Positions 1 to 64,000 of a stretch of 64,000 bases of DNA are shown one piece after another. The DNA lies in assembly GCA_963771385.1 (NCBI GenBank), contig CAVYTE010000011.1, positions 8,573 through 72,572 of the forward strand, written 5' to 3'. The first letter of the stretch is position 1, and the number at the start of each line of letters is the position of its first letter. A program made the position numbers and the translations under genes. Source of the DNA: an uncultured Actinomycetes bacterium. GTDB lineage: Bacteria; Actinomycetota; UBA4738; HRBIN12. The notes below the pieces were generated by a model. It ran no database searches. It saw nothing but the letters and a program-made list of their open reading frames with translations, and was not told the DNA's origin.

Positions 1-458
1 GGCATGGGTCGTGCTCGGCGGCTTCGTCAGGGGAACGGCGCTCATCGCGGTCGTCGACGCCTCGTTGATCGGCATCGGTCTCTGGGTGCTCGGCGTGCCG
101 CTCGCGTTCGCCCTCGCCGTGCTCGTCTTCCTGGGTGCGTTCGTGCCCTTCATCGGCGCGTTCATCTCCGGCCTCGTCGCCGTGCTGGTCGCCTTCGCGG
201 ACGGAGGCTGGGAGATCGGGACTCGCGGTCCTGGCTCTCGTCGTGGCGGTGCAATTGATCGAGGGAACCTTCCTCCAGCCCATCATCCAGAGCCGCACCG
301 TGGACCTGCACCCCGCCGTGATCCTGCTCGCGGTCGCCGCCGGTGCGTCGCTCTTCGGCATCATCGGCGCCTATCTCGCGGTTCCCGTGACGGCGGTCGT
401 CTTCACGGTCGTCTCGTCGATCGGGTCGGACCCGGCAGCGCCCGATGCGGTCCAGTAG
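1..458 (+). pseudogene. AI-2E family transporter (PerM-like), 3' part, one internal frameshift, runs off left edge
   Basis: Frame-2 peptide ...FLGAFVPFIGAFISGLVAVLVAFADGGWEIG continues in frame 3 as LAVLALVVAVQLIEGTFLQPIIQSRTVDLHPAVILLAVAAGASLFGIIGAYLAVPV, the typical C-terminal half of AI-2E permeases. The frames join near 221-224. Confidence 0.7.
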
Positions 459-885
459 CGCCGGCTGGCCCGGTACGTTCCTAGCGGTGCTGACACGAGA
501 AGGCTGCGGCTCCGATAGGGGGCGTGCACGGTGCGGGCCAGGCCGCGCTCGAGGACGATCGAGGCATGGAAGACACCGAGCGCGGCGTCGGGGTGGAGCG
601 ACTTGACAGGGTCGTCGTCGAGGTGAGATGACGATCGAGACCGTACTCTCCTCCGTCGTTGTATTTGTCGCGACCAGTGTGGACGAGCTGGTCGTCCTTA
701 CGACGATCTTCGCCTACGCCGAGAGGCGGGAGCTGTAGCACAGGTCTACGTCGGACAGCTGATCAGCCAGGCAGTGCTTCTTACGATCAGCGTACTCGCG
801 GCAGTCGGCATCGAGACCGTCTCTCAGAAGGGCATCGGGCTGCTTGGCATCTTTCCGATCGTCTTCGGGATACGGATCCTCCGTC

Positions 886-2422
886 TCAAACCTCGTGCTT
901 CATGTCTGCCATGTCTGCCATGTCGTCGCGGCCCGCGGGCATGTCCATGAACGGCATCAGTTCGGCGGGCATCACGACGAAGGGACGCATCATGTCGCGG
1001 TCTTCGTGCTCGAGGATGTGGCAGTGGTACATGTAGCGGCCGGCGAAGACATCGAAGCGCACGACGATGTCGACGACTTCCTTCGGGTTGACGCGGACGG
1101 TGTCCTTGCGACCGCGCTCGTTGTCGTCGACCGTGTGGGAGATCCCGTCGTCGAGGACGTCTCCGATGCGGACCGTTGCGTTCGTGCCGGTCGCGGTGAT
1201 CCCGCCGTCGGCGATCTCCACGACGGCCGGCTGTCGGTCGAGGACCTGGAAGGCATCCAGGTGCACGTGGATCGGATGCGTGTCGTCGGTGAGGTTGATG
1301 ATGCGCCAGATCTCGGGACGATGGAGCATCGGGAAGAACGTCACGCCGTCCTCGAAGCGGGTGGCGACGGTGCGCCAGCGTGTGACACGCTCCGCGTCGT
1401 CGCCTTGCCGTTCGACGAGCGTGATCGCCGGATCCTCTGCGGCGGGATCTTCGGCGAGCTCACGCATCGTGAGCATGGGCGGCTCGCCATCGACTTCGGA
1501 TTCCTGCTCGACGAGCGCGATCGCGCGGACGACGCCGCCGGTGAGGTCGTCGCGACGGATCCGCTCGAAGTCGGTGGCGAGCACCTGCGGCACCCGGTAG
1601 GTGGAGCGGCGTCCCTCGCGCACCCGGATGCGGAGGATCTCCGGGTAGGGCAGCAGACCCTCGAGATCGACGCTTCCGGCGGCCGTCGGGGTCGCCGAAG
1701 CTGCCGTCGAAGGGGGCGGGGGCGGTGTTCCACAGGGTGAGCTCGGTTCCCGCGCGCAGGTCGGAGAAGTCGACCAGGAGATCGGCGCGCTCGGCCGATG
1801 CCAGGACGAGGCCCTGTGCCGGGATCGCCGTGGGGGCGAGGAGGAGCCCTCCATCGGTGCCGATCTGGGTGATCCGCTCATGGTCGGGTTCACCGTCGCG
1901 GGTGAGCACGACTCGATAGGTGCGAGCATTCGACCCGTTCAGCAGGCGGAACCGGTACGTGGCCGGCTCCACCTCGAGCTGCGGCCAGATCGCGCCGTTC
2001 ACGACGGTGAAGGGGCCGAAGGACTCCGTCACCTCGGGATCGGTCTTGTGGAGCAGGTCGCCGGTGAGGCCGCCGCTCGGAGCGGTGTCGAAGTTGCGGT
2101 CGACGAGAAGAAGCGGCAGTTCGTAGGGGGGGCCTTCGGGGAGCCCGAGCTCCCGCTCGCGGTGGTCGCGCACGATCCAGGGCCCGGCGAGGCCGGCGTA
2201 CACGCTGAAGCGCGTCACGCCCATGACGTGGTCGTGGTACCAGAGCATCCCCGCGGGCTGCTCGTTCTCGTACCGGTCGAGGGTCTGCTGGCCGGGTGCC
2301 ACGAGATTCTCCGCCCACCCGTCGCTGTCGGCTTGTGTCATCCCACCGTGGAGGTGGACGACCGAGAACCCCGGCAGCGCGGCGGCCGCCGCATCAGGTG
2401 TGCCGCCGCTGCGACCCGGTAG
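886..2422 (-). pseudogene. multicopper oxidase (CotA/bilirubin-oxidase-like), 5'-truncated and frameshifted
   Basis: ORFs 1460..2704(-) and 886..1929(-) together give the copper-site motifs HLHGG, WYHDHVMG, HPIHVHL and HCHILEHEDRDMM, collinear with CotA-type laccases. The frames join near 1695 (SFGDP / AAGSVDLEGLLPYPEILRIRV). Similarity begins only around CotA codon ~100 (about nt 2400). Further upstream the ORF is just antisense of the neighbouring SDR. Confidence 0.8.
901..923. repeat. 9-nt tandem repeat catgtctgc x2.5 inside the oxidase 3' end
   Basis: catgtctgc catgtctgc catgt encodes DMADMADM on the minus strand, within the Met-rich tail MPAELMPFMDMPAGRDDMADMADMKHEV. Confidence 0.6.
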
Positions 2423-2428
2423 GCACTG

Positions 2429-3034
2429 GTGCGCGCCTATGTGGCGGAGGCCAAGAGCCGCTTCGGGCGGATCGATGCGTTCTTCAACAATGCGGGCATC
2501 CTGGGCGTCGTGGCGCCGAAGGTCGATTATCCGATCGACACGTTCGACAAGGTCATCGCCGTCAATCTGCGCGGGGTGTTCCTCGGCCTGCGGTTCGTGC
2601 TGCCGGTCATGATCGGGCAACCCGCCGGATCGATCATCAACACCAGCTCGATGGGTGGGGCCGGAGGGGTTCCGGGCAGCAATGCCTACAACGCATCCAA
2701 GCATGGCGTGATCGGTCTCACCAAGACGGCCGCGATCGAGGTGGGGCCGACCGGCGTGCGCCTGAACGCCGTGCTGCCGGGCAACATCCGGACCAAGATG
2801 ACCAAGATGGTGGCCGGTTCCGACGCTCCCGTCGACGAAGCCGAGGCCGAGCAGCTCGCTGCCCGGCTAGCTCCGCAGGGAAGGATGGGCACGCCGGAGG
2901 AGATCGCCGACGCCGTGTGCTTCCTCGCCTCGGATGCTTCCGCGCACATCACCGGCGTCGAGCTGCCGGTCGATGGCGGCGTTCTCGCATCGACCTATGG
3001 GACGGCCTACGCGTCGGCGGCTGTCTCGTCCTGA
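2429..3034 (+). pseudogene. short-chain dehydrogenase/reductase lacking its N-terminal Rossmann segment
   Basis: The ORF opens right after a TAG at 2420-2422 with ..YVAEAKSRFGRIDAFFNNAGI, which matches SDR residues ~60-90. Catalytic TSSMGG and YNASK (YxxxK) are present, but no TGxxxGxG segment exists upstream. Confidence 0.75.
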
Positions 3035-3408
3035 GCAGTGGTTGTGTTGGCCGACGCGGTGTAGCCGAGCAGCGTTGATGTCGTCCGCCGGGTCCTGGCC
3101 GTCGTGGCACTGACGCTCGCGATCCGGATCGTCATGTAGCCGATGACGCGCAACTTCGGTCCCGGCGGGGTACTCGGCGAGGATGTCGCTGCCTGATTGC
3201 ACCCGGGCGCGCCGCCGAGCGGCATCGGACTGATCGTCTTGTGAGGGCGCCGGCATCGATCATGCCGTGGCGATCGGCGACGGAGGCCTCGGAGAAGATG
3301 CAACGCCGTTGCTGCGTGGCGAGACAGCGTCACTCCTGCGGCGACGAAGCCAAAGGACCGCACCATGACTGGCCCGACTTCGCGATCGGCTTAGCTCCTC
3401 CTCGGGCG

Positions 3409-3533
3409 CCCCCGCTCGCTTAGCGGTGTGGCGCCGAAATACTTCGGGTTGGATGCGGGGACGCCCACGATGCGGATCCGGTCTCGCCCCGGAAGAATCG
3501 ATAGAGATGCGACAACAACGAAGGAGGTGAAGT
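3409..3533 (+). promoter_or_regulatory. conserved upstream element, copy C (core 3442-3481)
   Basis: Aligns with 4111-4257 over most of its length. The core CTTCGGGTTGGATGCGGGGACGCCCACGATGCGGATCCGG shares CCCACGATGCGGA with copies at 10692-10734 and 13806-13848. It ends in AACGAAGGAGG, the RBS of the SPW gene. Confidence 0.4.
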
Positions 3534-3536
3534 TTG

Positions 3537-3893
3537 ATGAACCCGAGGGCCAGAATGCAGGACTACGGCACGCTGATCGCAGGTGCCTACGCGGCGTTGT
3601 CGCCGATCTGGACCAGCACGACTGGCGAAAGCGGCGCTCTGTGGACCCTGATCGTGTTCGGCGCCCTGCTCGCCGGGACGGCACTCGTCTCGCTCGCCAG
3701 GCCGGACGTCCGCGCGACGGAGTCGCTCACGGTTGTGCTCGGGGCGCTGCTCTTCATCGCGCCGTGGGTGTTCGGCTACGCGGACCTTGAAGGCGCGTCG
3801 TGGACGTCGTGGATCGTCGGTGTCATCGCGGCGGCGCTCGGCGGGAGTGTGCTGGTAGCCAGCAACCGCGCCCAGCAGGCGACCCAGCACTAA
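3537..3893 (+). CDS. SPW repeat membrane protein
   Basis: AAGGAGG lies 9 nt upstream of ATG 3537 (the ORF track starts at TTG 3534). Four hydrophobic helices carry the repeated SP(I)W / APW motif (LSPIWTS, IAPWVFG). Confidence 0.8.
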   Translation: MNPRARMQDYGTLIAGAYAALSPIWTSTTGESGALWTLIVFGALLAGTALVSLARPDVRATESLTVVLGALLFIAPWVFGYADLEGASWTSWIVGVIAAALGGSVLVASNRAQQATQH

Positions 3894-3921
3894 CCGCGAC
3901 CAAAGCACGAACCCGCTGCCA

Positions 3922-3955
3922 GAACGGGACCGGCCGACGTCGGCCGGTCCCGTTC
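3922..3955 (+). terminator. perfect 34-nt palindrome (17-bp stem) downstream of the SPW gene
   Basis: GAACGGGACCGGCCGAC/GTCGGCCGGTCCCGTTC starts 29 nt after the stop. There is no U-tract, so it is a factor-independent terminator only tentatively. Confidence 0.55.
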
Positions 3956-4110
3956 GGCTCCACCTGTCGAACGACATCGGAGCTCGGCCCGCCGAGGCGC
4001 TCGTAAGCGGCGACGCCGCCCGAGATAGCGGCCGAAGAACCACGGAACCGCGAGATCGCACACGTGATCTTCATCACGACGAGGTGGTCGAGGTCCACTT
4101 CTCCTCACTC

Positions 4111-4257
4111 CGCCCGCTCGCGCTCGCGTAGCGGGAGTTGGCCAAAACACTGCGGGTCGGGTTCGGGTACGTCCACGATGCCGAGCCGGCCAACGCCGAG
4201 CACCATTGAACTCACTCCAACGAAGGAGGAGTCACGAAGGAAGCCCGAGGAAACACG
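4111..4257 (+). promoter_or_regulatory. conserved upstream element, copy D (core 4150-4189)
   Basis: CCCGCTCGC..TAGCGGG..CCAAAACACTGCGGGTCGGGTTCGGGTACGTCCACGATGCCGAGCCGG...AACGAAGGAGG is paralogous to 3409-3533. Confidence 0.4.
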
Positions 4258-4293
4258 ATGGCGGGACCCACATCCCGCAGGGGGGGACACGAT

Positions 4294-5118
4294 ATGCCTT
4301 ACGTCACCACCGAGGACGGTACCGAGATCTATTTCAAGGACTGGGGCAGCGGTCAGCCGATCGTGTTCCACCACGGATGGCCGCTCAGTTCCGACGACTG
4401 GGACGCGCAGATGATGTACTTCGTCCTGCGCGGGTACCGCGTCGTCGCTCATGACCGTCGAGGTCACGGCCGCTCGACCCAGAGCTCGGATGGCCACGAC
4501 ATGGACACCTACGCGGCCGACGCTGCCGCCGTCGTGGATCATCTCGACCTTCGCGACGCGGTCCATGTCGGCCACTCGACCGGAGGCGGCGAGGTCGCTC
4601 GGTACGTGGCCAAGCATGGAGGGGGTCGTGTGGCAAAGGCGGTGCTCATCGGCGCGGTGCCACCGCTCATGCTGAAGACCGAGGCCAATCCCGGCGGCCT
4701 TCCGATCGAGGTGTTCGACGGCTTCCGTGAAGGCACGGCCTTCAACCGGGCACAGTTCTATCGCGACGTCGCGGCCGGCCCGTTCTATGGGTTCAACCGT
4801 CCAGGAGCGACCGTGTCGGAGGGCGTCATCCTGAACTGGTGGCGGCAGGGCATGATGGGCGGCGTCAAAGCCCACTACGAGGGCATCAAGGCGTTCTCGG
4901 AGACCGATTTCACCGACGATCTCACGGCCATCGACGTCCCCACGTTCGTGATGCACGGCGACGATGACCAGGTCGTGCCGATCGGAGCCTCGGCCGAGCT
5001 GTCGATCAAGCTGGTGAAGAACGGCACCCTGAAGGTCTATCCGGGCTATCCGCACGGCATGTGCACGACCCACGCCGAAGTTATCAATCCCGACCTGCTG
5101 GACTTCATCCAGTCGTGA
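4294..5118 (+). CDS. alpha/beta hydrolase, non-heme haloperoxidase/arylesterase family
   Basis: [32 protein letters not shown], the nucleophile elbow GHSTGGGE, and a C-terminal HGMCTTH. An alternative upstream ATG lies at 4258. Confidence 0.9.
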
Positions 5119-5259
5119 GGCCAAGTGCCGGTTGGACTGTCCGGCAGCCGGCCGGCGCCTATGAGACAGGTCATGGAGCCTGAGTCCCTCGGGCGGTGAC
5201 GTTGCCGCACGACGCGATGATCGGCTCGAGCCGTCGGCTGAACACGGCTCCGCCTCCGG

Positions 5260-5427
5260 CTAGTGGCTGGTGATGTCCTCGGGATGTAGCCAGAGAAGGC
5301 GGCCCAGGGCGGTTTCCTTGGTATCGGGCTCGCACTCCTGGACGGTTAGGACATCAGCGCCGAACCCCTGAATCGTCTCCCAGTTCCGGGCTATGCCGGG
5401 CTGGCTATTCCAGGTGACCAATCTCAT
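5260..5427 (-). pseudogene. possible N-terminal remnant of an endonuclease/exonuclease/phosphatase (EEP) family gene
   Basis: A 55-codon ORF, MRLVTWNSQPGIARNWETIQGFGADVLTVQECEPD..., resembles the MRLxTWN...DVLxLQE start of ExoIII/EEP proteins and then stops. It is too short to appear in the ORF track. Confidence 0.3.
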
Positions 5428-5572
5428 CGCGGTGTTCTAACACGAAGCTTCTGCTTCTCAACCCTGCTGGCAAGATCGTGGAGGAGATCCGGCCGATCCG
5501 CGACGAAGCGTTGAAGCTCCTACACCAGTTCCTGGCCGGTCCGTAGTCTTTCGGCACTCCGACACCTCCTCG

Positions 5573-6313
5573 TCAAGTGTTCGAAGAACACGGATCGGCC
5601 TCCGGGGCCCAGACCTCCTCCTCAATCTGTTCGAGCGCCTGACGCGCGGCCTTCTGCTGGGCAGCCTTCTTCGAGGTGCCCCTGCCCGTGCCGTGAACGC
5701 GCCCGTCGATTACGACCTGCGCCAAGAAGTCCTTGCGGTCGTCTGCGCCGCCGGATTCGTCGATCGTGTACACAGGACGGAGCTTCGGAGACACGCGCGC
5801 GAGGAATTCCTGCAGTCGGCCTTTGTAGTCGTCGATGACCCGGCCCCTGGCGTACTCACGAAGCCGCTCGCCGAACCAACGGCGAACCATCGCGGATACG
5901 GTCTCGGCCCCTTGGTCGAGATGGATGGCTCCCAGCACAGCCTCAAAGGAACCGGCCAGGATGCTCGTCTTCTCTGGGCCACCGTGACCCTTCTCACCCT
6001 TGCCCAATAGCAGGTACTCGCCCAGATGAAGTTCATTCCGAGCGACCGTGGCGAGGTTCTCGTTGTTGACGACGGCCGCCCGAATCTTGGACAGCTTGCC
6101 TTCCGCGAGGGTCGGAAACTCGTGGTAAGTCAACTCGGCAATCGCCTGCCCCAGGATCGCATCGCCCAGGAACTCAAGTCGCTCGTAGGAATCCTTAGCG
6201 AGCCTCTCCTGGACGGCGGAGTCGTGCGTAGTCGCATCCCGTAACAACTGCTGGTCGTGAAAGCTAACCCCGAGCCCTTCTTCGAGTCCTTCGAGTGTTC
6301 TCATCTCCTCCAT
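5573..6313 (-). CDS. rnc: ribonuclease III
   Basis: RNase III signature ERLEFLGDAILG, a second acidic motif SFEAVLGAIHLD, and a C-terminal dsRBD (KGRLQEFLA...GTGRGTSKKAAQQKAARQAL). Strong RBS GGAGAAGGAGGAG before ATG 6313. Many A/T-ending codons. Confidence 0.9.
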   Translation of the reverse strand: MEEMRTLEGLEEGLGVSFHDQQLLRDATTHDSAVQERLAKDSYERLEFLGDAILGQAIAELTYHEFPTLAEGKLSKIRAAVVNNENLATVARNELHLGEYLLLGKGEKGHGGPEKTSILAGSFEAVLGAIHLDQGAETVSAMVRRWFGERLREYARGRVIDDYKGRLQEFLARVSPKLRPVYTIDESGGADDRKDFLAQVVIDGRVHGTGRGTSKKAAQQKAARQALEQIEEEVWAPEADPCSSNT

Positions 6314-6419
6314 GGAAGTTCTCCTCCTTCTCCCCCCGAGGTAGGCTCGCACAGCTCGCGTGCATTGCGCTGGACTCATCCACCGGTGAAAGGGGTCAGA
6401 AGACTGACCTCCTTTACCT

Positions 6420-6458
6420 AAGCGAGCTCGAGCATCGTCAACCCCAATCAACCCGTTG
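6420..6458 (-). promoter_or_regulatory. possible degenerate fifth copy of the upstream element, before rnc
   Basis: The minus strand reads CAACGGGTTGATTGGGGTTGACGATGCTCGAGCTCGCTT, followed by TAAAGGAGGTCAG. It shares CGGGTTG, a G-run and ACGATGC with copies C and D, but the spacing is 3-4 nt shorter. Confidence 0.25.
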
Positions 6459-6621
6459 GAATCGCGGAAGCCGAAGGCCAGACGGGTGAGGAGCCGGCCG
6501 CTACTTGCGAGAAGGACCGCCCACTCGCCGCGATATGCTTCGCTGTCGTGCGCGACCGCCACAAACATCCGCCGGCCGGCAGTCTGGTACATACGCCGCT
6601 CGATCGCGCGTCTCCTGCCGG

Positions 6622-8013
6622 CTACTCGTCGAGATGGCTTCTCCCTCCCTGTCGCGGCGGCCTGAACCGCACGAAGGTCCTCCTCATCAAACGCTGGATC
6701 GGCCCGAGGACGCGCTCGGAGATCTCCGTCGACGCCGCCTCCACGACCGGGTTGAGGACACGCTCTCGGGTTCGTTGGTACGTCTCGACCACGATCGCAC
6801 CCGCGGCGACTCCGACCCCGATCGCGAAGGCCGTCTCGACTGCTCGGGCCTGCAGTGACTCGCGTACGCCTTCGCTTTCCGCCAGTAGCGGAAGCAGCGT
6901 GGCCGGAGAAGGCAGCAGCGGAAGGATCGCGGGAACCGCCCACAGTGCCGATGGAACCCATGAACGATTCGAGAGCAACCCCGCGATGACACCGATCGCT
7001 AGTGCCGCGAGGAACGTTCGCGACCCGAGCCCCATCTCGGCCGTCAACGGCGTGAGGCCGCGACCGAATATGGCCGCGATCGCGCCGAGACCCCCCACCG
7101 CCAGCAGCGAGCGACGGGGCACCCCGAAACTGCAGGCGTTGAAGCCGACGGCGACCACCGCTGCCGCGACGATCACGAAGGATGGCCACTCGAGCGGACC
7201 ACTCGCCCTAATCCGAAGGTGGACGTCCAGTCCGTCACCGAGGCTGAGGATCAGGGACACGGCCCCAGCTATGGCGGTGCCGACCAGGGCGACCTCCGCG
7301 AGCCGCGCCACTCCCGACGTGACCGACCCATCGATGAGGTCGTGCATGCCGACCACGAGCGCGTATCCGGGAAGGAACCGCAGCAAGCTGCCGGTCAGGA
7401 CGAGGCTCCCGTGGATCGGCAGAACGACCATCGCGAGCAACACCACAACCAGCGTGGTCGCGCCGACGCCGACGACGACCTGGAAGAACGACGACAGTCC
7501 GCTTCGCCCGAGCCGATCGAGCGCCGGCTGGATCGCGAGCCCGATCGCCAGCGCGACCATCGCGTCGAGGACGCTACCCCCGAACATGATGGTCACCGCG
7601 AACGTCATTGCCGCCGGAGCGCCGAAACGCAGCCACTCGGGGTAGGAGTGCCCGCTGGCGGCGATCCGATCGAGCTCTGCCTCAGCTGAGTCCAGATCCG
7701 CTCGGCCATCGCCGATGTCTCGGACGAGGATCGCTGCGGCGGCAAGCCTGTTGAAGTCCGAGCTCCACCGGCGCACCGCACGGATCGCTGTCGTGGCCTC
7801 GGCATCACCTGGCGAGACGTAGGAGACCATGACCGTCGAGTACGAGATCACGGCGTCCGCTTCGGGGAGTCCCAGTGCACGCAACGCGACGCGCAACCTA
7901 CCCTCGACCTCTTGGGCCTGCCCGCCGCTGGCGAGCATGACGACGCCGAGGCGAAGCGCAACCCGGACCGCACGCCGGCCCGCTGCCGCGGCTGGGACCG
8001 AGGACGTCGTCAC
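6622..8013 (-). CDS. threonine/serine exporter family protein (ThrE-like, fused DUF1212+DUF3815 architecture)
   Basis: 463 aa. The soluble N-terminal part (GLPEADAVISYSTVMVSY) is followed by about 10 hydrophobic helices. Lies 12 nt downstream of the mannosidase gene. Confidence 0.8.
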   Translation of the reverse strand: MTTSSVPAAAAGRRAVRVALRLGVVMLASGGQAQEVEGRLRVALRALGLPEADAVISYSTVMVSYVSPGDAEATTAIRAVRRWSSDFNRLAAAAILVRDIGDGRADLDSAEAELDRIAASGHSYPEWLRFGAPAAMTFAVTIMFGGSVLDAMVALAIGLAIQPALDRLGRSGLSSFFQVVVGVGATTLVVVLLAMVVLPIHGSLVLTGSLLRFLPGYALVVGMHDLIDGSVTSGVARLAEVALVGTAIAGAVSLILSLGDGLDVHLRIRASGPLEWPSFVIVAAAVVAVGFNACSFGVPRRSLLAVGGLGAIAAIFGRGLTPLTAEMGLGSRTFLAALAIGVIAGLLSNRSWVPSALWAVPAILPLLPSPATLLPLLAESEGVRESLQARAVETAFAIGVGVAAGAIVVETYQRTRERVLNPVVEAASTEISERVLGPIQRLMRRTFVRFRPPRQGGRSHLDE

Positions 8014-8025
8014 GTGAAGTCCCGC

Positions 8026-10632
8026 TCAATGAGGCTGGAGGTCGAACGCCGTCATGAAGTTCAGGGCGGTCTGGACTTGGTCGGCGTTCAACTCGGCGGT
8101 CTTGGTCGATTTCGGCAGGTGCACCACGTATTCGATGCCGGGGACGAGGTGGAAGTAGTTGTCACTGAAGGTCGCGTCACAGCCGTCGAGTTCCACCGCG
8201 ACGGCGTATGCGAATGCCTCCGAGACGATCCCCAGTCGGAAGTTGTCACCCTCGTCGGTCACGGAAGCACGAACCTGTGGCGCTGAGAATACGTAGCTCT
8301 TCGGAGCGACGAAGAGGTGCACGCCGCGGCTGACGGTCGCTCCGCGATCAATGACCGAGTACGCGAGGTAGTGCTCGTTCTCACCGCCACGAATCTGATC
8401 GGTGAAGTCGGCGTCGACCGCGCACGCAACCGATTGCGCGGGAACGCTGACGCGCTTCTTGCCGGCGATGACAACACGGTTCGCAACGTCGTAGAGCGTC
8501 CATTCCACGTCGACGCTGGCCGTGTCGCGCCGGTCGTTGTTGACATGAATCGCGACCTTGTTGCCCTCGGCGAGGGCGGATGCCATGACCGGCGCAAACG
8601 CGCGCTTCAGGCTGTACTGCTGCGCCTTCCAGCGGCCGTAGTAGTCGACACCGGCCCAGGACACCGTGGGCCAGCAGTCGTTGAGCTGCCAGGCCAGGTA
8701 TCCCATGCAGTCACCGGTCTGACGCCGGAAGTGCTCGACGCAGGTGGCGGTGATGACGGCGTTGACGGCCTGGGTCGCATAGACGTAGGTCGCGAAGTCG
8801 GTCGGGAGGTGGAACTCCCGGTCGACGTAGGTCTCCAGGATCTGGTTGCCTTCATGGCTCTTCTGGTGTTGGAGCATCACCTCGCTGTACGGACTGCGGT
8901 CGTCGGCAACCGTGAATGCTTCGATGGTCTTGTAGTCGGGGTAGCTCTGAAAGCCGATCTCCGTCAGGAACCGGGCGTTGAGTTGACGGATCTCCTCGTA
9001 CGGGCGCCGGCCATCGACCGCCAGATAGTAGTGGGTGTCTCCATCGGCGGTCCCTCGCAGCATGTCGGACACTTTCACCTCCCCGCGGGTATCGCTGATG
9101 GGTGATCCCTCCACCCAGCTGGTCTGCGGGTCGAGAGCGGTGACGAGCGGGGTCATCACGTCGTAGAAGAGCGTGACGATATCGGATTTCAGTGCGGAGA
9201 CGTACTGCTCGGGCAGCACCTGCTGATCAGAACCGCCCAGCGCCTCAAGCGCTTCGCGCGCCTCGGGGTCGCTGAGGATGTTCAAGGTGAGTTCTACCTC
9301 GTTGTTCCCGCTCCACAAGGCGAGCGACGCGTGGTTGCGGGCCCGTTTGACATTGTCGGTGACCTCGGCACGCACGTTGTCGATGAAGGCATCGTCGACG
9401 GGATAGAACGCGGAAGCGAACATGAAGTCGTGGAACAGCAGTATCCCATGCTCGTCGCAGAGGTCGTAGAAGTAGTCGTCGGGGTAGACGGCGCCTCCCC
9501 AGATTCGGATGAAGTTGAAGTTCGCGTCAACGCTGTCGCGAACCATCTTCCGGGCGGATTCCTCTGACCGTCGGGCGAGGATGGCGTCGGGAATGATCAT
9601 GTTGGAGCCCTTCGCGAAGATGCGGGCCCCGTTCACCTCGAACACATAGCTGCGCCCGATGTTGTCCTTCTCCCGGACGAGTCGAACCTCCCTGAGGCCC
9701 ACCTTCACCAGCTTTTCGCCGAGGATCGAGTCGCCGTCAAGGAGCCGTGCCCGCACCCGGTACAGCGGCTGGTCGCCCTGACCGGCGGGCCACCACAGCT
9801 TCGGCCCGGGCACCGGCGCCGTGATCGTGTTGAGGTCACCGTCGGCGAATGCTTCGGTTCGCTCGAAAACGACATTCCCGTCAGGATCTTCAACGGTCAA
9901 CTCGATCTTCACGTCACCATGCGTTGCCAGTCTTTCGATCTCGGAGCGGACTTCGAGGACGACAGCGCCGTCTTTGTGGTGCTGCTGCACGTACAGGTCG
10001 GCCAATCGTGCGACATCGTGGCCTTCGATGTAGATGGGACGCCAGATCCCGGAGTCGGGCAGGCTCAGTCCCCAATCCCACCCGAAGCTGCAGGCGGCCT
10101 TTCGGATGTGCGTCAGTCCTCGCGATCCGGGGTTCTCGGCTTCTACCTTGTGCACGAATCGGACGGGAGACCCGAACGAGATTGTGATTTCGTTCTCGCC
10201 CAAGCGGAGCACGTCAAGAATCGGGACGCGGTACGTGCGGTGCATGTTGTCGGTCGTCGCAACGACTGTTCCGTTGACGGTCACCGTCGCGAGCGTGTCG
10301 AGCCCTTCGCAGCAGAGCGTGACCTCGTCCCTGTCGAGGAGTTGCTGGTCGACGGTGAACGTGCGCGTGTACTCGTAGTCCTTGTCAAAGATTGCTTGGA
10401 TGGCAGACTCTTCCGCGCGATAGTAGGCGTCCGGGACGAGACCTGCGGCCAAGAGGTCGGAATAGACCGTTCCGGGCACGTGCGCATCGACCCACGAATT
10501 GTCTTCGGTGCTGCGCATTCTCCATGGGCCGTTCAATTCCAGTCGCACGTGTTGTGATACAAGCCCGTCCGCAGCGCCCGTGACGATCCCCACCTTGCCC
10601 GCCAAGTCCTCCATTCGGCCATCGGATGCCAT
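8026..10632 (-). CDS. beta-mannosidase, glycoside hydrolase family 2
   Basis: 868 aa. N-terminal LELNGPWRMRS...WVDAHVPGTVYSDLLAAGLVPDAYY, then CCEGLDTLATVTVNG, FGWDWG and IRIWGGAVYPDDYFYDLCDEHGILLFHDFMFA, all typical of GH2 mannosidases. RBS AAGGAGGAG. G+C is visibly lower than in the flanks. Confidence 0.9.
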   Translation of the reverse strand: MASDGRMEDLAGKVGIVTGAADGLVSQHVRLELNGPWRMRSTEDNSWVDAHVPGTVYSDLLAAGLVPDAYYRAEESAIQAIFDKDYEYTRTFTVDQQLLDRDEVTLCCEGLDTLATVTVNGTVVATTDNMHRTYRVPILDVLRLGENEITISFGSPVRFVHKVEAENPGSRGLTHIRKAACSFGWDWGLSLPDSGIWRPIYIEGHDVARLADLYVQQHHKDGAVVLEVRSEIERLATHGDVKIELTVEDPDGNVVFERTEAFADGDLNTITAPVPGPKLWWPAGQGDQPLYRVRARLLDGDSILGEKLVKVGLREVRLVREKDNIGRSYVFEVNGARIFAKGSNMIIPDAILARRSEESARKMVRDSVDANFNFIRIWGGAVYPDDYFYDLCDEHGILLFHDFMFASAFYPVDDAFIDNVRAEVTDNVKRARNHASLALWSGNNEVELTLNILSDPEAREALEALGGSDQQVLPEQYVSALKSDIVTLFYDVMTPLVTALDPQTSWVEGSPISDTRGEVKVSDMLRGTADGDTHYYLAVDGRRPYEEIRQLNARFLTEIGFQSYPDYKTIEAFTVADDRSPYSEVMLQHQKSHEGNQILETYVDREFHLPTDFATYVYATQAVNAVITATCVEHFRRQTGDCMGYLAWQLNDCWPTVSWAGVDYYGRWKAQQYSLKRAFAPVMASALAEGNKVAIHVNNDRRDTASVDVEWTLYDVANRVVIAGKKRVSVPAQSVACAVDADFTDQIRGGENEHYLAYSVIDRGATVSRGVHLFVAPKSYVFSAPQVRASVTDEGDNFRLGIVSEAFAYAVAVELDGCDATFSDNYFHLVPGIEYVVHLPKSTKTAELNADQVQTALNFMTAFDLQPH

Positions 10633-10691
10633 GGTCTCCTCCTTGCGATCGACTGGTCACGCTCTCTTGCTGCTCGATGCTGCCAGTCAGA

Positions 10692-10734
10692 GGACGGCTA
10701 CGCATCGTGGGCTCCCCCAAAGTCACTCCGAAAG
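10692..10734 (-). promoter_or_regulatory. conserved upstream element, copy A (before beta-mannosidase)
   Basis: The minus strand reads CTTTCGGAGTGACTTTGGGGGAGCCCACGATGCGTAGCCGTCC. The 19-nt TGGGGGAGCCCACGATGCG is identical to 13820-13838. It lies 73 nt upstream of the mannosidase ATG. Confidence 0.45.
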
Positions 10735-10860
10735 GATCCGCCACATCACCAGGTCGGACTCGCGGAGGTCCGGTGAGGAACCGGCACGTGACCCACACCC
10801 AGGAAGTACAGCTCCGATCACACGTGTCGATCTGGCGCCCGGAGGACCTCGGACGAGAGG

Positions 10861-13741
10861 TTAAGCACCTGACGGTTCGCCGAGCGCCGCCGTCAGCTGC
10901 GAGCGGGAGCTGATCCCGAGCTTGCGGTAGCTGCTCGTGAGGTGGACCTCGACCGTCCTCGGGGTGACGAAGAGCGCCTGGGCGATCTCTCGGTTGGTGG
11001 GGCCTTCGGCCGCCAGCTGCGCGACGCGCCGCTCGCTCGGGGTGAGCGATTCGACGCCGGTGAGCGAGATCCGCCGGGGCCGCGCGCCCGTTGCGAGCAG
11101 CTCGGTCTCGGCGCGGGCGGCGAGCGGGACGGCGCCGCAGAGCGTCGCGAGCTCGAGCCCCCGCCGCAGCTGTTCGCGTGCCTCCGTGCGGCGGTTCGCT
11201 CGGCGAAGAGCCGCCCCCAGCTCGCTGCGCGCCTTCGCGTGCTCGAGCTTGGCGGGCGAGTCGGCAAGCACCTCGACCGCTTCCTCGAGCTGCGCGAGCC
11301 CTTCCTTGCCGCCCTCGATCAGGCCCGCCGCGCGCAGGGCCGCGCCGAGCGCCCGCGGCGCGCCCCAGGTCCGCGCGAGCTCGAGCTCTTCGGCCGCCAA
11401 CCGGCGGGCCTCGTCCTCCTCGCCGAGCTGCAGGAGAGCGAGCGCCGCCTGCGATCGCCAGGCCAAGAGAGCCGGATTGCGGCCTCCGACGGACTCGAAA
11501 CGACGACCGGCCGCGAGCAGCTCCGCGACGCCGCCGGCCAGGTCGCCGCGCAGCAGGCGAAGGCGCGCGCGCCTTTCGGAGAGATGAATGGCGATGGCGC
11601 GTGTCGGGGAGGGATTCGACGCGGGCCAGCGCTGCCGCGGCCTCCTCGAGCTTGCCCTGCTCCATCAGGGCGTCGGCGAGGAAGGGAGCCAGGAACGCCG
11701 CGAGGAGACGAGTCCCCCACGTCTCGGTTGCGGCGAACGCCTCGCGGCAATCGGCTTCCGCCTCGGCCAGCTCGCCTCGCCACAGGAAGGCTTGCGCGCG
11801 AAAGTTCTTGGCCACGGCGAAGGTGTGGATCGAACCGCGCCGGTGGGCCTCGGCGAGTGCGTCGTCGTAGGCGACCACGGCTTCGTCGAGGTCCGCCCAC
11901 GCGAGCACGGCGGCGGCGAGGAGAAAGGTCGCGCGCCGGTGCCTCCCTGATCAGCGTTCCTTCAGCTAGTGCACGACGGGCGAAGGGGACGACCAGGCCG
12001 GCCGGCGCGCCTGCCCGCGCGTCGTGGTAGGCGAGCAGCGCGAGCAGCGTCTTCTCGCCGAGGGTCGTTTCCCCCGGTCGGTTGCGGATACGCTCCAGCC
12101 GCTCGACGGCCTCGTGGTAGAGCGACGGCTCGGTGATGGCGTTCATGATGAGCACAGCCTCGAGCATGCGTTCGAGCTCGGGGGCGGCGCCGGCGAGCTC
12201 GCCCAGCGCTTGCGTGAAGACGGCGACCGACTCGTCGCCGCGCCAGAAGACGAGCTGGTGGCCGAGCAGGAGCGCGGCCTTGGCTCTGGCGACGGGGTCG
12301 CCGAGCAGCCCGTGCGCCTCCCGCAGGTGGTCGACCGCGGCGTCGCCGCTGACGAGACCCTCGACGGAGCCGAGCTCGAGCAGCAGGTCGGCGCGCTCGG
12401 CGGCCGGGGGTGGCTCGGCGAGCGCGCGGCGAAGGTAGGCGACGGCGCTCTCCGCGGCACCGCGCGCGCCCGCCCGGCGTCCGGCCTCGCGGAGCACCGC
12501 GACGACCCACGGATCGCCGGAGCGGGGTGCGAGCAGCAGGTGCGCCGCCACCCGTTCGGGCTCTGCCCCGGCGGCCTCGAGCAGCCGGGCCGCCCGTGCG
12601 TGTCCGCTGTCGCGCTCGGCGGGGGTCAGCGCCTCGTAGACGGCCGCCCGGATCAGCGGATGCACGAACCCCAGCGGCGGCTGCGGGCGCAGGACGTCGA
12701 CCCGGGCGAGCGCGAGCGCCGCCTCGGAGGCGGCCTGCTCCTGCAGGTCGGCGAGCACGGCCGCCTGATCGCGGGATCGGCGTCTTCGCCAAGGACCGCC
12801 ACCGCCTGGGCGAGCCGCGTCGCCTCCGGCGGGAGGCGGGAAAGGCGCATCGAGGCGATGCGCGACCCGGCCTTCGCCTCGAGCGAGCGAAGCTGCGACA
12901 CGTTCTCCTTGGTGGGGGCCAGGTCCTCGGCCACGATCGCGTGCACGAGCTCGCGCAGGAGCAGCGGATTGCCGCCGGTCTCCTGGTGGCAGGCGGCGCA
13001 GAAGGCGTCGTCGGCATCGGGCAACGTCTCGCGCAGCAGGCGGGCGGCGGCCTCGGGGCTGAGGGGAGCGGGCTGCACGATCGTGGCGAGCGGGTCGGAG
13101 AGCAGCTGGCCCACGAGGCTCGGGTCGGCTCCCGGCTCCTCGGGCCGGAGACCGACGACCACCCAGGCGTCCAGCCCCTCCATCCGCGGCAGGAGGTAGG
13201 CGAGCCACCGAAGCGACAGCAGGTCGCACCAGTGCAGGTCGTCGATCGCGAGCAGGAGGCGCGCGCGGGCGGCGACGTTGGCCGTCAGCCAGTACAGGCC
13301 GTGCAGCGTCGCCAACGACGAGTCGGCGGCAGGGGAGGCCGCGAGCTCGGCGGGATCGAACAGCGGCGCCGCGAGCCCCGCCGCGTCGCCGAGCAGCTCG
13401 GCTCGTTCCTGTTCGGGCAGGGACGCGAGGAACGGCTCGAAGAGCTGGCGGACCACGCCGTAAGAGAAGGTGTGCTCGAGCTCGCTGCCGCGTGCTCCGA
13501 GGACCTGCATCCCGGCCGCCTGGCCCGATGACTTCGCCTGCGCGATCAGCGCGGTCTTGCCGATCCCGGGTGGTCCCTCGAGGGCGAGGAGATGACCGCC
13601 GGCCTGGGTCGCGTCGCTCAGGGCCTCGAGCGCCGCCAGCTCGGCGTCGCGCTCGAGCAGGTGCGAGCGAGCCGAGAACGGCTGCTGAGGCACCAGCGTG
13701 CTCGCCTCCTCCTTGGGGGGCCTATATGGGAACAGCCCCAC
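10861..13741 (-). pseudogene. large ATP-binding LuxR-family (LAL/MalT-like) regulator with three frameshifts
   Basis: The N-terminal P-loop (LEGPPGIGKTAL, ORF 12653..13741), the TPR-like middle (ORFs 11319..13229 and 10385..11908) and the C-terminal LuxR HTH (LTPSERRVAQLAAEGPTNREIAQALFVTPRTVEVHLTSSYRKLG, ORF 10861..11466) lie in different frames. The joins are near 12775, 11940 and 11603. Confidence 0.85.
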
Positions 13742-13805
13742 CGGGACTCTACGCCCGTGCCCTTAAGGCCGCCCGCGCGCTCCAGGGTGTGGGACCAGCC
13801 AAACA

Positions 13806-13848
13806 CTACGGAGTCGCTCTGGGGGAGCCCACGATGCGGAACCGTTCC
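13806..13848 (+). promoter_or_regulatory. conserved upstream element, copy B (before the oxidase 5' fragment)
   Basis: CTACGGAGTCGCTCTGGGGGAGCCCACGATGCGGAACCGTTCC. It is inverted relative to copy A. Confidence 0.45.
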
Positions 13849-13951
13849 GGTGACCCTCATCATGCCCGTATGGACGGCGAACCCGCGGCTTCAACTGTGC
13901 ACGCGCTGATCGGGCCTTCCTCCCAGGCCGAGTGCCAGCGGTAGGCGAGCC

Positions 13952-14090
13952 TTGACACGCTTTCCGCCCTCTCCGCTCAGGCCGTTCGTGGATGCGCTCC
14001 CGGTCGCACCGCGTTACGAGGTCAACGAGCCCACTCGCCTGACGATCCCGATCGAGACGACGACACACCGCTTCCATCGGGATCTCGCAG
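13952..14090 (+). pseudogene. 5' fragment (about 45 codons) of a CotA-type multicopper oxidase
   Basis: LRPFVDALPVAPRYEVNEPTRLTIPIETTTHRFHRDLAAPV matches the CotA N-terminus (LEKFVDALPIP....YYEVTMEECTHQLHRDLPPT). Similarity stops before the expected WGYNG. Confidence 0.7.
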
Positions 14091-15734
14091 CGCCCGTGAC
14101 CGGGCCCGAACGCCCCGACGCTCGGCTCCCGAACGCTGGAGCGCGCCGCCGGCCTTCGGGCGAGCCACCCCCCCTCCCTCGAGAGCCGGGGTGGCGCGCG
14201 TGGGGGTGGGCGACGCTCGGGCTGGTCGCCGCCGGCGTCGCGATCCATCAAGCGATCGTCGACTCGGACGCGCAGTCCCCGATCCTGCGGTGGTTCCAGG
14301 ACCTGCGGACGCCCGCGCTCGTCGACCTCGCTAAGGTCTTCGATGCCCTGTGTGACCCGCTCGTGATCTGGATCGTCCGCTTCGTCGTCCTCGTCATCGC
14401 CGCGCTCACCAAGCGGTGGCGACACCTGGTCACGATCCTCGCCCTGTACGTCGTGGTCGACTTCCTGGACACGATCCTGGCCGCCCAGCGCCCCGAGCCG
14501 GAGGGGGTGAGCGTCCTCTCGACCAACGCCACGACGATCTTTCCGTCGTTCCCCGTGGCCGCCCTGTCCGTGACCCTGTTCGGAGCGGTGATGGTGCTGG
14601 CACCCTCCGGACGACCTCGCAGGCTCGCCCGGGCGGGCGTCTTCGCGATCTTGGGGCTCGTCGTGCTCGCCCGACTGCTCCTGGGAGCGGACCACCCGGT
14701 GGACGCGGTGTATTCGCTCCTGCTCGGCTGGATCACCGTCGGGTTCGCGTTCGCCTTCTTCGTCCCGGAGGACGTCTTCCCCGTCTCGTACGCGCGAGGC
14801 GGGAAGATCGGCGCACCTGGACCTCGGCGGGGCGCGGGGCGAGGCGATCATCGCGGCGGTCCGCGACCAGCTCGGCTTCACGGTGACCGAGATCGAGCCG
14901 TTCGGGCTCGCCGGCTCGGGGGGCTCGAGCCCGCTCCGGATGCGCGTCGCCGAGATCGACGGGCACCTGTTCGGGAAGATCTACTCGACCAGTCACCTGC
15001 GGGCCGATCGTTGGTACAAGGTCGGTCGCACGATCCTGTACGGGCAGCTCGAGGACGAGGTCCCGCTCGGCTCGGTGCGACGTCTCGCGCTCTACGAGGA
15101 CTACGCGCTGCGGCTGCTGCGCGACGTCGGGATCGGCGTCGCGACCACGTACGGCATCGTGGAGCTCACGCCCGACCGCGAGTACATGCTGGTGACCGAG
15201 TTCTTCTCGAAGGCGACGACGCTCGGCGACGCCGAGGTCGACGACGCGATCGTCGACGAGGGGATGGACCTCGTGCAGCGGCTGTGGGCATCGGGTCTGG
15301 CCCATCGCGACCTGAAGCCCGCGAACATGCTCGTCCGCGGCGGCCACCTGCAGCTCGTCGACGTGTCGGGGCTCCAGGTACGTCCGACCCCGTGGCGCCA
15401 GGCCGTCGACCTGGCGAACATGATGTTGACCCTGGCCCTGAGGAGCGACCCCGATCGCGTGTACGGACGCGCGACGGCGGTCTTCTCCCCCGACGACGTC
15501 GCCGAGGCGTTCGCGGCCGCCCGCGGTCTCGCCATCCCGACCCAGGTGACCGAGAAGCTGAAGGAAGACGGCAGGCCGATCTCGGAGCGGTTCCGCGAGC
15601 TCGCGCCCGATCGTCCTCCGGTCTCGATCCAGGTGTGGAGCGTGCGTCGCGTCGCGCTCACTGCCGGCGCACTCGTCGGCGCGCTCGCGCTGGCGGCGAT
15701 GGTATGGGCGACCCTCGCGATCGGTCTGGACTAA
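14091..15734 (+). pseudogene. PAP2-like membrane domain fused to a lipid/LPS-kinase-like (RIO/Kdo-type) domain; 5' end replaced, one frameshift
   Basis: Frame-2 membrane part with PAP2-like motifs (AAQRPEPEG, IFPSFPVAAL, GADHPVDAV) up to FPVSYARGGK. It continues in frame 0 as AHLDLGGARGEAIIAAVRDQLGFTVTEIEPFGL...LAHRDLKPANMLV...VDVSG (ORF 14883..15734). The join is near 14808. Confidence 0.75.
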
Positions 15735-15735
15735 C

Positions 15736-16061
15736 CGGGTCTCGGACCTCAACGAGCTCGCGGATGCGATCCGTCGCGTCGGCGAGGGGCGGATCGGTGC
15801 TCGATCCGGTGGTCGTGTTCCATGTTGGTGAGCCGGCCCCGCCGTGGGGACGACTCGCTTGCCGAACTGAGCGAGCGCGAGCGAGAGGTGCTCGCGCTCA
15901 TGGCCGAGGGGCGCAGTAACCAAGCGATCGCCGAGCGACTGTTCATCACGGAGCGGACAGTCGAGAAGCACGTGAAAGGGATCCTCGCGAAGCTGGGGTT
16001 GGCCGAGAGCCCCGAGGATCACCGTCGAGTCCTGGCGGTGCTCGCGTACCTGCGGACGTAG
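15736..16061 (+). pseudogene. C-terminal remnant of a NarL/LuxR-type response regulator (no receiver domain, two frameshifts)
   Basis: VSDLNELADAIRRVGEG (frame 1), GSVLDPVVV (frame 2) and LVSRPRRGDDSLAELSEREREVLALMAEGRSNQAIAERLFITERTVEKHVKGILAKLG (frame 0). It starts 2 nt after the kinase stop. Confidence 0.7.
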
Positions 16062-16068
16062 CCGAGAC

Positions 16069-16878
16069 GTGAGAGCGTTCGCGGAGGGCGTCCTCGCCGG
16101 CCTGGGGATCGCCGTGCCGGTGGGCGCCATCGCGGTGCTTATCGTCGACCTCGGGATGCGGCGCGGTTTCGTTCGCGCCGTTCCTGCCGCGATGGGCGCC
16201 GCGAGCGCCGACTTCGCCTACGCGACGGTCGCCGCCATCGCCGGGGTCGCTGTTGCATCTGCGATCGGTGCCTACGAACGCGGCATCGAACTGGTGAGCG
16301 CCGCGGTGCTCGTGGCGATCGTCGGGTTCCGCCTGTTCGTCCTGTTCCGCCGGCCCGAGGGCCACGTCAAGGAGCGGGCTCCCGAGCGCCCCCTCCGGAC
16401 GTTCGCTGGCTTCCTCGCGCTCACGCTCGTGAACCCCCTGACGGTTGCCTACTTCGCGGTGCTGATCGTCGGGCTGGGCGACGAGACTCTAGAGTCCGGG
16501 TGGGACAAGGCCCTCTTCGTGACCGGGGCGTTCGTCGCAAGCGCGTCGTGGCAGCTCCTCCTCGCCGGCGCGGGGGCGATGCTCCATAGGCGGCTCTCGG
16601 ATCGAGCGCGCGTCACGACGGCGCTTCTAGGGAACGCGTTGATCGCGGCGCTCGCGGTCCGGCTGGCGTCCGGGGTGTGGGGGCCTGCTACGTCACGTCA
16701 GATCGATCGATACGTCGAGCCGGAACGCCGTCGGGCACTCGACCTCCGGCTAGACTCGCGGGACCTCGGACAACCCTCCGGGGCAGGACATGGACGACTC
16801 GTCCCGCCATTCAGTTGTCGTCATCGTCCGGATCGGCTGACCCGAGTTGCTGGCCGGCAAGATTCTGGAATCGGGTAA
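16069..16878 (+). CDS. LysE family amino-acid exporter (with an unusually long C-terminal tail)
   Basis: The first ~205 aa form six hydrophobic segments with the LysE-type pattern (GLGIAVPVGAIAVL, FLALTLVNPLTVAYF). The last ~60 aa are hydrophilic and may reflect a lost stop. Confidence 0.75.
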   Translation: MRAFAEGVLAGLGIAVPVGAIAVLIVDLGMRRGFVRAVPAAMGAASADFAYATVAAIAGVAVASAIGAYERGIELVSAAVLVAIVGFRLFVLFRRPEGHVKERAPERPLRTFAGFLALTLVNPLTVAYFAVLIVGLGDETLESGWDKALFVTGAFVASASWQLLLAGAGAMLHRRLSDRARVTTALLGNALIAALAVRLASGVWGPATSRQIDRYVEPERRRALDLRLDSRDLGQPSGAGHGRLVPPFSCRHRPDRLTRVAGRQDSGIG

Positions 16879-16980
16879 TCGAACGCTTGGTGCGTAGACC
16901 GACGCAAGGGTGGTTGTAGCCCTCCGCAAGGCCGTGATCCCGTATCTATCCCGCATGACATCGAAAATCGAGGGGTAGCG

Positions 16981-17106
16981 ACGGGAATCGACCGGAAACT
17001 GAATCCTCAGGTCAGCGCACCTTCTCCGCCTCCGCCGCAGGTCATAGACTCGGCCCGGACCACACTCTCAAGGTGGAGACACGGGTTCGAACCCCGTTGG
17101 GACTAC
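16981..17106 (+). repeat. tRNA-3'-end-like repeat, copy 1 (identical 45-nt core 17062-17106)
   Basis: The core ACACTCTCAAGGTGGAGAC-ACGGG-TTCGAAC-CCCGT-TGGGACT-AC has a perfect T-stem/T-loop and a 7-nt acceptor-like strand. The ~80 nt upstream are about 75% similar to copy 2. No complementary 5' acceptor strand lies upstream. Confidence 0.7.
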
Positions 17107-17187
17107 AAGCAAAGGCCCAGGTCAGACCCTGTGGGGCACAGAAACCCGATTCGCGCGCCGACTGGCGATTCCGTACCATCCCCCGCC

Positions 17188-18300
17188 ATGCTTTACGCGC
17201 TCTTCTACGCGATCATCCGGCGCGGTCTGCGGATGAACGTGATCTCCTCGGAGACCGAAGCCGAGGTGCTCGTCCTGCGCCACGAGCTCGCCGTGCTGCG
17301 CCGGCAGATCAAGCGCCCCAAGCTGCATCGAAGGGACAAGCTGTTCCTCGCGGCAATGAGCAGGATGCTGCCGCGGGAGCGCTGGGCGGCCTTCCTCGTG
17401 ACCCCGGCCACGCTCGTGCGGTGGCACCGAGAGCTCGTTCGGCGCAAGTGGACCTACAAGCGTCGGCGTGGGCCGGGCCGCCCGCCCATCGACTCGGAGA
17501 CCAGGGCGCTGATCCTGCACATGGCGAGGGAGAACCCGCGCTGGGGGTGGGTGCGGATCAAGGGTGAGCTCCAGGGCCTGCGCATCGTGGTCTCCACCAC
17601 GACGATCCGCACGATCCTTCGTCGCGCGGGCCTCGGGCCAGCGCCGCGCCGGGACGGTCCAACCTGGCGAGAGTTCCTCTCCGCGCAAGCCAAAGGCATC
17701 GTCGCCTGCGACTTCTTCACCGTCGAGACGGTGTTCCTCAAGACCTTGTACGTGCTGGTGTTCATGCATATCGAGACCCGCCGGATCCTCGGGGTCGGGG
17801 TGAGCGCCAACCCGAACGGGACCTGGGTGACCCAGCAGGCGCGCAAACTCGCGATGGATCTGGACGACGATCCCGAGCTCTGCGTGCGCTTCCTACTCCG
17901 CGACCGCGACGCCAAGTACTGCCGCAGCTTCGATGCGGTCTTCACCGCCGAGGGGGCCGAGGTCGTGCTCACCCCGTACCGGACTCCACAGGCCAACGGC
18001 CACATCGAGCGACTGATCGGAGGCTTGCGACGGGAGGTCCTCGATCACGTGTTGGTCCTTCACCGAAGGCACCTGGCGGACGTCTTGCGTGAGTATGCCG
18101 CGCATCACAACTCGCATCGACCGCATCGTGGGCTCGGTCTTCGTCGTCCGCACGATGTCGGCCGGCCGATCCCAGGCCCCGGGCCCGCGCGGCCCGAGGC
18201 GATCGAGCGTGCGAGATCCTCGGTGGGCTGCTCCACGAGTACCATGCCCGCGCGGCATAACGAGGCCGCCGTTGATGTGCCCAAGATGACCCAGGTGTAA
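17188..18300 (+). CDS. rve-domain DDE transposase (IS481/IS3-superfamily-like) with a probable 3'-terminal frameshift
   Basis: MLYALFYAIIRRGL...EAEVLVLRHELAVLRRQIKRPKL...LVTPATLVRWHRELVRRKWTY...ENPRWGWVRIKGEL...DFFTVET...RDRDAKY...NGHIERL...HYNSHRPHRGL. The family-typical end ILGGLLHEYHARAA-stop is present in another frame (stop at 18258-18260), with the shift near 18212. Confidence 0.8.
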   Translation: MLYALFYAIIRRGLRMNVISSETEAEVLVLRHELAVLRRQIKRPKLHRRDKLFLAAMSRMLPRERWAAFLVTPATLVRWHRELVRRKWTYKRRRGPGRPPIDSETRALILHMARENPRWGWVRIKGELQGLRIVVSTTTIRTILRRAGLGPAPRRDGPTWREFLSAQAKGIVACDFFTVETVFLKTLYVLVFMHIETRRILGVGVSANPNGTWVTQQARKLAMDLDDDPELCVRFLLRDRDAKYCRSFDAVFTAEGAEVVLTPYRTPQANGHIERLIGGLRREVLDHVLVLHRRHLADVLREYAAHHNSHRPHRGLGLRRPHDVGRPIPGPGPARPEAIERARSSVGCSTSTMPARHNEAAVDVPKMTQV

Positions 18301-18305
18301 CGATC

Positions 18306-18654
18306 ATGCTCAATCGAGCAGCCCTGATCCTTCGGTACAAGCAGCCCTTCGTCGATTGGATCAACGCCGCCGATCCCTCCCCCACCTCGCGCACCCTGAC
18401 CCTGGCCGAGGTCAACCAGGAGCACACCGTGTACCTGGTCGAGGTCGAATACGAGGACGAACTCACCGAGTGGCTCACCCTTCATCACGAGGAGCTCTTC
18501 GAGGAAGAGCTAACCGGGTGGTACCACGGACCCGGCGCTGTGGCCCCGGGACCGATCGCTCAAGATGCTCAAGGAGTGGTGTTCGTTGGAGCTCCACACC
18601 GTCGTGGTGGATACCGGTGAGTCTCCGCTCGAAGACGATGAGTTGGAAGAATGA
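18306..18654 (+). pseudogene. conserved hypothetical protein, one frameshift
   Basis: MLNRAALILRYKQPFVDWINAADPSP...EELFEEELTGWY continues in another frame as WPRDRSLKMLKEWCSLELHTVVVDTGESPLEDDELEE-stop. The join is near 18538. Confidence 0.5.
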
Positions 18655-19058
18655 ATGAGCCGTGCTGGGCAACGGCAACCCCTGTGGATCAGAGTTTTCG
18701 ACCCCCACACGCTGCGGGCGATGCTCGTCGGGATGCTTCGGGAAGGCGAGCGGTCGGTCCTCCACAGGTGGGACCGGAAGCCGGCGCCGCACGCCGAGCC
18801 TGCCGTGTAATTGGTCCGATCATTCGCCACGGGTTGTTTCCTTGGAGCACACCGCGCACGCCGCCAACAACAAGCTTGGCACGGTCTGGGTCCCGACATT
18901 GACTCGCTCAAGGCCGAGTACGTAGCGGCGGACGCCGAAGAACGCACAGCCGCCAACTCAGGTGAGTAGTCAACCAACCGGCCAGGTTCGGCTACCGGAA
19001 GGACGCTGGCGCCTAAGAACTCCAATCACAATGATCGTCTCGTTCCATCGCTCCCCGA

Positions 19059-20045
19059 TCAGCCGAACGTGAAGGCGTAGACGGCCGCATCGGCGTCGAG
19101 GAACTCGATCTCGAAGAGTCGATCGGTGATCGGCCCCTGTTGCCGGATCAGCTGATACATCCGCGGCTCGATCAGCTCGCCTGTTCCATCGGAGTCGACG
19201 TCCGTCCCTGCGGCGGCGCCCGGTGGCGCGCCATCGATCGACACGGAGAACGGCACGGACGTGCCGGCCGCCGGGCCCATCACCAGGTGCACGTCGCGGG
19301 CATTGAACCGGAACGCGACCCGGCCCTTGGGCTCGTTCAAGACCGTCGCCTCGGCCATCGCGGTCCAATCACCGGAGAGCGCCCAGTGGTTGTGTCGCAC
19401 GTGCCCGGGCACCTCGTAGAACTTCGGGACATCTCGCTCCATCCCGCCGGGAGACGCGAAGTTCTCGGTCTGACGGTATCCCAGGTACGTCTCGGATGTG
19501 TTCAGGGCTTCCCAGTCCGCGGCCACCTCCGGACCGGTCGGATCCACGGAGACCACATCGCCTACGGAGACGTTGGCGCCGGCGTCCGTGAGGAGCTGCT
19601 GGATCACGATCTCCGAGCGCTCGTAGTCGCCCTCGCCGAAGCGATGGTGTCGGATGCGCCCTTGAGCGTCGACGAAGTACAGCGCCGGCCAGTAGTGGTT
19701 CGAGAACGCGTTCCAGACCGCGTAGTCGTTGTCGACCGCGACCGGATACGTGACGCGCATCTGCTCGAGGGCCGGACGGATGTTGTCGAGGCTCCGCTCG
19801 AACGAGAACTCTGGCGTGTGGATGCCGATCGTGACGAGTCCGTCGCCTCGGTACCGCTCGTCCCACGCGCGGACGTAGGGAAGCGACCGCAGCCAGTTGA
19901 TGCACGTGTAGGTGCAGAAGTCGGCGACGACGACCTTGCCGCGGAGTCCCTCTGGTGTCAGCGGCTCCGAGTTGAGCCACGTCGTGGCGCTGGTGAACGA
20001 CGGCATCGAGCCTTCGGCGGGCAGATGCACCCCGAAGGAAGTCAT
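19059..20045 (-). CDS. redoxin/thioredoxin-fold protein with DipZ-like C-terminal domain
   Basis: LRGKVVVADFCTYTCINWLRSLPYVRAWDERY...VTIGIHTPEFSFE...YWPALYFVDAQGRIRHHRFGEG, followed by a ~150-aa beta-rich domain. Confidence 0.8.
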   Translation of the reverse strand: MTSFGVHLPAEGSMPSFTSATTWLNSEPLTPEGLRGKVVVADFCTYTCINWLRSLPYVRAWDERYRGDGLVTIGIHTPEFSFERSLDNIRPALEQMRVTYPVAVDNDYAVWNAFSNHYWPALYFVDAQGRIRHHRFGEGDYERSEIVIQQLLTDAGANVSVGDVVSVDPTGPEVAADWEALNTSETYLGYRQTENFASPGGMERDVPKFYEVPGHVRHNHWALSGDWTAMAEATVLNEPKGRVAFRFNARDVHLVMGPAAGTSVPFSVSIDGAPPGAAAGTDVDSDGTGELIEPRMYQLIRQQGPITDRLFEIEFLDADAAVYAFTFG

Positions 20046-20048
20046 CGG

Positions 20049-20786
20049 CTAGGACTCTACCGCGACGGCTGCGACCGCGGCCCGGATCACCTCGGCGACC
20101 ACGTCCGGCTGAGACACCATCACAACGTGGGAGGCGTCGACCTCGGTGATCGTGGCGCCCGAGCGCTCGGCCATCGAACGGATGACGTCGGTCCCTGCCG
20201 CCTTGTCGGCGGTCGCGACCACGGCCCAAGACGGCGTCGACTTCCAGGCCGGCGGACCGCAGGGCTCGGAGAACGCCGCGTCAGCGGCCGGGCGCTGGGT
20301 CGCGGCCATCACGGAGCTCTGCTCCGCGGACAGGTCGGCCGCGAACGCTTCGCGGAACTTCGCGGGGTCGACCGTGAACTCCACGCCGGAACCGTTCGCG
20401 TGCGGGTACTTCAGCGGAACCAGCGTCGGCCCGAGGATGCTGTCCATCGAGGTATCCCCGGCGTCGCCCAGCCGTTCACCGTCCTCAGGGGCGTAGGCCG
20501 CGACAAAGACAAGGCCGACGACGTTGGCCGCGTTCCCGGCGTTCGAGATCAACGCGCCGCCGTACGAGTGACCGACGACCACGACCGGCCCCGGGATCTG
20601 CTCCAGGTAGCTCGCCAGGTAGGCCGAGTCGTGGGCGATCCCGCGCAGCGGGTTGGCGGGTGCGATGACCCGTATCCCGCTCGCCTGGAGGCGCTCAATC
20701 ACCCCGTTCCAGCTCGAGGAGTCGGCGAAGGCGCCGTGCACCAGTACGACGGTGACCGCCGAAGCATCCGAGGTCGTTGTAGACAT
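20049..20786 (-). CDS. alpha/beta hydrolase
   Basis: VVLVHGAFADSSSW, nucleophile elbow GHSYGG, C-terminal DASHVVMVSQP. Lies 3 nt upstream of the redoxin gene. Confidence 0.85.
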   Translation of the reverse strand: MSTTTSDASAVTVVLVHGAFADSSSWNGVIERLQASGIRVIAPANPLRGIAHDSAYLASYLEQIPGPVVVVGHSYGGALISNAGNAANVVGLVFVAAYAPEDGERLGDAGDTSMDSILGPTLVPLKYPHANGSGVEFTVDPAKFREAFAADLSAEQSSVMAATQRPAADAAFSEPCGPPAWKSTPSWAVVATADKAAGTDVIRSMAERSGATITEVDASHVVMVSQPDVVAEVIRAAVAAVAVES

Positions 20787-20798
20787 GAATAGCTCCTT

Positions 20799-21728
20799 TC
20801 AAAACGCGTCGACGTCCACGATGGCCTCGGCGAACGCCGCCGGAGCCTCCTGCGGAAGGTTGTGACCGATGCCGCCGGTGATTGTCCGGTGCGAATAGCT
20901 ACCGGTGAACCGCTTGGCGTAGGTCTCCGGCTCGGGATGAGGCGCGCCGTTCGCGTCCCCCTCCAGCGTGATCGTGGGGACGGTGATGTCCGGACTCTCC
21001 GCCAGCCGCCGCTCGAAATCGTGGTAGTTCGGCTCGCCCTCGACCAGACCCATCCGCCAGCGGTAGTTGTGGATCGTGATCGCCACGTGATCGGGGTTCT
21101 CCAACGACGTTGCGCTGCGATCGAACGTAGCGTCGTCGAAGCTCCAGTTCGGCGACGCGAGCCGCCAGATCAGATTCGCGAAGTCGTTGAGGTTCTTCTC
21201 GTACCCGGCGCGACCGCGTTCGGTGGCGAAGTAGAACTGGTACCACCACTGGTGCTCGGCCTCGGGCGGAAACGGCAGCTTGCCGGCTTCCTGGCTGCCG
21301 ATCAGGTATCCGCTCACCGAAACGAGCCCCTTGCAGCGTTCGGGCCACAGCGCCGCCACGATGTCGGCCGAACGAGCACCCCAGTCGAAGCCGCCGAGGA
21401 TCGCCCGCTCGATCCCGAGGGCGTCCATCAGATCGACCACGTCGGCTGCCATGGCCGATGGTTGACCGTTCCGGACCGCGCTGCTGGCTAGGAACAGTGT
21501 CGCGCCGAAGCCGCGGACGAACGGGACGATCACGCGGTACCCCTCGGCGGCCAGCAACGGCGTCACGTCGGAGTAGCTGTGGATGTCGTAGGGCCAGCCG
21601 TGGAGGAGCAGCACGGCCTGACCATCTGCGGGCCCCGTTTCGGCGTACCCAACGCTCAGGACCCCGGCATCGATCTGGCGGAGGGGACCAACATCGTCGA
21701 CATCCGGCCTCCTTCCTTCAGAGTGCAT
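20799..21728 (-). CDS. alpha/beta hydrolase, epoxide-hydrolase/haloalkane-dehalogenase-like
   Basis: LLLHGWPYD (HGxP oxyanion motif), Asp nucleophile motif GFDWGA, and a C-terminal GHNLPQEAP. Confidence 0.85.
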   Translation of the reverse strand: MHSEGRRPDVDDVGPLRQIDAGVLSVGYAETGPADGQAVLLLHGWPYDIHSYSDVTPLLAAEGYRVIVPFVRGFGATLFLASSAVRNGQPSAMAADVVDLMDALGIERAILGGFDWGARSADIVAALWPERCKGLVSVSGYLIGSQEAGKLPFPPEAEHQWWYQFYFATERGRAGYEKNLNDFANLIWRLASPNWSFDDATFDRSATSLENPDHVAITIHNYRWRMGLVEGEPNYHDFERRLAESPDITVPTITLEGDANGAPHPEPETYAKRFTGSYSHRTITGGIGHNLPQEAPAAFAEAIVDVDAF

Positions 21729-21737
21729 GCGCCGAGA

Positions 21738-22931
21738 TCAACGCAGCGACCGGAACGCCGCTCGCACCTCCTCGGAGAGCACTTGCGGCTGCTCCCACGC
21801 CGCGAAGTGGCCGCCCCTCGGCAGCCGGTTGTAGTGGATCAGCTTCGGATAGGCGCTCTCCGCCCAGCTCCGCGGGGCCGCGTAGATCTCGTCGGGGAAG
21901 ACGCTCACGCCGACCGGGAGGTCGACACCCTTCGGGGCGAAGAAGGCGAGCTTGCTCTCCCAGTAGAGACGAGCCGACGAGACCGCCGTCCTCGTCAACC
22001 AGTAGAGCGTCGCATTGTCGAGGATGTCGTCCTTCGTCAGCCCCTCGGTTTGACCGTCGAAAACACGGGCGATGAGCGACAGGCTGCGCGCGTCGTGGTC
22101 GAGCATCCACGCGGCCAGGCCGACGGGTGAGTCCTCCAGCGCGTACAGGGTCTGCGGGCGGTTCCCCATCTCCTGGGCGTAGGCGAGGCCGTGCTTGTAG
22201 AAGAAGTCGAGCTGCTCCCACGCGTACCGCTCGTCGTCATCGAGATCGGGCGGGGGCGGGTCGCCTGCCGCGAACGCCTTCGCAATCTCGTCCGGGATCG
22301 TGGCGGCCATGTTCGTGTGGATGCCCAGCAGTCCCATCGGCCGCTGCAGCGCCATCTGCTCGGTGACGGCGTTCCCCCAATCGCCCCCCTGGGCGACGTA
22401 CCGCGTGTAGCCCAGCCGCTCCATCAGGATGCTCCAGGCCCGGGCGATGCGGATCGGATCCCAGCCGGCCGTTGCCGGCGTGCCCGAGAACCCGTGGCCG
22501 GGGAGCGACGGGATCACCACGTCGAAGGCGTCGTCCCCGCTCGCGCCGTGCGCCTCGGGGTCGCTGAGCGGGCCGATGATCTTGAGCTGCTCGATGACCG
22601 AGCCGGGCCACCCGTGTGTGACGATGAGAGGCAACGCGTCGTCATGCTGTGACCGGACCTGGATGAAGTGGATGTCGACGCCGTCGATCTCGGTCACGAA
22701 CTGTGGCAAGGCCTGGAGCCTGGCTTCGACCGGACGCCAGTCGTACTCGGTGGCCCAGTAGTCCGCCAGCTCTCGCATCGTTTCGAGCCGAACGCCCTGC
22801 GATTCGTCGTCGACGGTCTCCTTCTGCGGCCACCGCATCGCCGTGATGCGCCGACGGAGATCGTCGAGGTCCTCCTGCGGAACGTCGATACGGAAGGGGC
22901 GAATCGTGTCCTTCGCTGCTTCGTCGCTCAT
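21738..22931 (-). CDS. epoxide hydrolase with microsomal-EH N-terminal domain
   Basis: IRPFRIDVPQEDLDDLRRRITAMRWP, FVTEIDGVDIHFIQVRS, THGWPGS, GGDWG, GGHFAAWEQPQ. GGAGG RBS before ATG 22931. Confidence 0.9.
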   Translation of the reverse strand: MSDEAAKDTIRPFRIDVPQEDLDDLRRRITAMRWPQKETVDDESQGVRLETMRELADYWATEYDWRPVEARLQALPQFVTEIDGVDIHFIQVRSQHDDALPLIVTHGWPGSVIEQLKIIGPLSDPEAHGASGDDAFDVVIPSLPGHGFSGTPATAGWDPIRIARAWSILMERLGYTRYVAQGGDWGNAVTEQMALQRPMGLLGIHTNMAATIPDEIAKAFAAGDPPPPDLDDDERYAWEQLDFFYKHGLAYAQEMGNRPQTLYALEDSPVGLAAWMLDHDARSLSLIARVFDGQTEGLTKDDILDNATLYWLTRTAVSSARLYWESKLAFFAPKGVDLPVGVSVFPDEIYAAPRSWAESAYPKLIHYNRLPRGGHFAAWEQPQVLSEEVRAAFRSLR

Positions 22932-23053
22932 CTGCTTCTCCTCCCTCATCCGATCTGACGGGCCATCTCCCGGTCGAAGCGTGGCCCTCGTCGAGTCGGC
23001 CTCGCGCCCGGGTAACACCCTGGTCATCGCGCGGCTCGATCGGATCCAGGATC

Positions 23054-23785
23054 TCAGCCCTCGATGAGCTGCTGGCCCCCGTCGATGTCGAAGGTCGCCC
23101 CCGTGACCGCCGTGTTCGTCATCAGATGAATGGCGAGCGCCGCGACGTCGCCGGCACCGATCACGCGTCTGATCGGCAGCGTCGTACGGAGTTCTTCACG
23201 CCGCACATCGATCCGGTCGCCCAGGATCTCCGCAGCCAGCGGTGTGTCGACGAACCCGGCAGCGATCAGGTTCACGCGGATCGGCGCGAGCTCGTAGGCT
23301 AGGCTCTTCGTCATCGCCGAAAGCGCGGCCGTGAGCGCAGACACGAAGGCCGATCCCGTCTCGGCGTAACCACCATCGATGCACCCGGTGAAGAGGAGTG
23401 TTCCACCGGGGCGAACCTTGGCCGCTGCTTCCCGAGCGACCCGCAGTGGTAGGACGAGATGAGCGTCCAGCTCCCGACGTGCGTCGTCCACGTCGAACTC
23501 CGCCAGCGGCACGCGGTGGGGACCCGGGACCGTGACGAGGACGTGATCGATCTGGGTCGGAACCTCCGCGAAGAACCTCCCCAGCCGATCGAAGTCCGTC
23601 GCGTCGAACGCCGCGATGCAGGCCGCGAGCTCAAGGCCGGCGCGATGCACGCGCTCGGGGTCTCGAGCCGTGATGATCACGGAGGCTCCCTCGCCATGGG
23701 CCCGCCGTGCTGTCTCGAGCCCGATGCCCGAGCTGCCGCCGATCACGAGAACCGTCTGACCGGCGAGCTGAGGTTCGCGACCCAT
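23054..23785 (-). CDS. SDR family oxidoreductase
   Basis: LAGQTVLVIGGSSGIGLETARRA (TGxxxGxG-type Rossmann motif). 243 aa, starting at ATG 23785. Confidence 0.85.
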   Translation of the reverse strand: MGREPQLAGQTVLVIGGSSGIGLETARRAHGEGASVIITARDPERVHRAGLELAACIAAFDATDFDRLGRFFAEVPTQIDHVLVTVPGPHRVPLAEFDVDDARRELDAHLVLPLRVAREAAAKVRPGGTLLFTGCIDGGYAETGSAFVSALTAALSAMTKSLAYELAPIRVNLIAAGFVDTPLAAEILGDRIDVRREELRTTLPIRRVIGAGDVAALAIHLMTNTAVTGATFDIDGGQQLIEG

Positions 23786-23972
23786 TGTCGGAGCCCAACC
23801 TCGTCGTTGGACAACGTCTTCGCACCAGGGTGACTCCCTAGTACCCCCTCGCGAGGAAAACGGCCACGCCGAGCAGGAGTAGGGTTGCGTCGAAGGGGGC
23901 TCCCTCAATCGGGGAGACAGTTCGATCCGACTCCTGGGGCGGCAAGCGGAGTGCGAGGCGCTCGACCAACTC

Positions 23973-26672
23973 TTGGCCGACGCTCGGGCCGGGCAGAGCC
24001 GAGTCGTCGTGCTCCGCGGTGAGCCGGGCGTGGGCAAGACCGCGCTCCTCGATTATCTGACCGAGCATGCCGAAGGTTGCCGCATCGCGCGTGCGGTTGG
24101 CGTCGAGTCCGAGATGGAGCTCGCCTACAGCGGGCTGCATCAGCTGTGTCGGCCCATGCTCGATGTCGTAGAGCGCCTGCCCCCAGCTCAACGGGAAGCG
24201 CTCGCGACGGTCTTCGGCGTGGGCGAAAGTCTGCCGCCCGACCGATTCCTCGTCGGGCTTGCCACCCTATCGCTGTTCGCTGAGCTCGCCGAGGAGCAAC
24301 CACTCGTGTGCGTCGTCGACGATGCGCAATGGCTCGATAAGGCGTCGGCACAGATCCTTGGCTTCGTTGCTCGCCGTCTCCTCGCCGAGCGAGTGGCGCT
24401 CGTCGGCGCCGTGAGAACGGGCATCGGCGACAACATCCTTTCCGGCGTCCCCGAACTACGCGTCGACCCGCTCGGCGAGGCCGATGCGCGCGCCCTGTTG
24501 CTGGAGAACTTGATCGGGCCTCTGGATGCGGCCGTCTGCGATGAGATCGTCGCCGAGAGCCACGGGAACCCGCTGGCCCTGCTCGAGTTTCCGCGAACGT
24601 GGGGAGCCGCGGAGCTCGCCGGGGGATTCGCTCTGCCGGTAAGTCGTCCAGTCGAGGAAACGATCGAAGACGAGTTCACACGAAGGCTCGACCGACTGCC
24701 GAGCGACACGCGGCTTCTTGTGCTCTCGGCGGCCGCCGAGCCGCTCGGTGATCCGATCCTCCTGCATTCGGCGGCCAAGATCCTCGAGATCGACATGACG
24801 GCTGTCGACCCAGCGGTGGACGCCGGGTTGCTCACGGTCGGCCGGCGCGTCGAGTTCGCGCATCCACTTGTCCGATCGTCCGCATACCGCTCGGGAACGG
24901 CCGAGGATCGCCACCTCGCGCACCGCGCGCTCGCCGACGCGACCGACGCCGACAACGATCCGGACCGGCGGGCCTGGCACCGCGCCCGCGCCACCTCTGG
25001 TCCCGACGAGGAGGTGGCCGCCGAGTTGGAGCGCTCTGCCGGGCGAGCGCAGGCACGCGGCGGAGTCGCGGCGGCGGCCGCGTTCTTGAGGCGCGCCGTC
25101 GAACTGACCGCGGACACCGCGCGGCGATCGGAGCGGGCGGTAGATGCCGCGGAAGCTAGCTTCCAGGCTGGCGACTTCGACGCGGCCCTTCAGCTCGCGA
25201 CGGCCGCCGAGGCAGGACGACTCGACGGGTTCAGGCGTGCTCGTGTGAGCCTGCTGCGTGGCCACATCGCACTCGTCCTTGGCTACGGAGACGACGCCGC
25301 TCCGCTCCTGCTCGAAGCTGCCAGACAGCTAGAACCGTTGAACTTTGACCTCGCGCGGCAGGCCTACTTGACCGCGTACGCATCCGCGTACTCCGCCTCC
25401 TATCTCGGTCAACGAGGGATCTTCCTCGAGATCTGTCGAGCCATCGAAGACCTCCCCCCGCGACCCGGGACTCCCGATGCGATCGACCTGCTGCTGGAAG
25501 GGATGGCGAGGACGCACACCGACGGACGGGCCACCGCGATGCCGATCCTCAAGCGTGCGGTGACGGCCGTCGCGGATATGCCTCACGACGATGTCCTCCG
25601 CTGGGGCTGGATGGCGCCCTTTTCCGCTCACGTCACGTGGGACCCTGATGCCTCTACCGCGATCTACGACCGACAGGCACAGATCATTCGGGAAGCCGGT
25701 GCCCTCGCGGAGCTGCCCGTGTATGCGCAGTCGTTGGCTTTGGACAAGGCGTGGAACGGAGATCTGGCAGGCGCCGCGCTCCTCGTTGCGGAGAGTGACG
25801 CCGTGGCGGCGGCGACGGGGAGCCAGCTCCCTCCCATGGCGGCTCTGCGGCTCGCAGCACTCCGTGGGAACGAAGCGGAGGCCTCCCCGCTGATCACGGC
25901 TACGATCGAGCAAGGGACGATTCGAGGGCAGGGACTGGCGGTGCGGGTCGCCCAATGGTCCGCCGCGGTCCTGTACAACGGCCTGTCCCGCTACGAAGAC
26001 GCAGCGTCCGCAGCGCGACAGGTCACCGCGGACGATGTCGATCCCTATCCACAGATGTGGGCGCTCAGCGAACTCGTGGAGGCGGCGGCACGGTCGGGGG
26101 AAACGGAGCTCGCACAAGGGGCGGTCGATCGACTCGCGGACGTCACGACTCCTGCGGGGACCGATTGGGCGCTCGGCACACTGGCGCGTTCGCGCGCCTT
26201 GCTGCTCGATGGTCCGGCGGCGGACAACCTCTATCAGGAGGCGATCGAGCGGTTCGGTCGCACACGGCTCGGTCCCGAACTCGCGCGCGCGCATCTGCTC
26301 TACGGGGAGTGGCTGCGCCGCGAGGGCCGTCGCGTGGACGCGCGTGAGCAACTTCGAACCGCTTACGAGATGTTCGCCGCGATCGGCATGGAAGCGTTCG
26401 CCGAGCGTGCCCGCCGAGAGTTGAAGGCGACCGGCGAGAAGGTCCGTAAGCGCAGCCCCGAGACGAGCGACGAACTGACGCCGCAAGAGGAGCAGATCGC
26501 GCGGCTCGCGCGCGACGGCTTCTCGAACCCCGAGATCGGCGCGCAGTTGTTCATCAGCGCGCGCACCGTTGAGTGGCACCTTCGCAAGGTGTTCACGAAG
26601 CTCGGCGTCACGTCTCGCCGACAGCTTCGGACGACGCTGCACGACGAAGCTCGTCGCATCGACCATCCCTAG
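23973..26672 (+). CDS. large ATP-binding LuxR-family (LAL) transcriptional regulator
   Basis: VVVLRGEPGVGKTALL P-loop, VVDDAQWLD Walker-B-like motif, long helical middle, and C-terminal LTPQEEQIARLARDGFSNPEIGAQLFISARTVEWHLRKVFTKLG. The conserved N-terminal LLGRQAECEALDQLL lies in frame upstream of the called TTG start, but no ATG/GTG/TTG precedes it. Confidence 0.85.
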   Translation: MADARAGQSRVVVLRGEPGVGKTALLDYLTEHAEGCRIARAVGVESEMELAYSGLHQLCRPMLDVVERLPPAQREALATVFGVGESLPPDRFLVGLATLSLFAELAEEQPLVCVVDDAQWLDKASAQILGFVARRLLAERVALVGAVRTGIGDNILSGVPELRVDPLGEADARALLLENLIGPLDAAVCDEIVAESHGNPLALLEFPRTWGAAELAGGFALPVSRPVEETIEDEFTRRLDRLPSDTRLLVLSAAAEPLGDPILLHSAAKILEIDMTAVDPAVDAGLLTVGRRVEFAHPLVRSSAYRSGTAEDRHLAHRALADATDADNDPDRRAWHRARATSGPDEEVAAELERSAGRAQARGGVAAAAAFLRRAVELTADTARRSERAVDAAEASFQAGDFDAALQLATAAEAGRLDGFRRARVSLLRGHIALVLGYGDDAAPLLLEAARQLEPLNFDLARQAYLTAYASAYSASYLGQRGIFLEICRAIEDLPPRPGTPDAIDLLLEGMARTHTDGRATAMPILKRAVTAVADMPHDDVLRWGWMAPFSAHVTWDPDASTAIYDRQAQIIREAGALAELPVYAQSLALDKAWNGDLAGAALLVAESDAVAAATGSQLPPMAALRLAALRGNEAEASPLITATIEQGTIRGQGLAVRVAQWSAAVLYNGLSRYEDAASAARQVTADDVDPYPQMWALSELVEAAARSGETELAQGAVDRLADVTTPAGTDWALGTLARSRALLLDGPAADNLYQEAIERFGRTRLGPELARAHLLYGEWLRREGRRVDAREQLRTAYEMFAAIGMEAFAERARRELKATGEKVRKRSPETSDELTPQEEQIARLARDGFSNPEIGAQLFISARTVEWHLRKVFTKLGVTSRRQLRTTLHDEARRIDHP

Positions 26673-26784
26673 CAGCCGCGCGCCTGATGGTCGGATAGAC
26701 CAGGGACTTCGACGGGTTCGACGTTGCTCGGGGGCGAGCAGGCTTGATGCTGCTGGATAGAGGACTCTCGGAAAGGAGAGAACG

Positions 26785-28065
26785 ATGGAGAAGGGCACGA
26801 CTTCGATCGACCCTGTCACGGTCATCGACGATACGAGCATCAAGCCGTTCCGCGTCGACTTCCAGCAGGAGGCGATCGACGACCTTCGCCGGCGCATCGA
26901 GATGACGCGCTGGGCCAGCAAAGAGCTCGTCCCAGATGCGTCGCAGGGCGTGCAGGGCGAGATGCTGCAGGAGCTGGCGCGCTACTGGGCGACTGAGTAT
27001 GACCTCGGGAGGGTGGCAGGGAGACTGAACGCCCTCCCGCAGTTCACGACCGAGATCGACGGCCTCAGGATCCACTTCATCCACGTGAAGTCGAAACACC
27101 AGAACGCGTTGCCGCTGATCATGACGCACGGCTGGCCCGGATCGGTCATCGAGATGCTCGAGACCATCGGGCCGCTCACGGATCCAACCGCGCACGGTGG
27201 CGATGCCTCGGACGCGTTCGACCTCGTGCTCCCATCGCTGCCTGGCTTCGGGTTCTCTGGCCAGCCCACCGAGCTCGGCTGGGATCCCGGCCGAACGGCC
27301 CGCGCGTGGGCGGTCCTCATGAACCGGCTCGGGTATAGCCGCTACGTCGCCCAGGGTGGCGACATCGGGGCCAACGTCACCGATTCGATGGCCCGCCAGG
27401 CACCCGACGGGCTCCTCGGCATCCACCTGAACTTCCTCGCCTCCTATCCGCTCGACGTGAGTGCGGCGATCTTCGGCGGACTCCTCCCGGCGGGTCTCTT
27501 CAAGCGGGTCGGAATCGCAGTCATCTCACACCACGCTGAGAAGAAGGAACCTGTGGCGCTCGACGAGCTCGCCGCGCTCTTCCGGAGGGGGTACTTCGTC
27601 GAGATGCCCGAGCATCCGCAGACGATCGGCTATGCCCTGACGGACACACCCGTCGGGCTGGCGGCGTGGATGCTCGACCATGACACGGACAGCTACGAGA
27701 AGATCGCCCAGGCGTTCCTCGACGGCCGGCCTGCGGGCGGCCTGACACGGGACCACATCGTCGACGACATCACGCTCTACTGGCTGACGAACACCGCGAC
27801 CTCGTCGGCGCGGCTCTACTGGGAGAACTTCCGAGCCACCTTCGCCGCGATCGCGTCCGGAGAGAAACCCCTCAAGCTGAAGCTCCCAGTGGGCTTCACC
27901 GTCTTCCCCGGCGAGATCGTCCAGACGCCGCGGGAATGGGCGAAGAAGGCCTACCCGAACCTCATGTACTTCAACGAGGTCGACAGGGGCGGCCATTTCG
28001 CGGCGTGGGAGGAGCCGCAGCTCTTCTCGGAGGAGCTCCGAGCAGCCTTCAGGTCGCTTCGCTGA
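26785..28065 (+). CDS. epoxide hydrolase with microsomal-EH N-terminal domain (paralog of 21738..22931)
   Basis: IKPFRVDFQQEAIDDLRRRIEMTRWA, FTTEIDGLRIHFIHVKS, THGWPGS, GGDIG, GGHFAAWEEPQ. Its last residues, RAAFRSLR, are the same as in the paralog. Confidence 0.9.
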   Translation: MEKGTTSIDPVTVIDDTSIKPFRVDFQQEAIDDLRRRIEMTRWASKELVPDASQGVQGEMLQELARYWATEYDLGRVAGRLNALPQFTTEIDGLRIHFIHVKSKHQNALPLIMTHGWPGSVIEMLETIGPLTDPTAHGGDASDAFDLVLPSLPGFGFSGQPTELGWDPGRTARAWAVLMNRLGYSRYVAQGGDIGANVTDSMARQAPDGLLGIHLNFLASYPLDVSAAIFGGLLPAGLFKRVGIAVISHHAEKKEPVALDELAALFRRGYFVEMPEHPQTIGYALTDTPVGLAAWMLDHDTDSYEKIAQAFLDGRPAGGLTRDHIVDDITLYWLTNTATSSARLYWENFRATFAAIASGEKPLKLKLPVGFTVFPGEIVQTPREWAKKAYPNLMYFNEVDRGGHFAAWEEPQLFSEELRAAFRSLR

Positions 28066-28139
28066 TGCATCGAATCGTAAGCAAACGTTGGGGTCGAACG
28101 TCCATCTAGGAGCAAGTCATTCGTCGAAGGAGGAACGTC

Positions 28140-28961
28140 ATGCACGGTCTGACCCAAAGCGTCACCATGGATCGCAGGGTCCGCCTGCTCCGGTGGGGCG
28201 CGCTCATCGCGGCTGCCTTGATGCTCTCGCTCGTCTCCTCCACCAGCGCCCGAGCGGCGGAGTCGGACCCGACGATTGTGCTCGTGCACGGTGCCTTCGC
28301 ATCACCGGACGGATGGAGCCGCGTGGCCGCCGCGCTGAACAAGGACGGCTTCCAAACGGCGACGCCGACGCTCGGCCTTGACTCCGTGTCTGGCGACGTG
28401 TCCATCGTGCAGGCGACACTGGATTCGATCCCCGGAGACAAGATCCTGGTGGGACACTCCTACGGCGGGTTCGTGATCACCAACGCCGCCATCGGGCGCA
28501 CCGACGTCCTCGGACTGGTCTACACGGCGGCGTACGTCCCGGACGCCAACGAGACGATCACCAGCCTGAGCGAGGGCTACACGCCGGGAGCGTTCCTGGC
28601 ACACCTGGTGCTCGCCCCGGCGCTCCCCCTCGTCATCGTCGATCCGCAGTTCTTCCCCGAGGACTTCGCCCAGGACTTGAATCCGAAGCTGGCCGCCGAG
28701 ATAGCAGCCCAGCAGCGCCCGACGAGCCTGCTCCTCTTCGGCACGCCATCCGGGCCTGGTGCCTGGCATGCTCTCCCGTCATGGTACGCGGTCTCGGGCG
28801 ACGACCGCGCCATCGACCCTGAGCTCCAGCGATTCATGGCCCAGCGCGCTGGATCGACGACGGTCCAGTTCGACGACGCGAGCCATGTGGGCGGCCTCAG
28901 TCACTACAAGACACGCTTCGTGAAACTGATCGAACAAGCGGCTCTCGCGACAGCAACCTGA
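28140..28961 (+). CDS. secreted alpha/beta hydrolase (paralog of 20049..20786)
   Basis: Signal-peptide-like RRVRLLRWGALIAAALMLSLVSSTSARA, then IVLVHGAFASPDGW, GHSYGG and DASHVGG. Confidence 0.85.
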   Translation: MHGLTQSVTMDRRVRLLRWGALIAAALMLSLVSSTSARAAESDPTIVLVHGAFASPDGWSRVAAALNKDGFQTATPTLGLDSVSGDVSIVQATLDSIPGDKILVGHSYGGFVITNAAIGRTDVLGLVYTAAYVPDANETITSLSEGYTPGAFLAHLVLAPALPLVIVDPQFFPEDFAQDLNPKLAAEIAAQQRPTSLLLFGTPSGPGAWHALPSWYAVSGDDRAIDPELQRFMAQRAGSTTVQFDDASHVGGLSHYKTRFVKLIEQAALATAT

Positions 28962-29017
28962 TCGCCGCCGTTGGCCTCCTCCGCTCTCCAGACTTGGGCG
29001 GTGTCCCAACCGCGGAT

Positions 29018-29049
29018 GGCGACTCCCGACCATGGGGTCGGGAGTCGCC
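29018..29049 (+). terminator. 14-bp perfect stem, 4-nt loop, followed by TTT
   Basis: GGCGACTCCCGACC-ATGG-GGTCGGGAGTCGCC-TTTCG starts 57 nt after the hydrolase stop. Confidence 0.65.
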
Positions 29050-29245
29050 TTTCGAGGGCGCTGTCGGAGACCGGCTGTTCATCTGCTGACTACCCGAGGG
29101 CCCATGAGGGCATCTACAGCGCGATCCGGTTGCGGCCAACTCGCGTTCGCGTGAGACGACCACGAACCCGCCTTGGCGCTCCAAATCACTGGCCCTCGAT
29201 CGTCCCGCATTCGTCCCGCGAACGACTCGGAGACGTCAAGAAATG

Positions 29246-29373
29246 ACGGGAACGGCTGAAGCATCGAATCCGCAGGTCAGGCACCCGATCCGGCCAACGC
29301 CGCAGGTAGCGAGATCGGCCCCGAGAACACTCTCAAGGTGGAGACACGGGTTCGAACCCCGTTGGGACTACCA
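29246..29373 (+). repeat. tRNA-3'-end-like repeat, copy 2 (identical 45-nt core 29327-29371, followed by CA giving ...ACTA-CCA)
   Basis: Carries the same 45 nt as 17062-17106, and here the acceptor-like strand is followed by an encoded CCA. The upstream ~80 nt are related to copy 1 (GACGGGAA, GAATCC.CAGGTCAG, CGCCGCAGGT, TCGGCCC). Confidence 0.7.
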
Positions 29374-29412
29374 TCTCAGCTTCCCGCGGTCGGCGGCGGA
29401 AGGGGGTTCGAG

Positions 29413-30191
29413 ATGCGGATCGCACCCGGCATCCACCGCATCGGGGAGCAGCAGCATCATCAACGCCTACCTCGTCGAGGAAGCGAACGAGGTCACCATC
29501 GTCGACGCGGGGGTGTCCGGGCTGTACCGCGATCTCCCCCGCGAGCTCGCATCGATGGGACGGACGATCGCCGACGTGCGCGCGCTCGTCCTCACCCACG
29601 GGCACAGCGACCACATCGGATTCGCCGAACGGCTCCGCAGCGATCGGCACATCCCGGTCTCGGTCCACGAGGCGGATGCGGCGCTTGGCGCGTGGCGAGG
29701 TGCCCAACCCCTCGAAGGGGTTCGGGCCGACCAGGCTCGCCCCGCTCACCGGCTTCCTGTGGTTCTCGCTCCTCCGCGGTGGCCTTCGAACACATCACCT
29801 GCGCGAGGTCTCGACGTTCGGCGACGGCGCGACGCTCGACCTGCCCGGGAGCCCGGTCGTCACCCTCACCCCCGGCCACACGCCGGGGAGCGCCGTGCTC
29901 CACTTCCGATCGCTGAACGCCCTCCTGATCGGCGACGCGTTCGCGACCTACGCGGTGACCACCGGTGCGCGAGGCCCGAGGATCGCCCCGTTCACCGCCG
30001 ATGCGGCCCGAGCGCTCGAGTCCCTGACCCTGATCGAGGACGTCACCGCCGACCTCGTGCTCCCCGGGCACGGCGATCCGTGGACCGGTGGGGTTCGGGA
30101 GGCCGTTCGGCTGGTGCGCGAGGCCGCCAGCCCCTGCACTAGCCGCGTGACGGGTTCCACGGCCCGAGGCCGCGGATCCGCTCGGGCGTGA
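29413..30191 (+). pseudogene. MBL-fold metallo-hydrolase with two frameshifts
   Basis: MRIAPGIHRIG (frame 1), SSIINAYLVEEANEVTIVDAG...LTHGHSDHIGFA...VHEADAAL (frame 2), and ARGEVPNPSKG...TLTPGHTPGS...LPGHGDPW (frame 0). The joins are near 29444 (GGGG run) and 29687. Confidence 0.8.
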
Positions 30192-30573
30192 TCCTCGTGA
30201 CGAACCCGGGCGGGGGGTCGGGCATGCTGGGGAAGACGACGTCGGGCCCGAGGTAGGTGTGGGCGAGGCGTTGGAGGGTCTCGGCGCCACCGCCCTCGGT
30301 CACGCGCGCCGTCCCGTACACGACGAGATACTCGAGCAGACCCCAGTCGTTCGTCGTGGACGACTCCACCGAGAGCACGACACGTGGGTCGCGACGGAGG
30401 TTCCGCAGCTTCCGTTGATCCGGCAGCGTCGCGAGGACGATCTCGTCGCCCTCGACCCCGACCCAGGCGAGCGTCACGTGCGGGGACCCATCCTCGTCGA
30501 TCGTGGCGACGTGTGCGAGCGCATCGCTCTCGAGGAGCGCTCGTGCCGCCTCGGGGAGTGGGACCCCTGCCAT
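30139..30573 (-). CDS. PPOX-class (pyridoxamine 5'-phosphate oxidase-like) probable F420-dependent enzyme
   Basis: MAGVPLPEAARALLESDALAHVATIDEDGSPHVTLAWVGVEGDEIVLATLPDQRKLRNLRRDPRVVLSV... 144 aa from ATG 30573. Confidence 0.8.
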   Translation of the reverse strand: MAGVPLPEAARALLESDALAHVATIDEDGSPHVTLAWVGVEGDEIVLATLPDQRKLRNLRRDPRVVLSVESSTTNDWGLLEYLVVYGTARVTEGGGAETLQRLAHTYLGPDVVFPSMPDPPPGFVTRITPERIRGLGPWNPSRG

Positions 30574-30580
30574 CGGGCGG

Positions 30581-31259
30581 ATGCTACCCGAGGGATGCGA
30601 TGATGCGCCGATCGTGGGCGATGACGGCTGGTCCTCCTCGCTGCTCCGGTTGACCGATCTCACGGATGGGCGCCCCGTCCGGATCGAGGTGGATGGTTCG
30701 GCCGTGCTCCTCGTCCGGAACGGCGACGAGCTGTTCGCGATCGGGAACCGCTGTTCGCATCAGGGCGCGCCGCTGCAACAAGGGGCCGGTGCGGTTCGGC
30801 GGCTCGCTCCGGACGGTGCAGTGCCCGCTGCACGGCAGCACGTTCGAGCTCACCAGCGGCAAGGTGCTGCGCGGCCCGGCGACCGAACCCGTCCCCGCGT
30901 ACGAGACCCGCGTGATCGACGGCGTCGTCGAGATCCAGGGCCCGGTAGGATGCGCGACGTGGAAGCCGAGGACATCGCGAGGGACTCCGGGCCCCTTCGG
31001 GTCGAGGCTCGTGGGTGTCGGGTTCGGACTGGTCGTGTTCGCCGTGTTCGTGATGCTCCCGTTCCTGGTGCCGGTGACCTTCTACGTGGCCGCGAACATC
31101 TACGCAATCATCAAGGGGACGACGTTCTCGTCCCAGACCGCGAACACCGGCGTGGTGCTGACGCTGCTGGTCTTCTCGGTGGCGGTGTTGCCGATCGGGC
31201 TCGCCGTGCTGATCGCGTTCCTCGGCCGGGTCCTGTCGCCGAAGCGCCGTCGCGCCTGA
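30581..31259 (+). pseudogene. Rieske [2Fe-2S] domain protein with C-terminal membrane segments, one frameshift
   Basis: VRIEVDGSAVLLVRNGDELFAIGNRCSHQGAPL (frame 2) continues as NKGPVRFGGSLRTVQCPLHGSTFELTSGKVLRGPA (frame 0), which gives CxH...CxxH. The join is near 30776. The same frame then runs into two hydrophobic helices (VGFGLVVFAVFVMLPFLV, VVLTLLVFSVAVLPIGLAVLIAFL). The start is uncertain. Confidence 0.65.
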
Positions 31260-31287
31260 ACCCGCCACCCGCTACCCTCCCAGCTTC

Positions 31288-32287
31288 ATGTCCACGCTCC
31301 GACAGGACCCGACCACCCGTCAGTGGGCGATCCTCGCCACCCGTCGCGAGGATCGCCCGCACGTGCCCGTCGTGATGCCTCGACCCGAGCTGCCCGAACG
31401 CGACCCGGGCTGTCCCTTCTGCCCCGGCAACGAGGATCAGACGCCTCCCGAGATCCTGCGGGACCCGCCCGGCCCGGAATGGCAGGTGCGCGTCGTCCCG
31501 AACATGTACGCCGCGCTCTCCGGGGAGGGGCCCGCCACCCGCTCGGGCGAGCCGATGTTCCGCGAGATGCCCGGGATCGGGAGCCACGAGGTCGTGATCG
31601 AGACGCCGCGCCACGACGGGCGCATGGACGAGATGTCGCGGGAGGAGGTCGCCGGGGTCGTCCGCGTGTGGAGGGAGCGCTACCGCGCGCTGATCGCGCG
31701 CCCCGACGTTCGCGCGGTGGTCGTGTTCAAGAACTTCGGGACCCTCGCGGGGACCTCCCTCACGCACCCGCACTCGCAGATCGTCGCGACGCCCGTGTTC
31801 CTGCCCCGGCTGCTCCGGCGGCTCGACGTGGCGACGCGCTACTTCGACGAGCACGGGATCTGTGTCTACGACGAGCTGATCGAGGCCGAGCGGCGAGCGA
31901 GCGTGCGCATGGTCGACGAGGTCGGCAGCTTCGTGGCGTTCGAGCCCTGGGCGGCGCAGACGCCGTTCGAGACGTGGATCGCGCCGACCTTCCACCAGGG
32001 CTCGTTCGGCGACCTCGCCGACGAGGCGGTCGACGACCTCGCCGACATCCTGATCCGAACCCTGACCGCGGTGCGCCGCGCGTGCGGCGATCCCGACTTC
32101 AACCTCGTGATGTACTCGGCGCCCACGAACGGCGGGCACGCGGAGCAGGTGTTCCACTGGCACCTCAAGCTGATCCCTCGCGATCTCCACCCAGGCCGGG
32201 TTCGAGATCGGTTCCGCGATGGCGATCAACACCGTCGCTCCCGAGGACGCCGCCGACGCGCTCCGCGAAGCGCTCGCGACCCCCTAG
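31288..32287 (+). pseudogene. galT: galactose-1-phosphate uridylyltransferase, frameshift near the 3' end
   Basis: CPFCPGNE zinc motif and HPHSQ active site. ...FHWHLKLIPR then continues in another frame as AISTQAGFEIGSAMAINTVAPEDAADALREALATP-stop (TAG 32285-32287). The join is near 32179, inside a CGCG run. Confidence 0.85.
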
Positions 32288-32995
32288 CAGCCCGAGTCGA
32301 CCCAGTTCGGACCCGCGCCGATCGGCACGCCGAGCCGGTCGGCGACGCGCTTGAGGCGCCGGCGATAGATGCGCATCTCCGAGCGGTTGAAGTCCGCGTG
32401 CGTGCTGCACCGCCAGTCCTCGTACCGCTCCGTGTGGAACGGGCTCCGGAGCGTCTCGGCGTGGCCGATCACGTTGCCCCAGGAGATCCCGTAGCGGGCC
32501 ATCAGCCAGACGGTCAGGCGGAGCGACGCGCGCATCATGTCGCGGTCGCCGAGCACCCGGTCCGCGCTCGTGCCGACGTGCTCGATGCCGATCGCGGTCC
32601 AGTTCATCCCGATCGCGTGCCGGCACCGGATCCGCAGGTTCACGAGCTGATAGATCGTCCCGTCGGTGTCGATCAGGAAGTGCGAGCACACCCCCGGCTT
32701 CTCGCCGAGGTGGGTGCCGTTGGCGGCGAAGTGGTTCCACGCCGAGTCGAACGAGGTTCCGTCCGTGTAGTGCTCGACGACGACGTTCGGGTTCGAGAGC
32801 TCGTACGTGCGCTCGCCGTAGTGACGCATCGGAGTACGCCGCCGTCTGCCGCTTGCGGCGCGCGCCGAACGGGATCTTCTTCCAGACGATCTCGGGCTTC
32901 ACGTCGCCGGGATCGGGTGGCTCCACGGCGATCGCGGCCGACTCGGGCGCGACGAGCACCAGCGCCGCCACGAGGAGGACGAGCGTCCGCCTCAC
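32284..32995 (-). pseudogene. secreted N-acetylmuramoyl-L-alanine amidase (PGRP/Amidase_2 type), one frameshift
   Basis: Signal peptide plus N-terminus [25 protein letters not shown]...IVWKKIPFGARRKRQTAAYS in one frame, and MRHYGERTYELSNPNVVVEHYTDG...AIGIEHVG...GH in ORF 32284..32829. The join is near 32830. The GTG start at 32995 overlaps the gltX stop (GTGA). Confidence 0.8.
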
Positions 32996-34410
32996 GAGGC
33001 CGCCCGGAGGCGCTCGACCGTGCGCTCGCGCCCGAGGAGCTCGAGCGATTCGGGCAGCGGTGGCGAGACGGTCGATCCGGTCACGGCGGCCCGGACGGGC
33101 TGGAAGCCCTTCGTGCGGTTCAGCCCGGCCGCCGCGGCGAGCTCGTCGAGCTCGGCCTTGATCGTCTCCGCATCCCAGGGCCGCAGCTCGGCCAGCGCCT
33201 CCGCGACGCTCCGCAGGTACCCGTCGGGAGCCTTCGAGACCACCTCGGCCGCCTTCTCGTCGAGCGTGATGTCGTCGGTGAACAGGAACCGGAGCAGCTC
33301 CACCGAATCCGAGAGCGTCTTCATCCGCTCCTTCACCAGCGGCATGGCGCGACGGAGGAGCTCGAGGTCCGGCGAGAGCCCGGCGACCGACAGGAAGTGC
33401 AGGCACCTCGAGGCGAGGTCGTCGTCGTCGAGCGACTGGACGTAGTGGTTGTTCATCCACTCGAGCTTCTCGACGTCGAACCGCGCCGGGTTCCTCGACA
33501 CGCGCTCGATCTCGAACGCGTCGATCAGCTCCTGCTTGGACAGGAACGTCGTCTCGGCGTCCTTGGACCAGCCGAGCAGCGCCAGGTAGTTCATGAGCGC
33601 CTCGGGCAGGATCCCGCGCTCGCGGAAGGCCTCGACGCTGGTGGAACCGTGGCGCTTGGACAGGGGTTTGCCGTCCGAGCCGTTCACCTGCGGGACGTGC
33701 GCGTACGCCGGCGGCGTGCCGCCGAGCGCCTCGATCACCGCGGCGTTGCGAGGAGCGCTGGCGAGCAGGTCGTCGCCGCGGATCACGTGCGTGATCTCCA
33801 TCAGCATGTCGTCGACCGCGACCGCGAGCAGGAACACGGGCGAGCCGTCCGAACGCACCAGCACGAAGTCGCGCAGGTGCCCCGGCGCCCACCGGACCTC
33901 GCCCTTCACGAGGTCGTGCACGACGTGCTCGCGTTCGGGCATCGCGAACCGGATCACCGCGGTGCGGCCCTCCGCCTCGAACGCCGCCCGGACGTCCGGG
34001 TCCCGGCACTTGCCGTCGTAGCCCGGCGGCTCGCCGCGGGCGAGCGCGGCCTTCCGCCGCTCCTCGAGCTCCTCCTCCGTGCAGTAGCACGGGTACGCGT
34101 CGCCGGTCGAGAGGAGCCGCTCCGTCATCTCGCGATAGATGTCGAGCCGTTGCGACTGGCGGTACGGCGCGTGCGGCCCGCCGACGTCGGGGCCCTCGTC
34201 CCAGTCGATCCCGAGCCACCGGAGCGAGTCCATCACGCCGTGGAACGCCTCCTCGGTCACGCGCGACGCGTCCGTGTCCTCGATCCGAAGGACGAACGCG
34301 CCGCCCGCGTGGCGCGCGAACGCCCACGAGAACAGGCCGGTCCTGACGTTGCCGACGTGGATCGAGCCCGACGGCGCCGGGGCGAACCGGGTGCGCACGC
34401 CGGAGGTCAC
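32992..34410 (-). CDS. gltX: glutamate--tRNA ligase
   Basis: [23 protein letters not shown] (HIGH-type motif), LRIEDTD, PLSKRHG (KMSKS-type motif). 472 aa. The GTG start at 34410 overlaps the upstream stop. Confidence 0.95.
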
Positions 34411-35174
34411 GTCGCGGGTTCCACGGGGTTGGCGAGGGTCCCGACGCCGTCGACCTCGACCTCGACCAGGTCGCCGGGCGAGAGCGGACCGACCCCCTCC
34501 GGCGTGCCGGTCAGGATGACGTCGCCGGGGAGCAGCGTCATGAACGTCGTCACGAACTCGATCAGCGTCGCGACGCCGAAGACCATGTCGCTCGTCTGCC
34601 CGGCCTGCCGGACCTCGCCGTTCAGACGGGTCTCGACGCGGACGTCGTTGGGGTCCAGGTCCGTCTCGATCCAGGGTCCGAGCGGGCACGACCCGTCGAA
34701 CCCCTTCGCGCGCGCCCACTGCTCGTCGGTCTTCTGCAGGTCGCGGAGCGTGACGTCGTTCGCGCAGGTGTAGCCGAGGATGTGCTTGAACGCCTCCTCC
34801 GCCCGGACGTCGCGCGCGATCCGGCCGATCACGACGGCCATCTCACCCTCGTAGTCGACCCTCTTGCTGATCGGCAGCAGCCGGATCGGGTCGCGCGGGC
34901 CGATCACGGCGGTCGAGGGCTTGAGGAACACCAACGGCTCCTCGGGCACCTCCATCCCGAACTCGGCCGCGTGCGCCGCGTAGTTCTTGCCTACGCAGAC
35001 GACCTTCGAGGGCAGCACCGGGGCGAGCAGGCGGACATCGTCGAACGGGACCTCCTCGCCGGTCGGCAGCGGATCCTCGAAGAACGTGCCGCGCAGCACG
35101 CGGATCGTGTCCGACTCGAACTCGGACGCGCCGGTCGCGATGCGATCGCCGAACCGGAAGCGCACCAGCCGCAT
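34407..35174 (-). CDS. fumarylacetoacetate hydrolase (FAH) family protein
   Basis: [43 protein letters not shown]. The position upstream of gltX matches the Rv2993c-gltS arrangement known from mycobacteria. Confidence 0.9.
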
Positions 35175-35201
35175 GGGACCGCAGGCTACCGCACCGGGCG
35201 C

Positions 35202-36452
35202 TCAGCCCAGACCGGAGCGCCACGCGGCCGGCACGGAGCCGTCGAGCTCGATCTCGGTCGCGCCGAGCCACGACGCCAGGTCCCGCACCGCTCCGCGACG
35301 GGACGTCCGGACTCGCGGGTGGTCCGGACGCCGGGTTCGGCGTGCACGGCCCGGATGAGCAGCCGCCGGTTCGCCCGGTCCATCGCGGGGTCGACGCGTG
35401 CGACGAACCGGTCGCCGTCGAGCACCGGCATCGAGTAGTAGCCGTAGCGCCGTTTGGCCTTCGGGACGTAGATCTCCATCCGGTAGGAGAGGTCGAACAA
35501 CAGCTCCGCGCGTGCGCGGTCGGCGATCAGGTTGTCGAACGGCGACAGCATCGTGGCCCTCGGCTCCCACCGGCCGCGCTCGATCCGTTCGAGCAGCGGC
35601 ATGTCGTCGCCGATGCACGTACCACGTCCCGGGCATCGGCGCCCCGTCGTGCTCGACCACGACGCGCTCGATCCGGCCGGTGCGTTCGAACTCCGCGAGG
35701 ACGCGATTCAGCTCGGGATAGCGATCCCGCGTGAAGTGCGACCTGATGTGCTTCGGCGTCCCGACCCCCAGCCCGCGGAGCGACCGATCGACCGCGCGGC
35801 GGGTGACCTCGAGGTCGGACAGGCGCTCGCGAGGAGCGTCGGCCGGGAGCACCCGTTCGGTCAGGTCCCAGCGCTTCTCGATCCCCTCGCGACCCGCCAC
35901 CATGACCCTGCCCGAGGCCCACAGGAACCCGAGCATCCGGTCGACGTTGCGCTCGTTCGTCCAGCCGCTCGAGCGCCACGACTCGCCCGTCAGTCCGCCG
36001 GAGATCCGTCGTGCGAGCATCGGGCCGTCGCGGCGGACCTGCGCGAGCACGGAGCGCTTGAGCTTCGCGTTGGCCGCCATCCAGTCCAGGCGCCGGCGGT
36101 TCCACGCCGACCCGTCGTCCCGTAGGTACTGCCGCATGTACCAGGCGTGGATCGGGTGATCCTCGGTGAGGACGATCGAGGCCGCGTGCGCCCAGTACTC
36201 GTAGACCGAGTGGTCTCGCCACAGCAAGCGGTCGAGATGCTTCGGGTCGAACCCCGCGACCCGGCTGCCGAGCACCAGCAACGGGCTCCTGGCGACGACC
36301 GCGATCGGATCGAGCTGCACGCACCGGATCGAACGGATGACGCCGAGCACGGCCTTCGGGCTCGAACGCGGCGGCGTTCCGGCCAGGCGCTGGACGGTGA
36401 TCGCGAGCCGGCGCGCGGTCGAGCGGTCGATGGTGCGGAGCGTCCGAGCCAT
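35202..36452 (-). pseudogene. YcaQ/AlkZ-like winged-helix DNA glycosylase family (DUF1006), two frameshifts
   Basis: MARTLRTIDRSTARRLAITVQRLAG...IRCVQLDPIAVVARS...GTWYVH (ORF 35202..36452). It then continues as DDMPLLERIERGRWEPRATMLSPFDNLIADRARAELLFDLSYRMEIYVPKAKRRYGYYSMPVL (ORF 35186..35602), and then returns to the first frame for AVRDLASWLGATEIELDGSVPAAW. The joins are near 35612 and 35300-35340. Confidence 0.8.
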
Positions 36453-36457
36453 GCGGG

Positions 36458-37247
36458 TCAGGCGAGCCTCGTGCCGATGCCCCAGGTCACGCCGACGCTC
36501 CGGAAGTAGCCGGCGATCGGCTCGACGGGCGCGAGGCTCTCGAGCTCCTCGGTCGGCGAGGACCCGAACGCGATCTCCGCGTCACCGGTCCACACCTCCG
36601 AGCCCTCCCAGTCGTAGCTCTTCATCGTCACGAGCTCGTTCATCGAGGGGGGCTCGCCCTGCTCGATGCTCGGGAAGTAGCGGGTGTGCAGCATCGGGAG
36701 CGCGTTGACGAACCCGTTCGTCTCGGCCTTTCCCGTGATCGTGAAGCGAGCGTCGATGATGCGTCGGTCGTTCGCGGCGACCGACGCGCCGAACCGCCCG
36801 CCGGGTTCGAGCCGGGGGCCGGCCTTGCCGAGCGGTGACCGGCCGCGTGATCCAGATCGAGCCGAGCTTCTTCGGATACCCCTGGTGCCAACCGCGGACC
36901 ATCGCGAAGTCCTTGTCGACCCAGATCAGGATGCAACGCGAGTACGTCTCGCCGCGGTACCGGCACCGGACGACGACGAAGGCCTCCTTGTACTGGGAGC
37001 GGACCGGGTCGAGCAGCTCCTCGAACGTGTCCGAGCACGACTGCCAGTCCGCGAAGATCACCGCGACCGCGTCGGGGTCCTCCTCGGCGGGTTCGAGCGG
37101 GTCGGGGAGCCAGCGCGCGACCGAACCGGGAGCCGCTCGGTACTCGATCGTCAGCAGGTCGCCCGAGTAGTGCCACGGCGGACCGGGCACCACGGAGGAT
37201 CGGCCTTCGGGTGTGAGCGGCGGAACGAACCCCTTCAGCTCGGCCAC
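36458..37247 (-). pseudogene. acetoacetate decarboxylase (ADC) family protein, one frameshift
   Basis: PPWHYSGDLLTIEYRA...FADWQSCSD...KEAFVVVRCRYRGETYSRCILIWVDKDFAMVRGWHQGYPKKLGSIWITRPV continues in another frame as GKAGPRLEPGGRFGASVAANDRRIIDARFTITG...MLHTRYFPSIEQG... The join is near 36825. The start (GTG 37247 or ATG 37301) is uncertain. Confidence 0.75.
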
Positions 37248-37285
37248 GGGCGAGATACTACCGGTCGGCCCCGAACGACCCGGAG

Positions 37286-38137
37286 GTGGGTGTGGAGACA
37301 CGGCGGATCCTGCTCGACGGCGTCCCGACCTCCGTCGTGCGCGAGGGCGAGGAGCTGGTCGCCGCGGACGGCCGCCGGATCGCGCTCGGCAGTGCCGAGC
37401 ACCTCCCGCCCTCCGAACCCACCAAGATCGTCTGCGTCCATCTGAACTACGAGAGCCGGGTGAAGGAGTTCCTCGCGCGGATGCCGCCGGCGCCGACGTA
37501 CTTCCACAAGCCGATCAGCGCGCTGAACGCCCACGGCGGCGAGGTCGTGCGGCCGCCGCGGTGCCGGTACCTGAACTACGAGGGCGAGATCGCGATCGTG
37601 ATCGGCAGGACCTGCAGGCACATCGGGCCGGACGAGGCCGCCGAGCACATCGCCGGCTACACGATCGCGAACGACTACGGCCTCCACGACTTCCGCGACA
37701 CGGACGCCGGGTCGATGCTGCGCGTGAAGGGTTCGGACACGCTGTGCCCGCTCGGGCCGGGTCTGGTGGACGACTGGGACTTCCGCGGCAAGCGGATCCG
37801 GACGCTGGTGAACGGCGACGTGCGCCAGGACGGCTCGACCGACGAGATGATGTGGGACATGCACTACCTGGTCGCCGACATCGCGCGGACGATCACGCTG
37901 GTGCCCGGGGACGTCATCCTGTCGGGGACGCCGGCGAACTCGCGTCCGGTCGAGCCGGGCGACGTCGTCGAGGTCGAGGTCGAGGGGCTCGGCACGCTCC
38001 GCAACACGATCGTCGAAGGCCTCGTCCCGATCCGGGAGGACGTCGGCGCCCAGCCGAGCGCGTCCGAGGAGGTCGTCTCGACGGCGTTCGGCGGCGACTG
38101 GGAGTTCCGCGGGGTCCGGCCTCCGAAGAAGGGCTGA
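37286..38137 (+). CDS. FAH family protein (HpcE/2-hydroxyhepta-2,4-diene-1,7-dioate isomerase-like)
   Basis: KIVCVHLNYESR, LNYEGEIAIVIG, LVPGDVILSGTPANS. RBS GGAGG at 37282-37286, so the start is more likely GTG 37292. Confidence 0.9.
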   Translation: MGVETRRILLDGVPTSVVREGEELVAADGRRIALGSAEHLPPSEPTKIVCVHLNYESRVKEFLARMPPAPTYFHKPISALNAHGGEVVRPPRCRYLNYEGEIAIVIGRTCRHIGPDEAAEHIAGYTIANDYGLHDFRDTDAGSMLRVKGSDTLCPLGPGLVDDWDFRGKRIRTLVNGDVRQDGSTDEMMWDMHYLVADIARTITLVPGDVILSGTPANSRPVEPGDVVEVEVEGLGTLRNTIVEGLVPIREDVGAQPSASEEVVSTAFGGDWEFRGVRPPKKG

Positions 38138-38565
38138 TGGATCTCGAGGCCCACCTGCGCTCCCACGCGTTCATGAAGGTCGAGCGCCCCCCACTGATGT
38201 GGAGCCCGGACACCGAGGACGAGCCGTTCCTGCTGATGCTCGGCGAGATGATCGCGCTCGGGCTCGGCCGCGGGACCGAGCTCGCCGACCTCACGCTGAA
38301 CATCTCCAACGTCACGGTCGACCCGGACGCGGAGGACGACGAGGGCGAGGCGATCCCCGAGGGCGACTACGTGGCCGTCACCGTTCGTGGCGCCGGGGTG
38401 TGGGAGGACGATCTCTGGCGAGCGGGCCAGGGAGCGACCCCCGGGCTGCTGGGCAACGTCGGACCCGCCGCGGAGGCAGCCGGCGCGGTCTACGCGTACA
38501 CGCGGAACCTCGGGTCCGAGGGTTCGGTCACCGCGCTGCTCCCTCGTCTGCCCGATCCGTCGTGA
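38137..38565 (+). CDS. hypothetical protein, translationally coupled to the FAH gene
   Basis: ATG 38137 shares its A with the FAH stop (TGATG). 142 aa (MDLEAHLRSHAFMKVERPPLMWSPDTEDEPFLLMLGEM...). I recognise no family. Confidence 0.55.
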   Translation: MDLEAHLRSHAFMKVERPPLMWSPDTEDEPFLLMLGEMIALGLGRGTELADLTLNISNVTVDPDAEDDEGEAIPEGDYVAVTVRGAGVWEDDLWRAGQGATPGLLGNVGPAAEAAGAVYAYTRNLGSEGSVTALLPRLPDPS

Positions 38566-39073
38566 CCCGGTCGATCCGGTAGACGAGGTGCCGCAAGCCC
38601 TTGTAGTCGACCTCGCGATCGACGTGCATGCCGATCTTCTCGGCGACCCGGCACGATGCTCGGTTCTCGGGCCGAACCAGAGAGATCACGTGATCCACGT
38701 CGAGGTTCGCGAACGCCCAGTCCCGAGCTGCCGCCGCCGCCTCCGGCGCGATCCCCTCCCCCTTGCGCCCAGGACGCGTGTGCCACCCGATCTCGACCTC
38801 CTCGACGTCCTCGACGATCTGGACCGTCGGCCCCGCGGTGCCGAGGAACCCGCCCGTCGCCCGATCCTCGACGATCCACAGGGCGTAGCCACGCGTGCCG
38901 TACGCGGCGATCTGGCGCTCGAGCCACACCTGCGAGCCCTCGCGGTCGAACGGCGCCGGGTACCACCGCATGTGCTCGGGGTCGGAGAACATCGAGGCCA
39001 GGTCGTCGAGGTCGTCCGGCCGGTACGGCCGCAGACGGAGGCGCTCGGTCTCGAGCCGGAAGTCCTCGTCCAC
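38528..39073 (-). CDS. GNAT family N-acetyltransferase (RimJ/RimL-like)
   Basis: LETERLRLRPYRPDDLDDLASMFSDPEHMRW...IGWHTRPGRKGEGIAPEAAAAARDWAF. Confidence 0.85.
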   Translation of the reverse strand: MDEDFRLETERLRLRPYRPDDLDDLASMFSDPEHMRWYPAPFDREGSQVWLERQIAAYGTRGYALWIVEDRATGGFLGTAGPTVQIVEDVEEVEIGWHTRPGRKGEGIAPEAAAAARDWAFANLDVDHVISLVRPENRASCRVAEKIGMHVDREVDYKGLRHLVYRIDRVTTDRADEGAAR

Positions 39074-39147
39074 GCGTCAGACCGTATCGGAGCGGCGCTC
39101 GCGGGCGCCTCGACTATCCTCGGCTGAGGCCCCAACGAGGAGCGTGG

Positions 39148-40455
39148 ATGGACATCAAGGGCAAACGGCTCCGACTCCTGTTCTCCGACGTGCTCGGTGT
39201 CGAACGCGGGAAGTACCTGTTCGGCGATGTCGCCGACGCCGGTCACTCCGCGTTCTGCATCGGCGTCTACCCCCTCACCACCGACAAGGAGATCCTCGAC
39301 ATCTCCCGTCAGCAGTTCGACGTGGGCCTGCCCGACGTCGAGGCGTTCATCGACCGCGACACCCTGCGGCCGGGTTGGGAGGAGGACACGATCGTCGGCA
39401 TCGCCGACGTCCAGCAGCAGGGGACGCCGCTCGACGTCGACCCCCGCCGGGTGCTTCGCCTGGCCGTGGAACCGTGGCGCGCGATGGGCCTGGAGCCGAT
39501 GTTCGCGTTCGAGTCCGAGTTCTACCTGCTCGAACCCGGCTCGGAGGGCGGGTGGCAGCCCGTCGACCTGCCGTCGCACCGCGTCTACGGCACGGGCGCG
39601 TCCGTCGACCCGAGCGGCACCGTCGACGCGATGGTCAAGGCGGCGCAGCAGTGTGGGTTCCCGATCGAGGGCTGGGCCAGCGAGTTCGACTCCGCCGCGT
39701 TCGAGGTCAACCTCCGGTACAAGGAGGTGATCCCGGCCGCCGACGAGTGCTTCCTGTTCCGCCTGCTCGTCAAGGAGATCGCGATCAAGCAGGGCAAGCT
39801 CGCCACGTTCATGGGCCGCCCGTTCAACGATCGCGGGGGCAGCGGCCTGCACCTGAACATCTCGTTCCGCAGGGAGGACGGCTCGAACGCCCTGCACGAC
39901 CCGAACGCGCCCGACGGCCTCGCGCCGATGGTCAAGGAGTGCGTGGCCGGCATGCTCGCCCACCACGAGGGGATCTCGGCGATCGCCGCGCCGCACGCGA
40001 ACGCGTACAAGCGCCTGCAGCCCGACATGCTGAACGGCTACTGGGCCAACTGGGGCTACGACGACCGGACGGTCTGCATCCGCATCCCACCCGCCCGCGG
40101 CGAGGGCACCCGGATCGAACACCGGATGGCCGACGGCGCCGCGAACCCGTACCTGGTCGCCGCGGCGGTCCTGCACGCCGCGCGGTTCGGGATGGAGCAC
40201 CAGATGTCGCCCCCGGAGCCCCAGACGCCGGGCGAGCCACCGAACACCGAGCGGCGCGTGCCCCCCACGCTCGAGGCGGCGCTCGCGGCGTTCGAGGCCG
40301 ACGACGAGCTCTGCGCCGCGCTCGGGCCGTGGCTCGTCGAGACCTTCACCAAGCTCAAGCGGGCCGAGTGGGAGCGCTACGCCAAGACCGTCGGCGACGC
40401 GGCGACGACCGAGGTCACCCCGTGGGAGCTCGACTACTACCTGCCGTTCTTCTGA
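39148..40455 (+). CDS. glutamine synthetase family protein (GlnA3/GlnA4/IpuC-like gamma-glutamyl ligase)
   Basis: 435 aa. FAFESEFYLL, GWASEFDSAAFEVNL, GRPFNDRGGSGLHLNIS, NAYKRL, RIEHRMADGAANPYL. RBS GAGGAG before ATG 39148. Confidence 0.9.
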   Translation: MDIKGKRLRLLFSDVLGVERGKYLFGDVADAGHSAFCIGVYPLTTDKEILDISRQQFDVGLPDVEAFIDRDTLRPGWEEDTIVGIADVQQQGTPLDVDPRRVLRLAVEPWRAMGLEPMFAFESEFYLLEPGSEGGWQPVDLPSHRVYGTGASVDPSGTVDAMVKAAQQCGFPIEGWASEFDSAAFEVNLRYKEVIPAADECFLFRLLVKEIAIKQGKLATFMGRPFNDRGGSGLHLNISFRREDGSNALHDPNAPDGLAPMVKECVAGMLAHHEGISAIAAPHANAYKRLQPDMLNGYWANWGYDDRTVCIRIPPARGEGTRIEHRMADGAANPYLVAAAVLHAARFGMEHQMSPPEPQTPGEPPNTERRVPPTLEAALAAFEADDELCAALGPWLVETFTKLKRAEWERYAKTVGDAATTEVTPWELDYYLPFF

Positions 40456-40528
40456 CCGCGCCCGCGGGCCTTGTCCCGTCCGGTCGTTCGGTGCCAAACT
40501 ATCCGGCGTCGCACCCGAGGAGGCCTCG

Positions 40529-41790
40529 ATGAGCGTTCGACTGGACGAGATCGACCTGTCGAGCCACGACGCCTTCGTCGACGAGGTCCCGCTCTGGGCC
40601 TTCCGCGAGCTCCGCGAGCGCGATCCCGTCCACTGGCAGCCCGAGCCCACACCCAACCGGGGGTTCTGGGCGATCACGCGGTTCCACGACATCGAGGACA
40701 TCCTGCGCGACACGAAGAGCTTCTCCTCAGCCCGAGGGGTGACGCTCGAGGAGCAGACCGAGGAGGAGGTCGAGGCCCGGGCGTCGATGATCGACATGGA
40801 CCCGCCGAACCACTCGCGACTCCGGCGGTTGGTCACCAAGCTCTTCACGCGGGGCGCGGTCGCCCGGTACGAGGGGTTCGTCCGGGAGCAGGCCCGGCTC
40901 GTGCTCGACCGGGGTCTGCCCAAGGGCGAGTTCGACTTCGTCGAGGAGATCTCGCGGGAGCTCCCGATCCGCGTCCTCGCCCGGATCATGGGCGTCCCCG
41001 ACGAGGACCTGCCGATGTGCGTCGAGCTCGGCGACGCGATGATCGCCCAGGCCGATCCCGAGTACTCGCGCGCCGTGATCGACAAGGAGGACACCAGCGA
41101 GTACCGCCTCCTCCCCTTCCGCAGCCCGGCTGCGGTCGAGCTCATGGCCTACGGCCACCGACTCGCCGAGGAGCGACGGGCAGAGCCGAGGGACGACCTG
41201 GTCACCGAGCCTCGTCCAGGCCGAGGTCGACGGGGAGCGACTGTCCGACCGCGAGTTCGACAACTTCTTCTGCCTGCTGATCGTCGCCGGGAACGAGACG
41301 ACGCGTCACGCGATCACCCACGGCGTGCGGGCCCTGGTGGATCATCCGGATCAGTGGCGGCGGCTCCGGGAGGACCCCGGGCTCATGCCGCTGGCCGCCG
41401 AGGAGATCCTCCGCTACGGCTCGCCGACCATGCATTTCCGTCGAACGGCGACGCGCGACCTCGAGCTCCGGGGCACGGCGATCCGCGCAGGCGACAAGGT
41501 CGTCGTCTGGTTCGTGTCGGCCAACTACGACGAGGAGGTCTTCCCCGACGCCGAACGCTTCGACGTCGGCCGGGACCCGAACCCGCACATGGCGTTCGGG
41601 CAGCGGCGGGCCGCACGTGTGCCTCGGGGCGCATCTCGCGCGTCTGGAGGTGCGGGTGATGTTCGAGGAGCTCGTCCCCCGCCTGTCGAGCCTGGAGATC
41701 ACCGGCCCGATCGAGCGGCTCCGCTCGAACTTCATCAACGGCATCAAGCACATGCCGGTTCGTGTCGAACTCGCAGGTCGGCGACCATAG
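40529..41790 (+). pseudogene. cytochrome P450 with two frameshifts
   Basis: The N-terminal part is ORF 40529..41659, up to DDLVT. It then continues as LVQAEVDGERLSDREFDNFFCLLIVAGNETTRHAI...EEILRYGSP...HMAFG (frame of ORF 41325..). After that comes GGPHVCLGAHLARLEVRVMFEEL...HMPVRVELAGRRP-stop (TAG 41788-41790). Removing one C near 41209 and one near 41600 restores TELV and the heme loop FGSGGPHVCLG. Confidence 0.85.
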
Positions 41791-41803
41791 CGGGGGCGTA
41801 CGT

Positions 41804-41821
41804 GGGGACACTTCTGTCCCC
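41804..41821 (+). terminator. short hairpin GGGGACA-CTTC-TGTCCCC after the P450 stop
   Basis: A 7-bp stem 14 nt after the stop. No U-tract. Confidence 0.35.
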
Positions 41822-41903
41822 AACGGGCACAGCGGGCTCGCCGAGCAACCCCCCGCACGTGGCCGATGAACGAATGCAGGGTCTCGAACCGTCCGGGGGC
41901 ACG

Positions 41904-42332
41904 CTACATTCGGTTGGCGTCGGTCTCCTGCTGCGTCTGCGCCACGTGGCGGTAGGGGTCATCGTCGGGTATCCATTTGACCCGGAAGACGGCCTCCCAC
42001 GGCGGCATGGACACGCTGCCGGAGATCGTCGTTCCGAGTATGAGGCGGGTGTAATGGTTCAGGGTCTCGAAGATGAGGTCCATCGATTCGTGCACGTCGC
42101 CAAAGCTGAGGCCCTCGCTGAACTCTCCGGTCTTCTTGTTGTAGTGAGCGACTTCGTTGCTCACCCAGTTGTCGCTTCCGTCACAGAGCGACATCCCTAG
42201 CATGCACACTGAGTCGCTCCAAGAGCCAGCTCCGACGGGCGGGGTTGGCAAAGACGTACACTGCAAGAGGAACTGGCAGCGATTCCCGTTCTTGACGGGA
42301 GATGTATTAGTCACGGGATCGCCATCCGCCAT
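41904..42332 (-). CDS. orphan hypothetical protein, Cys-containing, in a lower-G+C patch
   Basis: 142 aa (MADGDPVTNTSPVKNGNRCQFLLQCTSLPTPP...DNWVSNEVAHYNKKTGEFSEGLSFGDVHESMDLIFETLNHYTRL...). Many A/T-ending codons, weak RBS, no family recognised. Confidence 0.4.
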   Translation of the reverse strand: MADGDPVTNTSPVKNGNRCQFLLQCTSLPTPPVGAGSWSDSVCMLGMSLCDGSDNWVSNEVAHYNKKTGEFSEGLSFGDVHESMDLIFETLNHYTRLILGTTISGSVSMPPWEAVFRVKWIPDDDPYRHVAQTQQETDANRM

Positions 42333-42418
42333 CTCGCCCGAGCTGTCCGGCTCGATCTTTCCGTGCCTGATCGCTTCGTTCTTGAAACTCGCGCGGATCG
42401 GCCGACCGTCCTGGCAGC

Positions 42419-43105
42419 GTGATTCGAATGAAAGGAAAGCTCATGGACGTTCGAGTTGAGACGAAGGAGATCGCTCAGCCGCCCGAAGGCCGTGCTTCGG
42501 GCCACATGGGGGAGCGTCGCTCGTCGCGAGGCGACGCGACGAGTGAGCCGCGTCGGATGTGGCTGTGGCCAGTGGCGATCCTGGTCAGCCTCCCGATCGC
42601 GGGGTACATCGCAGACCTGGTCGTGGACGGAGTCGATTCCGTTGGAGCGGCGCTCGCCGGTGGACTCATCGTGGGCGCAATCATCGGAGCGGCGGAGTGG
42701 TTCGTTCTGCGGCGGCGGGTGTCGTTGCTCTGGATCCCGGCGACGATCGTGGGCATGGCTGTCGGCCTGGTCGCGGGAGCCGCCCTCGTCGATTACGGGA
42801 TCGGCCGAGGAGACCTCGCCCTCATGGGTGCGGTGAACGGTCTCGCGGTGGGAACGATGCAGGCACTGGTGCTCGCACGAGATCGGATCCCGGGAGCAGT
42901 GTGGTGGGCCGTTGTGAACCCACCTGCCTGGGCGCTTGGCTGGGTCGTGACCTCGTACGTGATCTCGCGGAACATCGATGAGCGGTTCGCGATCTTCGGG
43001 GCCAGCGGAGCGCTCGTCTACGGACTGCTGACCATGCTCCTCCTCACACGCCTGTTCCGAGCGACTCCCGAAGTCCGGGAACCTGCTGCAAAACCTGGTG
43101 CGTGA
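42419..43105 (+). CDS. hypothetical integral membrane protein
   Basis: Hydrophilic N-terminus, then about 6 hydrophobic segments rich in G/A (WLWPVAILVSLPIAGYIADLVV...). The true start may be an internal ATG. Confidence 0.55.
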   Translation: MIRMKGKLMDVRVETKEIAQPPEGRASGHMGERRSSRGDATSEPRRMWLWPVAILVSLPIAGYIADLVVDGVDSVGAALAGGLIVGAIIGAAEWFVLRRRVSLLWIPATIVGMAVGLVAGAALVDYGIGRGDLALMGAVNGLAVGTMQALVLARDRIPGAVWWAVVNPPAWALGWVVTSYVISRNIDERFAIFGASGALVYGLLTMLLLTRLFRATPEVREPAAKPGA

Positions 43106-43788
43106 GCGTCGAGGCCGCCGCCGGAGTGGTGCTCATCGTGGCGCCGCTCTGGTTCAACGCTAGCTTCGCCCTGCTCGGCAAGCGCTTCGAGTACCCGGAC
43201 ATCCTGCGACGATCCACGTCCGAGATCCTCGAGCGCTTCCGGGCCGGTGGCTCGTCGCTGATCCTCATGTGGTGGACGTTCATGGTGTCGGGACTACTAT
43301 TGATCGCGGCCGCCGTGCTGCTCGGTCAGGTGCTCGGGTTCGAGGGCATCGTGCCGCTGGCGACGACCTTCGGCGTCCTTGCCGGGCTTGTCCAGATGCT
43401 CGGCCTCTTGCGGTGGGTGTACGTCGTACCCGCGCTCGCCCGGGCCTACGCGGACCCGACCCTTGGACCGGAGCAGCGCGAGGTCCATGCTGCCGTCTTC
43501 CGCGCCCTACACCAGTACCTCGGGGTCGGCGTAGGCGAGCACCTCGGCTACCTCTTCACCGGCATCTGGTCCATGTTGATCGGCGTGGGCCTCATCCAGG
43601 GGATAGCTCTGCCCACATGGTTGGGTTGGCCCGGAATCGTCATCGGTGCCGGGCTGGCAGTCGGTTCGGCCGAGTTCCTCGGACCCAACGAGGAGCGGGG
43701 ATGGGGTCTCGCCGGAGCGGCGATCCCGATCCTTTACGTCGCGTGGTCCTTCTGGCTGCTCGCGATGGGTGTCGCGTTGATCGCTTGA
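43102..43788 (+). CDS. hypothetical membrane protein (DUF4386-like, tentative)
   Basis: The GTG start overlaps the upstream stop (GTGA). 228 aa with about 6 helices (LIVAPLWFNASFALLGKRFEYPDILR...). Confidence 0.6.
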   Translation: MSVEAAAGVVLIVAPLWFNASFALLGKRFEYPDILRRSTSEILERFRAGGSSLILMWWTFMVSGLLLIAAAVLLGQVLGFEGIVPLATTFGVLAGLVQMLGLLRWVYVVPALARAYADPTLGPEQREVHAAVFRALHQYLGVGVGEHLGYLFTGIWSMLIGVGLIQGIALPTWLGWPGIVIGAGLAVGSAEFLGPNEERGWGLAGAAIPILYVAWSFWLLAMGVALIA

Positions 43789-43811
43789 TCTTCCCTGCTG
43801 GAGGTGCGCTG

Positions 43812-44252
43812 ATGGACGAGAGTGAGAACACCTTCCCGATGGACTTCTATGTTCGAGACCCCTCGCCACGTCCGTGGAAGTTCCGGCCGGAGGGCTACTT
43901 GGTCGTGATCCTCTCCGACGCCGACCAGGCGCAACGCGCGGAGTCGTCTCTCGTCAGCCACGGGTTCGCATCGCGAGATGTCAAGCTCTACACCGGCAAG
44001 CAGATTCTGGAGAACTACGAGGTGTACCTGGGTCGGCGGAATGCCACGGACAAGGTGGTCGGCTCAGTCGTGGATGACTCGGAAGGTAAGGAGCTGTACC
44101 TCGCCTACGCGGGTGAAGATCGCTGTGCGATGTGGGTGCGCATCCCGGACGAAGAGGATGTCCCGAAAGCCCTGCGAGTCCTCGCCGACCACGATTACGT
44201 CCACACGCGCTACTACGGCTCCGAGCGACAGACCGACTTCAACGTGTCCTGA
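43812..44252 (+). CDS. hypothetical protein
   Basis: RBS GGAGG before ATG 43812. 146 aa (MDESENTFPMDFYVRDPSPRPWKFRPEGYLVVILSDADQAQRAE...). No family recognised. Confidence 0.55.
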   Translation: MDESENTFPMDFYVRDPSPRPWKFRPEGYLVVILSDADQAQRAESSLVSHGFASRDVKLYTGKQILENYEVYLGRRNATDKVVGSVVDDSEGKELYLAYAGEDRCAMWVRIPDEEDVPKALRVLADHDYVHTRYYGSERQTDFNVS

Positions 44253-44296
44253 CGCGTGTGGCGGATGAAGGCACAACTAGCCCTGCCGGCGGGAAG

Positions 44297-44440
44297 CGAC
44301 TGCAGGCTGACGAGTTCGACGTCGAGCAGACCTTCTTCGCGAAGCACCTGGTGGAGTCGATCGTAGAGGGTGCGCCAGTGTGGACAGCCGTCGAAGTACC
44401 GGAGCGTCACGCGGAGGGATCGAGCTGCCGCTTCTTCCAT
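44297..44440 (-). pseudogene. 5' fragment of a small thioredoxin-fold (YFDGCPxW-type) gene
   Basis: MEEAAARSLRVTLRYFDGCPHWRTLYDRLHQVLREEGLLDVELVSLQS matches the first ~48 residues of small actinobacterial CPxW thioredoxin-like proteins. The expected ..GSPT... half is missing. Confidence 0.35.
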
Positions 44441-44661
44441 GCCTCGATCTCGGGGTTGTGGTGGAACCGGGGGAAGACCCAGCGAAACAGGCTCAGGCCC
44501 GGCCTCTGGCACCAACAGTCGGGATAGCAGCTACACGTGAGGCGCCCCGCTGCCTCCTTCGCTCGGCTGACCAGGGCCAGGACCACGCAGCCGATCGCGA
44601 GTGCGACCAGGAGTCGCTTCACCAGGTCAAGATAGCACTCGAGCTCGGAGTCGAGACCCAA
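44407..44661 (-). CDS. small hypothetical membrane protein with a CSCYPDCWC motif
   Basis: 84 aa, with one hydrophobic helix (LLVALAIGCVVLALV) and a Cys cluster. Directly downstream of the SulP gene. Confidence 0.3.
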   Translation of the reverse strand: MGLDSELECYLDLVKRLLVALAIGCVVLALVSRAKEAAGRLTCSCYPDCWCQRPGLSLFRWVFPRFHHNPEIEAWKKRQLDPSA

Positions 44662-44688
44662 TCGATCGCTTGCTCCAACACGAACGGA

Positions 44689-46407
44689 TCAGGTTCGTGC
44701 CTCACCCGACGGTCCCCATCGCGCGCCCGTTTCGGCCCGGTAGGCGTCGACCGCGGCTCCCACCGTGGGGTAGAAATGTGCGGGATCGATCGTCCGCGTC
44801 AACCCGTATCGCTCGATCTTCTCCCTGACCTGGTTCTTCATCTCCGCGAAGACGAGCGAGATGCCGCGTGCGTTCAGCATCTCGTCGACGTCCTCCAACA
44901 TGTCCGCCGCGGTCGTGTCGACGTCGGTGATCGGTTCGGCGGCGATCAGGATCCAGCGCAGGTCGGGCGTCTCGTCGGCGAAGGCGGTGATCCGCTCGCG
45001 GAACGTCCGCGCGTTCGCGAAGATCAGCGGGGCATCGAACCGGAAGACCACGAGTCCCGGCAAGAGCGCCGCCTCGGGGTTGACGACCGTGTCGTGCAGA
45101 CCCGGCAGACCGTCGACCCGTCCCAGGGTCGCCTGGTAGGGCCACCACGATCTGCGGAACACGTTGTAGATCGACAACACGACCGCGACGGCGATGCCCG
45201 GCAGGACCCCCAGCAAGGCGACGCCAAGGAACGCCGCGATCGCGAGGGCACATTCGGCTCGTCGCTGTCTCCACAGGCGCACGACACCGGGGATGTCGAC
45301 CAGCGACAGCGACGCCGCGATGACCACGGCGGCGAGCGTCGGCTGCGGCAGATCCCGCAGGAGCCCCGGTACCAGCAGGAGGATAAGGGTGATCGCGATC
45401 GCGCCGACGAGGCCGGCCACCTGGGTCTTGGCCCCCGCCTGCTCCGCGACGGCCGTGCGCGAGCCGCTGGTCGAGACGGGGAATCCCTGGAACAGGCCCG
45501 CGGCGACGTTCGCGGATCCGATCCCGATCATCTCATGGTTCCCGCGGATCCGGTCGCCGGCGCGCTCGGCGAAGGCCGACGCGGTCGAGATCGTGTCAAC
45601 CAATGCCACGAGGGCGATGCCGAGCGCGCCCGGTAGAAGCTGCGCGATATCGGTCAGCGACACGTCGGGGATCGTCAGCGCCGGGAACCCCTGAGGCAGC
45701 GAACCGACCACCGCAACACCGTGATCCACCAGATCGAAGGTCTCGACCGCCACGATCGCGAGGACGACGACGATCAGCACGGCTGGCACCTTCGGCATCG
45801 TTCGCTGCAGGACGAGGATCAGGCCCAACGAGGCGAGCCCGATCAGAGCGGCGACGCCCACTACGTCGCCGTCGGCGACCCCCGAAACGAAGCCGGTCGC
45901 CTCGTCGATCAGACCGTCGGCGTCAACGGAAAATCCGAACAGCTTCGGGAGTTGTCCGACCAGGATCGTGAGAGCGAGACCGTTCATGTATCCGATCTGC
46001 GTGGGCTTCGAGAGCAGGTCGGCGACGAACCCGAGATGGAACGCCCCCGCCAGGATCGTGACCGCACCGACGATCAGCGCGAGTGCCGACGCGAGCGCGA
46101 TTGCCCGGTCGGGATCGCCGTCGGCCAGCAGGAGCGGGGCAAGGGTCGCGGCGATCATGGGCCCGAGGGACGAATCGGGACCCAGGACCAGGATGCGGGA
46201 CGGGCCGAACATGGCGTACCCGAGCAGACACAGGATGGACGTGTACAGACCCGTGATCGCGGGCAATCCCGCGAGCTCCGCGTACGCCATGCCCTGCGGC
46301 ACGAGCAGCGCCGTCAGGATCAGGCCTGCGACGAGGTCCTTCGGCAGCCACGAGCGGTGATAGGTGCGGAGCGTCTGGAGGCCTGGAACGACGGACGCGA
46401 CCGTCAC
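44689..46407 (-). CDS. SulP family inorganic anion transporter with C-terminal STAS domain
   Basis: LPKDLVAGLILTALLVPQGMAYAELAGLP..., FQGFPVSTSGSRTAV..., and STAS (LVVFRFDAPLIFANA...DVDTTAADMLEDV). The GTG start at 46407 overlaps the PPK2 stop (GTGA). Confidence 0.9.
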   Translation of the reverse strand: MTVASVVPGLQTLRTYHRSWLPKDLVAGLILTALLVPQGMAYAELAGLPAITGLYTSILCLLGYAMFGPSRILVLGPDSSLGPMIAATLAPLLLADGDPDRAIALASALALIVGAVTILAGAFHLGFVADLLSKPTQIGYMNGLALTILVGQLPKLFGFSVDADGLIDEATGFVSGVADGDVVGVAALIGLASLGLILVLQRTMPKVPAVLIVVVLAIVAVETFDLVDHGVAVVGSLPQGFPALTIPDVSLTDIAQLLPGALGIALVALVDTISTASAFAERAGDRIRGNHEMIGIGSANVAAGLFQGFPVSTSGSRTAVAEQAGAKTQVAGLVGAIAITLILLLVPGLLRDLPQPTLAAVVIAASLSLVDIPGVVRLWRQRRAECALAIAAFLGVALLGVLPGIAVAVVLSIYNVFRRSWWPYQATLGRVDGLPGLHDTVVNPEAALLPGLVVFRFDAPLIFANARTFRERITAFADETPDLRWILIAAEPITDVDTTAADMLEDVDEMLNARGISLVFAEMKNQVREKIERYGLTRTIDPAHFYPTVGAAVDAYRAETGARWGPSGEART

Positions 46408-47384
46408 TCCTCTTCGGCCTCGAGACGCTTGCGGGCTTCGGCGTTCGCCGCCCGATCCTTGTCCGAGACCTGTGGCCAGGACAGACCGAGGCCCTGGATC
46501 GTCTCGACGAGGACGCGCGCGACGATCGCCTGCATCACGGGCTTGTGATCCGCGGGGATGACGTACCAGGGCGCCCACGCGGTCGAGGTCGCCGTAATCG
46601 CATCCTCGAACGCCTGCATGTACTCGTCCCAGTGGGCCCGCTCGGCGACGTCCGAGGCCTTGAACTTCCACTCCTTGCCGAGTGTGTCTAGGCGGGCGAT
46701 GAACCGCCGTTTCTGCTCCTCCTTCGACACGTGGAGGAAGAACTTCACGATCTTGGTTCCGCTCCTTTCCAGGTGGCGCTCGAACGCGTTGATGTCGTCG
46801 TAGCGCCCCTTCCAGAACTGTTTGCCGCGCTTCCCCGGCGGGAGCTGCTGACCCTCGAGCCATTCGGGATGCACCTTCAGCGCGACGACCTCCTCGTAGT
46901 GCGAGCGGTTGAAGATGCCGATCCGCCCGCGCTCGGGCAGGGCCTTGCTGATTCGCCACAGGAAGTCGTGGTCGAGCTCCTCGCTGGAGGGTTGCCGGAA
47001 GGAGACGACGTGGACCCCCTGCGGGTTCACGCCCGACATCACGTGCTCGATCGTCGAGTCCTTCCCCGCCGCGTCGAGCGCCTGGAACACCACGAGGAGG
47101 GCAAAGGTGTCGCTCGCCCACAGGAGCTCCTGAGCGTCCGAGAGGTCATCGACCCCTGTCTGGAGGATCTCGCGGGCGGTGCTCTTGAGCTTCCTTTCCG
47201 AGAGCTGACCGAACTCGTCGCCCCCCTTCCAGGCGGGGTCACGCTTCGCCAGGGCGGCCGGCGTGCCGGGTTCGACTAACAGCATCTTACGGATACGCTC
47301 ACGTCTGTTCACCGATGCTCCTTTGCCGTCGCTCATCCTTCTGGGATCTTCATCGTGTCGTGTCATAGACGGGGCTGGTTCCAC
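46404..47384 (-). CDS. polyphosphate kinase 2 (PPK2) family protein
   Basis: LLVVFQALDAAGKDSTIEHVMSGVNPQG (Walker-A-like), IGIFNRSHYEEV, WAPWYVIPADHK. The start is uncertain (GTG 47384, ATG 47366 or ATG 47336). Confidence 0.9.
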   Translation of the reverse strand: MEPAPSMTRHDEDPRRMSDGKGASVNRRERIRKMLLVEPGTPAALAKRDPAWKGGDEFGQLSERKLKSTAREILQTGVDDLSDAQELLWASDTFALLVVFQALDAAGKDSTIEHVMSGVNPQGVHVVSFRQPSSEELDHDFLWRISKALPERGRIGIFNRSHYEEVVALKVHPEWLEGQQLPPGKRGKQFWKGRYDDINAFERHLERSGTKIVKFFLHVSKEEQKRRFIARLDTLGKEWKFKASDVAERAHWDEYMQAFEDAITATSTAWAPWYVIPADHKPVMQAIVARVLVETIQGLGLSWPQVSDKDRAANAEARKRLEAEEE

Positions 47385-47391
47385 ACCTCGG

Positions 47392-50160
47392 TCAAGACGC
47401 GCCGATCGCGCTCGGGGCCACGAGAACCGTGACTCGAGTGCGACGCCGGATGAAGACCTTGATCAATTCCTCGACCACCACCAGGCTGAGCGCGATGCCG
47501 GTGCAGATCCCCCACTGCGCAAGGGTGAGGTCGACGGTCGAGAAGACGCGCTGCAGGAACCCGATCTCGGTAACCAGGATGATGGCGAGCAGCGCCAGCC
47601 CGTACCGGCGTAGCTGCGTGGGACCGGGGAGGGCGACTCGGCTGAAGATCGTGCGCACCTGGTCGCGGGCCAGAAACCCCGCGGCCAAGTGGAACAGCGA
47701 CAGCGTGGTCAGCAGCATCGTGGACGCGACCGCTGGGTCGTAGGCCGATTCGCCGATCTGATAGGCGACCAGCGTCCCGATGGTCATTACGAAGCCCTGG
47801 ACGCACAAGCGGACCCAGTTCCTCGTCGACAATACGGGGGCACCGACGGGCCGGGGCGATCGAGCCATGAGGCCCGGGGTCGGCTCGTCGAACCCGAGCG
47901 CGATCGCGATAGGGATGTCGACGACCATGTTGATCCACAGGATCTGTAGCGGGTTCAGCGGGATCCCGCTGGCGATGTCGAAGATGCCTGCGCCGATGAA
48001 GATCGCGATGTAGGCGACCAGCGTCGACATCTGGAACCGCAGGTATTTCAGGAGGTTGTCGTACAACCCGCGCCCGTATTCGACCGCGCCGACGATCGTG
48101 GCGAAGTTGTCGTCGGTCAGGATCATCACGGCGGCCTCCTTGGAGACCTCGGTGCCGGTGATGCCCATCGCCACGCCGATGTTGGCCGACTTGAGGGCGG
48201 GGGCGTCGTTCACCCCATCTCCTGTCATCGCCACGATGTTGCCGCTCTGTTGGAGCATCCTGACCAGACGGACCTTGTCTTCCGGGGCGACCCGCGCGAT
48301 CACCCCGATGCCGGGGAGCTGCTCAAGCAGCTCCTCGTCGCTCATGGCCGCGAACTCCACGCCGGTGATGGCGCGGCCTTCGATCCCGAGCTCCTTCCCG
48401 ATCGCACCGGCGGTCGTCGCATGATCGCCGGTGATCATGCGCACGCGGATGCCGGCGCTCTTGCACTCGGCGATGGCGTCCCTGGCCTCCGGTCGTGGTG
48501 GATCGACGATGCCGACCATCGCGAGCAGGGTCAGTTCCTGGATGAGGTCGATCAGGTTGGCGTCCTTGTCGAACGTCGCCGGATCGAACTCGCGCTGGGC
48601 GACCACCATGACGCGCTCGCCGGCCTCGGCGATCCGGTCGTTGGCGTCCAAAGCGAGATGACGATTGTCCTCGGTGACCGGTAGGAGCGTCCCGTCGGGG
48701 TCCCGGTACGAGCCGCCGCGCGAGATCAGCACGTCCGGCGCGCCCTTGACGTAGCAGCGCACGACCGGCCGGCCGTCCGTGCCGGTCATCTCGTGGAAGG
48801 TCGCCATGAACTTGTACTCGGAGTCGAACGGCACCTCTGCGATCCTCGGGTAGGTGCTGCGCGTTTCTTCGATGTCGAGCCCGCCCTTGGCCCCGAGCAC
48901 GATCAGGGCGCCCTCGGTCGGGTCGCCGATCAGGCCCTCGCCCTCGAGCACCGCGTCGGCGCACAGCACCATCGGGAGCAGGTACGGATCGAGGTCGAAA
49001 TACGATCCGCCGACGTGCTTGATCTCACCTTGGGTGCCGTAGCCTTCGCCCGAAACCGTGAACCGGTTCTGCCCCGGGATCATCAGTTCACGCGCGGTCA
49101 TCTTGTTGAGCGTCAGCGTCCCCGTCTTGTCCGAGCAGATCGCCGACGTCGAGCCCAGGGTCTCGACCGCCGGCAGCCGCTTCACGATGGCATTGCGCCG
49201 GGCGATCTCCCTCGTGCCGATCGACAGGAGTGCCGTAACCACCGCGGGCAGACCCGTCGGGATCGCGGCCACCGCGAGCGTCACGCCGGTGACGAACAGC
49301 GTGTCGAACGAGTCCCCGTTGATCAGCCCGAGGACGACGACCAGCACCAGCGCGACCCCAGCGATCGATGCGATGATCTTCGAGAGGCCGTCGAGCTGCT
49401 TCTGCAGCGGCGTCTTCTCGCTCTCGGTGTTGGCCAGCATGTTGGCGATGTGGCCGATCTCCGTACCCATGCCGGTCTCGGTCACGATGAACTCGCCGCG
49501 CCCACGCGTGACCGACGTGTTCATGTAGGCCATGCAGATCCGATCGCCGAGCGGGACGCCCTCGCCCGCAACGGGCTCGGTCTGCTTGCCGACCGGCAGG
49601 CTCTCGCCCGTGAGGGCCGCCTCCTCGATCTCGAGGGTGGCGGCCACGAAGATCCGGCCGTCCGCGGGGATCCGGTTACCCGCCTCCACCAGGACGACGT
49701 CACCCGGCACCAGGTCCTCGGCATCGATCTCGACGGCCTGACCGTCCCGATGGACCCGAGCCACCGTCTTCATCATCTGGGCGAGCGCTGCGACGCTCTC
49801 CTCCGCCTTGGACTCCTGTCGCAACCCGATCACCGCGTTGAACACGGTGAGCCCCGCGAGCAGCACCGTGGTGCCCGTATCGTCCGTGACCAGGGCATTC
49901 ACGATCGCGGCGCCCAGCAGGATGAGCTGCATGAAGTCCTGGTACTGGCGGAGGAACGCTCGGAACCCCGACTCCTTCTTGGCTCCGGCAAGCTTGTTGG
50001 GGCCCTGCGTGCGCAGCCGTTCCGCGGCCTCACTCGCGGTCAGTCCGCGATCGGGGTCGACGTGGAGATCCTTCGTGACGGCACGGACATCCATCCCGTG
50101 CCAGGGAGGATGCTCCGGACGGGTCGTCGGCGGGCGCTCAGCCGCCACCGAGCTACTCAA
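47392..50160 (-). CDS. cation-transporting P-type ATPase (type II, Ca2+/Mg2+-like)
   Basis: 922 aa. LTGESLPV, ICSDKTGTLTLN, MITGDH, TGDGVNDAPALK, and ten predicted helices. Confidence 0.95.
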   Translation of the reverse strand: MSSSVAAERPPTTRPEHPPWHGMDVRAVTKDLHVDPDRGLTASEAAERLRTQGPNKLAGAKKESGFRAFLRQYQDFMQLILLGAAIVNALVTDDTGTTVLLAGLTVFNAVIGLRQESKAEESVAALAQMMKTVARVHRDGQAVEIDAEDLVPGDVVLVEAGNRIPADGRIFVAATLEIEEAALTGESLPVGKQTEPVAGEGVPLGDRICMAYMNTSVTRGRGEFIVTETGMGTEIGHIANMLANTESEKTPLQKQLDGLSKIIASIAGVALVLVVVLGLINGDSFDTLFVTGVTLAVAAIPTGLPAVVTALLSIGTREIARRNAIVKRLPAVETLGSTSAICSDKTGTLTLNKMTARELMIPGQNRFTVSGEGYGTQGEIKHVGGSYFDLDPYLLPMVLCADAVLEGEGLIGDPTEGALIVLGAKGGLDIEETRSTYPRIAEVPFDSEYKFMATFHEMTGTDGRPVVRCYVKGAPDVLISRGGSYRDPDGTLLPVTEDNRHLALDANDRIAEAGERVMVVAQREFDPATFDKDANLIDLIQELTLLAMVGIVDPPRPEARDAIAECKSAGIRVRMITGDHATTAGAIGKELGIEGRAITGVEFAAMSDEELLEQLPGIGVIARVAPEDKVRLVRMLQQSGNIVAMTGDGVNDAPALKSANIGVAMGITGTEVSKEAAVMILTDDNFATIVGAVEYGRGLYDNLLKYLRFQMSTLVAYIAIFIGAGIFDIASGIPLNPLQILWINMVVDIPIAIALGFDEPTPGLMARSPRPVGAPVLSTRNWVRLCVQGFVMTIGTLVAYQIGESAYDPAVASTMLLTTLSLFHLAAGFLARDQVRTIFSRVALPGPTQLRRYGLALLAIILVTEIGFLQRVFSTVDLTLAQWGICTGIALSLVVVEELIKVFIRRRTRVTVLVAPSAIGAS

Positions 50161-50430
50161 CTGAGGTCCCCTTCGTCAGTTCCGACCCCGCCTCTCGCTC
50201 GGCGGGGATCATAGCGCGATCACTGCGAGCGAGCGTCCTCGGGCCGGGAACGTGAACGGTCACTGCCCCGTGAGCCCCACCTTCACCGACACGATGGCCG
50301 TCGCGACCGCGAGCGCGATCATCCGTCGACCAGCGACCGGAGCCGACCGGCGCCCTCCTCGCCCGAGGCCACGTACGGCGTGACCCCGATCAGCGCGGCG
50401 GGCAGGAACCCGGACACCTCCAGCGCCGGG

Positions 50431-50982
50431 TCAAGAGCCAGGAAGAAGAACGGGACGGTGACGACGAAGGCGACCACCGCGGCCGACGCGAGCTGCGCCT
50501 AGACCGCCCGCCGAATCCCGCGATCCAGTCGCCCAACCGCGAATGACCGCAGGCTCCCCGTGCGGTGCGGTCTCGTTAACGACGAAGGCGTCCGCGGTTG
50601 GCCTGATCGCTTCGGGGGGGTCCGAGGGCTGCGCTCGCCCGGTAGGGGCATCACCGGTTCGTCGGGGCGTTCCGGTCGGTGGGGACGGGTTCCTTCCCAT
50701 GCCCGCCGAGACCGTGTCCCGCTGTTCGTAGGTATTGGCGTAATGGCTGAGATCGAGGAAGACGGCGAGCACGACCCAGAGCCAGTCCAACCCGTCGACC
50801 CCTTGAGGCGGCGCGCCAACAAGCAACCAGATCAGGGTCGTGAACGGCAGGAAGATCAACCCGAGCAGAGGGAAGATCCACGTATCGAACACGGCGTCGA
50901 AGTACACGGGCCGCGCGATCCAGGCGAACACCACGATGAGACGCGGCGCGAATGCCGCCAGCAACACCAGCAGACAGCCCAT
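50431..50982 (-). CDS. hypothetical membrane protein
   Basis: The first ~95 aa form three helices (MGCLLVLLAAFAPRLIVVFAWIARPVYFDAVFDTWIFPLLGLIFLPFTTLIWLL...). The C-terminal half is low-complexity and may not be real. Confidence 0.45.
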   Translation of the reverse strand: MGCLLVLLAAFAPRLIVVFAWIARPVYFDAVFDTWIFPLLGLIFLPFTTLIWLLVGAPPQGVDGLDWLWVVLAVFLDLSHYANTYEQRDTVSAGMGRNPSPPTGTPRRTGDAPTGRAQPSDPPEAIRPTADAFVVNETAPHGEPAVIRGWATGSRDSAGGLGAARVGRGGRLRRHRPVLLPGS

Positions 50983-51161
50983 GGGTCCTCCCCCTCAGGT
51001 ACCTTCGGTCGGCTCCGGCGCCATCGTAGTCCAGCGAGGGGGCTTCGGGCGATTCAGTCCCGACGGCTACGGAAATCGCTTCCGTCACGAACCAACATCG
51101 TCAACGAATACCGAACAGCTGAAACAGAAGAGACCCATTGCACACTGACTAACGTCAGCGG

Positions 51162-51665
51162 TCAGTCGCCGTTCCCGACGCGACGCAGCATCGAACGAAG
51201 CAGGGTAGCCAACTGCTCTTGCTGTTCGGGCTGCAGGTGGGTCGTGAGCGCGACCTCCTCCGCGTTGAACCGAGGGAACAGCTTCTCGATCTTCCGCCTC
51301 CCCGTCGTGGTGAGCGAGACGCGCACGAGCCGGCCGTCTTCGGCTGTCTTCGAACGCCGAACGAAGCCGCGGCCCTCCAGCGTCGTGACGATCCCCGTCG
51401 ACGTCGGGCGGCTGATCCCGACCGCGGCCGCGAGGTCGCGCGATTCCATCTCGCCCCAGACCCACAAGACCCACATCGCGACGAACGAGGTCCACGAGAG
51501 GCGGTCGTCCGCCAGGATCTTGGCTTCCATGTGACGACGGATCGCGGCGGAGGCGCGGAACAGGTTCGACACCGCCGCCATCGCGCGGAAGTCGAGCGGC
51601 AGGTGGCCGAGCTCCTCGGCGACCTTGCGCTCGGCGGGCAGCAGGTCGTCGGTGTCTGCAGGCAT
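51162..51665 (-). CDS. MarR family transcriptional regulator
   Basis: LSWTSFVAMWVLWVWGEMESRDLAAAVGISRPTSTGIVTTLEGRGFVRRSKTAEDGRLVRVSLTTTG is a winged-helix pattern. Confidence 0.9.
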   Translation of the reverse strand: MPADTDDLLPAERKVAEELGHLPLDFRAMAAVSNLFRASAAIRRHMEAKILADDRLSWTSFVAMWVLWVWGEMESRDLAAAVGISRPTSTGIVTTLEGRGFVRRSKTAEDGRLVRVSLTTTGRRKIEKLFPRFNAEEVALTTHLQPEQQEQLATLLRSMLRRVGNGD

Positions 51666-51691
51666 CTCGGCGAATCGTAGCCCCGACCGGG

Positions 51692-52582
51692 CTAGCAGGA
51701 GACGACGGAATCGGCTCCCGGCCCACCCCGGCAGGTGTCGTCGCCCGCGCCGCCGCGGAGCTCGTCGTTGCCCGATTCGCCGCGCAGCACGTCGTCGCCG
51801 GGCCCACCCTCGAGCTCGTCGTCGCCCGAACCGGCCTGCACGAAGTCGTTCCCGTCGCCACCGACGAGTCGGTCGTTGCCGGTCCCCGACTGGAGGAGGT
51901 CGCCCCCGCCGCGTCCGTCCAGCCTCAGGTTCCCGGTGAACGCGCCGGCGGTGATCACGTTCGCCGAGGCTCCCCCCTTGACGACGGCCACCTCGATCGA
52001 GCCGAGCGTCGTGACGTCATCCGCCTGCACCAGGCGCAGGCGGGCGTCGTTCACCTGCCAATCGCCGTCGCCTGCGGCCGAGACGGTGTCGCGTCCCTTC
52101 CCGCCCATCACCTCTCCCCCACCCGGTCCGGGGACCAGGTGATCCCGCCCCTTCCCACCCAGGAGCGAGTCGACGCCGCCGCCGCCGAGCAGGTCGTCCC
52201 CGATCTCGGAGCCGATCAGCCGGTCTTCCCCCTCCTGCCCCGAGACGGACGTCGCAGCCAGGCTGTCGAAGGCCGAACCCGTGACGTCAGCGAGGCTCAC
52301 CCGATCGAACCCCGCGCCGGCGAACACGAGGATGCGCCGCAGGTCGGCGCACGGGGTGGGTCCGCCCGACGGCTGGGTCTGGTTCACGGTGAGGTCGCCA
52401 CCCTCGCACCGAACGGTGACGTCGTCGGCGTCGGCGGTCCCTGTCACCGTGAGGATGCCGTCGGCGACGTTCGCGACGATCGTCCCCGCCCACGACGGCG
52501 GGATCAGTACCGCCGACGCCACGACGAAGGCGACGAGGACGAGCGCGCGTCGAGTGATGGTGACGCTCCGCCCGATCGGCAC
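51692..52582 (-). CDS. secreted calcium-binding protein with RTX-type GGxGxD repeats
   Basis: Signal-anchor RRALVLVAFVVASAVLIPPSWA. C-terminal repeats GGDGNDFVQAGSGDDELEGGPGDDVLRGESGNDELRGGAGDD. Confidence 0.8.
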   Translation of the reverse strand: MPIGRSVTITRRALVLVAFVVASAVLIPPSWAGTIVANVADGILTVTGTADADDVTVRCEGGDLTVNQTQPSGGPTPCADLRRILVFAGAGFDRVSLADVTGSAFDSLAATSVSGQEGEDRLIGSEIGDDLLGGGGVDSLLGGKGRDHLVPGPGGGEVMGGKGRDTVSAAGDGDWQVNDARLRLVQADDVTTLGSIEVAVVKGGASANVITAGAFTGNLRLDGRGGGDLLQSGTGNDRLVGGDGNDFVQAGSGDDELEGGPGDDVLRGESGNDELRGGAGDDTCRGGPGADSVVSC

Positions 52583-52586
52583 GAGA

Positions 52587-53582
52587 TCACACCTCGGTCT
52601 CGGTGTGCTCGTGGTACTCGTACGCGCTCATCGCGCGGCCGGCGGTGCTCCGCCACTCGCGCTCGGCCACCGGGGCCTTCCCGATCGCCTTGCCCATCGC
52701 TCGAACGTGCGCCTGGACGCTGCCACAGCACGAGCCGATGTAGTCGATGCCACCCTCCTGTGCTTCTCGCGCGAAGTTCGCCATCTCCTGCCTCGACAGC
52801 TGCAACGGGTCGAGCGCGTACGGGAAGCTCGGCGCGGACGTGAAGTCCGGCTGCTCCGAGCTGGTGTGATAGGCGACCGGTTGGGCTGCGACGAACCCCT
52901 CGACCGCCGAACGCATCTCGAGCGCGATGGGCAGCTGTTGCTCGGGGCCGTTCAGGCAGTTCACGCCGACGATGTCCGCGCCGGCGTCGCGGAGCCTGCG
53001 GGCACACTCGCCGGGCGTGTCGCCCTCGTAGGAGCGCGGGACCGGCTGCTCGAACGACATCGTCACCATGACCGGGAGCCCGGTCGCCTTGGCGCGCTCG
53101 ACGAACAGGAGCGCCTCGCCGAGGTAGGAGAACGTCTCGCCGATCCAGAAGTCGGGCGGCCCGGCGTCGAGCTGATCCTGGAGCTGACGATCGACGAGCT
53201 CGCGGACGTGGTCCGGGCTCGACGGGTCCTCGGGCAGATACGCCCAGGTGAGGGAGAGGTTGCCGGCGACCAGCGCGTCTGCCTCCGAGGCGACCTCCCG
53301 AGCGACACGGACGGCTGTGCGGTTGATCTCGTCCACTTTGCCGGCCAGACCTACCGTCGCGAGCTTGTCGTCGCTCGCGTAGAAGGTCATCGTCTGCAGC
53401 ACCTCGGCACCCGCGCGCAGGAACTCCCGGTGGAGCTGCGCGAGGGCGTCCGGATGTTCGATCACCACCTCGGGCGTGAACGGGCCTGCCTGGACGTAGC
53501 CGCGCTTCTCCAGCTCGAGCAGGTACCCGCCGTCGCCGAGGACCGGGCCATCGGAGAGTCGTTCGAGGATGCCTCGTGGCAT
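52587..53582 (-). CDS. homocysteine S-methyltransferase family protein (BHMT-like)
   Basis: LGDGGYLLELEKRGY, LRAGAEVLQTMTFY, IVGVNCL, IGSCCGS (zinc-ligand Cys pattern). Confidence 0.9.
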   Translation of the reverse strand: MPRGILERLSDGPVLGDGGYLLELEKRGYVQAGPFTPEVVIEHPDALAQLHREFLRAGAEVLQTMTFYASDDKLATVGLAGKVDEINRTAVRVAREVASEADALVAGNLSLTWAYLPEDPSSPDHVRELVDRQLQDQLDAGPPDFWIGETFSYLGEALLFVERAKATGLPVMVTMSFEQPVPRSYEGDTPGECARRLRDAGADIVGVNCLNGPEQQLPIALEMRSAVEGFVAAQPVAYHTSSEQPDFTSAPSFPYALDPLQLSRQEMANFAREAQEGGIDYIGSCCGSVQAHVRAMGKAIGKAPVAEREWRSTAGRAMSAYEYHEHTETEV

Positions 53583-53621
53583 GGGTGGAGCCTCCTTGGT
53601 CGTGTGGTCGGGAGCCTCAGC

Positions 53622-54317
53622 CTAGAGCCTCGGGAGTGTGACCACCCCGATGAGTCCCACGATCATCAGCCCTCCGGCCACGGCGGACGCGGCGATGCGG
53701 ACCCCACGGAACCGGAACCGCTGCGAGACCGCGACCAGGAACAGCACGGTCGCGAACAAGACGGTTTGCCGGACGTACCGATCCGCGGTCTCGCGGGCGG
53801 CGGTGCCGGCCTCGAACGTCTCCTGGGCACGTTCGTTCAGCCCGTCGGCACGCTCGAGCTCGCGGTTGCGGTACTCGGGCATGAAGATCGGTCCGGGCGG
53901 GGCGTCCGGGTTCGCGAACGGACGCGTCGCGAGCCATGCATCGAAGGCGACCCGATACTCCGGGCTGAAGCGATCGACATACAGATCGGCCAACTGATCG
54001 TCGCGGTCCTGGTGAGCCTGGATCCACGTGTTGAACGTCGTGATGTCCTGGAGCTGCTGCTCGGCACCTCGCGTCTCGGCGGCGTCCGCGGCGAAGCGCA
54101 GGGTCGACGACTCCCCGTACAGGAACGCCTGACGGCCGTCCCATCTCGTCGCCTGATATCCGCTCCACGCGGTGGCGACCGCCACGATGGCGAGGATCAC
54201 CACCTCGACGATCTCGATCAACTCCTGCCAGCGGCGCCTCTCGCGAGCTTCCGCCTCCTCGCGCCTGCTCAGCTCGTGGGCGATCTCGAGGTTCACGCCC
54301 TCCGGTAACTCCCTCAC
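53622..54317 (-). CDS. hypothetical membrane-anchored protein
   Basis: 231 aa. One helix after a charged N-terminus (LIEIVEVVILAIVAVATAWSGY) and two C-terminal helices. Confidence 0.6.
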   Translation of the reverse strand: MRELPEGVNLEIAHELSRREEAEARERRRWQELIEIVEVVILAIVAVATAWSGYQATRWDGRQAFLYGESSTLRFAADAAETRGAEQQLQDITTFNTWIQAHQDRDDQLADLYVDRFSPEYRVAFDAWLATRPFANPDAPPGPIFMPEYRNRELERADGLNERAQETFEAGTAARETADRYVRQTVLFATVLFLVAVSQRFRFRGVRIAASAVAGGLMIVGLIGVVTLPRL

Positions 54318-54475
54318 CGACCTCCTCCAGCGGGCGCCCGGTCAGCAGACTCGCTCAGCATGATCACGCGATCCGCCAGCTCGAGCGCCTCGGGGCGATG
54401 CGAGATCACGAGCACGGACCTGCCACGGGCGAAGTCTGCCACGTTGGCGAGCACCTCGGCCTCCATCGACCGCGC
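54314..54475 (-). pseudogene. 3' remnant of an ABC transporter ATP-binding/permease-fusion gene
   Basis: ARSMEAEVLANVADFARGRSVLVISHRPEALELADRVIMLSES matches the segment after the ABC D-loop/H-loop (..GRTvlvIaHRl..l..aDrI.vL). It begins exactly at the ndh stop codon. Confidence 0.5.
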
Positions 54476-55734
54476 TAGCGCTCCGTCTCATCCACCTGGA
54501 TCCGACCGGCACGCTGGTGCGTGAACATCGCCCAGCTCCAATCGACCACCGCCCGAGCTCGGTCCTCGCCGGTCGACAGGAGCGCCAGGTGGACCGTGCC
54601 CCAGGCGAGCCACGCCGTGGTCCCGGTGAGGGATCTTCCACGCCGGAACTGCACCACCGCGGCCTTGGGACCGATCGTGGCCATCGTCCCCTTGTCCTCG
54701 TACTCGAAGGGCTCGACCTTCTTCTTGCGGAGGGTGCGCGAGATCGTCTCGCCGGCGTGCCCTCCGGCCTGAAGCGCGACCGAACCGAGCTGCGGCAGGA
54801 CGCTCTTGGTCTTCGTGTCGGTGATCCAGGCGATGTCGCCCACGCCGAACACCTCGGGATGGTTCGGCACCGTCAGGTCCGGGCCGACCGGGACACGGTT
54901 GCCGTGCTGGAGCTCGACCCCGAGGCCCGAGACGATCGGGTTGGCCTGCAGGCCGGCGCCCCAGATCAGCGTGTGCGCCTTCAGCACCGTTCCCGACTTC
55001 AGCCGGACGCGGGTGGCCTGGATGCTCGAGACGACCTCGCCGAGCATGATCTCGACGGTTCGCTTCTCGAGCGTCTTCTTGGCGTAGGTCTGCAGTCCCT
55101 TCTTGAACATCGAGAGCACCGCGCCCCCGGCCTCGACCACGATGACCCGAGCCTTGTCTTGCGGGATGTCCGGGTAGTCCTTGGCCAGGTTCGCCCGATA
55201 GAGCTCGGCGAGTGCCCCGGCACTCTCGACACCGGTCGGACCCGCTCCGACGACGACCACGTTCAATGCGCCGTCCTCGATCAGGGCCGGGTCCCGGTCC
55301 GCCGCCGCCCAGCGCTCGAGCACGTGCTTCTTCAGGCGTACCGCGTCTGGCAGCGTGTACATCGGGAACGCGTGCTCGTCCGCGCCCGGGACCCCGAAGA
55401 AGTTGACCGTGGCCCCCAGCCCGAGCACTAGGTAGTCGTACGGGCGCGGCTTCATCTCGGCGAACGAGACTCGGCGCTCGTCGAGGTCGATCCCGGTCAC
55501 TGTGGCCTGCTTGACCGAGACGTTGTCGTGATCGTGGAACAGGTCACGGAGCGGGTGGCCGACCGTCGACGTTTCGAGGAGGTCCGTCGCCACCTGGTAC
55601 AGCAGCGGCTGGAACGTGTGGTAGTCGTGCTTGTCCACGAGCAAGATATCGGCGTCGGTGTCCTTCAGCTTCTTGACCGCCCCCACGCCTCCGAATCCGC
55701 CCCCCAGGATCACGACCTTCGAACGGTCCGGCAT
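54475..55734 (-). CDS. ndh: type II NADH dehydrogenase (NDH-2)
   Basis: KVVILGGGFGGVGAV, VVVVGAGPTGVESAG, GDIAWI. GGGGAGG RBS before ATG 55734. Confidence 0.9.
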   Translation of the reverse strand: MPDRSKVVILGGGFGGVGAVKKLKDTDADILLVDKHDYHTFQPLLYQVATDLLETSTVGHPLRDLFHDHDNVSVKQATVTGIDLDERRVSFAEMKPRPYDYLVLGLGATVNFFGVPGADEHAFPMYTLPDAVRLKKHVLERWAAADRDPALIEDGALNVVVVGAGPTGVESAGALAELYRANLAKDYPDIPQDKARVIVVEAGGAVLSMFKKGLQTYAKKTLEKRTVEIMLGEVVSSIQATRVRLKSGTVLKAHTLIWGAGLQANPIVSGLGVELQHGNRVPVGPDLTVPNHPEVFGVGDIAWITDTKTKSVLPQLGSVALQAGGHAGETISRTLRKKKVEPFEYEDKGTMATIGPKAAVVQFRRGRSLTGTTAWLAWGTVHLALLSTGEDRARAVVDWSWAMFTHQRAGRIQVDETER

Positions 55735-55870
55735 CGGGACCTCCCCTGTCTCGATCGAAGAGTTCACAATCTAGCGGGTAGCACTCGTAAGCAACTCGCC
55801 GCCATTCGTGGCAGCATCGGTCTCGACGGCCTGATCCGGCTCGAGGCTTCCGATAGAACGGAGGACCGCG

Positions 55871-57277
55871 ATGGCGAACGCATCGGTAGCGGACCCTCGC
55901 AACGCGGACGTGCTGGTGATCTTCGGGATCACCGGCGACCTGGCCAAGGTGATGACGTTCCGATCTCTGTACCGATTGGAACGGCGAGGGCTCCTCGACT
56001 GCCCGATCCTGGGCGTCGCGGTCGACGACTGGTCGGTGGACGACCTGAGGGAGCGGGCCCGGACCTCGATCGTCGGCACGGGCGAGCCGCTGGACGAGGC
56101 GATCTTCGAGCCCCTCGCCTCGCGGTTCTCGTACGTCGCCGGCGACTTCTCCGACACCGAGACCTACAAGCACGTGGCCGACGCGATCTCGGAGGCCCGG
56201 ATGCCTGTCTTCTACTTGGAGATCCCGCCGTTCCTATTCGGCACGGTGATCAGGGGTCTGCACGACGCGGGTCTGACGGACGCGGCCAGGGTGGTGGTCG
56301 AGAAGCCGTTCGGGCACGACCGCGAGTCCGCTCATGCGCTCGCGGAGGAGATCCACCGGTACATCGACGAGTCGCAGCTGTATCGGATCGACCACTACCT
56401 AGGGAAGATGGGGCTCGGCGAGATCCTGCACCTGCGGTTCGCCAACGCGATGCTCGAGCCGGTCTGGAGCCGCACCTTCCTGTCCACCGTCCAGATCACG
56501 ATGGCGGAGTCGTTCGGCGTCGAGGATCGCGGTCACTTCTACGATCCCGTGGGAGCGTTGCGTGACGTGGTCGTGAACCACTTGATGCAGCTGGTCGCGG
56601 CCTGCGCGATGGAGGCGCCGTCCCGCGGGGACCCGTCGACCATCAAGGACGCGCAGGTCAACATCTTCCGAGCTGTCGCCGAGGCCGACCCGGCGCACTA
56701 CGTCCGCGGGCAGTACGAGGGCTACCGGGAGATCGACGGGGTCGCGAAGGACTCGTCGACCGAGACGTTCGCGGCGCTTCGTCTCGACATCGAGAACTGG
56801 CGGTGGGAGGGCGTCCCCTTCTTCATCCGAGCGGGCAAGCGCCTGCCGATCACCCAGACCGAACTGCGGCTGGTGTTCAAGCATCCCCCGAGGCTCGGGT
56901 TCGGGCTCCTGGATCGCCGGCCGGAGGAGAACCAGCTCGTGGTTCGACTCGACCCGACGACCGGCATCCGGCTGACCGTCGAGGCGCACCGGGCCGACAC
57001 GGAGGGGGCCGCCCCGATCCATCTGGACATGGAGTTCGCCGAGGACGGGGGCGAGGGACCGACGCCGTACGAGGTGCTCCTCCATGCTGCGATGAAGGGC
57101 GACAGCACGCGCTTCATCCGGCAGGACGCCGTCGAGGAGACTTGGCGCGTATTCCAGCCGCTGCTGGACGCGCCGCCGTCCGTCCAGCCGTACGTACCGT
57201 CGACGTGGGGTCCTGACGCGGCCAACGAGCTGGTCGAGGGATCCGGGAGGTGGCACGAGCCGTGGGTGAGCCGATGA
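55871..57277 (+). CDS. zwf: glucose-6-phosphate dehydrogenase
   Basis: VIFGITGDLA, VVEKPFGHD, RIDHYLGK. 468 aa. Confidence 0.95.
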   Translation: MANASVADPRNADVLVIFGITGDLAKVMTFRSLYRLERRGLLDCPILGVAVDDWSVDDLRERARTSIVGTGEPLDEAIFEPLASRFSYVAGDFSDTETYKHVADAISEARMPVFYLEIPPFLFGTVIRGLHDAGLTDAARVVVEKPFGHDRESAHALAEEIHRYIDESQLYRIDHYLGKMGLGEILHLRFANAMLEPVWSRTFLSTVQITMAESFGVEDRGHFYDPVGALRDVVVNHLMQLVAACAMEAPSRGDPSTIKDAQVNIFRAVAEADPAHYVRGQYEGYREIDGVAKDSSTETFAALRLDIENWRWEGVPFFIRAGKRLPITQTELRLVFKHPPRLGFGLLDRRPEENQLVVRLDPTTGIRLTVEAHRADTEGAAPIHLDMEFAEDGGEGPTPYEVLLHAAMKGDSTRFIRQDAVEETWRVFQPLLDAPPSVQPYVPSTWGPDAANELVEGSGRWHEPWVSR

Positions 57278-59169
57278 GCCAACGCGACAAGCAGATGCCC
57301 GACGGCCAAAGTGCGGCGATGCCGTCGCCCTTCCCCCCGATCGCCGATTTTGCGTTCCTGTCCGACTGCCACACCGGAGCGCTGATCGCGCCGGACGGAG
57401 CGGTGGACTGGCTGTGCGTCCCGCGGTTCGATTCGCCGAGCATCTTCGGCAGCCTGCTCGATCGGCAGGCCGGGGCGTTCCGGTTCGGCCCGTACGGCAT
57501 CAACGTCCCGTCGCAGATCGCGTACGAACCAGGGACGAACGTCCTCGTGACGACGTGGAAGACGCCGGCTGGATGGGTGGTCGTGCGCGACGCGCTCACG
57601 ATGGGACCTCGCGAAGGCGAGGACAGCGTGACCCCCCACACTCGTCCCCCCGCCGACGACGACGCCGACCACACGCTGGTGCGCACGGTCACGTGCCTGG
57701 ACGGGCAGGTCGAGATCGAGCTCGTCTGCGAGCCGATCTTCGACTACGGCCGCGACGATCCGAACTGGACGATCGAGCACGACGACGGCCACTCGGCCGT
57801 GGCGACGGGAGGGGAACTCACGATCCGGCTCCAAACCGACCTGTCGCTCGGCGTCGAGGGTGAACGGGTGCGTGCCCGTCACGCCCTGAACGCCGGGGAG
57901 CGCGCGTACTGCTCGCTCTCATGGGGCAACGACATGGCCGGCCCCGCCGACGTGGACGAGGCGGAGGCCCGCATCGCCGCCACCGTCCGGTACTGGAGAG
58001 GGTGGCTCGGACGGGCTCGCATCCCGGATCACCGCTGGCGTGAACCGATCCAACGTTCGGCCCTCGTGGTCAAGGGGCTCACCTACATGCCGACGGGAGC
58101 CACGGTCGCCGCTCTTACGACCTCGCTGCCCGAGACCCCGGGCGGCGAGCGGAACTGGGACTACCGCTTCACGTGGATGCGCGACTCCACATTCACGCTG
58201 CAGGCGCTGCACTATCTCAACCTGGACTGGGAGGCCGACGAGTTCATGCAGTTCATCGCCGACCTGGAGCCCAACGACGATGGCGCGATACAGATCATGT
58301 ACGGGATCGACGGTCGGCGGGACCTGACCGAGTCGACGCTCGACGGCATGTCGGGGTACGCCGGCGCACGCCCGGTGCGGATCGGCAACGGCGCCTACAA
58401 CCAGCGACAGAACGATGTCTACGGAGCCGTGCTCGACTCTATCCTCATGCACACACGCCGCAGCCAGCGCCTCCCCAGGCGTCTGTGGCCGGTCGTTCAA
58501 TCACAAGCGGAGTGTGCGACACGGGTGTGGCGCGAGCCCGACCAGGGCATCTGGGAGGCACGAGGTGCGCCGCAGCAGTACGTCTCCTCGAAGCTCATGT
58601 GCTGGGTCGCGCTCGACCGGGCGGCCAAGCTCGCCCACATCGCCGGGGATCCCGAACTCGCGCTGACCTGGGACAAGACGGCGGAGGAGATCCATCAGGA
58701 CATCCTCGATCACGGAATGAGCGACCACGGGGTCCTGCGCCAGCACTACGACACGGACGCGCTCGACGCCTCGACGCTGCTCGCGCCGATCTTCGGGTTC
58801 CTCCCGGGGACCGATGAACGTATGCACGCATCGGTGCTCGCGATCGCCGACGAGCTCACCGAGAACGGGTACGTGCTCCGGTACCGGACCGACGAGACGG
58901 ACGACGGCCTGTCGGGCAAGGAGGGCACGTTCCTGATCTGCTCGTTCTGGCTGGTGTCGGGGCTCGCGATCGTCGGCGAGGAACAGCGTGCGCGAGACCT
59001 CATGGAACGGCTGCTGCGAATCGCCTCCCCGCTAGGGCTGTACGCCGAGGAATACGACGTCGAGACCGGGCGGCACCTCGGCAACACCCCGCAGGCGTTC
59101 TCGCACCTGGCCCTGATCGAGGCGGCCGGCAGGATCATCCTCTCCGAGCGGGTGGCGGAGATCTCATGA
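57274..59169 (+). CDS. glycoside hydrolase family 15 protein (glucoamylase/trehalase-like)
   Basis: ATG 57274 overlaps the zwf stop (ATGA). IADFAFLSDCHTGALIAPDGAVDWLCVPRFDSPSIFG, NWDYRFTWMRDS, EGTFLICSFWLV and AFSHLALIEAA are typical of GH15. Confidence 0.9.
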   Translation: MSQRDKQMPDGQSAAMPSPFPPIADFAFLSDCHTGALIAPDGAVDWLCVPRFDSPSIFGSLLDRQAGAFRFGPYGINVPSQIAYEPGTNVLVTTWKTPAGWVVVRDALTMGPREGEDSVTPHTRPPADDDADHTLVRTVTCLDGQVEIELVCEPIFDYGRDDPNWTIEHDDGHSAVATGGELTIRLQTDLSLGVEGERVRARHALNAGERAYCSLSWGNDMAGPADVDEAEARIAATVRYWRGWLGRARIPDHRWREPIQRSALVVKGLTYMPTGATVAALTTSLPETPGGERNWDYRFTWMRDSTFTLQALHYLNLDWEADEFMQFIADLEPNDDGAIQIMYGIDGRRDLTESTLDGMSGYAGARPVRIGNGAYNQRQNDVYGAVLDSILMHTRRSQRLPRRLWPVVQSQAECATRVWREPDQGIWEARGAPQQYVSSKLMCWVALDRAAKLAHIAGDPELALTWDKTAEEIHQDILDHGMSDHGVLRQHYDTDALDASTLLAPIFGFLPGTDERMHASVLAIADELTENGYVLRYRTDETDDGLSGKEGTFLICSFWLVSGLAIVGEEQRARDLMERLLRIASPLGLYAEEYDVETGRHLGNTPQAFSHLALIEAAGRIILSERVAEIS

Positions 59170-59194
59170 GGCGGACCTACCCGAAGGATCCGAC

Positions 59195-59266
59195 ATGAGC
59201 GACTACGACGTCATCGTCATCGGGACGGGTGCCGGAGGCGGTACCCTCGCCTGGCATCTAGCGCGA
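59195..59266 (+). pseudogene. 24-codon 5' stub of an FAD-dependent (GMC-type) oxidoreductase
   Basis: RBS GAAGGA, then [23 protein letters not shown] (GxGxxG dinucleotide fold start). After this the frame turns into Ser/Arg/Pro junk. Confidence 0.45.
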
Positions 59267-59363
59267 TCTTCCTCGTCGCGGCCGGCGCGACCTGGATCGC
59301 GGGCATCTTCCTCTCCGACGCCACCGACGTCGTCGACAAGCGCTTCAACCTGGGAGAGGCGAC

Positions 59364-59740
59364 GGCCGCGAGCCCGCCGCCGACCCGAGCCACGAACAGC
59401 ACGGCCTCGTTCGGCGCCCACGCCGCGAGCAGACTGAACGGGATCGCGAGCGCGGTTCCGACGATCAGCATCATCTTGCGTCCGTACCGATCGCCGAGCG
59501 CGCCGAGATACAGGACCGAGGCCGCGAGCCCCAGCGAGTACCCCACCGCTATCAGGTTGAGGCTGGTCTGGAGGCGTCGAACGCCGCTCCGATCGACGGC
59601 AGGGCGACGTTGGCCACCGCGAGGTTCAGGTTGGCGACGGCCGCAACCAGGATGAGCGCCAGCAGGACGAGTCCGGCGCCCTCCGGCGCCGTCGAGGTAT
59701 CCGATCGCCGATCCGCCGACGTCCGCGCGTCATCCTTCAT
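59364..59740 (-). pseudogene. 5' part of an MFS (DHA-type) transporter, frameshifted and 3'-truncated
   Basis: [34 protein letters not shown] (ORF 59552..59740) continues in another frame as [68 protein letters not shown]. The join is near 59565. Similarity ends near 59364. Confidence 0.65.
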
Positions 59741-60124
59741 GGCCTCCCTCCTCCGGGTGTGTCCATGTTCACGCCCGCTCCCTCATCGCCAACGCTGCCA
59801 GCCTCGGTGCGGACGGGCGGAGCGACCCAGCGCCGTCGATCGGGCATCGCACCGGCCGCTCACGGGACGTTACCTCGCCCAGCCCATCGAAGGCCTCGCA
59901 ACCAGTCCGGGTCCAGACCGACGGCGGCCGAACGCACCGGCCAGTGTCCGCGTCGCTCGAAGGCTGGAGGACGGCCTCGCGAGCCCAGCGCCACCGCCAC
60001 TCGCTCTATCTCAACCTTCCTGCGCACCGGTCCGTGTTGCCGCGGAGAGGCCGGCGATCTATGGTGATCCCGGGCCACGGACCCTAGCGAGACTGCACAC
60101 CGAGCTCTAACGAAAGGATCGAAC

Positions 60125-60583
60125 ATGGCAGACGTGTCCCTGGATGAACTCGGTCCCGTTGACTACATCGTCGTCGAGTTTCCGGCAGGAGCGAGCAACT
60201 TCACGGGCGAGATGGCGAAAGAACTGCTCGCTTTGGTGGACTCCGGAACGATCCGCGTGATCGACGTGCTGATCCTGACCAAGAACGAGGACGGTTCCAT
60301 CGAGGCGATGGAGCTTTCCGACGTCCCCGAGCTCGGAGCACTCCAAGCGGTCGAGGCGCAGCTGGCGGAGCTGTTGGCCGAGGAAGACGTCGTGCACCTC
60401 GCCGCCGCCATGGAACCAGGGAGCACTGCTGGAGTGCTGATCTGGGAGAACCTGTGGGCCGCGCCATTCGCCTCAGCGGCGCGGCGTTCTGGTGGCCAAC
60501 TGATCGCGAACGGACGGATCCCGATCCAGGCGATCATCGCCTCCATCGAGGCCGATGAGGCATCTCCAACCGAAGGAGGCTGA
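60125..60583 (+). CDS. DUF6325-like protein (family label from memory)
   Basis: MADVSLDELGPVDYIVVEFPAGASNFTGE...GTIRVIDVLILTKNEDGSIEAMEL...GSTAGVLIWENLWAAPFASAARRSGGQLIANGRIPIQAI. Paralog of 63311..63739. Confidence 0.75.
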   Translation: MADVSLDELGPVDYIVVEFPAGASNFTGEMAKELLALVDSGTIRVIDVLILTKNEDGSIEAMELSDVPELGALQAVEAQLAELLAEEDVVHLAAAMEPGSTAGVLIWENLWAAPFASAARRSGGQLIANGRIPIQAIIASIEADEASPTEGG

Positions 60584-60585
60584 AC

Positions 60586-60750
60586 ATGCCAGTGAGGCGA
60601 GCGCGTGTAGGAAGAGTGGGAGTCATCGGCGCCCCGGTGGCGAAGACCGCGGTCGTGGCAAAAGCCGTCACACCTGGCCCCTCCCCGGTAGCGAAGACCG
60701 CGGTCGTGGCCGCAGCCGTCACACCTGGGCGGCGTCGTCGGCGGATCTAA
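60586..60750 (+). CDS. 54-aa ORF resembling only the N-terminal part of the SHOCT-partner proteins
   Basis: GGAGG lies 6 nt upstream of the ATG, which starts 3 nt after the DUF6325-like stop. MPVRRARVGRVGVIGAPVAKTAVVAKAVTPGPSPVAKTAVVAAAVTPGRRRRRI, compared with MMMRRGPGLIGAAVTTAVVAGTATAVRGRVGRR at 63758. There is no SHOCT domain. Confidence 0.4.
   Translation: MPVRRARVGRVGVIGAPVAKTAVVAKAVTPGPSPVAKTAVVAAAVTPGRRRRRI
60634..60729 (+). repeat. tandem duplication (two 45-nt units 51 nt apart)
   Basis: CCGGTGGCGAAGACCGCGGTCGTGGCAAAAGCCGTCACACCTGGC against CCGGTAGCGAAGACCGCGGTCGTGGCCGCAGCCGTCACACCTGGG (40 of 45 identical). Confidence 0.65.
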
Positions 60751-60862
60751 CCACAAGCTGAGCCCTGAGGCATGTAAGGCGCAGCCTGTCAGCATAGCTC
60801 CGACCCATCCTTGCGCTCCGTGATCGCCTCTGTCAGGTGACCCCTACGGCTGCTGAACGTGC

Positions 60863-61849
60863 TCAGTCGTCGATCTCCTCCCAGACCGAGTGCTCGTCGT
60901 GCTCCTCCCACTCGGCGCCCGGCATCGCGATTGCCCAGCGCGTCCATGTCCCCATCGGCCGAGCCGGGGCGGTCCTGACCCTGGCGCGGACAACCATGTC
61001 GGGTGTGAGCTCCACGGGTGAGCGTAGCGGGGCCGTCGTCATACCCCAGTGCGTCGGCGGATCGGCGGGTCCCACCGAGAGCGAGACGCCGGGCGCGAGC
61101 TCGGCGCTGAACCAGAGTGCGAGCGCGTTGGCCGTTCCGGGCTCGGAAACCCGCAGCAGCGTCTCGGCTTCGTGGGGCGCCTCGGCCTGCTCGAGCGGGA
61201 TCACGTCCGCGTCCGTGCTCCACAACCGACCTGGCTCGGAGCGCCGGTCACCCTCCGTAAGGTGACGGTAGGCGCCGGAATAGAGGATCTCGTTGACGGT
61301 CATCTCGACCAGACCATCGAACCTGACACCGTACGGGTTGTCCTGCAGGAAACCCAGCGTCTCGCGGAGGTGGCGATCGTGCACCAGTCCGGCCGATGCC
61401 GTGACCGAGCTGGGGATCATTGCGCCGCCCGGCTTGAGCCAGCGGTCACGGGCGGCGATGACCGGAACCAGCATCCCTTCGTCGATCCCGAACCCGCCGA
61501 GCCACTCCGAGACGATCACGTCGACACGTTCCGGGAGCTCGATGCCGATGATGTCGCCGTGGATCACCTGGACGATCTCCGCGACCCCGTTGGCGGCGGC
61601 CAGCTCCTGCGCCAGGACGGCGACCGTCGTCCGCTCCACCGCGTAGACGCGCGCAGCTCCTGCCCTCGCCGCGAACAGGCTCAGGATGCCGGTCCCCGCT
61701 CCGACGTCGAGCACGACGTCGCCCGGGCGCACCACCGAGTCGATCGCACGACGGAAGGCCTCGGTGCGGACGCGGTCGCAGAGCATCGTGCGATGGACCT
61801 CGATCTCCGCGTACATCGGGTCCGTCGGGTTCCTGATCGGCGTCCGCAT
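60863..61849 (-). CDS. protein arginine N-methyltransferase (PRMT)-like class I SAM-dependent methyltransferase
   Basis: HRTMLCDRVRTEAFRRAI, motif I VVLDVGAGTGILSLFAARAGA, post-I VYAVE, double-E loop VIVSEWLGGFGIDEGML (E-x8-E), THW loop PPTHWGMT, and a C-terminal beta-barrel-length extension. 328 aa from ATG 61849. Confidence 0.85.
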   Translation of the reverse strand: MRTPIRNPTDPMYAEIEVHRTMLCDRVRTEAFRRAIDSVVRPGDVVLDVGAGTGILSLFAARAGAARVYAVERTTVAVLAQELAAANGVAEIVQVIHGDIIGIELPERVDVIVSEWLGGFGIDEGMLVPVIAARDRWLKPGGAMIPSSVTASAGLVHDRHLRETLGFLQDNPYGVRFDGLVEMTVNEILYSGAYRHLTEGDRRSEPGRLWSTDADVIPLEQAEAPHEAETLLRVSEPGTANALALWFSAELAPGVSLSVGPADPPTHWGMTTAPLRSPVELTPDMVVRARVRTAPARPMGTWTRWAIAMPGAEWEEHDEHSVWEEIDD

Positions 61850-61926
61850 GGTGCGTATTGTATGTTCTCGGTGTTCGTGGGCCGCTGACAAGCATGCCCA
61901 GGCGATCGAGTGAAGGGGGGTCTCTG

Positions 61927-62205
61927 ATGGGAATGAGGCGAAGGACGAGGCGCCGGGCGCTCGTCGCCGGGGCGGCGATCGCTCACCATCGTGGCAATGT
62001 GAACGCGGAGCAGCAGGAGGCCGCCTACGCGGAGGGGCAGCAAGCCGCCGCGCAGCAGGCACCGCCCGCCGCAGAGCCGGCGCAGTACGCGCCGCCTCCA
62101 CCCGACCCGGCGGAAGAGATCGAACACCTCGCCCAGTTGCACGAATCGGGTGCGATGACCGACGAGGAGTTCACGGCGGCCAAGGCGAAGGTCCTGGGGG
62201 CCTGA
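61927..62205 (+). CDS. SHOCT domain protein
   Basis: MGMRRRTRRRALVAGAAIAHH..., a Q/A/P-rich linker, and IEHLAQLHESGAMTDEEFTAAKAKVLGA (SHOCT motif). Confidence 0.8.
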   Translation: MGMRRRTRRRALVAGAAIAHHRGNVNAEQQEAAYAEGQQAAAQQAPPAAEPAQYAPPPPDPAEEIEHLAQLHESGAMTDEEFTAAKAKVLGA

Positions 62206-62260
62206 ACGGATCTTGCCTCGTCCGGGAAACGGCCGATAGATCTACACCGCGAAGGGAGAG

Positions 62261-62680
62261 GTGGCTGCGATGAGTGGATCGCGTAAAGAGGTGCTGTTGA
62301 AGGCGCTCGAGGCCGAGGTCGGTGGCGGATCGGACGATCTGAGCGCTCTGTTCACCGACGATGTCGTCGGCTGGTCGCCCTATGCGACCGTGTCAGGGCT
62401 CACGGCGCTCGGCGAGCTGGCCGCCCTCCGCGAGTTGGCGTTTTCCAACGTCGTCCTGTCGTTCCGGGGACTCGATGAGGTGGGCAACAAGGCCTTCGCT
62501 GAATGGCTCATCGAAGCCGATCACACGGGGCCACTCGTCCTCGGCGAGGACGCAGCGCTTGACGCAACGGGACGGCACGTCCAACTTGCCGGTGTCACGG
62601 TGGCCGACTTCCGCGACGAGAAGATCCGGTCGTACCGGACGTACTTCGACGACATCTCGCTGATCGAGCAGCTCGTCTGA
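62261..62680 (+). CDS. NTF2-like/SnoaL-like small protein
   Basis: 139 aa: ...LFTDDVVGWSPYATVSGL...FRGLDEVGNKAFAEWLIEADHTGPL...GVTVADFRDEKIRSYRTYFD. Confidence 0.65.
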   Translation: MAAMSGSRKEVLLKALEAEVGGGSDDLSALFTDDVVGWSPYATVSGLTALGELAALRELAFSNVVLSFRGLDEVGNKAFAEWLIEADHTGPLVLGEDAALDATGRHVQLAGVTVADFRDEKIRSYRTYFDDISLIEQLV

Positions 62681-62692
62681 CCAGCCACCGCA

Positions 62693-63148
62693 GTGGAGTT
62701 TCACGTCGAAGACGATCCGGATCCGCTCGACATCGGATTCCTCGAAACGCAGATCCGCCGTGAGGCGTCCGCCGCCATGGGGCTCGGTGACGAAGCCGAG
62801 CTGGCGATCTTCGTGCGCGAGGCCGGCAAGATCGTAGCCGGCATCAGTGGCTGGACCTGGGGTGACGGCTGCGAGCTGCAGAGCCTCTGGGTGGATCCGA
62901 ATCTCCGGGGTCGTTGGCTCGGGCCGCGGCTTCTCGCGGCCGCCGAGGCCGAGGCCGCGGCCCGCGGCTGCACGCAGACCGTTCACTTCACGTACGACTT
63001 TCAGGCTCGGCGCCTGTATGAATGGGCGGGCTACGACCTAGTGGGTCGGGTCGAGGGCTTCCCATCGGGAGCGAACGCCCTCTGGTACCGCAAGCGCCTG
63101 AACCCACCTCCGGTCGCGCAGAGCCAGCGCGCGACCGGCCGTCGCTAG
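62693..63148 (+). CDS. GNAT family N-acetyltransferase
   Basis: LQSLWVDPNLRGRWLGPRLLAAAEAEAAARGCTQTVHFTYDFQARRLYEWAGYDLVG is the acetyl-CoA-binding motif A pattern. Confidence 0.8.
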   Translation: MEFHVEDDPDPLDIGFLETQIRREASAAMGLGDEAELAIFVREAGKIVAGISGWTWGDGCELQSLWVDPNLRGRWLGPRLLAAAEAEAAARGCTQTVHFTYDFQARRLYEWAGYDLVGRVEGFPSGANALWYRKRLNPPPVAQSQRATGRR

Positions 63149-63310
63149 CAAACGGGCTGTCAGCCAGGGCCAGCTCGTGAGTTCATGCTCCTCCAGGTGG
63201 TAGCCGGCTCGAAACAGCAGCGCCCGGAAGGTACGAGGTGCAGCGGCTCGGAACGAGCCCTACCATGCAGGCGAGCCCGCTCCGCACCGGGAGACAGGAA
63301 GGAGGATCGG

Positions 63311-63739
63311 ATGAGCATCGGCCCCGTCGAGTACCTGATCGTGGCGTTCCCCGGGAACCGGTTCAAGGGTGAGATCGTCCCGGCGCTCAAGGAACAGGTG
63401 GATACGGGAACCATCAGGATCATCGACCTCGCGTTCGTGCTGAAGGATGCGGACGGCGCGGTCGTGACTGCCGAGATGGGGGATCTGGATTCGGAGGTCT
63501 ACAAGGCGTTCGACTCGCTCTCGCCGGAGCAGATGGGTCTGCTGAACGAGGAGGACCTCGCCGCCGCCGGCGAAGAGCTCGAGCCCAACTCGTCCGCCGC
63601 CCTCCTCGTATGGGAGGACGTGTGGGCGACGAAGATCCGCGATGCGATCGTGAACGCCGGAGGCGAGCTGCTCGACCTCGAGCGGGTCCCGTACGAGGTC
63701 GTTCAGGCGGCCGTCGAGTTCGCCGAGGCCAACAGGTAG
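63311..63739 (+). CDS. DUF6325-like protein (second copy)
   Basis: RBS GGAAGGAGGA, then MSIGPVEYLIVAFPGNRFKGEIVPALKEQVDTGTIRIIDLAFVLKDADGAVVTAEM...SSAALLVWEDVWATKIRDAIVNAGGELLDLERVPYEVV. Confidence 0.8.
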   Translation: MSIGPVEYLIVAFPGNRFKGEIVPALKEQVDTGTIRIIDLAFVLKDADGAVVTAEMGDLDSEVYKAFDSLSPEQMGLLNEEDLAAAGEELEPNSSAALLVWEDVWATKIRDAIVNAGGELLDLERVPYEVVQAAVEFAEANR

Positions 63740-63757
63740 CCGAAGGAGGAATGGACG

Positions 63758-64000
63758 ATGATGATGCGCAGAGGACCCGGCCTCATCGGGGCGGCGGTCA
63801 CGACCGCGGTCGTCGCGGGAACCGCCACGGCCGTCAGGGGTCGCGTCGGTCGGCGGCAGCAGCAGAAGTTCGCCTCGCAGGACGCCGCCTACGTGCAGCA
63901 ACAGGCCGCGGCCGCCGAGGCCGGCTACGAGCAGCAGGCCGCCGCGCCACCTCCCGAGGAGGATCCGACCGTGCAGATCCAGAAGCTCGCACAGCTCCAC
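63758..64000 (+). CDS. SHOCT-type partner protein, 5' part (runs off right edge)
   Basis: GAAGGAGGA lies 7 nt before the ATGATGATG start. MMMRRGPGLIGAAVTTAVVAGTATAVRGRVGRRQQQKFASQDAAYVQQQAAAAEAGYEQQAAAPPPEEDPTVQIQKLAQLH is the beginning of a SHOCT motif. Confidence 0.7.
   Translation, partial: MMMRRGPGLIGAAVTTAVVAGTATAVRGRVGRRQQQKFASQDAAYVQQQAAAAEAGYEQQAAAPPPEEDPTVQIQKLAQLH

Follow-up and report, generated by a model that had tools for sequence, protein, structure and literature searches.

A candidate regulon promoter recurs in front of unrelated genes around a LAL regulator gene in an uncultured Actinomycetes bacterium

In a 64,000-nt stretch of DNA from an uncultured Actinomycetes bacterium (the window), we identified four copies of one DNA element, each facing the gene 3' of it and all lying no more than 10.5 kb from the gene for a STAND/LuxR-type regulator (LAL). 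We favor the reading, which we consider probable, that the element is an activator-dependent regulon promoter served by the LAL protein. The regulon promoter itself is undescribed and its kind is ordinary; it is no new RNA leader. The parts of the four elements are as follows.

3409..3444, + strand: element 1, upstream blocks TTAGCGGTGTGG ... GAAATACTT, aligned to CTAGCGG and AAACACT, the corresponding blocks in relatives
3445..3473, + strand: element 1, core CGGGTTGGATGCGGGGACGCCCACGATGC (weight matrix 36.5 bits; exact pattern match)
Inside the core at 3445..3473, + strand: element 1, GGGG..CCAC pseudo-dyad
3470-3475, + strand: element 1, -35-like hexamer ATGCGG, its first four bases being the core's last four
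3493..3498, + strand: element 1, predicted -10 AAGAAT, 17 nt past ATGCGG, with the near-invariant A..AT columns
3507..3530, + strand: ATG at the predicted transcription start of element 1, with a 7-codon ORF (offset 33 from the core)
4111..4152, + strand: element 2, upstream blocks GTAGCGGGAGTTGG ... CAAAACACTG (alignment)
4153..4181, + strand: element 2, core CGGGTCGGGTTCGGGTACGTCCACGATGC (weight matrix 34.3 bits)
4178-4183, + strand: element 2, -35-like hexamer ATGCCG, its first four bases being the core's last four
4201..4206, + strand: element 2, predicted -10 CACCAT, with a predicted start near 4213
13809..13837, + strand: element 3, core CGGAGTCGCTCTGGGGGAGCCCACGATGC (weight matrix 37.9 bits)
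13858-13863, + strand: element 3, predicted -10 CATCAT, after an 18-nt spacer
10702..10730, - strand: element 4, core CGGAGTGACTTTGGGGGAGCCCACGATGC (weight matrix 41.1 bits)
10677-10682, - strand: element 4, predicted -10 CAGCAT

The initial annotation of this DNA had pointed out that the stretches 3409-3533 and 4111-4257 are alike and had proposed a formal pairwise alignment. The likeness proved significant: the local alignment scored 61, against 16.1 +/- 2.3 (maximum 27) in 2000 dinucleotide shuffles, hence z = 19, and the best score among random windows from the same contig was 28. Independently, a repeat finder returned a single gapless family at 3437-3483, 4145-4191 (79%) and 13801-13847 (74%). 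When the 64 kb were scanned with a weight matrix for the 30-nt core, four sites reached 34-41 bits and the runner-up 15 bits. With this matrix, the related core that the annotation had placed at 13806-13848 was recovered, but the one suspected at 6420-6458 is no member and was ruled out as a further copy. An element is also present at 10.7 kb, but on the minus strand; the plus-strand similarity at 10692-10734 is not the element.

Motif searches of public genomes and metagenomes yielded about 100 copies, 45 of them non-redundant. All copies found belong to Thermoleophilia-type MAGs or soil contigs, and the element is kept across Thermoleophilia families, a group for which our literature search turned up hardly anything on gene regulation. 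Identity among the copies is 60-80%, with conservation in functional patches and with the core blocks CGG, GGGG and CCACGATGC in strict gapless register. The invariance of CCACGATGC is partly a product of the search patterns, as is that of ANNAT in the metagenome set; a set of 24 copies was retrieved without demanding the A..AT box, and an ATG lying 31-33 nt past the core was part of no search pattern. In divergent back-to-back pairs, the central CTAGCGG region is common to both copies.

The genes and other features around the elements are listed below.

3537..3893, + strand: target 1, SPW-repeat membrane protein gene (Pfam PF03779, E 1.9e-19)
3924..3953, + strand: GC-rich hairpin after the SPW gene (sequence; only weak hairpin-type Rfam matches)
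4022..4105, + strand: relic of the LAL C-terminal LuxR-type HTH (EIAAEEPRNREIAHVIFITTR..VVEVH), directly 5' of element 2
4294..5118, + strand: target 2, alpha/beta hydrolase gene (Pfam PF00561, E 5.7e-34)
8026..10632, - strand: target 4, GH2 beta-mannosidase-type gene (Pfam Glyco_hydro_2_N2, E 4e-53)
10861..13741, - strand: LAL regulator gene (tblastx/tblastn to intact 959-965-aa orthologues; Pfam)
13952..15919, + strand: target 3, multicopper oxidase gene (frame plot; frameshifted in the window)

One family thus stands before at least four functionally unrelated genes, for a membrane protein, a hydrolase, a mannosidase and a copper oxidase, as the annotation had said. The SPW protein has an identical copy on 17 public contigs, and the hairpin behind its gene is likely a terminator parting two transcription units. 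The hydrolase start at 4294 (MPYVTTEDG) is retained in other strains behind another copy of the promoter (L002 variant). Element 4 faces the GH2 gene, which starts at 10632 on the minus strand, and lies about 130 nt past the LAL gene stop (10861), the corresponding distance in relatives being typically 48-60 nt. Element 3 and the LAL gene diverge, with about 68 nt between the core and the LAL start, and the oxidase behind this element was identified by its N-terminus, which matches an intact 606-aa orthologue (L019) with Cu-oxidase_2/_3 domains. Placement relative to genes is non-random beyond the window as well: of the 41 copies whose downstream flank is long enough, 39 have a co-oriented coding-like ORF that begins 20-285 nt away. 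Hsp20, SOD, BON, YflT, SPW and DUF308 proteins, multicopper oxidases, hydrolases and transporters are among the stress-type targets, and together such a set would amount to a stress or dormancy-type regulon.

At a fixed distance 3' of the invariant CCACGATGC stands a cAnnAT box, and 17-18 nt 5' of this box lies the -35-like hexamer ATGCGA. In the 24 copies whose retrieval did not demand this box, conservation of the A..AT columns is at least 90%. A separate tally of the box gave CACGAT in 22 cases, CACCAT in six, CAGCAT in six and AAGAAT in two. A2, A5 and T6 are fixed, positions 3-4 are free to vary and position 1 is C, not T; the box has A2 and T6 in a fixed place, as the -10 of a sigma-70-type (group 1/2) promoter does. 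ATGCGA or ATGCGG agrees with TTGACA in about three of six bases, and a consensus sigma-70 scan of 3300-4400 found no promoter. This poor -35 and the scan without a match are compatible with an activator-dependent promoter: judged by that scan both hexamers are weak, so activator dependence is to be expected.

An ATG occurs 6-8 nt past the cAnnAT box (31-33 nt past the core) in 25 of the 45 copies. Twelve of these 25 ATGs open ORFs of 55-565 aa that have no SD, and an SD-like box precedes 19 of the 27 genes that start further downstream. Such SD-less ORFs fit leaderless transcription starts. The predicted start most likely lies about 32 nt 3' of the core, which would place the conserved element mostly upstream of the transcript. 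By the same reasoning, the ORF at 3507..3530, which runs into the SPW gene's SD, may be a leaderless uORF.

We propose that each element acts at the DNA level, as a promoter module about 110 bp long. Read 5' to 3', the CTAGCGG block would lie near -85 and the AAACACT block near -70, followed by the core from about -61 to -33. The core would have the form CGG-N9-GGGG-N4-CCACGATGC, in which the GGGG..CCAC half, matching by eye at 6-7 of 11 symmetric positions, makes a pseudo-dyad centred near -43. The core tail ATGCGA would act as a poor -35, separated by a 17-18 nt spacer from a non-canonical -10, cAnnAT, mostly CACGAT. Transcription would begin 6-8 nt past the -10, very often at an ATG, and produce leaderless mRNAs or short leaderless uORFs. 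An activator may bind the 60 conserved bp upstream. The leading candidate is the neighboring 960-aa STAND/LuxR (LAL, MalT-like) protein, which would switch on a stress or dormancy-type set of genes.

The annotation had instead suggested an RNA leader or riboswitch common to these genes, with an SD and AUG inside it, and this part did not hold. The element would then act in cis as RNA (5' leader, riboswitch or uORF attenuator), transcribed from further upstream and carrying the G-run and AUG, which we now consider highly unlikely. A G-run does stand 7-8 nt before the core ATG in nearly all copies, and the peptides read from that ATG look alike by eye (MRARP.SSTIG). Yet RNAalifold, run on 24 and then on 45 non-redundant copies, gave three invariant G-C pairs, -3.3 kcal/mol and no compensatory change, and no consensus structure emerged. 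Its statement that the family resembles no described class was upheld: the family is in no library, and neither a scan of the entire window at the gathering score nor one of 3300-4400 at E <= 10 matched the elements to an Rfam 15 family. Every copy in the window has the G-run with an ATG behind it, but among 54 copies found without requiring the core ATG, five have AGG, ACG, GTG or GCG in its place, and it is thus not a conserved start codon. A 1-nt spacer insertion (L020, L052) leaves the cAnnAT box intact and breaks the core-ATG frame, in which box variation is non-synonymous, and the upstream part shared by both copies of divergent pairs is awkward for a leader. On this comparative evidence, the conserved boxes appear to act as DNA signals. 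Two further candidates were rejected: a conserved peptide or uORF attenuator from the core ATG, owing to frame breaks and non-start codons, and a variable GC-rich hairpin 5' of AAACACT that was no better than shuffles (mean z = -0.32).

In favor of an RNA leader, the core is covered by two low-depth metatranscriptome contigs, one at window positions 3302-3480 (X27) and one at 6707-6916 of locus L100 (X31). These are single fragments of low depth that were selected by the search itself. The metatranscriptome with 3302-3480 holds a single 179-nt contig and is otherwise empty over 14.6 kb, and in the RNA runs for L100 the LAL 3' end is covered and the target gene is not. Contigs over the core show some transcription or DNA carry-over, which a simple promoter does not explain. 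Runs labeled 'GENOMIC RNA-Seq' look like DNA, a search for RNA runs over the Hsp20 locus came back empty, and none of these data revealed a start site.

In the window, the LAL gene has elements 4 and 3 on its two sides. Its product comprises an N-terminal AAA_16 STAND ATPase, a helical/TPR sensor and a C-terminal GerE/LuxR HTH, and its frameshifts are probably long-read homopolymer errors, an error of this type being demonstrated at 4280. The DNA motif by itself retrieved 80 loci, of which 57 have a LAL orthologue (65-100% identity) adjoining the element, usually with a divergent copy before the LAL start and a co-directional copy 48-60 nt past its stop. The regulator gene is therefore genetically linked to the sites, as expected of a LAL operator. 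A search of PDB and NCBIfam for a characterized close relative of the LAL protein returned generic HTH matches only, and LAL regulators are a poorly studied family (PMC3282765).

Adjacency of this kind could also mean that the LAL gene belongs to the regulon without regulating it. In one rival explanation, which we regard as unlikely, it would be a mere member, and the specificity of the promoter would come from an alternative sigma factor of the general-stress or ECF type that recognizes parts of the conserved core. The attraction of this view lies in the targets, which resemble a sigmaB-type general stress regulon, and in the strict gapless register of the three core blocks. As an example of such a reading, CGGnTC can be taken as a -35 and CCACGATGC as a -10. 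The motifs GTTT-N-GGGTA, GGAAC-N-CGT and the sigma-28 type were nevertheless each found in 0 of 45 copies, and GGGTAY in only two of 45, out of register. Group-1/2 sigmas recognize a box of this kind, cAnnAT with A2 and T6 fixed, and the long SD-less ORFs begin 6-8 nt past this box, not past CCACGATGC. Moreover, the gene that recurs beside the element is that of LAL, and no gene for a sigma or anti-sigma factor does so.

How the candidate promoter reached new genes is suggested by the relic before element 2, which matches residues 908-928 of the LAL protein of L044 (62% identity, E 1.2e-5, blastx). Since this remnant of a LAL 3' end precedes element 2, that element arose by duplication; likewise, the copy before the SPW gene in L025 aligns at the DNA level with a LAL 3' end. 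Homologous promoter DNA of shared descent thus stands before non-homologous genes, as in a reused promoter. New copies would arise through duplication of a unit made of the regulator 3' end plus the promoter, and element 2 would have retained the regulator stub.

Multi-copy DNA of this sort might also be a small mobile element (MITE, REP or integron attC-like) or another dispersed repeat that lies between genes by chance and has no dedicated regulatory role, which we hold to be highly unlikely. The neighborhood is a mosaic with gene fragments (FtsH, SDR, LAL stub), and strain-specific breakpoints (2744, 4055/4060, 4262, 5230-5316, 8026 and 13930) and an inversion lie nearby. The element nevertheless has neither terminal inverted repeats nor target-site duplications, and the breakpoint sequences, when compared, had nothing in common. 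An integron or MITE origin drawn from these breakpoints was dropped for want of a common junction motif. A dispersed repeat also accounts poorly for the uniform orientation to the gene downstream, for conservation that is patchy, has a helical period and includes a fixed -10 and ATG across Thermoleophilia families, and for there being just four copies in the 64-kb window, all within that 10.5 kb of the regulator.

A bolder version of the duplication account, which we think rather doubtful, makes the module a self-propagating wiring device in which the regulator's last ~100 bp plus the promoter are recopied and fused to new genes. If so, each copy would recruit a gene to the stress regulon of one STAND/LuxR sensor, with a leaderless mRNA. 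The fusion would sometimes truncate genes, as with the SDR gene of L025 and the GH2 gene with its SDR-like N-terminus, and the strain mosaic around the window would be this process under way.

Thermoleophilia are abundant soil Actinomycetota, for which the element offers a ready-made, testable regulon. It ties together a long and well-defined promoter motif, a candidate STAND/LuxR master regulator and a target list of dormancy or general-stress character, and it predicts that many target genes are expressed from leaderless mRNAs. In MAGs, the motif could help to mark stress genes and transcription starts, and the regulator stub before element 2 is a clean case of promoter spread via duplication. 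Existing ideas stand, and none is overturned.

Among known systems, the MalT regulon of E. coli has a regulator with a STAND ATPase, TPR and HTH, and promoters with a poor -35 and helically spaced patches. The LAL protein shares this architecture (N-terminal AAA_16/STAND ATPase, helical/TPR sensor, C-terminal LuxR-type HTH), and the element shares the poor -35 and the patches, about one helical turn apart, over some 60 bp upstream of or overlapping it. In contrast, the MalT box GGGGAKGAGG occurs in 0 of 45 copies at <=1 mismatch, and the element is therefore analogous to a MalT site and not strictly one. The LAL protein matches the MalT model in the HTH only (24.5 bits against a cut-off of 537), and here the targets are of the stress type, not for sugar use, and the host is Thermoleophilia.

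In class II activation by LuxR/TraR, the lux box is centred near -42.5. The present system likewise has a LuxR-family HTH and a site of partial dyad symmetry, GGGGnnnnCCAC, with GnATC..GATnC flanks, which abuts the -35 and is centred at about -43 as computed from the sequence. This dyad is weak and shorter than the 20-bp lux box, however, the regulator has no autoinducer-binding domain, and the conserved blocks reach to about -90. DosR (DevR) of Mycobacterium tuberculosis also has a NarL/LuxR-type HTH, to which that of the LAL protein is weakly similar (1zlk, 3c3w; E about 1e-4), and counts Hsp20/alpha-crystallin and other dormancy or stress genes among its targets. DosR belongs to the response regulators of two-component systems and not to the STAND proteins, and the 20-bp Dos box TTSGGGACTWWAGTCCCSAA was found in 0 of 45 copies at <=5 mismatches.

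With the SigmaB/SigF regulons of Firmicutes and Actinobacteria, the element has in common YflT, Hsp20, BON/OsmY-like, SOD and membrane stress proteins; it differs in having a housekeeping-type -10 and no GTTT-N12-17-GGGTA. Every known operator or sigma-factor motif looked for in the 45 copies (Dos box, MalT box, SigB/F, ECF, sigma-28) was absent. Putative mobile promoters are near-identical promoters before non-homologous genes, both inside a genome and among its relatives, and are often IS-linked (PMC3575422). Here, too, similar promoters precede non-homologous genes, with one direct trace of duplication in the stub before element 2, but the copies have diverged to 60-80% identity and are tied to one regulator gene.

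The two upstream stretches that the initial annotation had proposed to be homologous, 3409-3533 and 4111-4257, gave a local alignment score of 61, compared with 16.1 +/- 2.3 for dinucleotide shuffles (z = 19), in full support of their relatedness. A repeat finder reported three gapless copies of the element in the window (family D7), and a weight matrix of its 30-nt core detected four sites at 34-41 bits, as follows:

3445-3473, plus strand: core of element 1, before the SPW gene
4153-4181, plus strand: core of element 2, before the alpha/beta hydrolase gene
13809-13837, plus strand: core of element 3, before the multicopper oxidase gene
10702-10730, minus strand: core of element 4, the top-scoring copy, before the GH2 mannosidase gene

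No other site in the window exceeded 15 bits, and the tentative copy at 6420-6458 is not a family member. The copy suspected at 10.7 kb does exist, but had been assigned to the wrong strand; it lies on the minus strand, facing the GH2 gene starting at 10632. All four copies (4/4) face a gene, and these genes are functionally unrelated, as had been claimed. Window G+C was 67.8%. The first ~25 codons of the GH2 "mannosidase" ORF (10560-10632, minus strand), which begins MASDGRMEDLAGKVGIVTGAADG, resemble the Rossmann N-terminus of a short-chain dehydrogenase (SDR) and may have been joined to the GH2 gene, as a relic, along with the promoter; the version of this gene in the related locus L002 is called 116 aa shorter.

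The nearest relatives of the window were soil MAG contigs titled Thermoleophilaceae, Solirubrobacterales, Gaiellaceae or "Actinomycetota", and 17 contigs of ENA soil assemblies encode an SPW protein identical to its own. An exact-pattern scan (one genome per species) returned 50 loci, among which the true relatives, similar well beyond the pattern, were all in Thermoleophilia-type MAGs; the rest were coding-sequence coincidences, e.g., a Bacteroidales gene. A second scan, of JGI metagenomes, returned 68 loci, ~58 of them family members. The copy set comprised 100 copies in total, with 57 distinct and 45 at <90% mutual identity (the non-redundant set). The extended consensus reads ..CTAGCGGtgGGg.gac.AAACACTg CGGnTCGGATcnGGGGgCgyCCACGATGCGagcc....(spacer)..GAGCAcgATCGG, the invariance of the core being in part a product of the search patterns.

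The suggestion of an RNA leader was not borne out: RNAalifold, applied to 24 copies and then to the 45 non-redundant copies, found just three invariant G-C pairs (-3.3 kcal/mol) and zero compensatory change, and Rfam gave no match in the elements. A GC-rich inverted repeat upstream of AAACACT, which seemed to covary, did not exceed shuffled sequence in stability (mean z = -0.32). In the 24 copies, which were retrieved with no requirement downstream of the core, three columns (A..AT), located exactly 20 nt past CCACGATGC, showed conservation of 90% or more. The hexamers at this box were CACGAT (22), CACCAT (6), CAGCAT (6) and AAGAAT (2), plus single variants; with positions 2, 5 and 6 fixed and 3-4 free, this is the signature of a -10 hexamer. 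With this cAnnAT box taken as the -10, the core tail ATGCGA lies 17-18 nt upstream and makes a poor -35. A simple sigma-70 scan found no promoter, a result that fits a weak, activator-dependent promoter without being positive support for one.

The ATG within the core had been described as lying just after a G-run that resembles a Shine-Dalgarno (SD) box, and as distinct from the start of the downstream gene. Among 54 copies found via the upstream half only, 49 carried CCACGATGC and the other five had CCACGAGGC, CCACGACGC, CCACGGTGC or CCACGGCGC instead; the in-core ATG is therefore not a conserved start codon. In addition, loci L020 and L052 have one extra spacer base, with the cAnnAT DNA box retained and the frame from the in-core ATG lost.

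In 25/45 non-redundant copies, a different ATG, which was part of no search pattern, follows the core at a distance of 31-33 nt and the -10 at 6-8 nt. Twelve of these 25 open ORFs of 55-565 aa with coding-type GC3 and without an SD sequence, e.g., those for ABC1/UbiB, MFS, alpha/beta hydrolase, AI-2E and the small "HFGHRE" protein; outside the 12, the intact multicopper-oxidase orthologue of L019 has a TTG start at the same offset. An SD-like box preceded 19/27 genes starting further downstream. From SD-less ORFs at one position and SD-led ORFs at variable distances, we infer a fixed transcription start with leaderless mRNAs, of which such a pattern would be expected. In element 1, the ATG at this position (3507) begins a 7-codon ORF that overlaps the SPW gene's SD.

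Public RNA runs contained two contigs covering the core, each single, at depth 3-4 and of unassignable strand. Run X27, a rhizosphere metatranscriptome, gave one perfect 179-nt contig (3302-3480) from upstream of element 1 through the core, and nothing else across 5400-20000; run X31 gave a contig (6707-6916 of locus L100) from the 3' end of the LAL regulator gene through the core to the -10. A simple promoter does not account for these contigs, which could reflect read-through, antisense RNA or DNA carry-over. Separately, in three soil metatranscriptomes, a ~30-nt stretch at L100 7404-7434, downstream of a small membrane-peptide gene, had word depths of 200-650, against 2-5 in its surroundings; ARAGORN found no tRNA there, and it is probably a fragment common to some abundant conserved RNA.

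The genes downstream of the elements form a candidate regulon:

Hsp20, Fe/Mn-SOD, BON-domain protein, YflT, SPW, DUF308
Multicopper oxidase, several alpha/beta hydrolases, FrsA-like esterase, glyoxalase, luciferase-like oxidoreductase, SDRs, FMN-dependent dehydrogenase
Transporters: CNNM, AI-2E, MFS, MMPL, chromate transporter, ABC permease
ABC1/UbiB, two small unannotated proteins

This predicted set is of the stress or dormancy type.

Between window copies 4 and 3 lies the minus-strand LAL-type gene, whose intact orthologues (959-965 aa) have AAA_16, TPR and GerE/LuxR-HTH domains. A search with the LAL protein placed an orthologue next to the element in 57/80 element-bearing loci, many of the rest being on contigs too short to judge. 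The loci had been retrieved through the DNA motif only, which makes the linkage an independent observation, and it is the main reason for naming the LAL protein as the candidate reader of the 60 conserved bp that precede the -35. The predicted activator at the elements is thus most likely the adjacent LAL protein. Usually, one copy lies 48-60 nt after the LAL stop, pointing away, and a second is divergent from the LAL start; back-to-back pairs have the central CTAGCGG region in common. The core of window copy 4 begins ~130 nt after the LAL stop (10861), wider than is typical. The conserved patches CTAGCGG, AAACACT, CGG, GGGG and CCACG recur every ~10-12 bp and therefore lie on one helix face, and GGGGnnnnCCAC forms a weak dyad whose centre falls near -43, the position occupied by LuxR-type class II activators.

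The copy that follows the regulator most often drives a gene for a conserved 63-99-aa protein (..AANHFGHRE[ST]DGIVVDLFWNR..FYHPF; e.g., L009 1751-1966, L014, L020, L113) with no match in Pfam or NCBIfam. In other lineages, the LAL stop is followed by a gene for a 65-aa double-TM peptide ending ..RQHDPPMNPKGWRD. Either product may be the regulator's partner or its first target.

Element 2 is preceded by 84 bp (4022-4105) whose translation, EIAAEEPRNREIAHVIFITTR..VVEVH, is a decayed LAL C-terminal HTH (E 1.2e-5), and in L025 the copy before the SPW gene aligns with the regulator 3' end at the DNA level. At least these two copies therefore derive from the one after the LAL gene and were duplicated along with a regulator stub. 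In other strains, 4061-4261 is replaced by 746 bp with a fragment of FtsH plus a distinct promoter copy, between SPW and hydrolase, and some have a 40-nt insertion at 4261/4262. In L001, 8027-13930 is inverted, and copy 3 then drives a ThrE-family gene. Contigs of the same soil assemblies (L001-L008) also show loss of 5243-8025, and their blocks share 97-99.6% identity yet differ by replacements, with breakpoints at 2744, 4055-4060, 4261/4262, 5230-5316, 8026/8027 and 13930. Comparison of the junctions revealed no common sequence or motif, and part of the mosaic may be assembly chimerism. In L025 (6336-6930), an element copy takes the place of the first ~90 codons of an SDR gene, immediately ahead of its NNAG motif, and the homologous part of the window's SDR gene starts at window 2493; in L002-L008, just 92 aa of the SDR remain. 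Genes are therefore truncated by promoter insertion or fusion.

A borderline tRNA match at 17040-17105 (Rfam 29.5 bits vs. a gathering score of 29; none by ARAGORN) shares with 29315-29371, 12.3 kb away, a direct repeat of 57 nt at 95% identity that covers the T-arm and 3' end, and both L012 (~7470-7510) and L001 (~468-557) carry tRNA-3'-like fragments close to elements. All of these could be remnants of the attachment sites of an integrated island. Within a minus-strand coding region, a 27-nt periodic direct repeat at 51710-51844 (54-nt units, four of which overlap and show 67-70% identity to the reference, with a weaker fifth unit at 52169-52222) likely encodes a 9-residue repeat protein.

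At the G-run 4274-4280, the window has one extra G (4280) compared with every Illumina-run contig spanning it (five runs), and the LAL (10861-13741) and oxidase (13952-15919) genes show several frameshifts when compared with orthologues that are intact. The window probably derives from a long-read assembly containing homopolymer indels, and these frameshifts are therefore likely artefacts.

MalT box, Dos box, SigB/F, ECF and sigma-28 motifs were each present in 0/45 copies, and the element thus fails the sequence test of a MalT, DosR, SigB/F, ECF or sigma-28 site. The match of the LAL regulator to characterised proteins is limited to the HTH. In predicted mode of action, the element can be likened to MalT/LAL-dependent or LuxR-type class II promoters, and its downstream gene content resembles that of the DosR and SigB regulons. 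Its occurrence as duplicated promoter DNA in front of unrelated genes matches the phenomenon of "promoter reuse" (PMC3575422). Taken together, the sequence comparisons indicate that the element is real and is a previously undescribed, predicted regulon promoter of soil Thermoleophilia.

Follow-up and report, generated by a model that had tools for sequence, protein, structure and literature searches.

The window (the whole 64,000-nucleotide stretch of DNA that was analysed) carries a gene for a PRMT-like methyltransferase, which is separated by a short spacer from three genes on the opposite strand for a SHOCT protein, a SnoaL/NTF2-like protein and a GNAT acetyltransferase. The 77-nt length of the divergent spacer (61850-61926) and the antiparallel orientation of the PRMT gene had both been given correctly in the initial annotation. 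The features of the locus are as follows.

59195-59740, rearrangement scar with two gene remnants
60125-60750, plus strand, neighbours outside the core module: a DUF6325 gene (60125-60583) and a 54-aa ORF (60586-60750)
60863-61849, minus strand, PRMT-like methyltransferase CDS of 328 aa, stop codon at 60863-60865
61037-61060, minus strand, THW loop PPTHWGMT
61478-61510, minus strand, double-E loop SEWLGGFGIDE (E115 and E124, with 8 residues between both Glu)
61634-61648, minus strand, post-I motif VYAVE with the ribose-binding Glu72, aligned to PRMT6
61679-61714, minus strand, motif I VLDVGAGTGILS, SAM binding, aligned to PRMT6
61754-61795, minus strand, helix-Y (alpha-Y, H..ML.D..R) motif HRTMLCDRVRTEAF
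61850-61926, divergent spacer of 77 nt, in which the PRMT -10 and the SHOCT Shine-Dalgarno (GAAGGGGGG) occupy opposite ends
61857-61862, minus strand, -10-like hexamer TACAAT of a predicted leaderless PRMT promoter, 7 nt upstream of the ATG
61927-62205, plus strand, module gene 1, SHOCT protein of 92 aa
62261-62680, plus strand, module gene 2, SnoaL/NTF2-like protein of 139 aa
62693-63148, plus strand, module gene 3, GNAT acetyltransferase of 151 aa
63308-64000, plus strand, second DUF6325 gene (63308-63739) and its SHOCT partner, which starts at 63758 and runs past the window end

The 328-aa protein consists of a Rossmann SAM domain, a beta-barrel that bears a dimerisation arm, and an acidic C-tail which is conserved (EWEEHDE..WEEIDD); its overall pI is 4.9. 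All the PRMT motifs quoted for it in the initial annotation were present, the E-x8-E spacing included. The start at 61849 was found to be right, as protein conservation opened exactly at (M/V)RTPIRNP in 80 of 80 related loci; the sequence 5′ of this point was unconserved and stop codons were frequent in it. A longer 412-aa version with a GTG start was rejected as spurious, since nothing was conserved upstream of M1.

When the protein was searched against the PDB with phmmer, PRMT6 was obtained as the best match (E 1.9e-43, residues 12-299, 33-34% identity), at a level well outside what chance would give, followed by PRMT2, 1, 8, 3 and CARM1. Helix-Y, motif I, post-I, the E-x8-E loop and the THW loop were all in register with PRMT6; SEWLGGFGIDE was aligned to SEWMGYGLLHE, and PPTHWGMT to PATHWKQA. 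By positional mapping, H45, M48, D51 and R54 of PRMT1 correspond to H19, M22, D25 and R28 of the window protein, and alpha-Y is complete (H19, M22, L23, D25, R28). The YFxxY lid (alpha-X) is mostly missing, with only its last Tyr (Y13) retained, and inspection of the sequence placed an Ile at the equivalent of PRMT1 E129. In type I PRMTs the double-E loop holds the substrate guanidinium, and a Met at the PRMT1-M48 position marks type I product specificity. Across 80 diverse homologues, G50, G52 and W268 were invariant, D48, E115, E124 and T266 were at least 90% conserved, and H19, M22, D25 and R28 were either invariant or conserved to at least 90%; the double-E and THW loops were kept in at least 98% of 81 family members.

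The profile and structure data agreed with this alignment. Pfam PRMT_C (32.1 bits against a cut-off of 27, residues 155-296) and Pfam PRMT5 both passed their gathering cut-offs. The AlphaFold (AF2) model was obtained with a pLDDT of 93.7 and a pTM of 0.91; it contains helices 159-169 and 178-185 plus the barrel, and its first 8 residues were modelled at low confidence. In Foldseek, the model superposed on PRMT folds with TM 0.81-0.85 to PRMT6, PRMT3 and TbPRMT1 over about 320 columns. The earlier proposal of a complete PRMT-fold enzyme with type I architecture was thus borne out by profiles, PDB alignment, model and Foldseek alike, and membership of the ORF in the PRMT family is close to certain. 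The predicted enzyme is very likely to be catalytically active. Type I PRMTs need an arm-mediated dimer, and the window enzyme is probably a dimer.

To determine which genes accompany the PRMT gene, 80 related loci were compared. A gene for a small SHOCT protein was linked to it in 80/80, a SnoaL-like gene in 76/80 and a GNAT gene in 75/80, in several gene orders (52 divergent, 14 GNAT>PRMT tandem, 7 PRMT>SHOCT tandem and 3 convergent). The gaps in the GNAT>PRMT tandems were mostly 12-56 nt, and in one locus (L085) GNAT abuts PRMT and SnoaL overlaps GNAT. The remaining flanking genes recurred in just 2-24 of the 80 loci, at 33-70% identity. SHOCT, SnoaL and GNAT form an operon, with which the PRMT gene stays in soil Actinomycetota and in Chloroflexia-labelled MAGs. 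Since the partner linkage is kept in four different gene orders, it marks PRMT, SHOCT, SnoaL and GNAT (here 60863-63148) as a functional module, and there is good reason to expect that the PRMT works with its three partners. For the specificity of GNAT and SnoaL, the searches returned only uncharacterised structural-genomics acetyltransferases and sub-threshold family matches. An anti-phage defence system was rejected, PADLOC having given only a Rossmann-core match to the mad2 methyltransferase and none for the partner proteins. In the literature, no paper was found on a SHOCT-SnoaL-GNAT-PRMT module and none on a characterised bacterial PRMT-type protein methylase; MepM of M. smegmatis was dropped as a PRMT link, the term PRMT being absent from the MepM paper.

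Comparison of the related loci also revealed the likely promoter of the PRMT gene. A TANNNT hexamer was present 5-9 nt before the PRMT start codon in 59 of the 80 loci, and many of the other 21, for example those in the PRMT>SHOCT order, have GGAG/AGGA instead. This -10 was detected only through such comparison, and a simple sigma-70 consensus scan for a PRMT promoter found nothing. The position of the hexamer predicts a leaderless PRMT mRNA.

The SHOCT protein of the module opens with the Arg-rich sequence MGMRRRTRRRALVAGAA and ends in a SHOCT domain, the two being joined by a variable linker of acidic/Q/P type. In nearly all intact copies the N-terminus was conserved as MG[F/M]RRR[T/V]RRRA, and the linker varied freely. 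The SHOCT protein is regarded as a candidate substrate or adaptor of the PRMT, and the peptide GMRRRTRRRALVAGAA is a candidate substrate alongside the whole protein; the earlier proposal that SHOCT proteins next to the PRMT are methylated in their Arg-rich N-termini was strengthened by the analysis. An Arg-rich N-terminus with a short G/A-rich hydrophobic stretch is, however, general in small SHOCT proteins, and because such tips also occur without a PRMT nearby, the motif may serve membrane or topology functions instead of being a methylation site. According to a published prediction, SHOCT-like domains tether proteins to the inner membrane leaflet (PMC11237479).

Contrary to what had been assumed in the initial annotation, the PRMT-like family was not rare: 203 loci were confirmed in species-representative genomes (about 200 species-level genomes), the exact double-E loop was found on more than 120 contigs, and the window PRMT had 13,663 homologous cluster representatives overall. 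All carriers of the family were MAGs, of soil Actinomycetota and some labelled Chloroflexia, and several of them had two copies, with two full modules in one locus (L012). The clade of the window PRMT is tight (at least 72% identity, with one 50%-identity representative only, at 65%). This extreme conservation is a less special sign than it seems, since zwf and GH15 of the window likewise keep 73-83% identity between classes and even between phyla. The nearest outgroups of the clade (38-48% identity, 220-275 bits) lie in bacterial contexts and scored above all the solved eukaryotic PRMTs (at most 152 bits), and in a neighbour-joining (NJ) tree PRMT6 clustered with other, K-rich representatives, apart from the window clade. 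With bacterial nearest outgroups, a eukaryotic origin of the clade, and with it the eukaryote-to-bacterium transfer considered in the initial annotation, is unsupported. The description of PRMTs as essentially eukaryotic was not supported either, as bacterial PRMT-like methylases are already known from comparative genomics, and the eukaryotic PRMTs have been proposed to derive from a bacterial radiation of PRMT-fold enzymes (PMC3417536). Carriage on mobile elements was rejected: no family member was found on PLSDB plasmids, where only homologues of 33-38% occurred (in Tropicibacter and Tistrella), or in INPHARED phages or IMG/VR contigs. The sequence was not found in expression data, and it was matched in DNA metagenome runs only, with at most 31% of its words.

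Taken together, the best reading of the locus, to which we give a probability of about 0.5, is that of an active, dimeric, type-I-like guanidino-N-methyltransferase which is transcribed leaderless and probably acts, alongside the GNAT, on peptidyl arginine, most plausibly in the SHOCT tip. The enzyme would be transcribed as a leaderless mRNA, divergently from the SHOCT-SnoaL-GNAT operon in the window, and would methylate peptidyl arginine, its likeliest target being the RRR[T/V]RRR tip of the SHOCT partner; it may also act on the Arg-rich tips of the SHOCT paralogues that pair with DUF6325. A second, charge-neutralising modification would come from the GNAT, and both enzymes together would tune partner binding of a small, probably membrane-proximal SHOCT protein in a variable, stress-type gene neighbourhood. 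Arginine-rich motifs, for example those of HIV Tat and Rev, are methylated by PRMT6, which is the closest solved relative. On the present comparisons a protein substrate is somewhat favoured over a metabolite, and the assignment of that substrate to the SHOCT tip is tentative. Still more speculative is a tail-modifying system, in which the methyltransferase and the acetyltransferase may both write on the Arg-rich tip with the NTF2-like protein as reader or partner. If true, two writers would act on a short basic tail by a logic resembling that of histone-tail modification, bacteria would have their first PRMT-type system of protein-arginine methylation for which the native substrate is defined, and the spread of this system through uncultured soil Actinomycetota and genomes labelled Chloroflexia would have been partly horizontal.

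The main alternative is that the PRMT methylates free L-arginine or a guanidino metabolite like SznE/StzE; GNAT and SnoaL would then carry out further tailoring or binding in a short pathway of metabolism or detoxification, and the SHOCT protein would be a scaffold or regulator. A precedent exists in SznE/StzE itself, a characterised bacterial arginine-guanidino methyltransferase which makes N-omega-methyl-L-arginine (PMC11705231), and PRMT-like methylases of bacteria have been reported from operons for secondary metabolites (PMC3417536); a distant homologue of the window enzyme (P0138, 40% identity) lies next to a protein of 5851 aa and near an amine oxidase. SnoaL-like and GNAT proteins typically tailor small molecules. 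The mostly missing YFxxY lid and the Ile at the PRMT1 E129 equivalent also count against the main reading. However, NRPS/PKS, an SznF-like enzyme, a transporter or an amine oxidase were not consistently linked to the clade, and no riboswitch or other RNA was matched in Rfam at E<=1 in window positions 59000-64000 or in 8 related loci. The constant partner is instead a small protein whose conserved part is the Arg-rich tip, the whole PRMT beta-barrel and dimer arm are kept, and the acidic C-tail and pI of 4.9 suit a basic macromolecular substrate. We consider this small-molecule reading less likely than the main one.

A lower probability still is given to the methylation of other proteins (ribosomal, nucleoid-associated or RNA-binding), for which SHOCT, SnoaL and GNAT would be regulators or localisation factors. 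Eukaryotic type I PRMTs are generally known to have many substrates, Arg-rich tips are also carried by SHOCT proteins without PRMT linkage, and SHOCT-like domains have been proposed to localise disparate enzymes to the membrane (PMC11237479). Against this, the tight four-gene linkage survives rearrangements, which argues for a dedicated relationship between the PRMT and its partners, and the patchy, multi-copy distribution of the module (two modules in L012) speaks against a housekeeping role.

The scenario of the initial annotation, in which a eukaryote-derived PRMT was recently inserted into an existing DUF6325/SHOCT pair and split it, is very improbable and already contradicted. The antiparallel PRMT gene, the SHOCT-less 54-aa ORF on one side of it and the rearranged surroundings are in its favour. 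However, the SHOCT gene at 61927-62205 opens the PRMT's own partner operon, with its own conserved start and N-terminus, and is PRMT-linked in all 80 loci whatever the presence of DUF6325; the PRMT is thus not wedged into such a pair. The 54-aa ORF, which is Arg-rich with an internal tandem duplication, had been taken for a truncated partner, but it was 93% conserved beside DUF6325 in two other genomes (L054 and L299), either at a distance from the PRMT 3′ end or in a locus without any PRMT match. Pairs of DUF6325 and SHOCT genes flank the PRMT on both sides in the window, and in 22 of the 80 loci such pairs were found within 6 kb of it. What stands of the insertion is that the whole PRMT block sits in a rearranged, non-syntenic region: the module was absent from zwf/GH15 loci elsewhere (0/80), and the scar contains some 24 initial codons (59195-59264, plus strand) of the FAD oxidoreductase gene which in relatives comes after GH15, and a truncated MFS transporter (59217-59740, minus strand). 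The synonymous divergence of the module was about half that of zwf in the same genome pairs, which is compatible with some horizontal movement between bacteria. The insertion scenario is further opposed by the bacterial outgroups, by the place of PRMT6 in the NJ tree and by a GC content typical of the window.

Identification as PrmA (ribosomal protein L11 methyltransferase), the name used by the NCBI pipeline, or as a generic class I methyltransferase was refuted by profile cut-offs and fold: PrmA leads both the Pfam and the NCBIfam matches by E-value and several family members carry the NCBI name "50S ribosomal protein L11 methyltransferase", but the Pfam match spans the Rossmann core alone (profile 153-259 of 296), the NCBIfam equivalog TIGR00406 reached 40.9 bits against a cut-off of 183.15 over profile positions 152-236 of 288 only, the double-E and THW loops align to PRMTs, and the C-terminal 170 aa are a PRMT barrel. 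The profile pattern that, according to the initial annotation, would refute the PRMT reading was not seen. The class I Rossmann core is common to both proteins and is the origin of the automated name, whereas the N-terminal L11-binding (substrate) domain of PrmA is absent from the window protein, which has the PRMT barrel instead. The name is a systematic misannotation, which is corrected here.

Arginine methylation of proteins by PRMT-fold enzymes is textbook eukaryotic biology, and we know of no bacterial PRMT-type enzyme with a defined native protein substrate. The present locus brings together a compact enzyme of 328 aa whose active site is intact, a linked acetyltransferase and a linked candidate substrate with a 7-residue invariant motif, and so makes the question of bacterial PRMT-type methylation directly testable with four small genes. 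It also gives a first way into the function of the small SHOCT proteins, which are widespread in soil bacteria, and of their DUF6325/SnoaL partners. Should the substrate be a metabolite, the module would represent a new and short pathway for methylating or acetylating a guanidino compound.

Among known systems, the bacterial PRMT-like peptide methylases described by Aravind and co-workers (PMC3417536) include contexts in which distant homologues of the window enzyme, such as P0138, are found; the window clade is separate from them and has SHOCT, SnoaL and GNAT as partners, and no NRPS, peptide dioxygenase or LSD1-like amine oxidase genes were present in the window or in four gene-called family neighbourhoods. 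SznE/StzE of the streptozotocin pathway, which has been used as a genome-mining probe (PMC12637814), resembles the window enzyme by description, as an actinobacterial SAM-dependent arginine-guanidino methylase. Its substrate is free L-arginine and its gene lies in a biosynthetic cluster together with SznF, whereas no SznF-like N-oxygenase or tailoring genes accompany the PRMT in the window (with its SHOCT, SnoaL, GNAT and DUF6325) or in the four gene-called neighbourhoods. Eukaryotic type I PRMTs show collinear full-length homology to the window protein (33-34% identity to PRMT6) and have motif I, post-I, double-E, THW, the PRMT1-M48 Met and the barrel with arm in common with it. The window enzyme differs from them in being bacterial and minimal (328 aa, no accessory domains), in having its YFxxY reduced to one Tyr, in its own conserved N-terminal RTPIRNPPDP peptide and acidic C-tail, and in belonging to a four-gene bacterial module. 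Finally, the SHOCT partners of DUF6325 are paralogues of the module SHOCT protein (37-47% identity) and share its layout of Arg-rich N-terminus, G/A-rich stretch, linker of Q/P/A and SHOCT domain. The N-termini of the two DUF6325 partners read MPVRRARVGR... and MMMRRGPGL...; the module SHOCT protein is set apart by its SnoaL-like, GNAT and PRMT companions and by its specific RRR[T/V]RRR tip.

The open reading frame at 60863-61849 on the minus strand was translated into a 328-aa product, and all the PRMT motifs quoted in the initial annotation were recovered from it in the order claimed; the divergent spacer that separates the reading frame from the next gene was likewise 77 nt long, as described. 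Amino-acid conservation began exactly at (M/V)RTPIRNP in all 80 related loci. A 412-aa reading from a GTG start was rejected, because in these loci the sequence upstream shows no conservation and often contains stop codons. The features around the gene were as follows.

60863-61849, minus strand: PRMT-like coding sequence, 328 aa
61857-61862, minus strand: -10-like hexamer TACAAT, 7 nt before the PRMT start, from the aligned divergent spacers
from 61927, plus strand: SHOCT gene, 92 aa, with Shine-Dalgarno sequence GAAGGGGGG ahead of its start

In 59 of the 80 loci the PRMT start codon was preceded, at a distance of 5-9 nt, by a TANNNT hexamer (TACAAT/TACGAT-type), a geometry typical of leaderless mRNAs in Actinomycetota; many of the other 21, for example those with PRMT>SHOCT order, had GGAG/AGGA in its place. 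The PRMT mRNA is thus probably leaderless, which would account for the frequent GTG start and the absent Shine-Dalgarno sequence. Just 3' of the PRMT stop, ~15 nt (60848-60862) were conserved at 87-91% in many loci; among the closest relatives this stretch extended to as much as 45 nt. No terminator-like hairpin was detected in it.

When the protein was compared with all PDB sequences by phmmer, PRMT6 was the top match (E 1.9e-43, residues 12-299), followed by PRMT2, PRMT1, PRMT8, PRMT3 and CARM1, and the double-E loop SEWLGGFGIDE and the THW loop PPTHWGMT were aligned to PRMT6 SEWMGYGLLHE and PATHWKQA, respectively. In Pfam the best E-value belonged to PrmA, and both PRMT_C (the oligomerisation/barrel subdomain) and PRMT5 were above their gathering scores. 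A PrmA identity was rejected, since that match was confined to the Rossmann core and the NCBIfam PrmA equivalog reached 41 bits, short of its cut-off of 183; with both loops aligned as well, the PRMT reading was upheld over that of a generic methyltransferase. An AlphaFold2 model built from 80 homologues (mean pLDDT 93.7, pTM 0.91) was superposed by Foldseek over ~320 columns, dimerisation-arm helices included, on PRMT6 (TM 0.81-0.83), PRMT3 (TM 0.84/0.89, rmsd 2.3 Å) and T. brucei PRMT1 (TM 0.85). The catalytic constellation was intact: H19, M22, D25, R28, G50, G52, E115, E124, T266 and W268 were invariant or nearly so in 80 diverse homologues, and the double-E and THW loops were conserved in at least 98% of the close family (81 sequences). 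We take Met22 to be at the PRMT1 Met48 position, where methionine goes with type I (asymmetric) products in the eukaryotic enzymes. By sequence and model, the window protein has the PRMT fold and a type I architecture. Unlike in eukaryotic PRMTs, the YFxxY lid motif was cut to its last Tyr; in its place stands RTPIRNPPDP, a conserved peptide specific to the family. This N-end (residues 1-11) holds two invariant arginines, which could possibly serve as a lid or an automethylation site. An acidic C-tail, EWEEHDE..WEEIDD (residues 313-328), was also conserved in the family, and aligned PRMT6 had no counterpart to either end. The window protein as a whole is acidic (pI 4.9).

The window neighbours were then run by tblastn against the 80 related loci. 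SHOCT was present near PRMT in all 80, a SnoaL-like (NTF2-like) gene in 76 and GNAT in 75, whereas DUF6325 turned up in no more than 21-22 of them and zwf/GH15 hardly at all, so that the proposal of a PRMT gene wedged into a DUF6325/SHOCT pair was not borne out. Other flanking genes (DUF2252, MalT-like LuxR regulators, DUF7144, SulP-STAS, CMD and Bestrophin-like proteins) occurred in only 2-24 of the loci, at 33-70% identity. The arrangement was divergent, as in the window, in 52 loci, SHOCT>SnoaL>GNAT>PRMT in 14 (gap before PRMT mostly 12-56 nt), PRMT>SHOCT>SnoaL>GNAT in 7 and convergent in 3; in one gene-called example GNAT abutted PRMT, and the SnoaL and GNAT genes overlapped. Linkage kept through rearrangement is a classical signature of a functional unit, and because it persisted here, the four genes are likely to form one. 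Two complete modules lay 2.4 kb apart in locus L012 (6001-6984 and 9349-10326) and several other MAGs (CAWEQQ, CAWEMC, CAWEUN) carried two copies on different contigs; the module has therefore been duplicated within genomes. The 65%-identical outlier P0121 was without module partners.

The N-terminus of the SHOCT protein was essentially invariant across loci, MG[F/M]RRR[T/V]RRRA[L/V/I]. This Arg-rich tip was followed by a short G/A-rich stretch, HH, an acidic/Q/P-rich linker varying in length and sequence between loci, and a conserved C-terminus, ...QYAPPPADPADEIEHLAQLHASGALTDEEFAAAKAKILG, which is the SHOCT domain. The protein is paralogous to the small proteins found after DUF6325 genes (e.g. 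MMMRRGPGLIGAAVTTAVVAGTATAVRGRVGRRQQ... from 63758), in a broad family of ~90-110 aa with an Arg-rich N-terminus, a G/A/T-rich hydrophobic stretch, a Q/P/A-rich linker and a SHOCT domain; some of these look-alikes of the module partner had no PRMT nearby. Small SHOCT proteins paired with DUF6325 or SnoaL-like genes were seen at 63308-64000 (plus strand) and in L004, L046, L063, L081, L330 and other loci, and also, without PRMT, in an Acidobacteriota-labelled MAG (L362). Oligomerisation, nucleic-acid binding and inner-membrane-leaflet anchoring have been proposed as SHOCT roles (PMC3581485; PMC11237479).

On the other side of PRMT, the window carried rearrangement remnants (59195-59740) and a small ORF.

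59195-59264, plus strand: FAD oxidoreductase remnant, first ~24 codons, of a gene that follows GH15 in relatives
59267-59368: inverted fragment fused to that remnant, 89% identical to 20816-20917 of L288, a zwf/GH15 locus
59217-59740, minus strand: truncated MFS transporter
60586-60750, plus strand: 54-aa Arg-rich ORF after DUF6325, with no SHOCT domain and an internal ~45-nt tandem duplication (PVAKTAVVAKAVTPG x2)

The order zwf then GH15 was conserved in 63 of 80 GH15 loci, and GH15 was directly followed by the FAD oxidoreductase in a number of relatives. Since PRMT, SnoaL and GNAT were found within 10 kb of GH15 in none of the 80, the block from ~60.1 kb onward belongs to a region that has been rearranged and is not syntenic. 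The zwf>GH15 (trehalase-like) pair itself (54475-59169, with a 28-nt overlap) showed 73-83% amino-acid identity across many Actinomycetota (L288-L367), usually with NDH-2 near, and GH15 alone was 75-77% conserved in Reyranella soli (Alphaproteobacteria) and an Acidobacteriota MAG. The 54-aa ORF had been taken for a truncated partner and a sign of PRMT insertion. It was conserved beside DUF6325 at 93% (aa) in L054 and L299, and at the DNA level in L275 and L216; no counterpart adjoined a PRMT 3' end, and the ORF therefore did not arise by insertion of PRMT. Given this conservation, it counts as a real variant partner of DUF6325 and not a one-off truncation.

When the same genome pairs were compared, synonymous divergence at PRMT came to about one half of the zwf value (0.25 vs 0.42, 0.27 vs 0.56, 0.44 vs 0.91 and 0.45 vs 0.92; L001/L090, L004/L087, L013/L104 and L016/L121 compared with the window), as an NG86 estimate in GC-rich DNA with zwf as the one control gene; SnoaL and GNAT were intermediate. 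The low divergence was uniform along the PRMT gene, dN/dS was similar across the compared genes (~0.2-0.3), and four-fold-site identity to the window was mostly 0.6-0.8 for PRMT and roughly 0.4-0.6 for zwf. This suggests that the host lineages are older than the module or have exchanged it, and the halved divergence is compatible with horizontal exchange. Known plasmids, phages and viral contigs yielded no copies.

A word-indexed search with PRMT returned 2650 proteins, and the best 120 of these were all 78-100% identical and from soil/sediment metagenomes. They go by 'type I protein arginine methyltransferase' at JGI and by '50S ribosomal protein L11 methyltransferase' at NCBI (P0006, P0031, P0038 and P0073 among them). 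The NCBI name, also given to more distant PRMT-like proteins on plasmids of Tropicibacter and Tistrella (H1, H2), is by the profile scores a systematic misannotation. Relatives were encoded in 203 stretches (one-genome-per-species contigs) and the exact double-E-loop coding pattern in more than 120 contigs, which does not fit the label of a rare, eukaryote-type enzyme. Among the matches listed, all records were MAGs and none a cultured isolate; labels included Solirubrobacterales, Gaiellaceae, Thermoleophilia, Acidimicrobiales, Microthrixaceae, Streptosporangiaceae, Mycobacteriales and others. About 10 MAGs were labelled Chloroflexia (PRMT 72-77% identical), most with module partners beside PRMT within the fetched 8-kb stretch. 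In an exhaustive representative library the family was reduced to a single representative (65% identity), followed by a next tier 38-48% identical at 220-275 bits, with solved eukaryotic PRMTs well below it (at most 152 bits), and the three next-tier relatives whose contigs were read were all bacterial. A rough NJ tree without support values gave the window clade a long stem among bacterial representatives and grouped PRMT6 elsewhere, with lysine-rich, presumably eukaryotic, ones. A eukaryotic origin is thus not evident, the nearest outgroups being bacterial and outscoring all solved eukaryotic PRMTs.

We infer that PRMT is an active dimeric guanidino-N-methyltransferase acting most likely on peptidyl arginine, and we put the probability of a protein substrate at about 0.6. 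The best candidate would be the RRR[T/V]RRR tip of the module's SHOCT protein, a narrower proposal that we hold only tentatively. Among solved structures PRMT6 is the closest relative; it methylates arginine-rich motifs, e.g. those of HIV Tat and Rev, and by analogy this would support methylation of the tip; an acidic PRMT with a conserved acidic C-tail would also suit a basic substrate. Against the tip, Arg-rich N-termini are general in the small SHOCT-protein family. A small-molecule role is less likely, with two points in its favour: Streptomyces has a free-arginine guanidino methyltransferase (SznE/StzE; PMC11705231, PMC12637814), and metabolites are often acted on by SnoaL and GNAT proteins. 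GNAT may supply a second modification and the NTF2-like protein may bind the small SHOCT protein or a ligand. The decisive experiment on the module is cheap.

No description of a PRMT-SHOCT-SnoaL-GNAT module was found in the searchable literature, and this conserved module with its Arg-rich candidate substrate is what is new. Aravind and colleagues described bacterial PRMT-like methylases in a secondary-metabolite context and derived eukaryotic PRMTs from the bacterial radiation (PMC3417536). It is the neighbourhood of the next-tier relative P0138, where a 5851-aa protein adjoins the gene and an amine oxidase lies close by, and not that of the window, which corresponds to this context. The module belongs among a known kind, the bacterial PRMT-like methylases.
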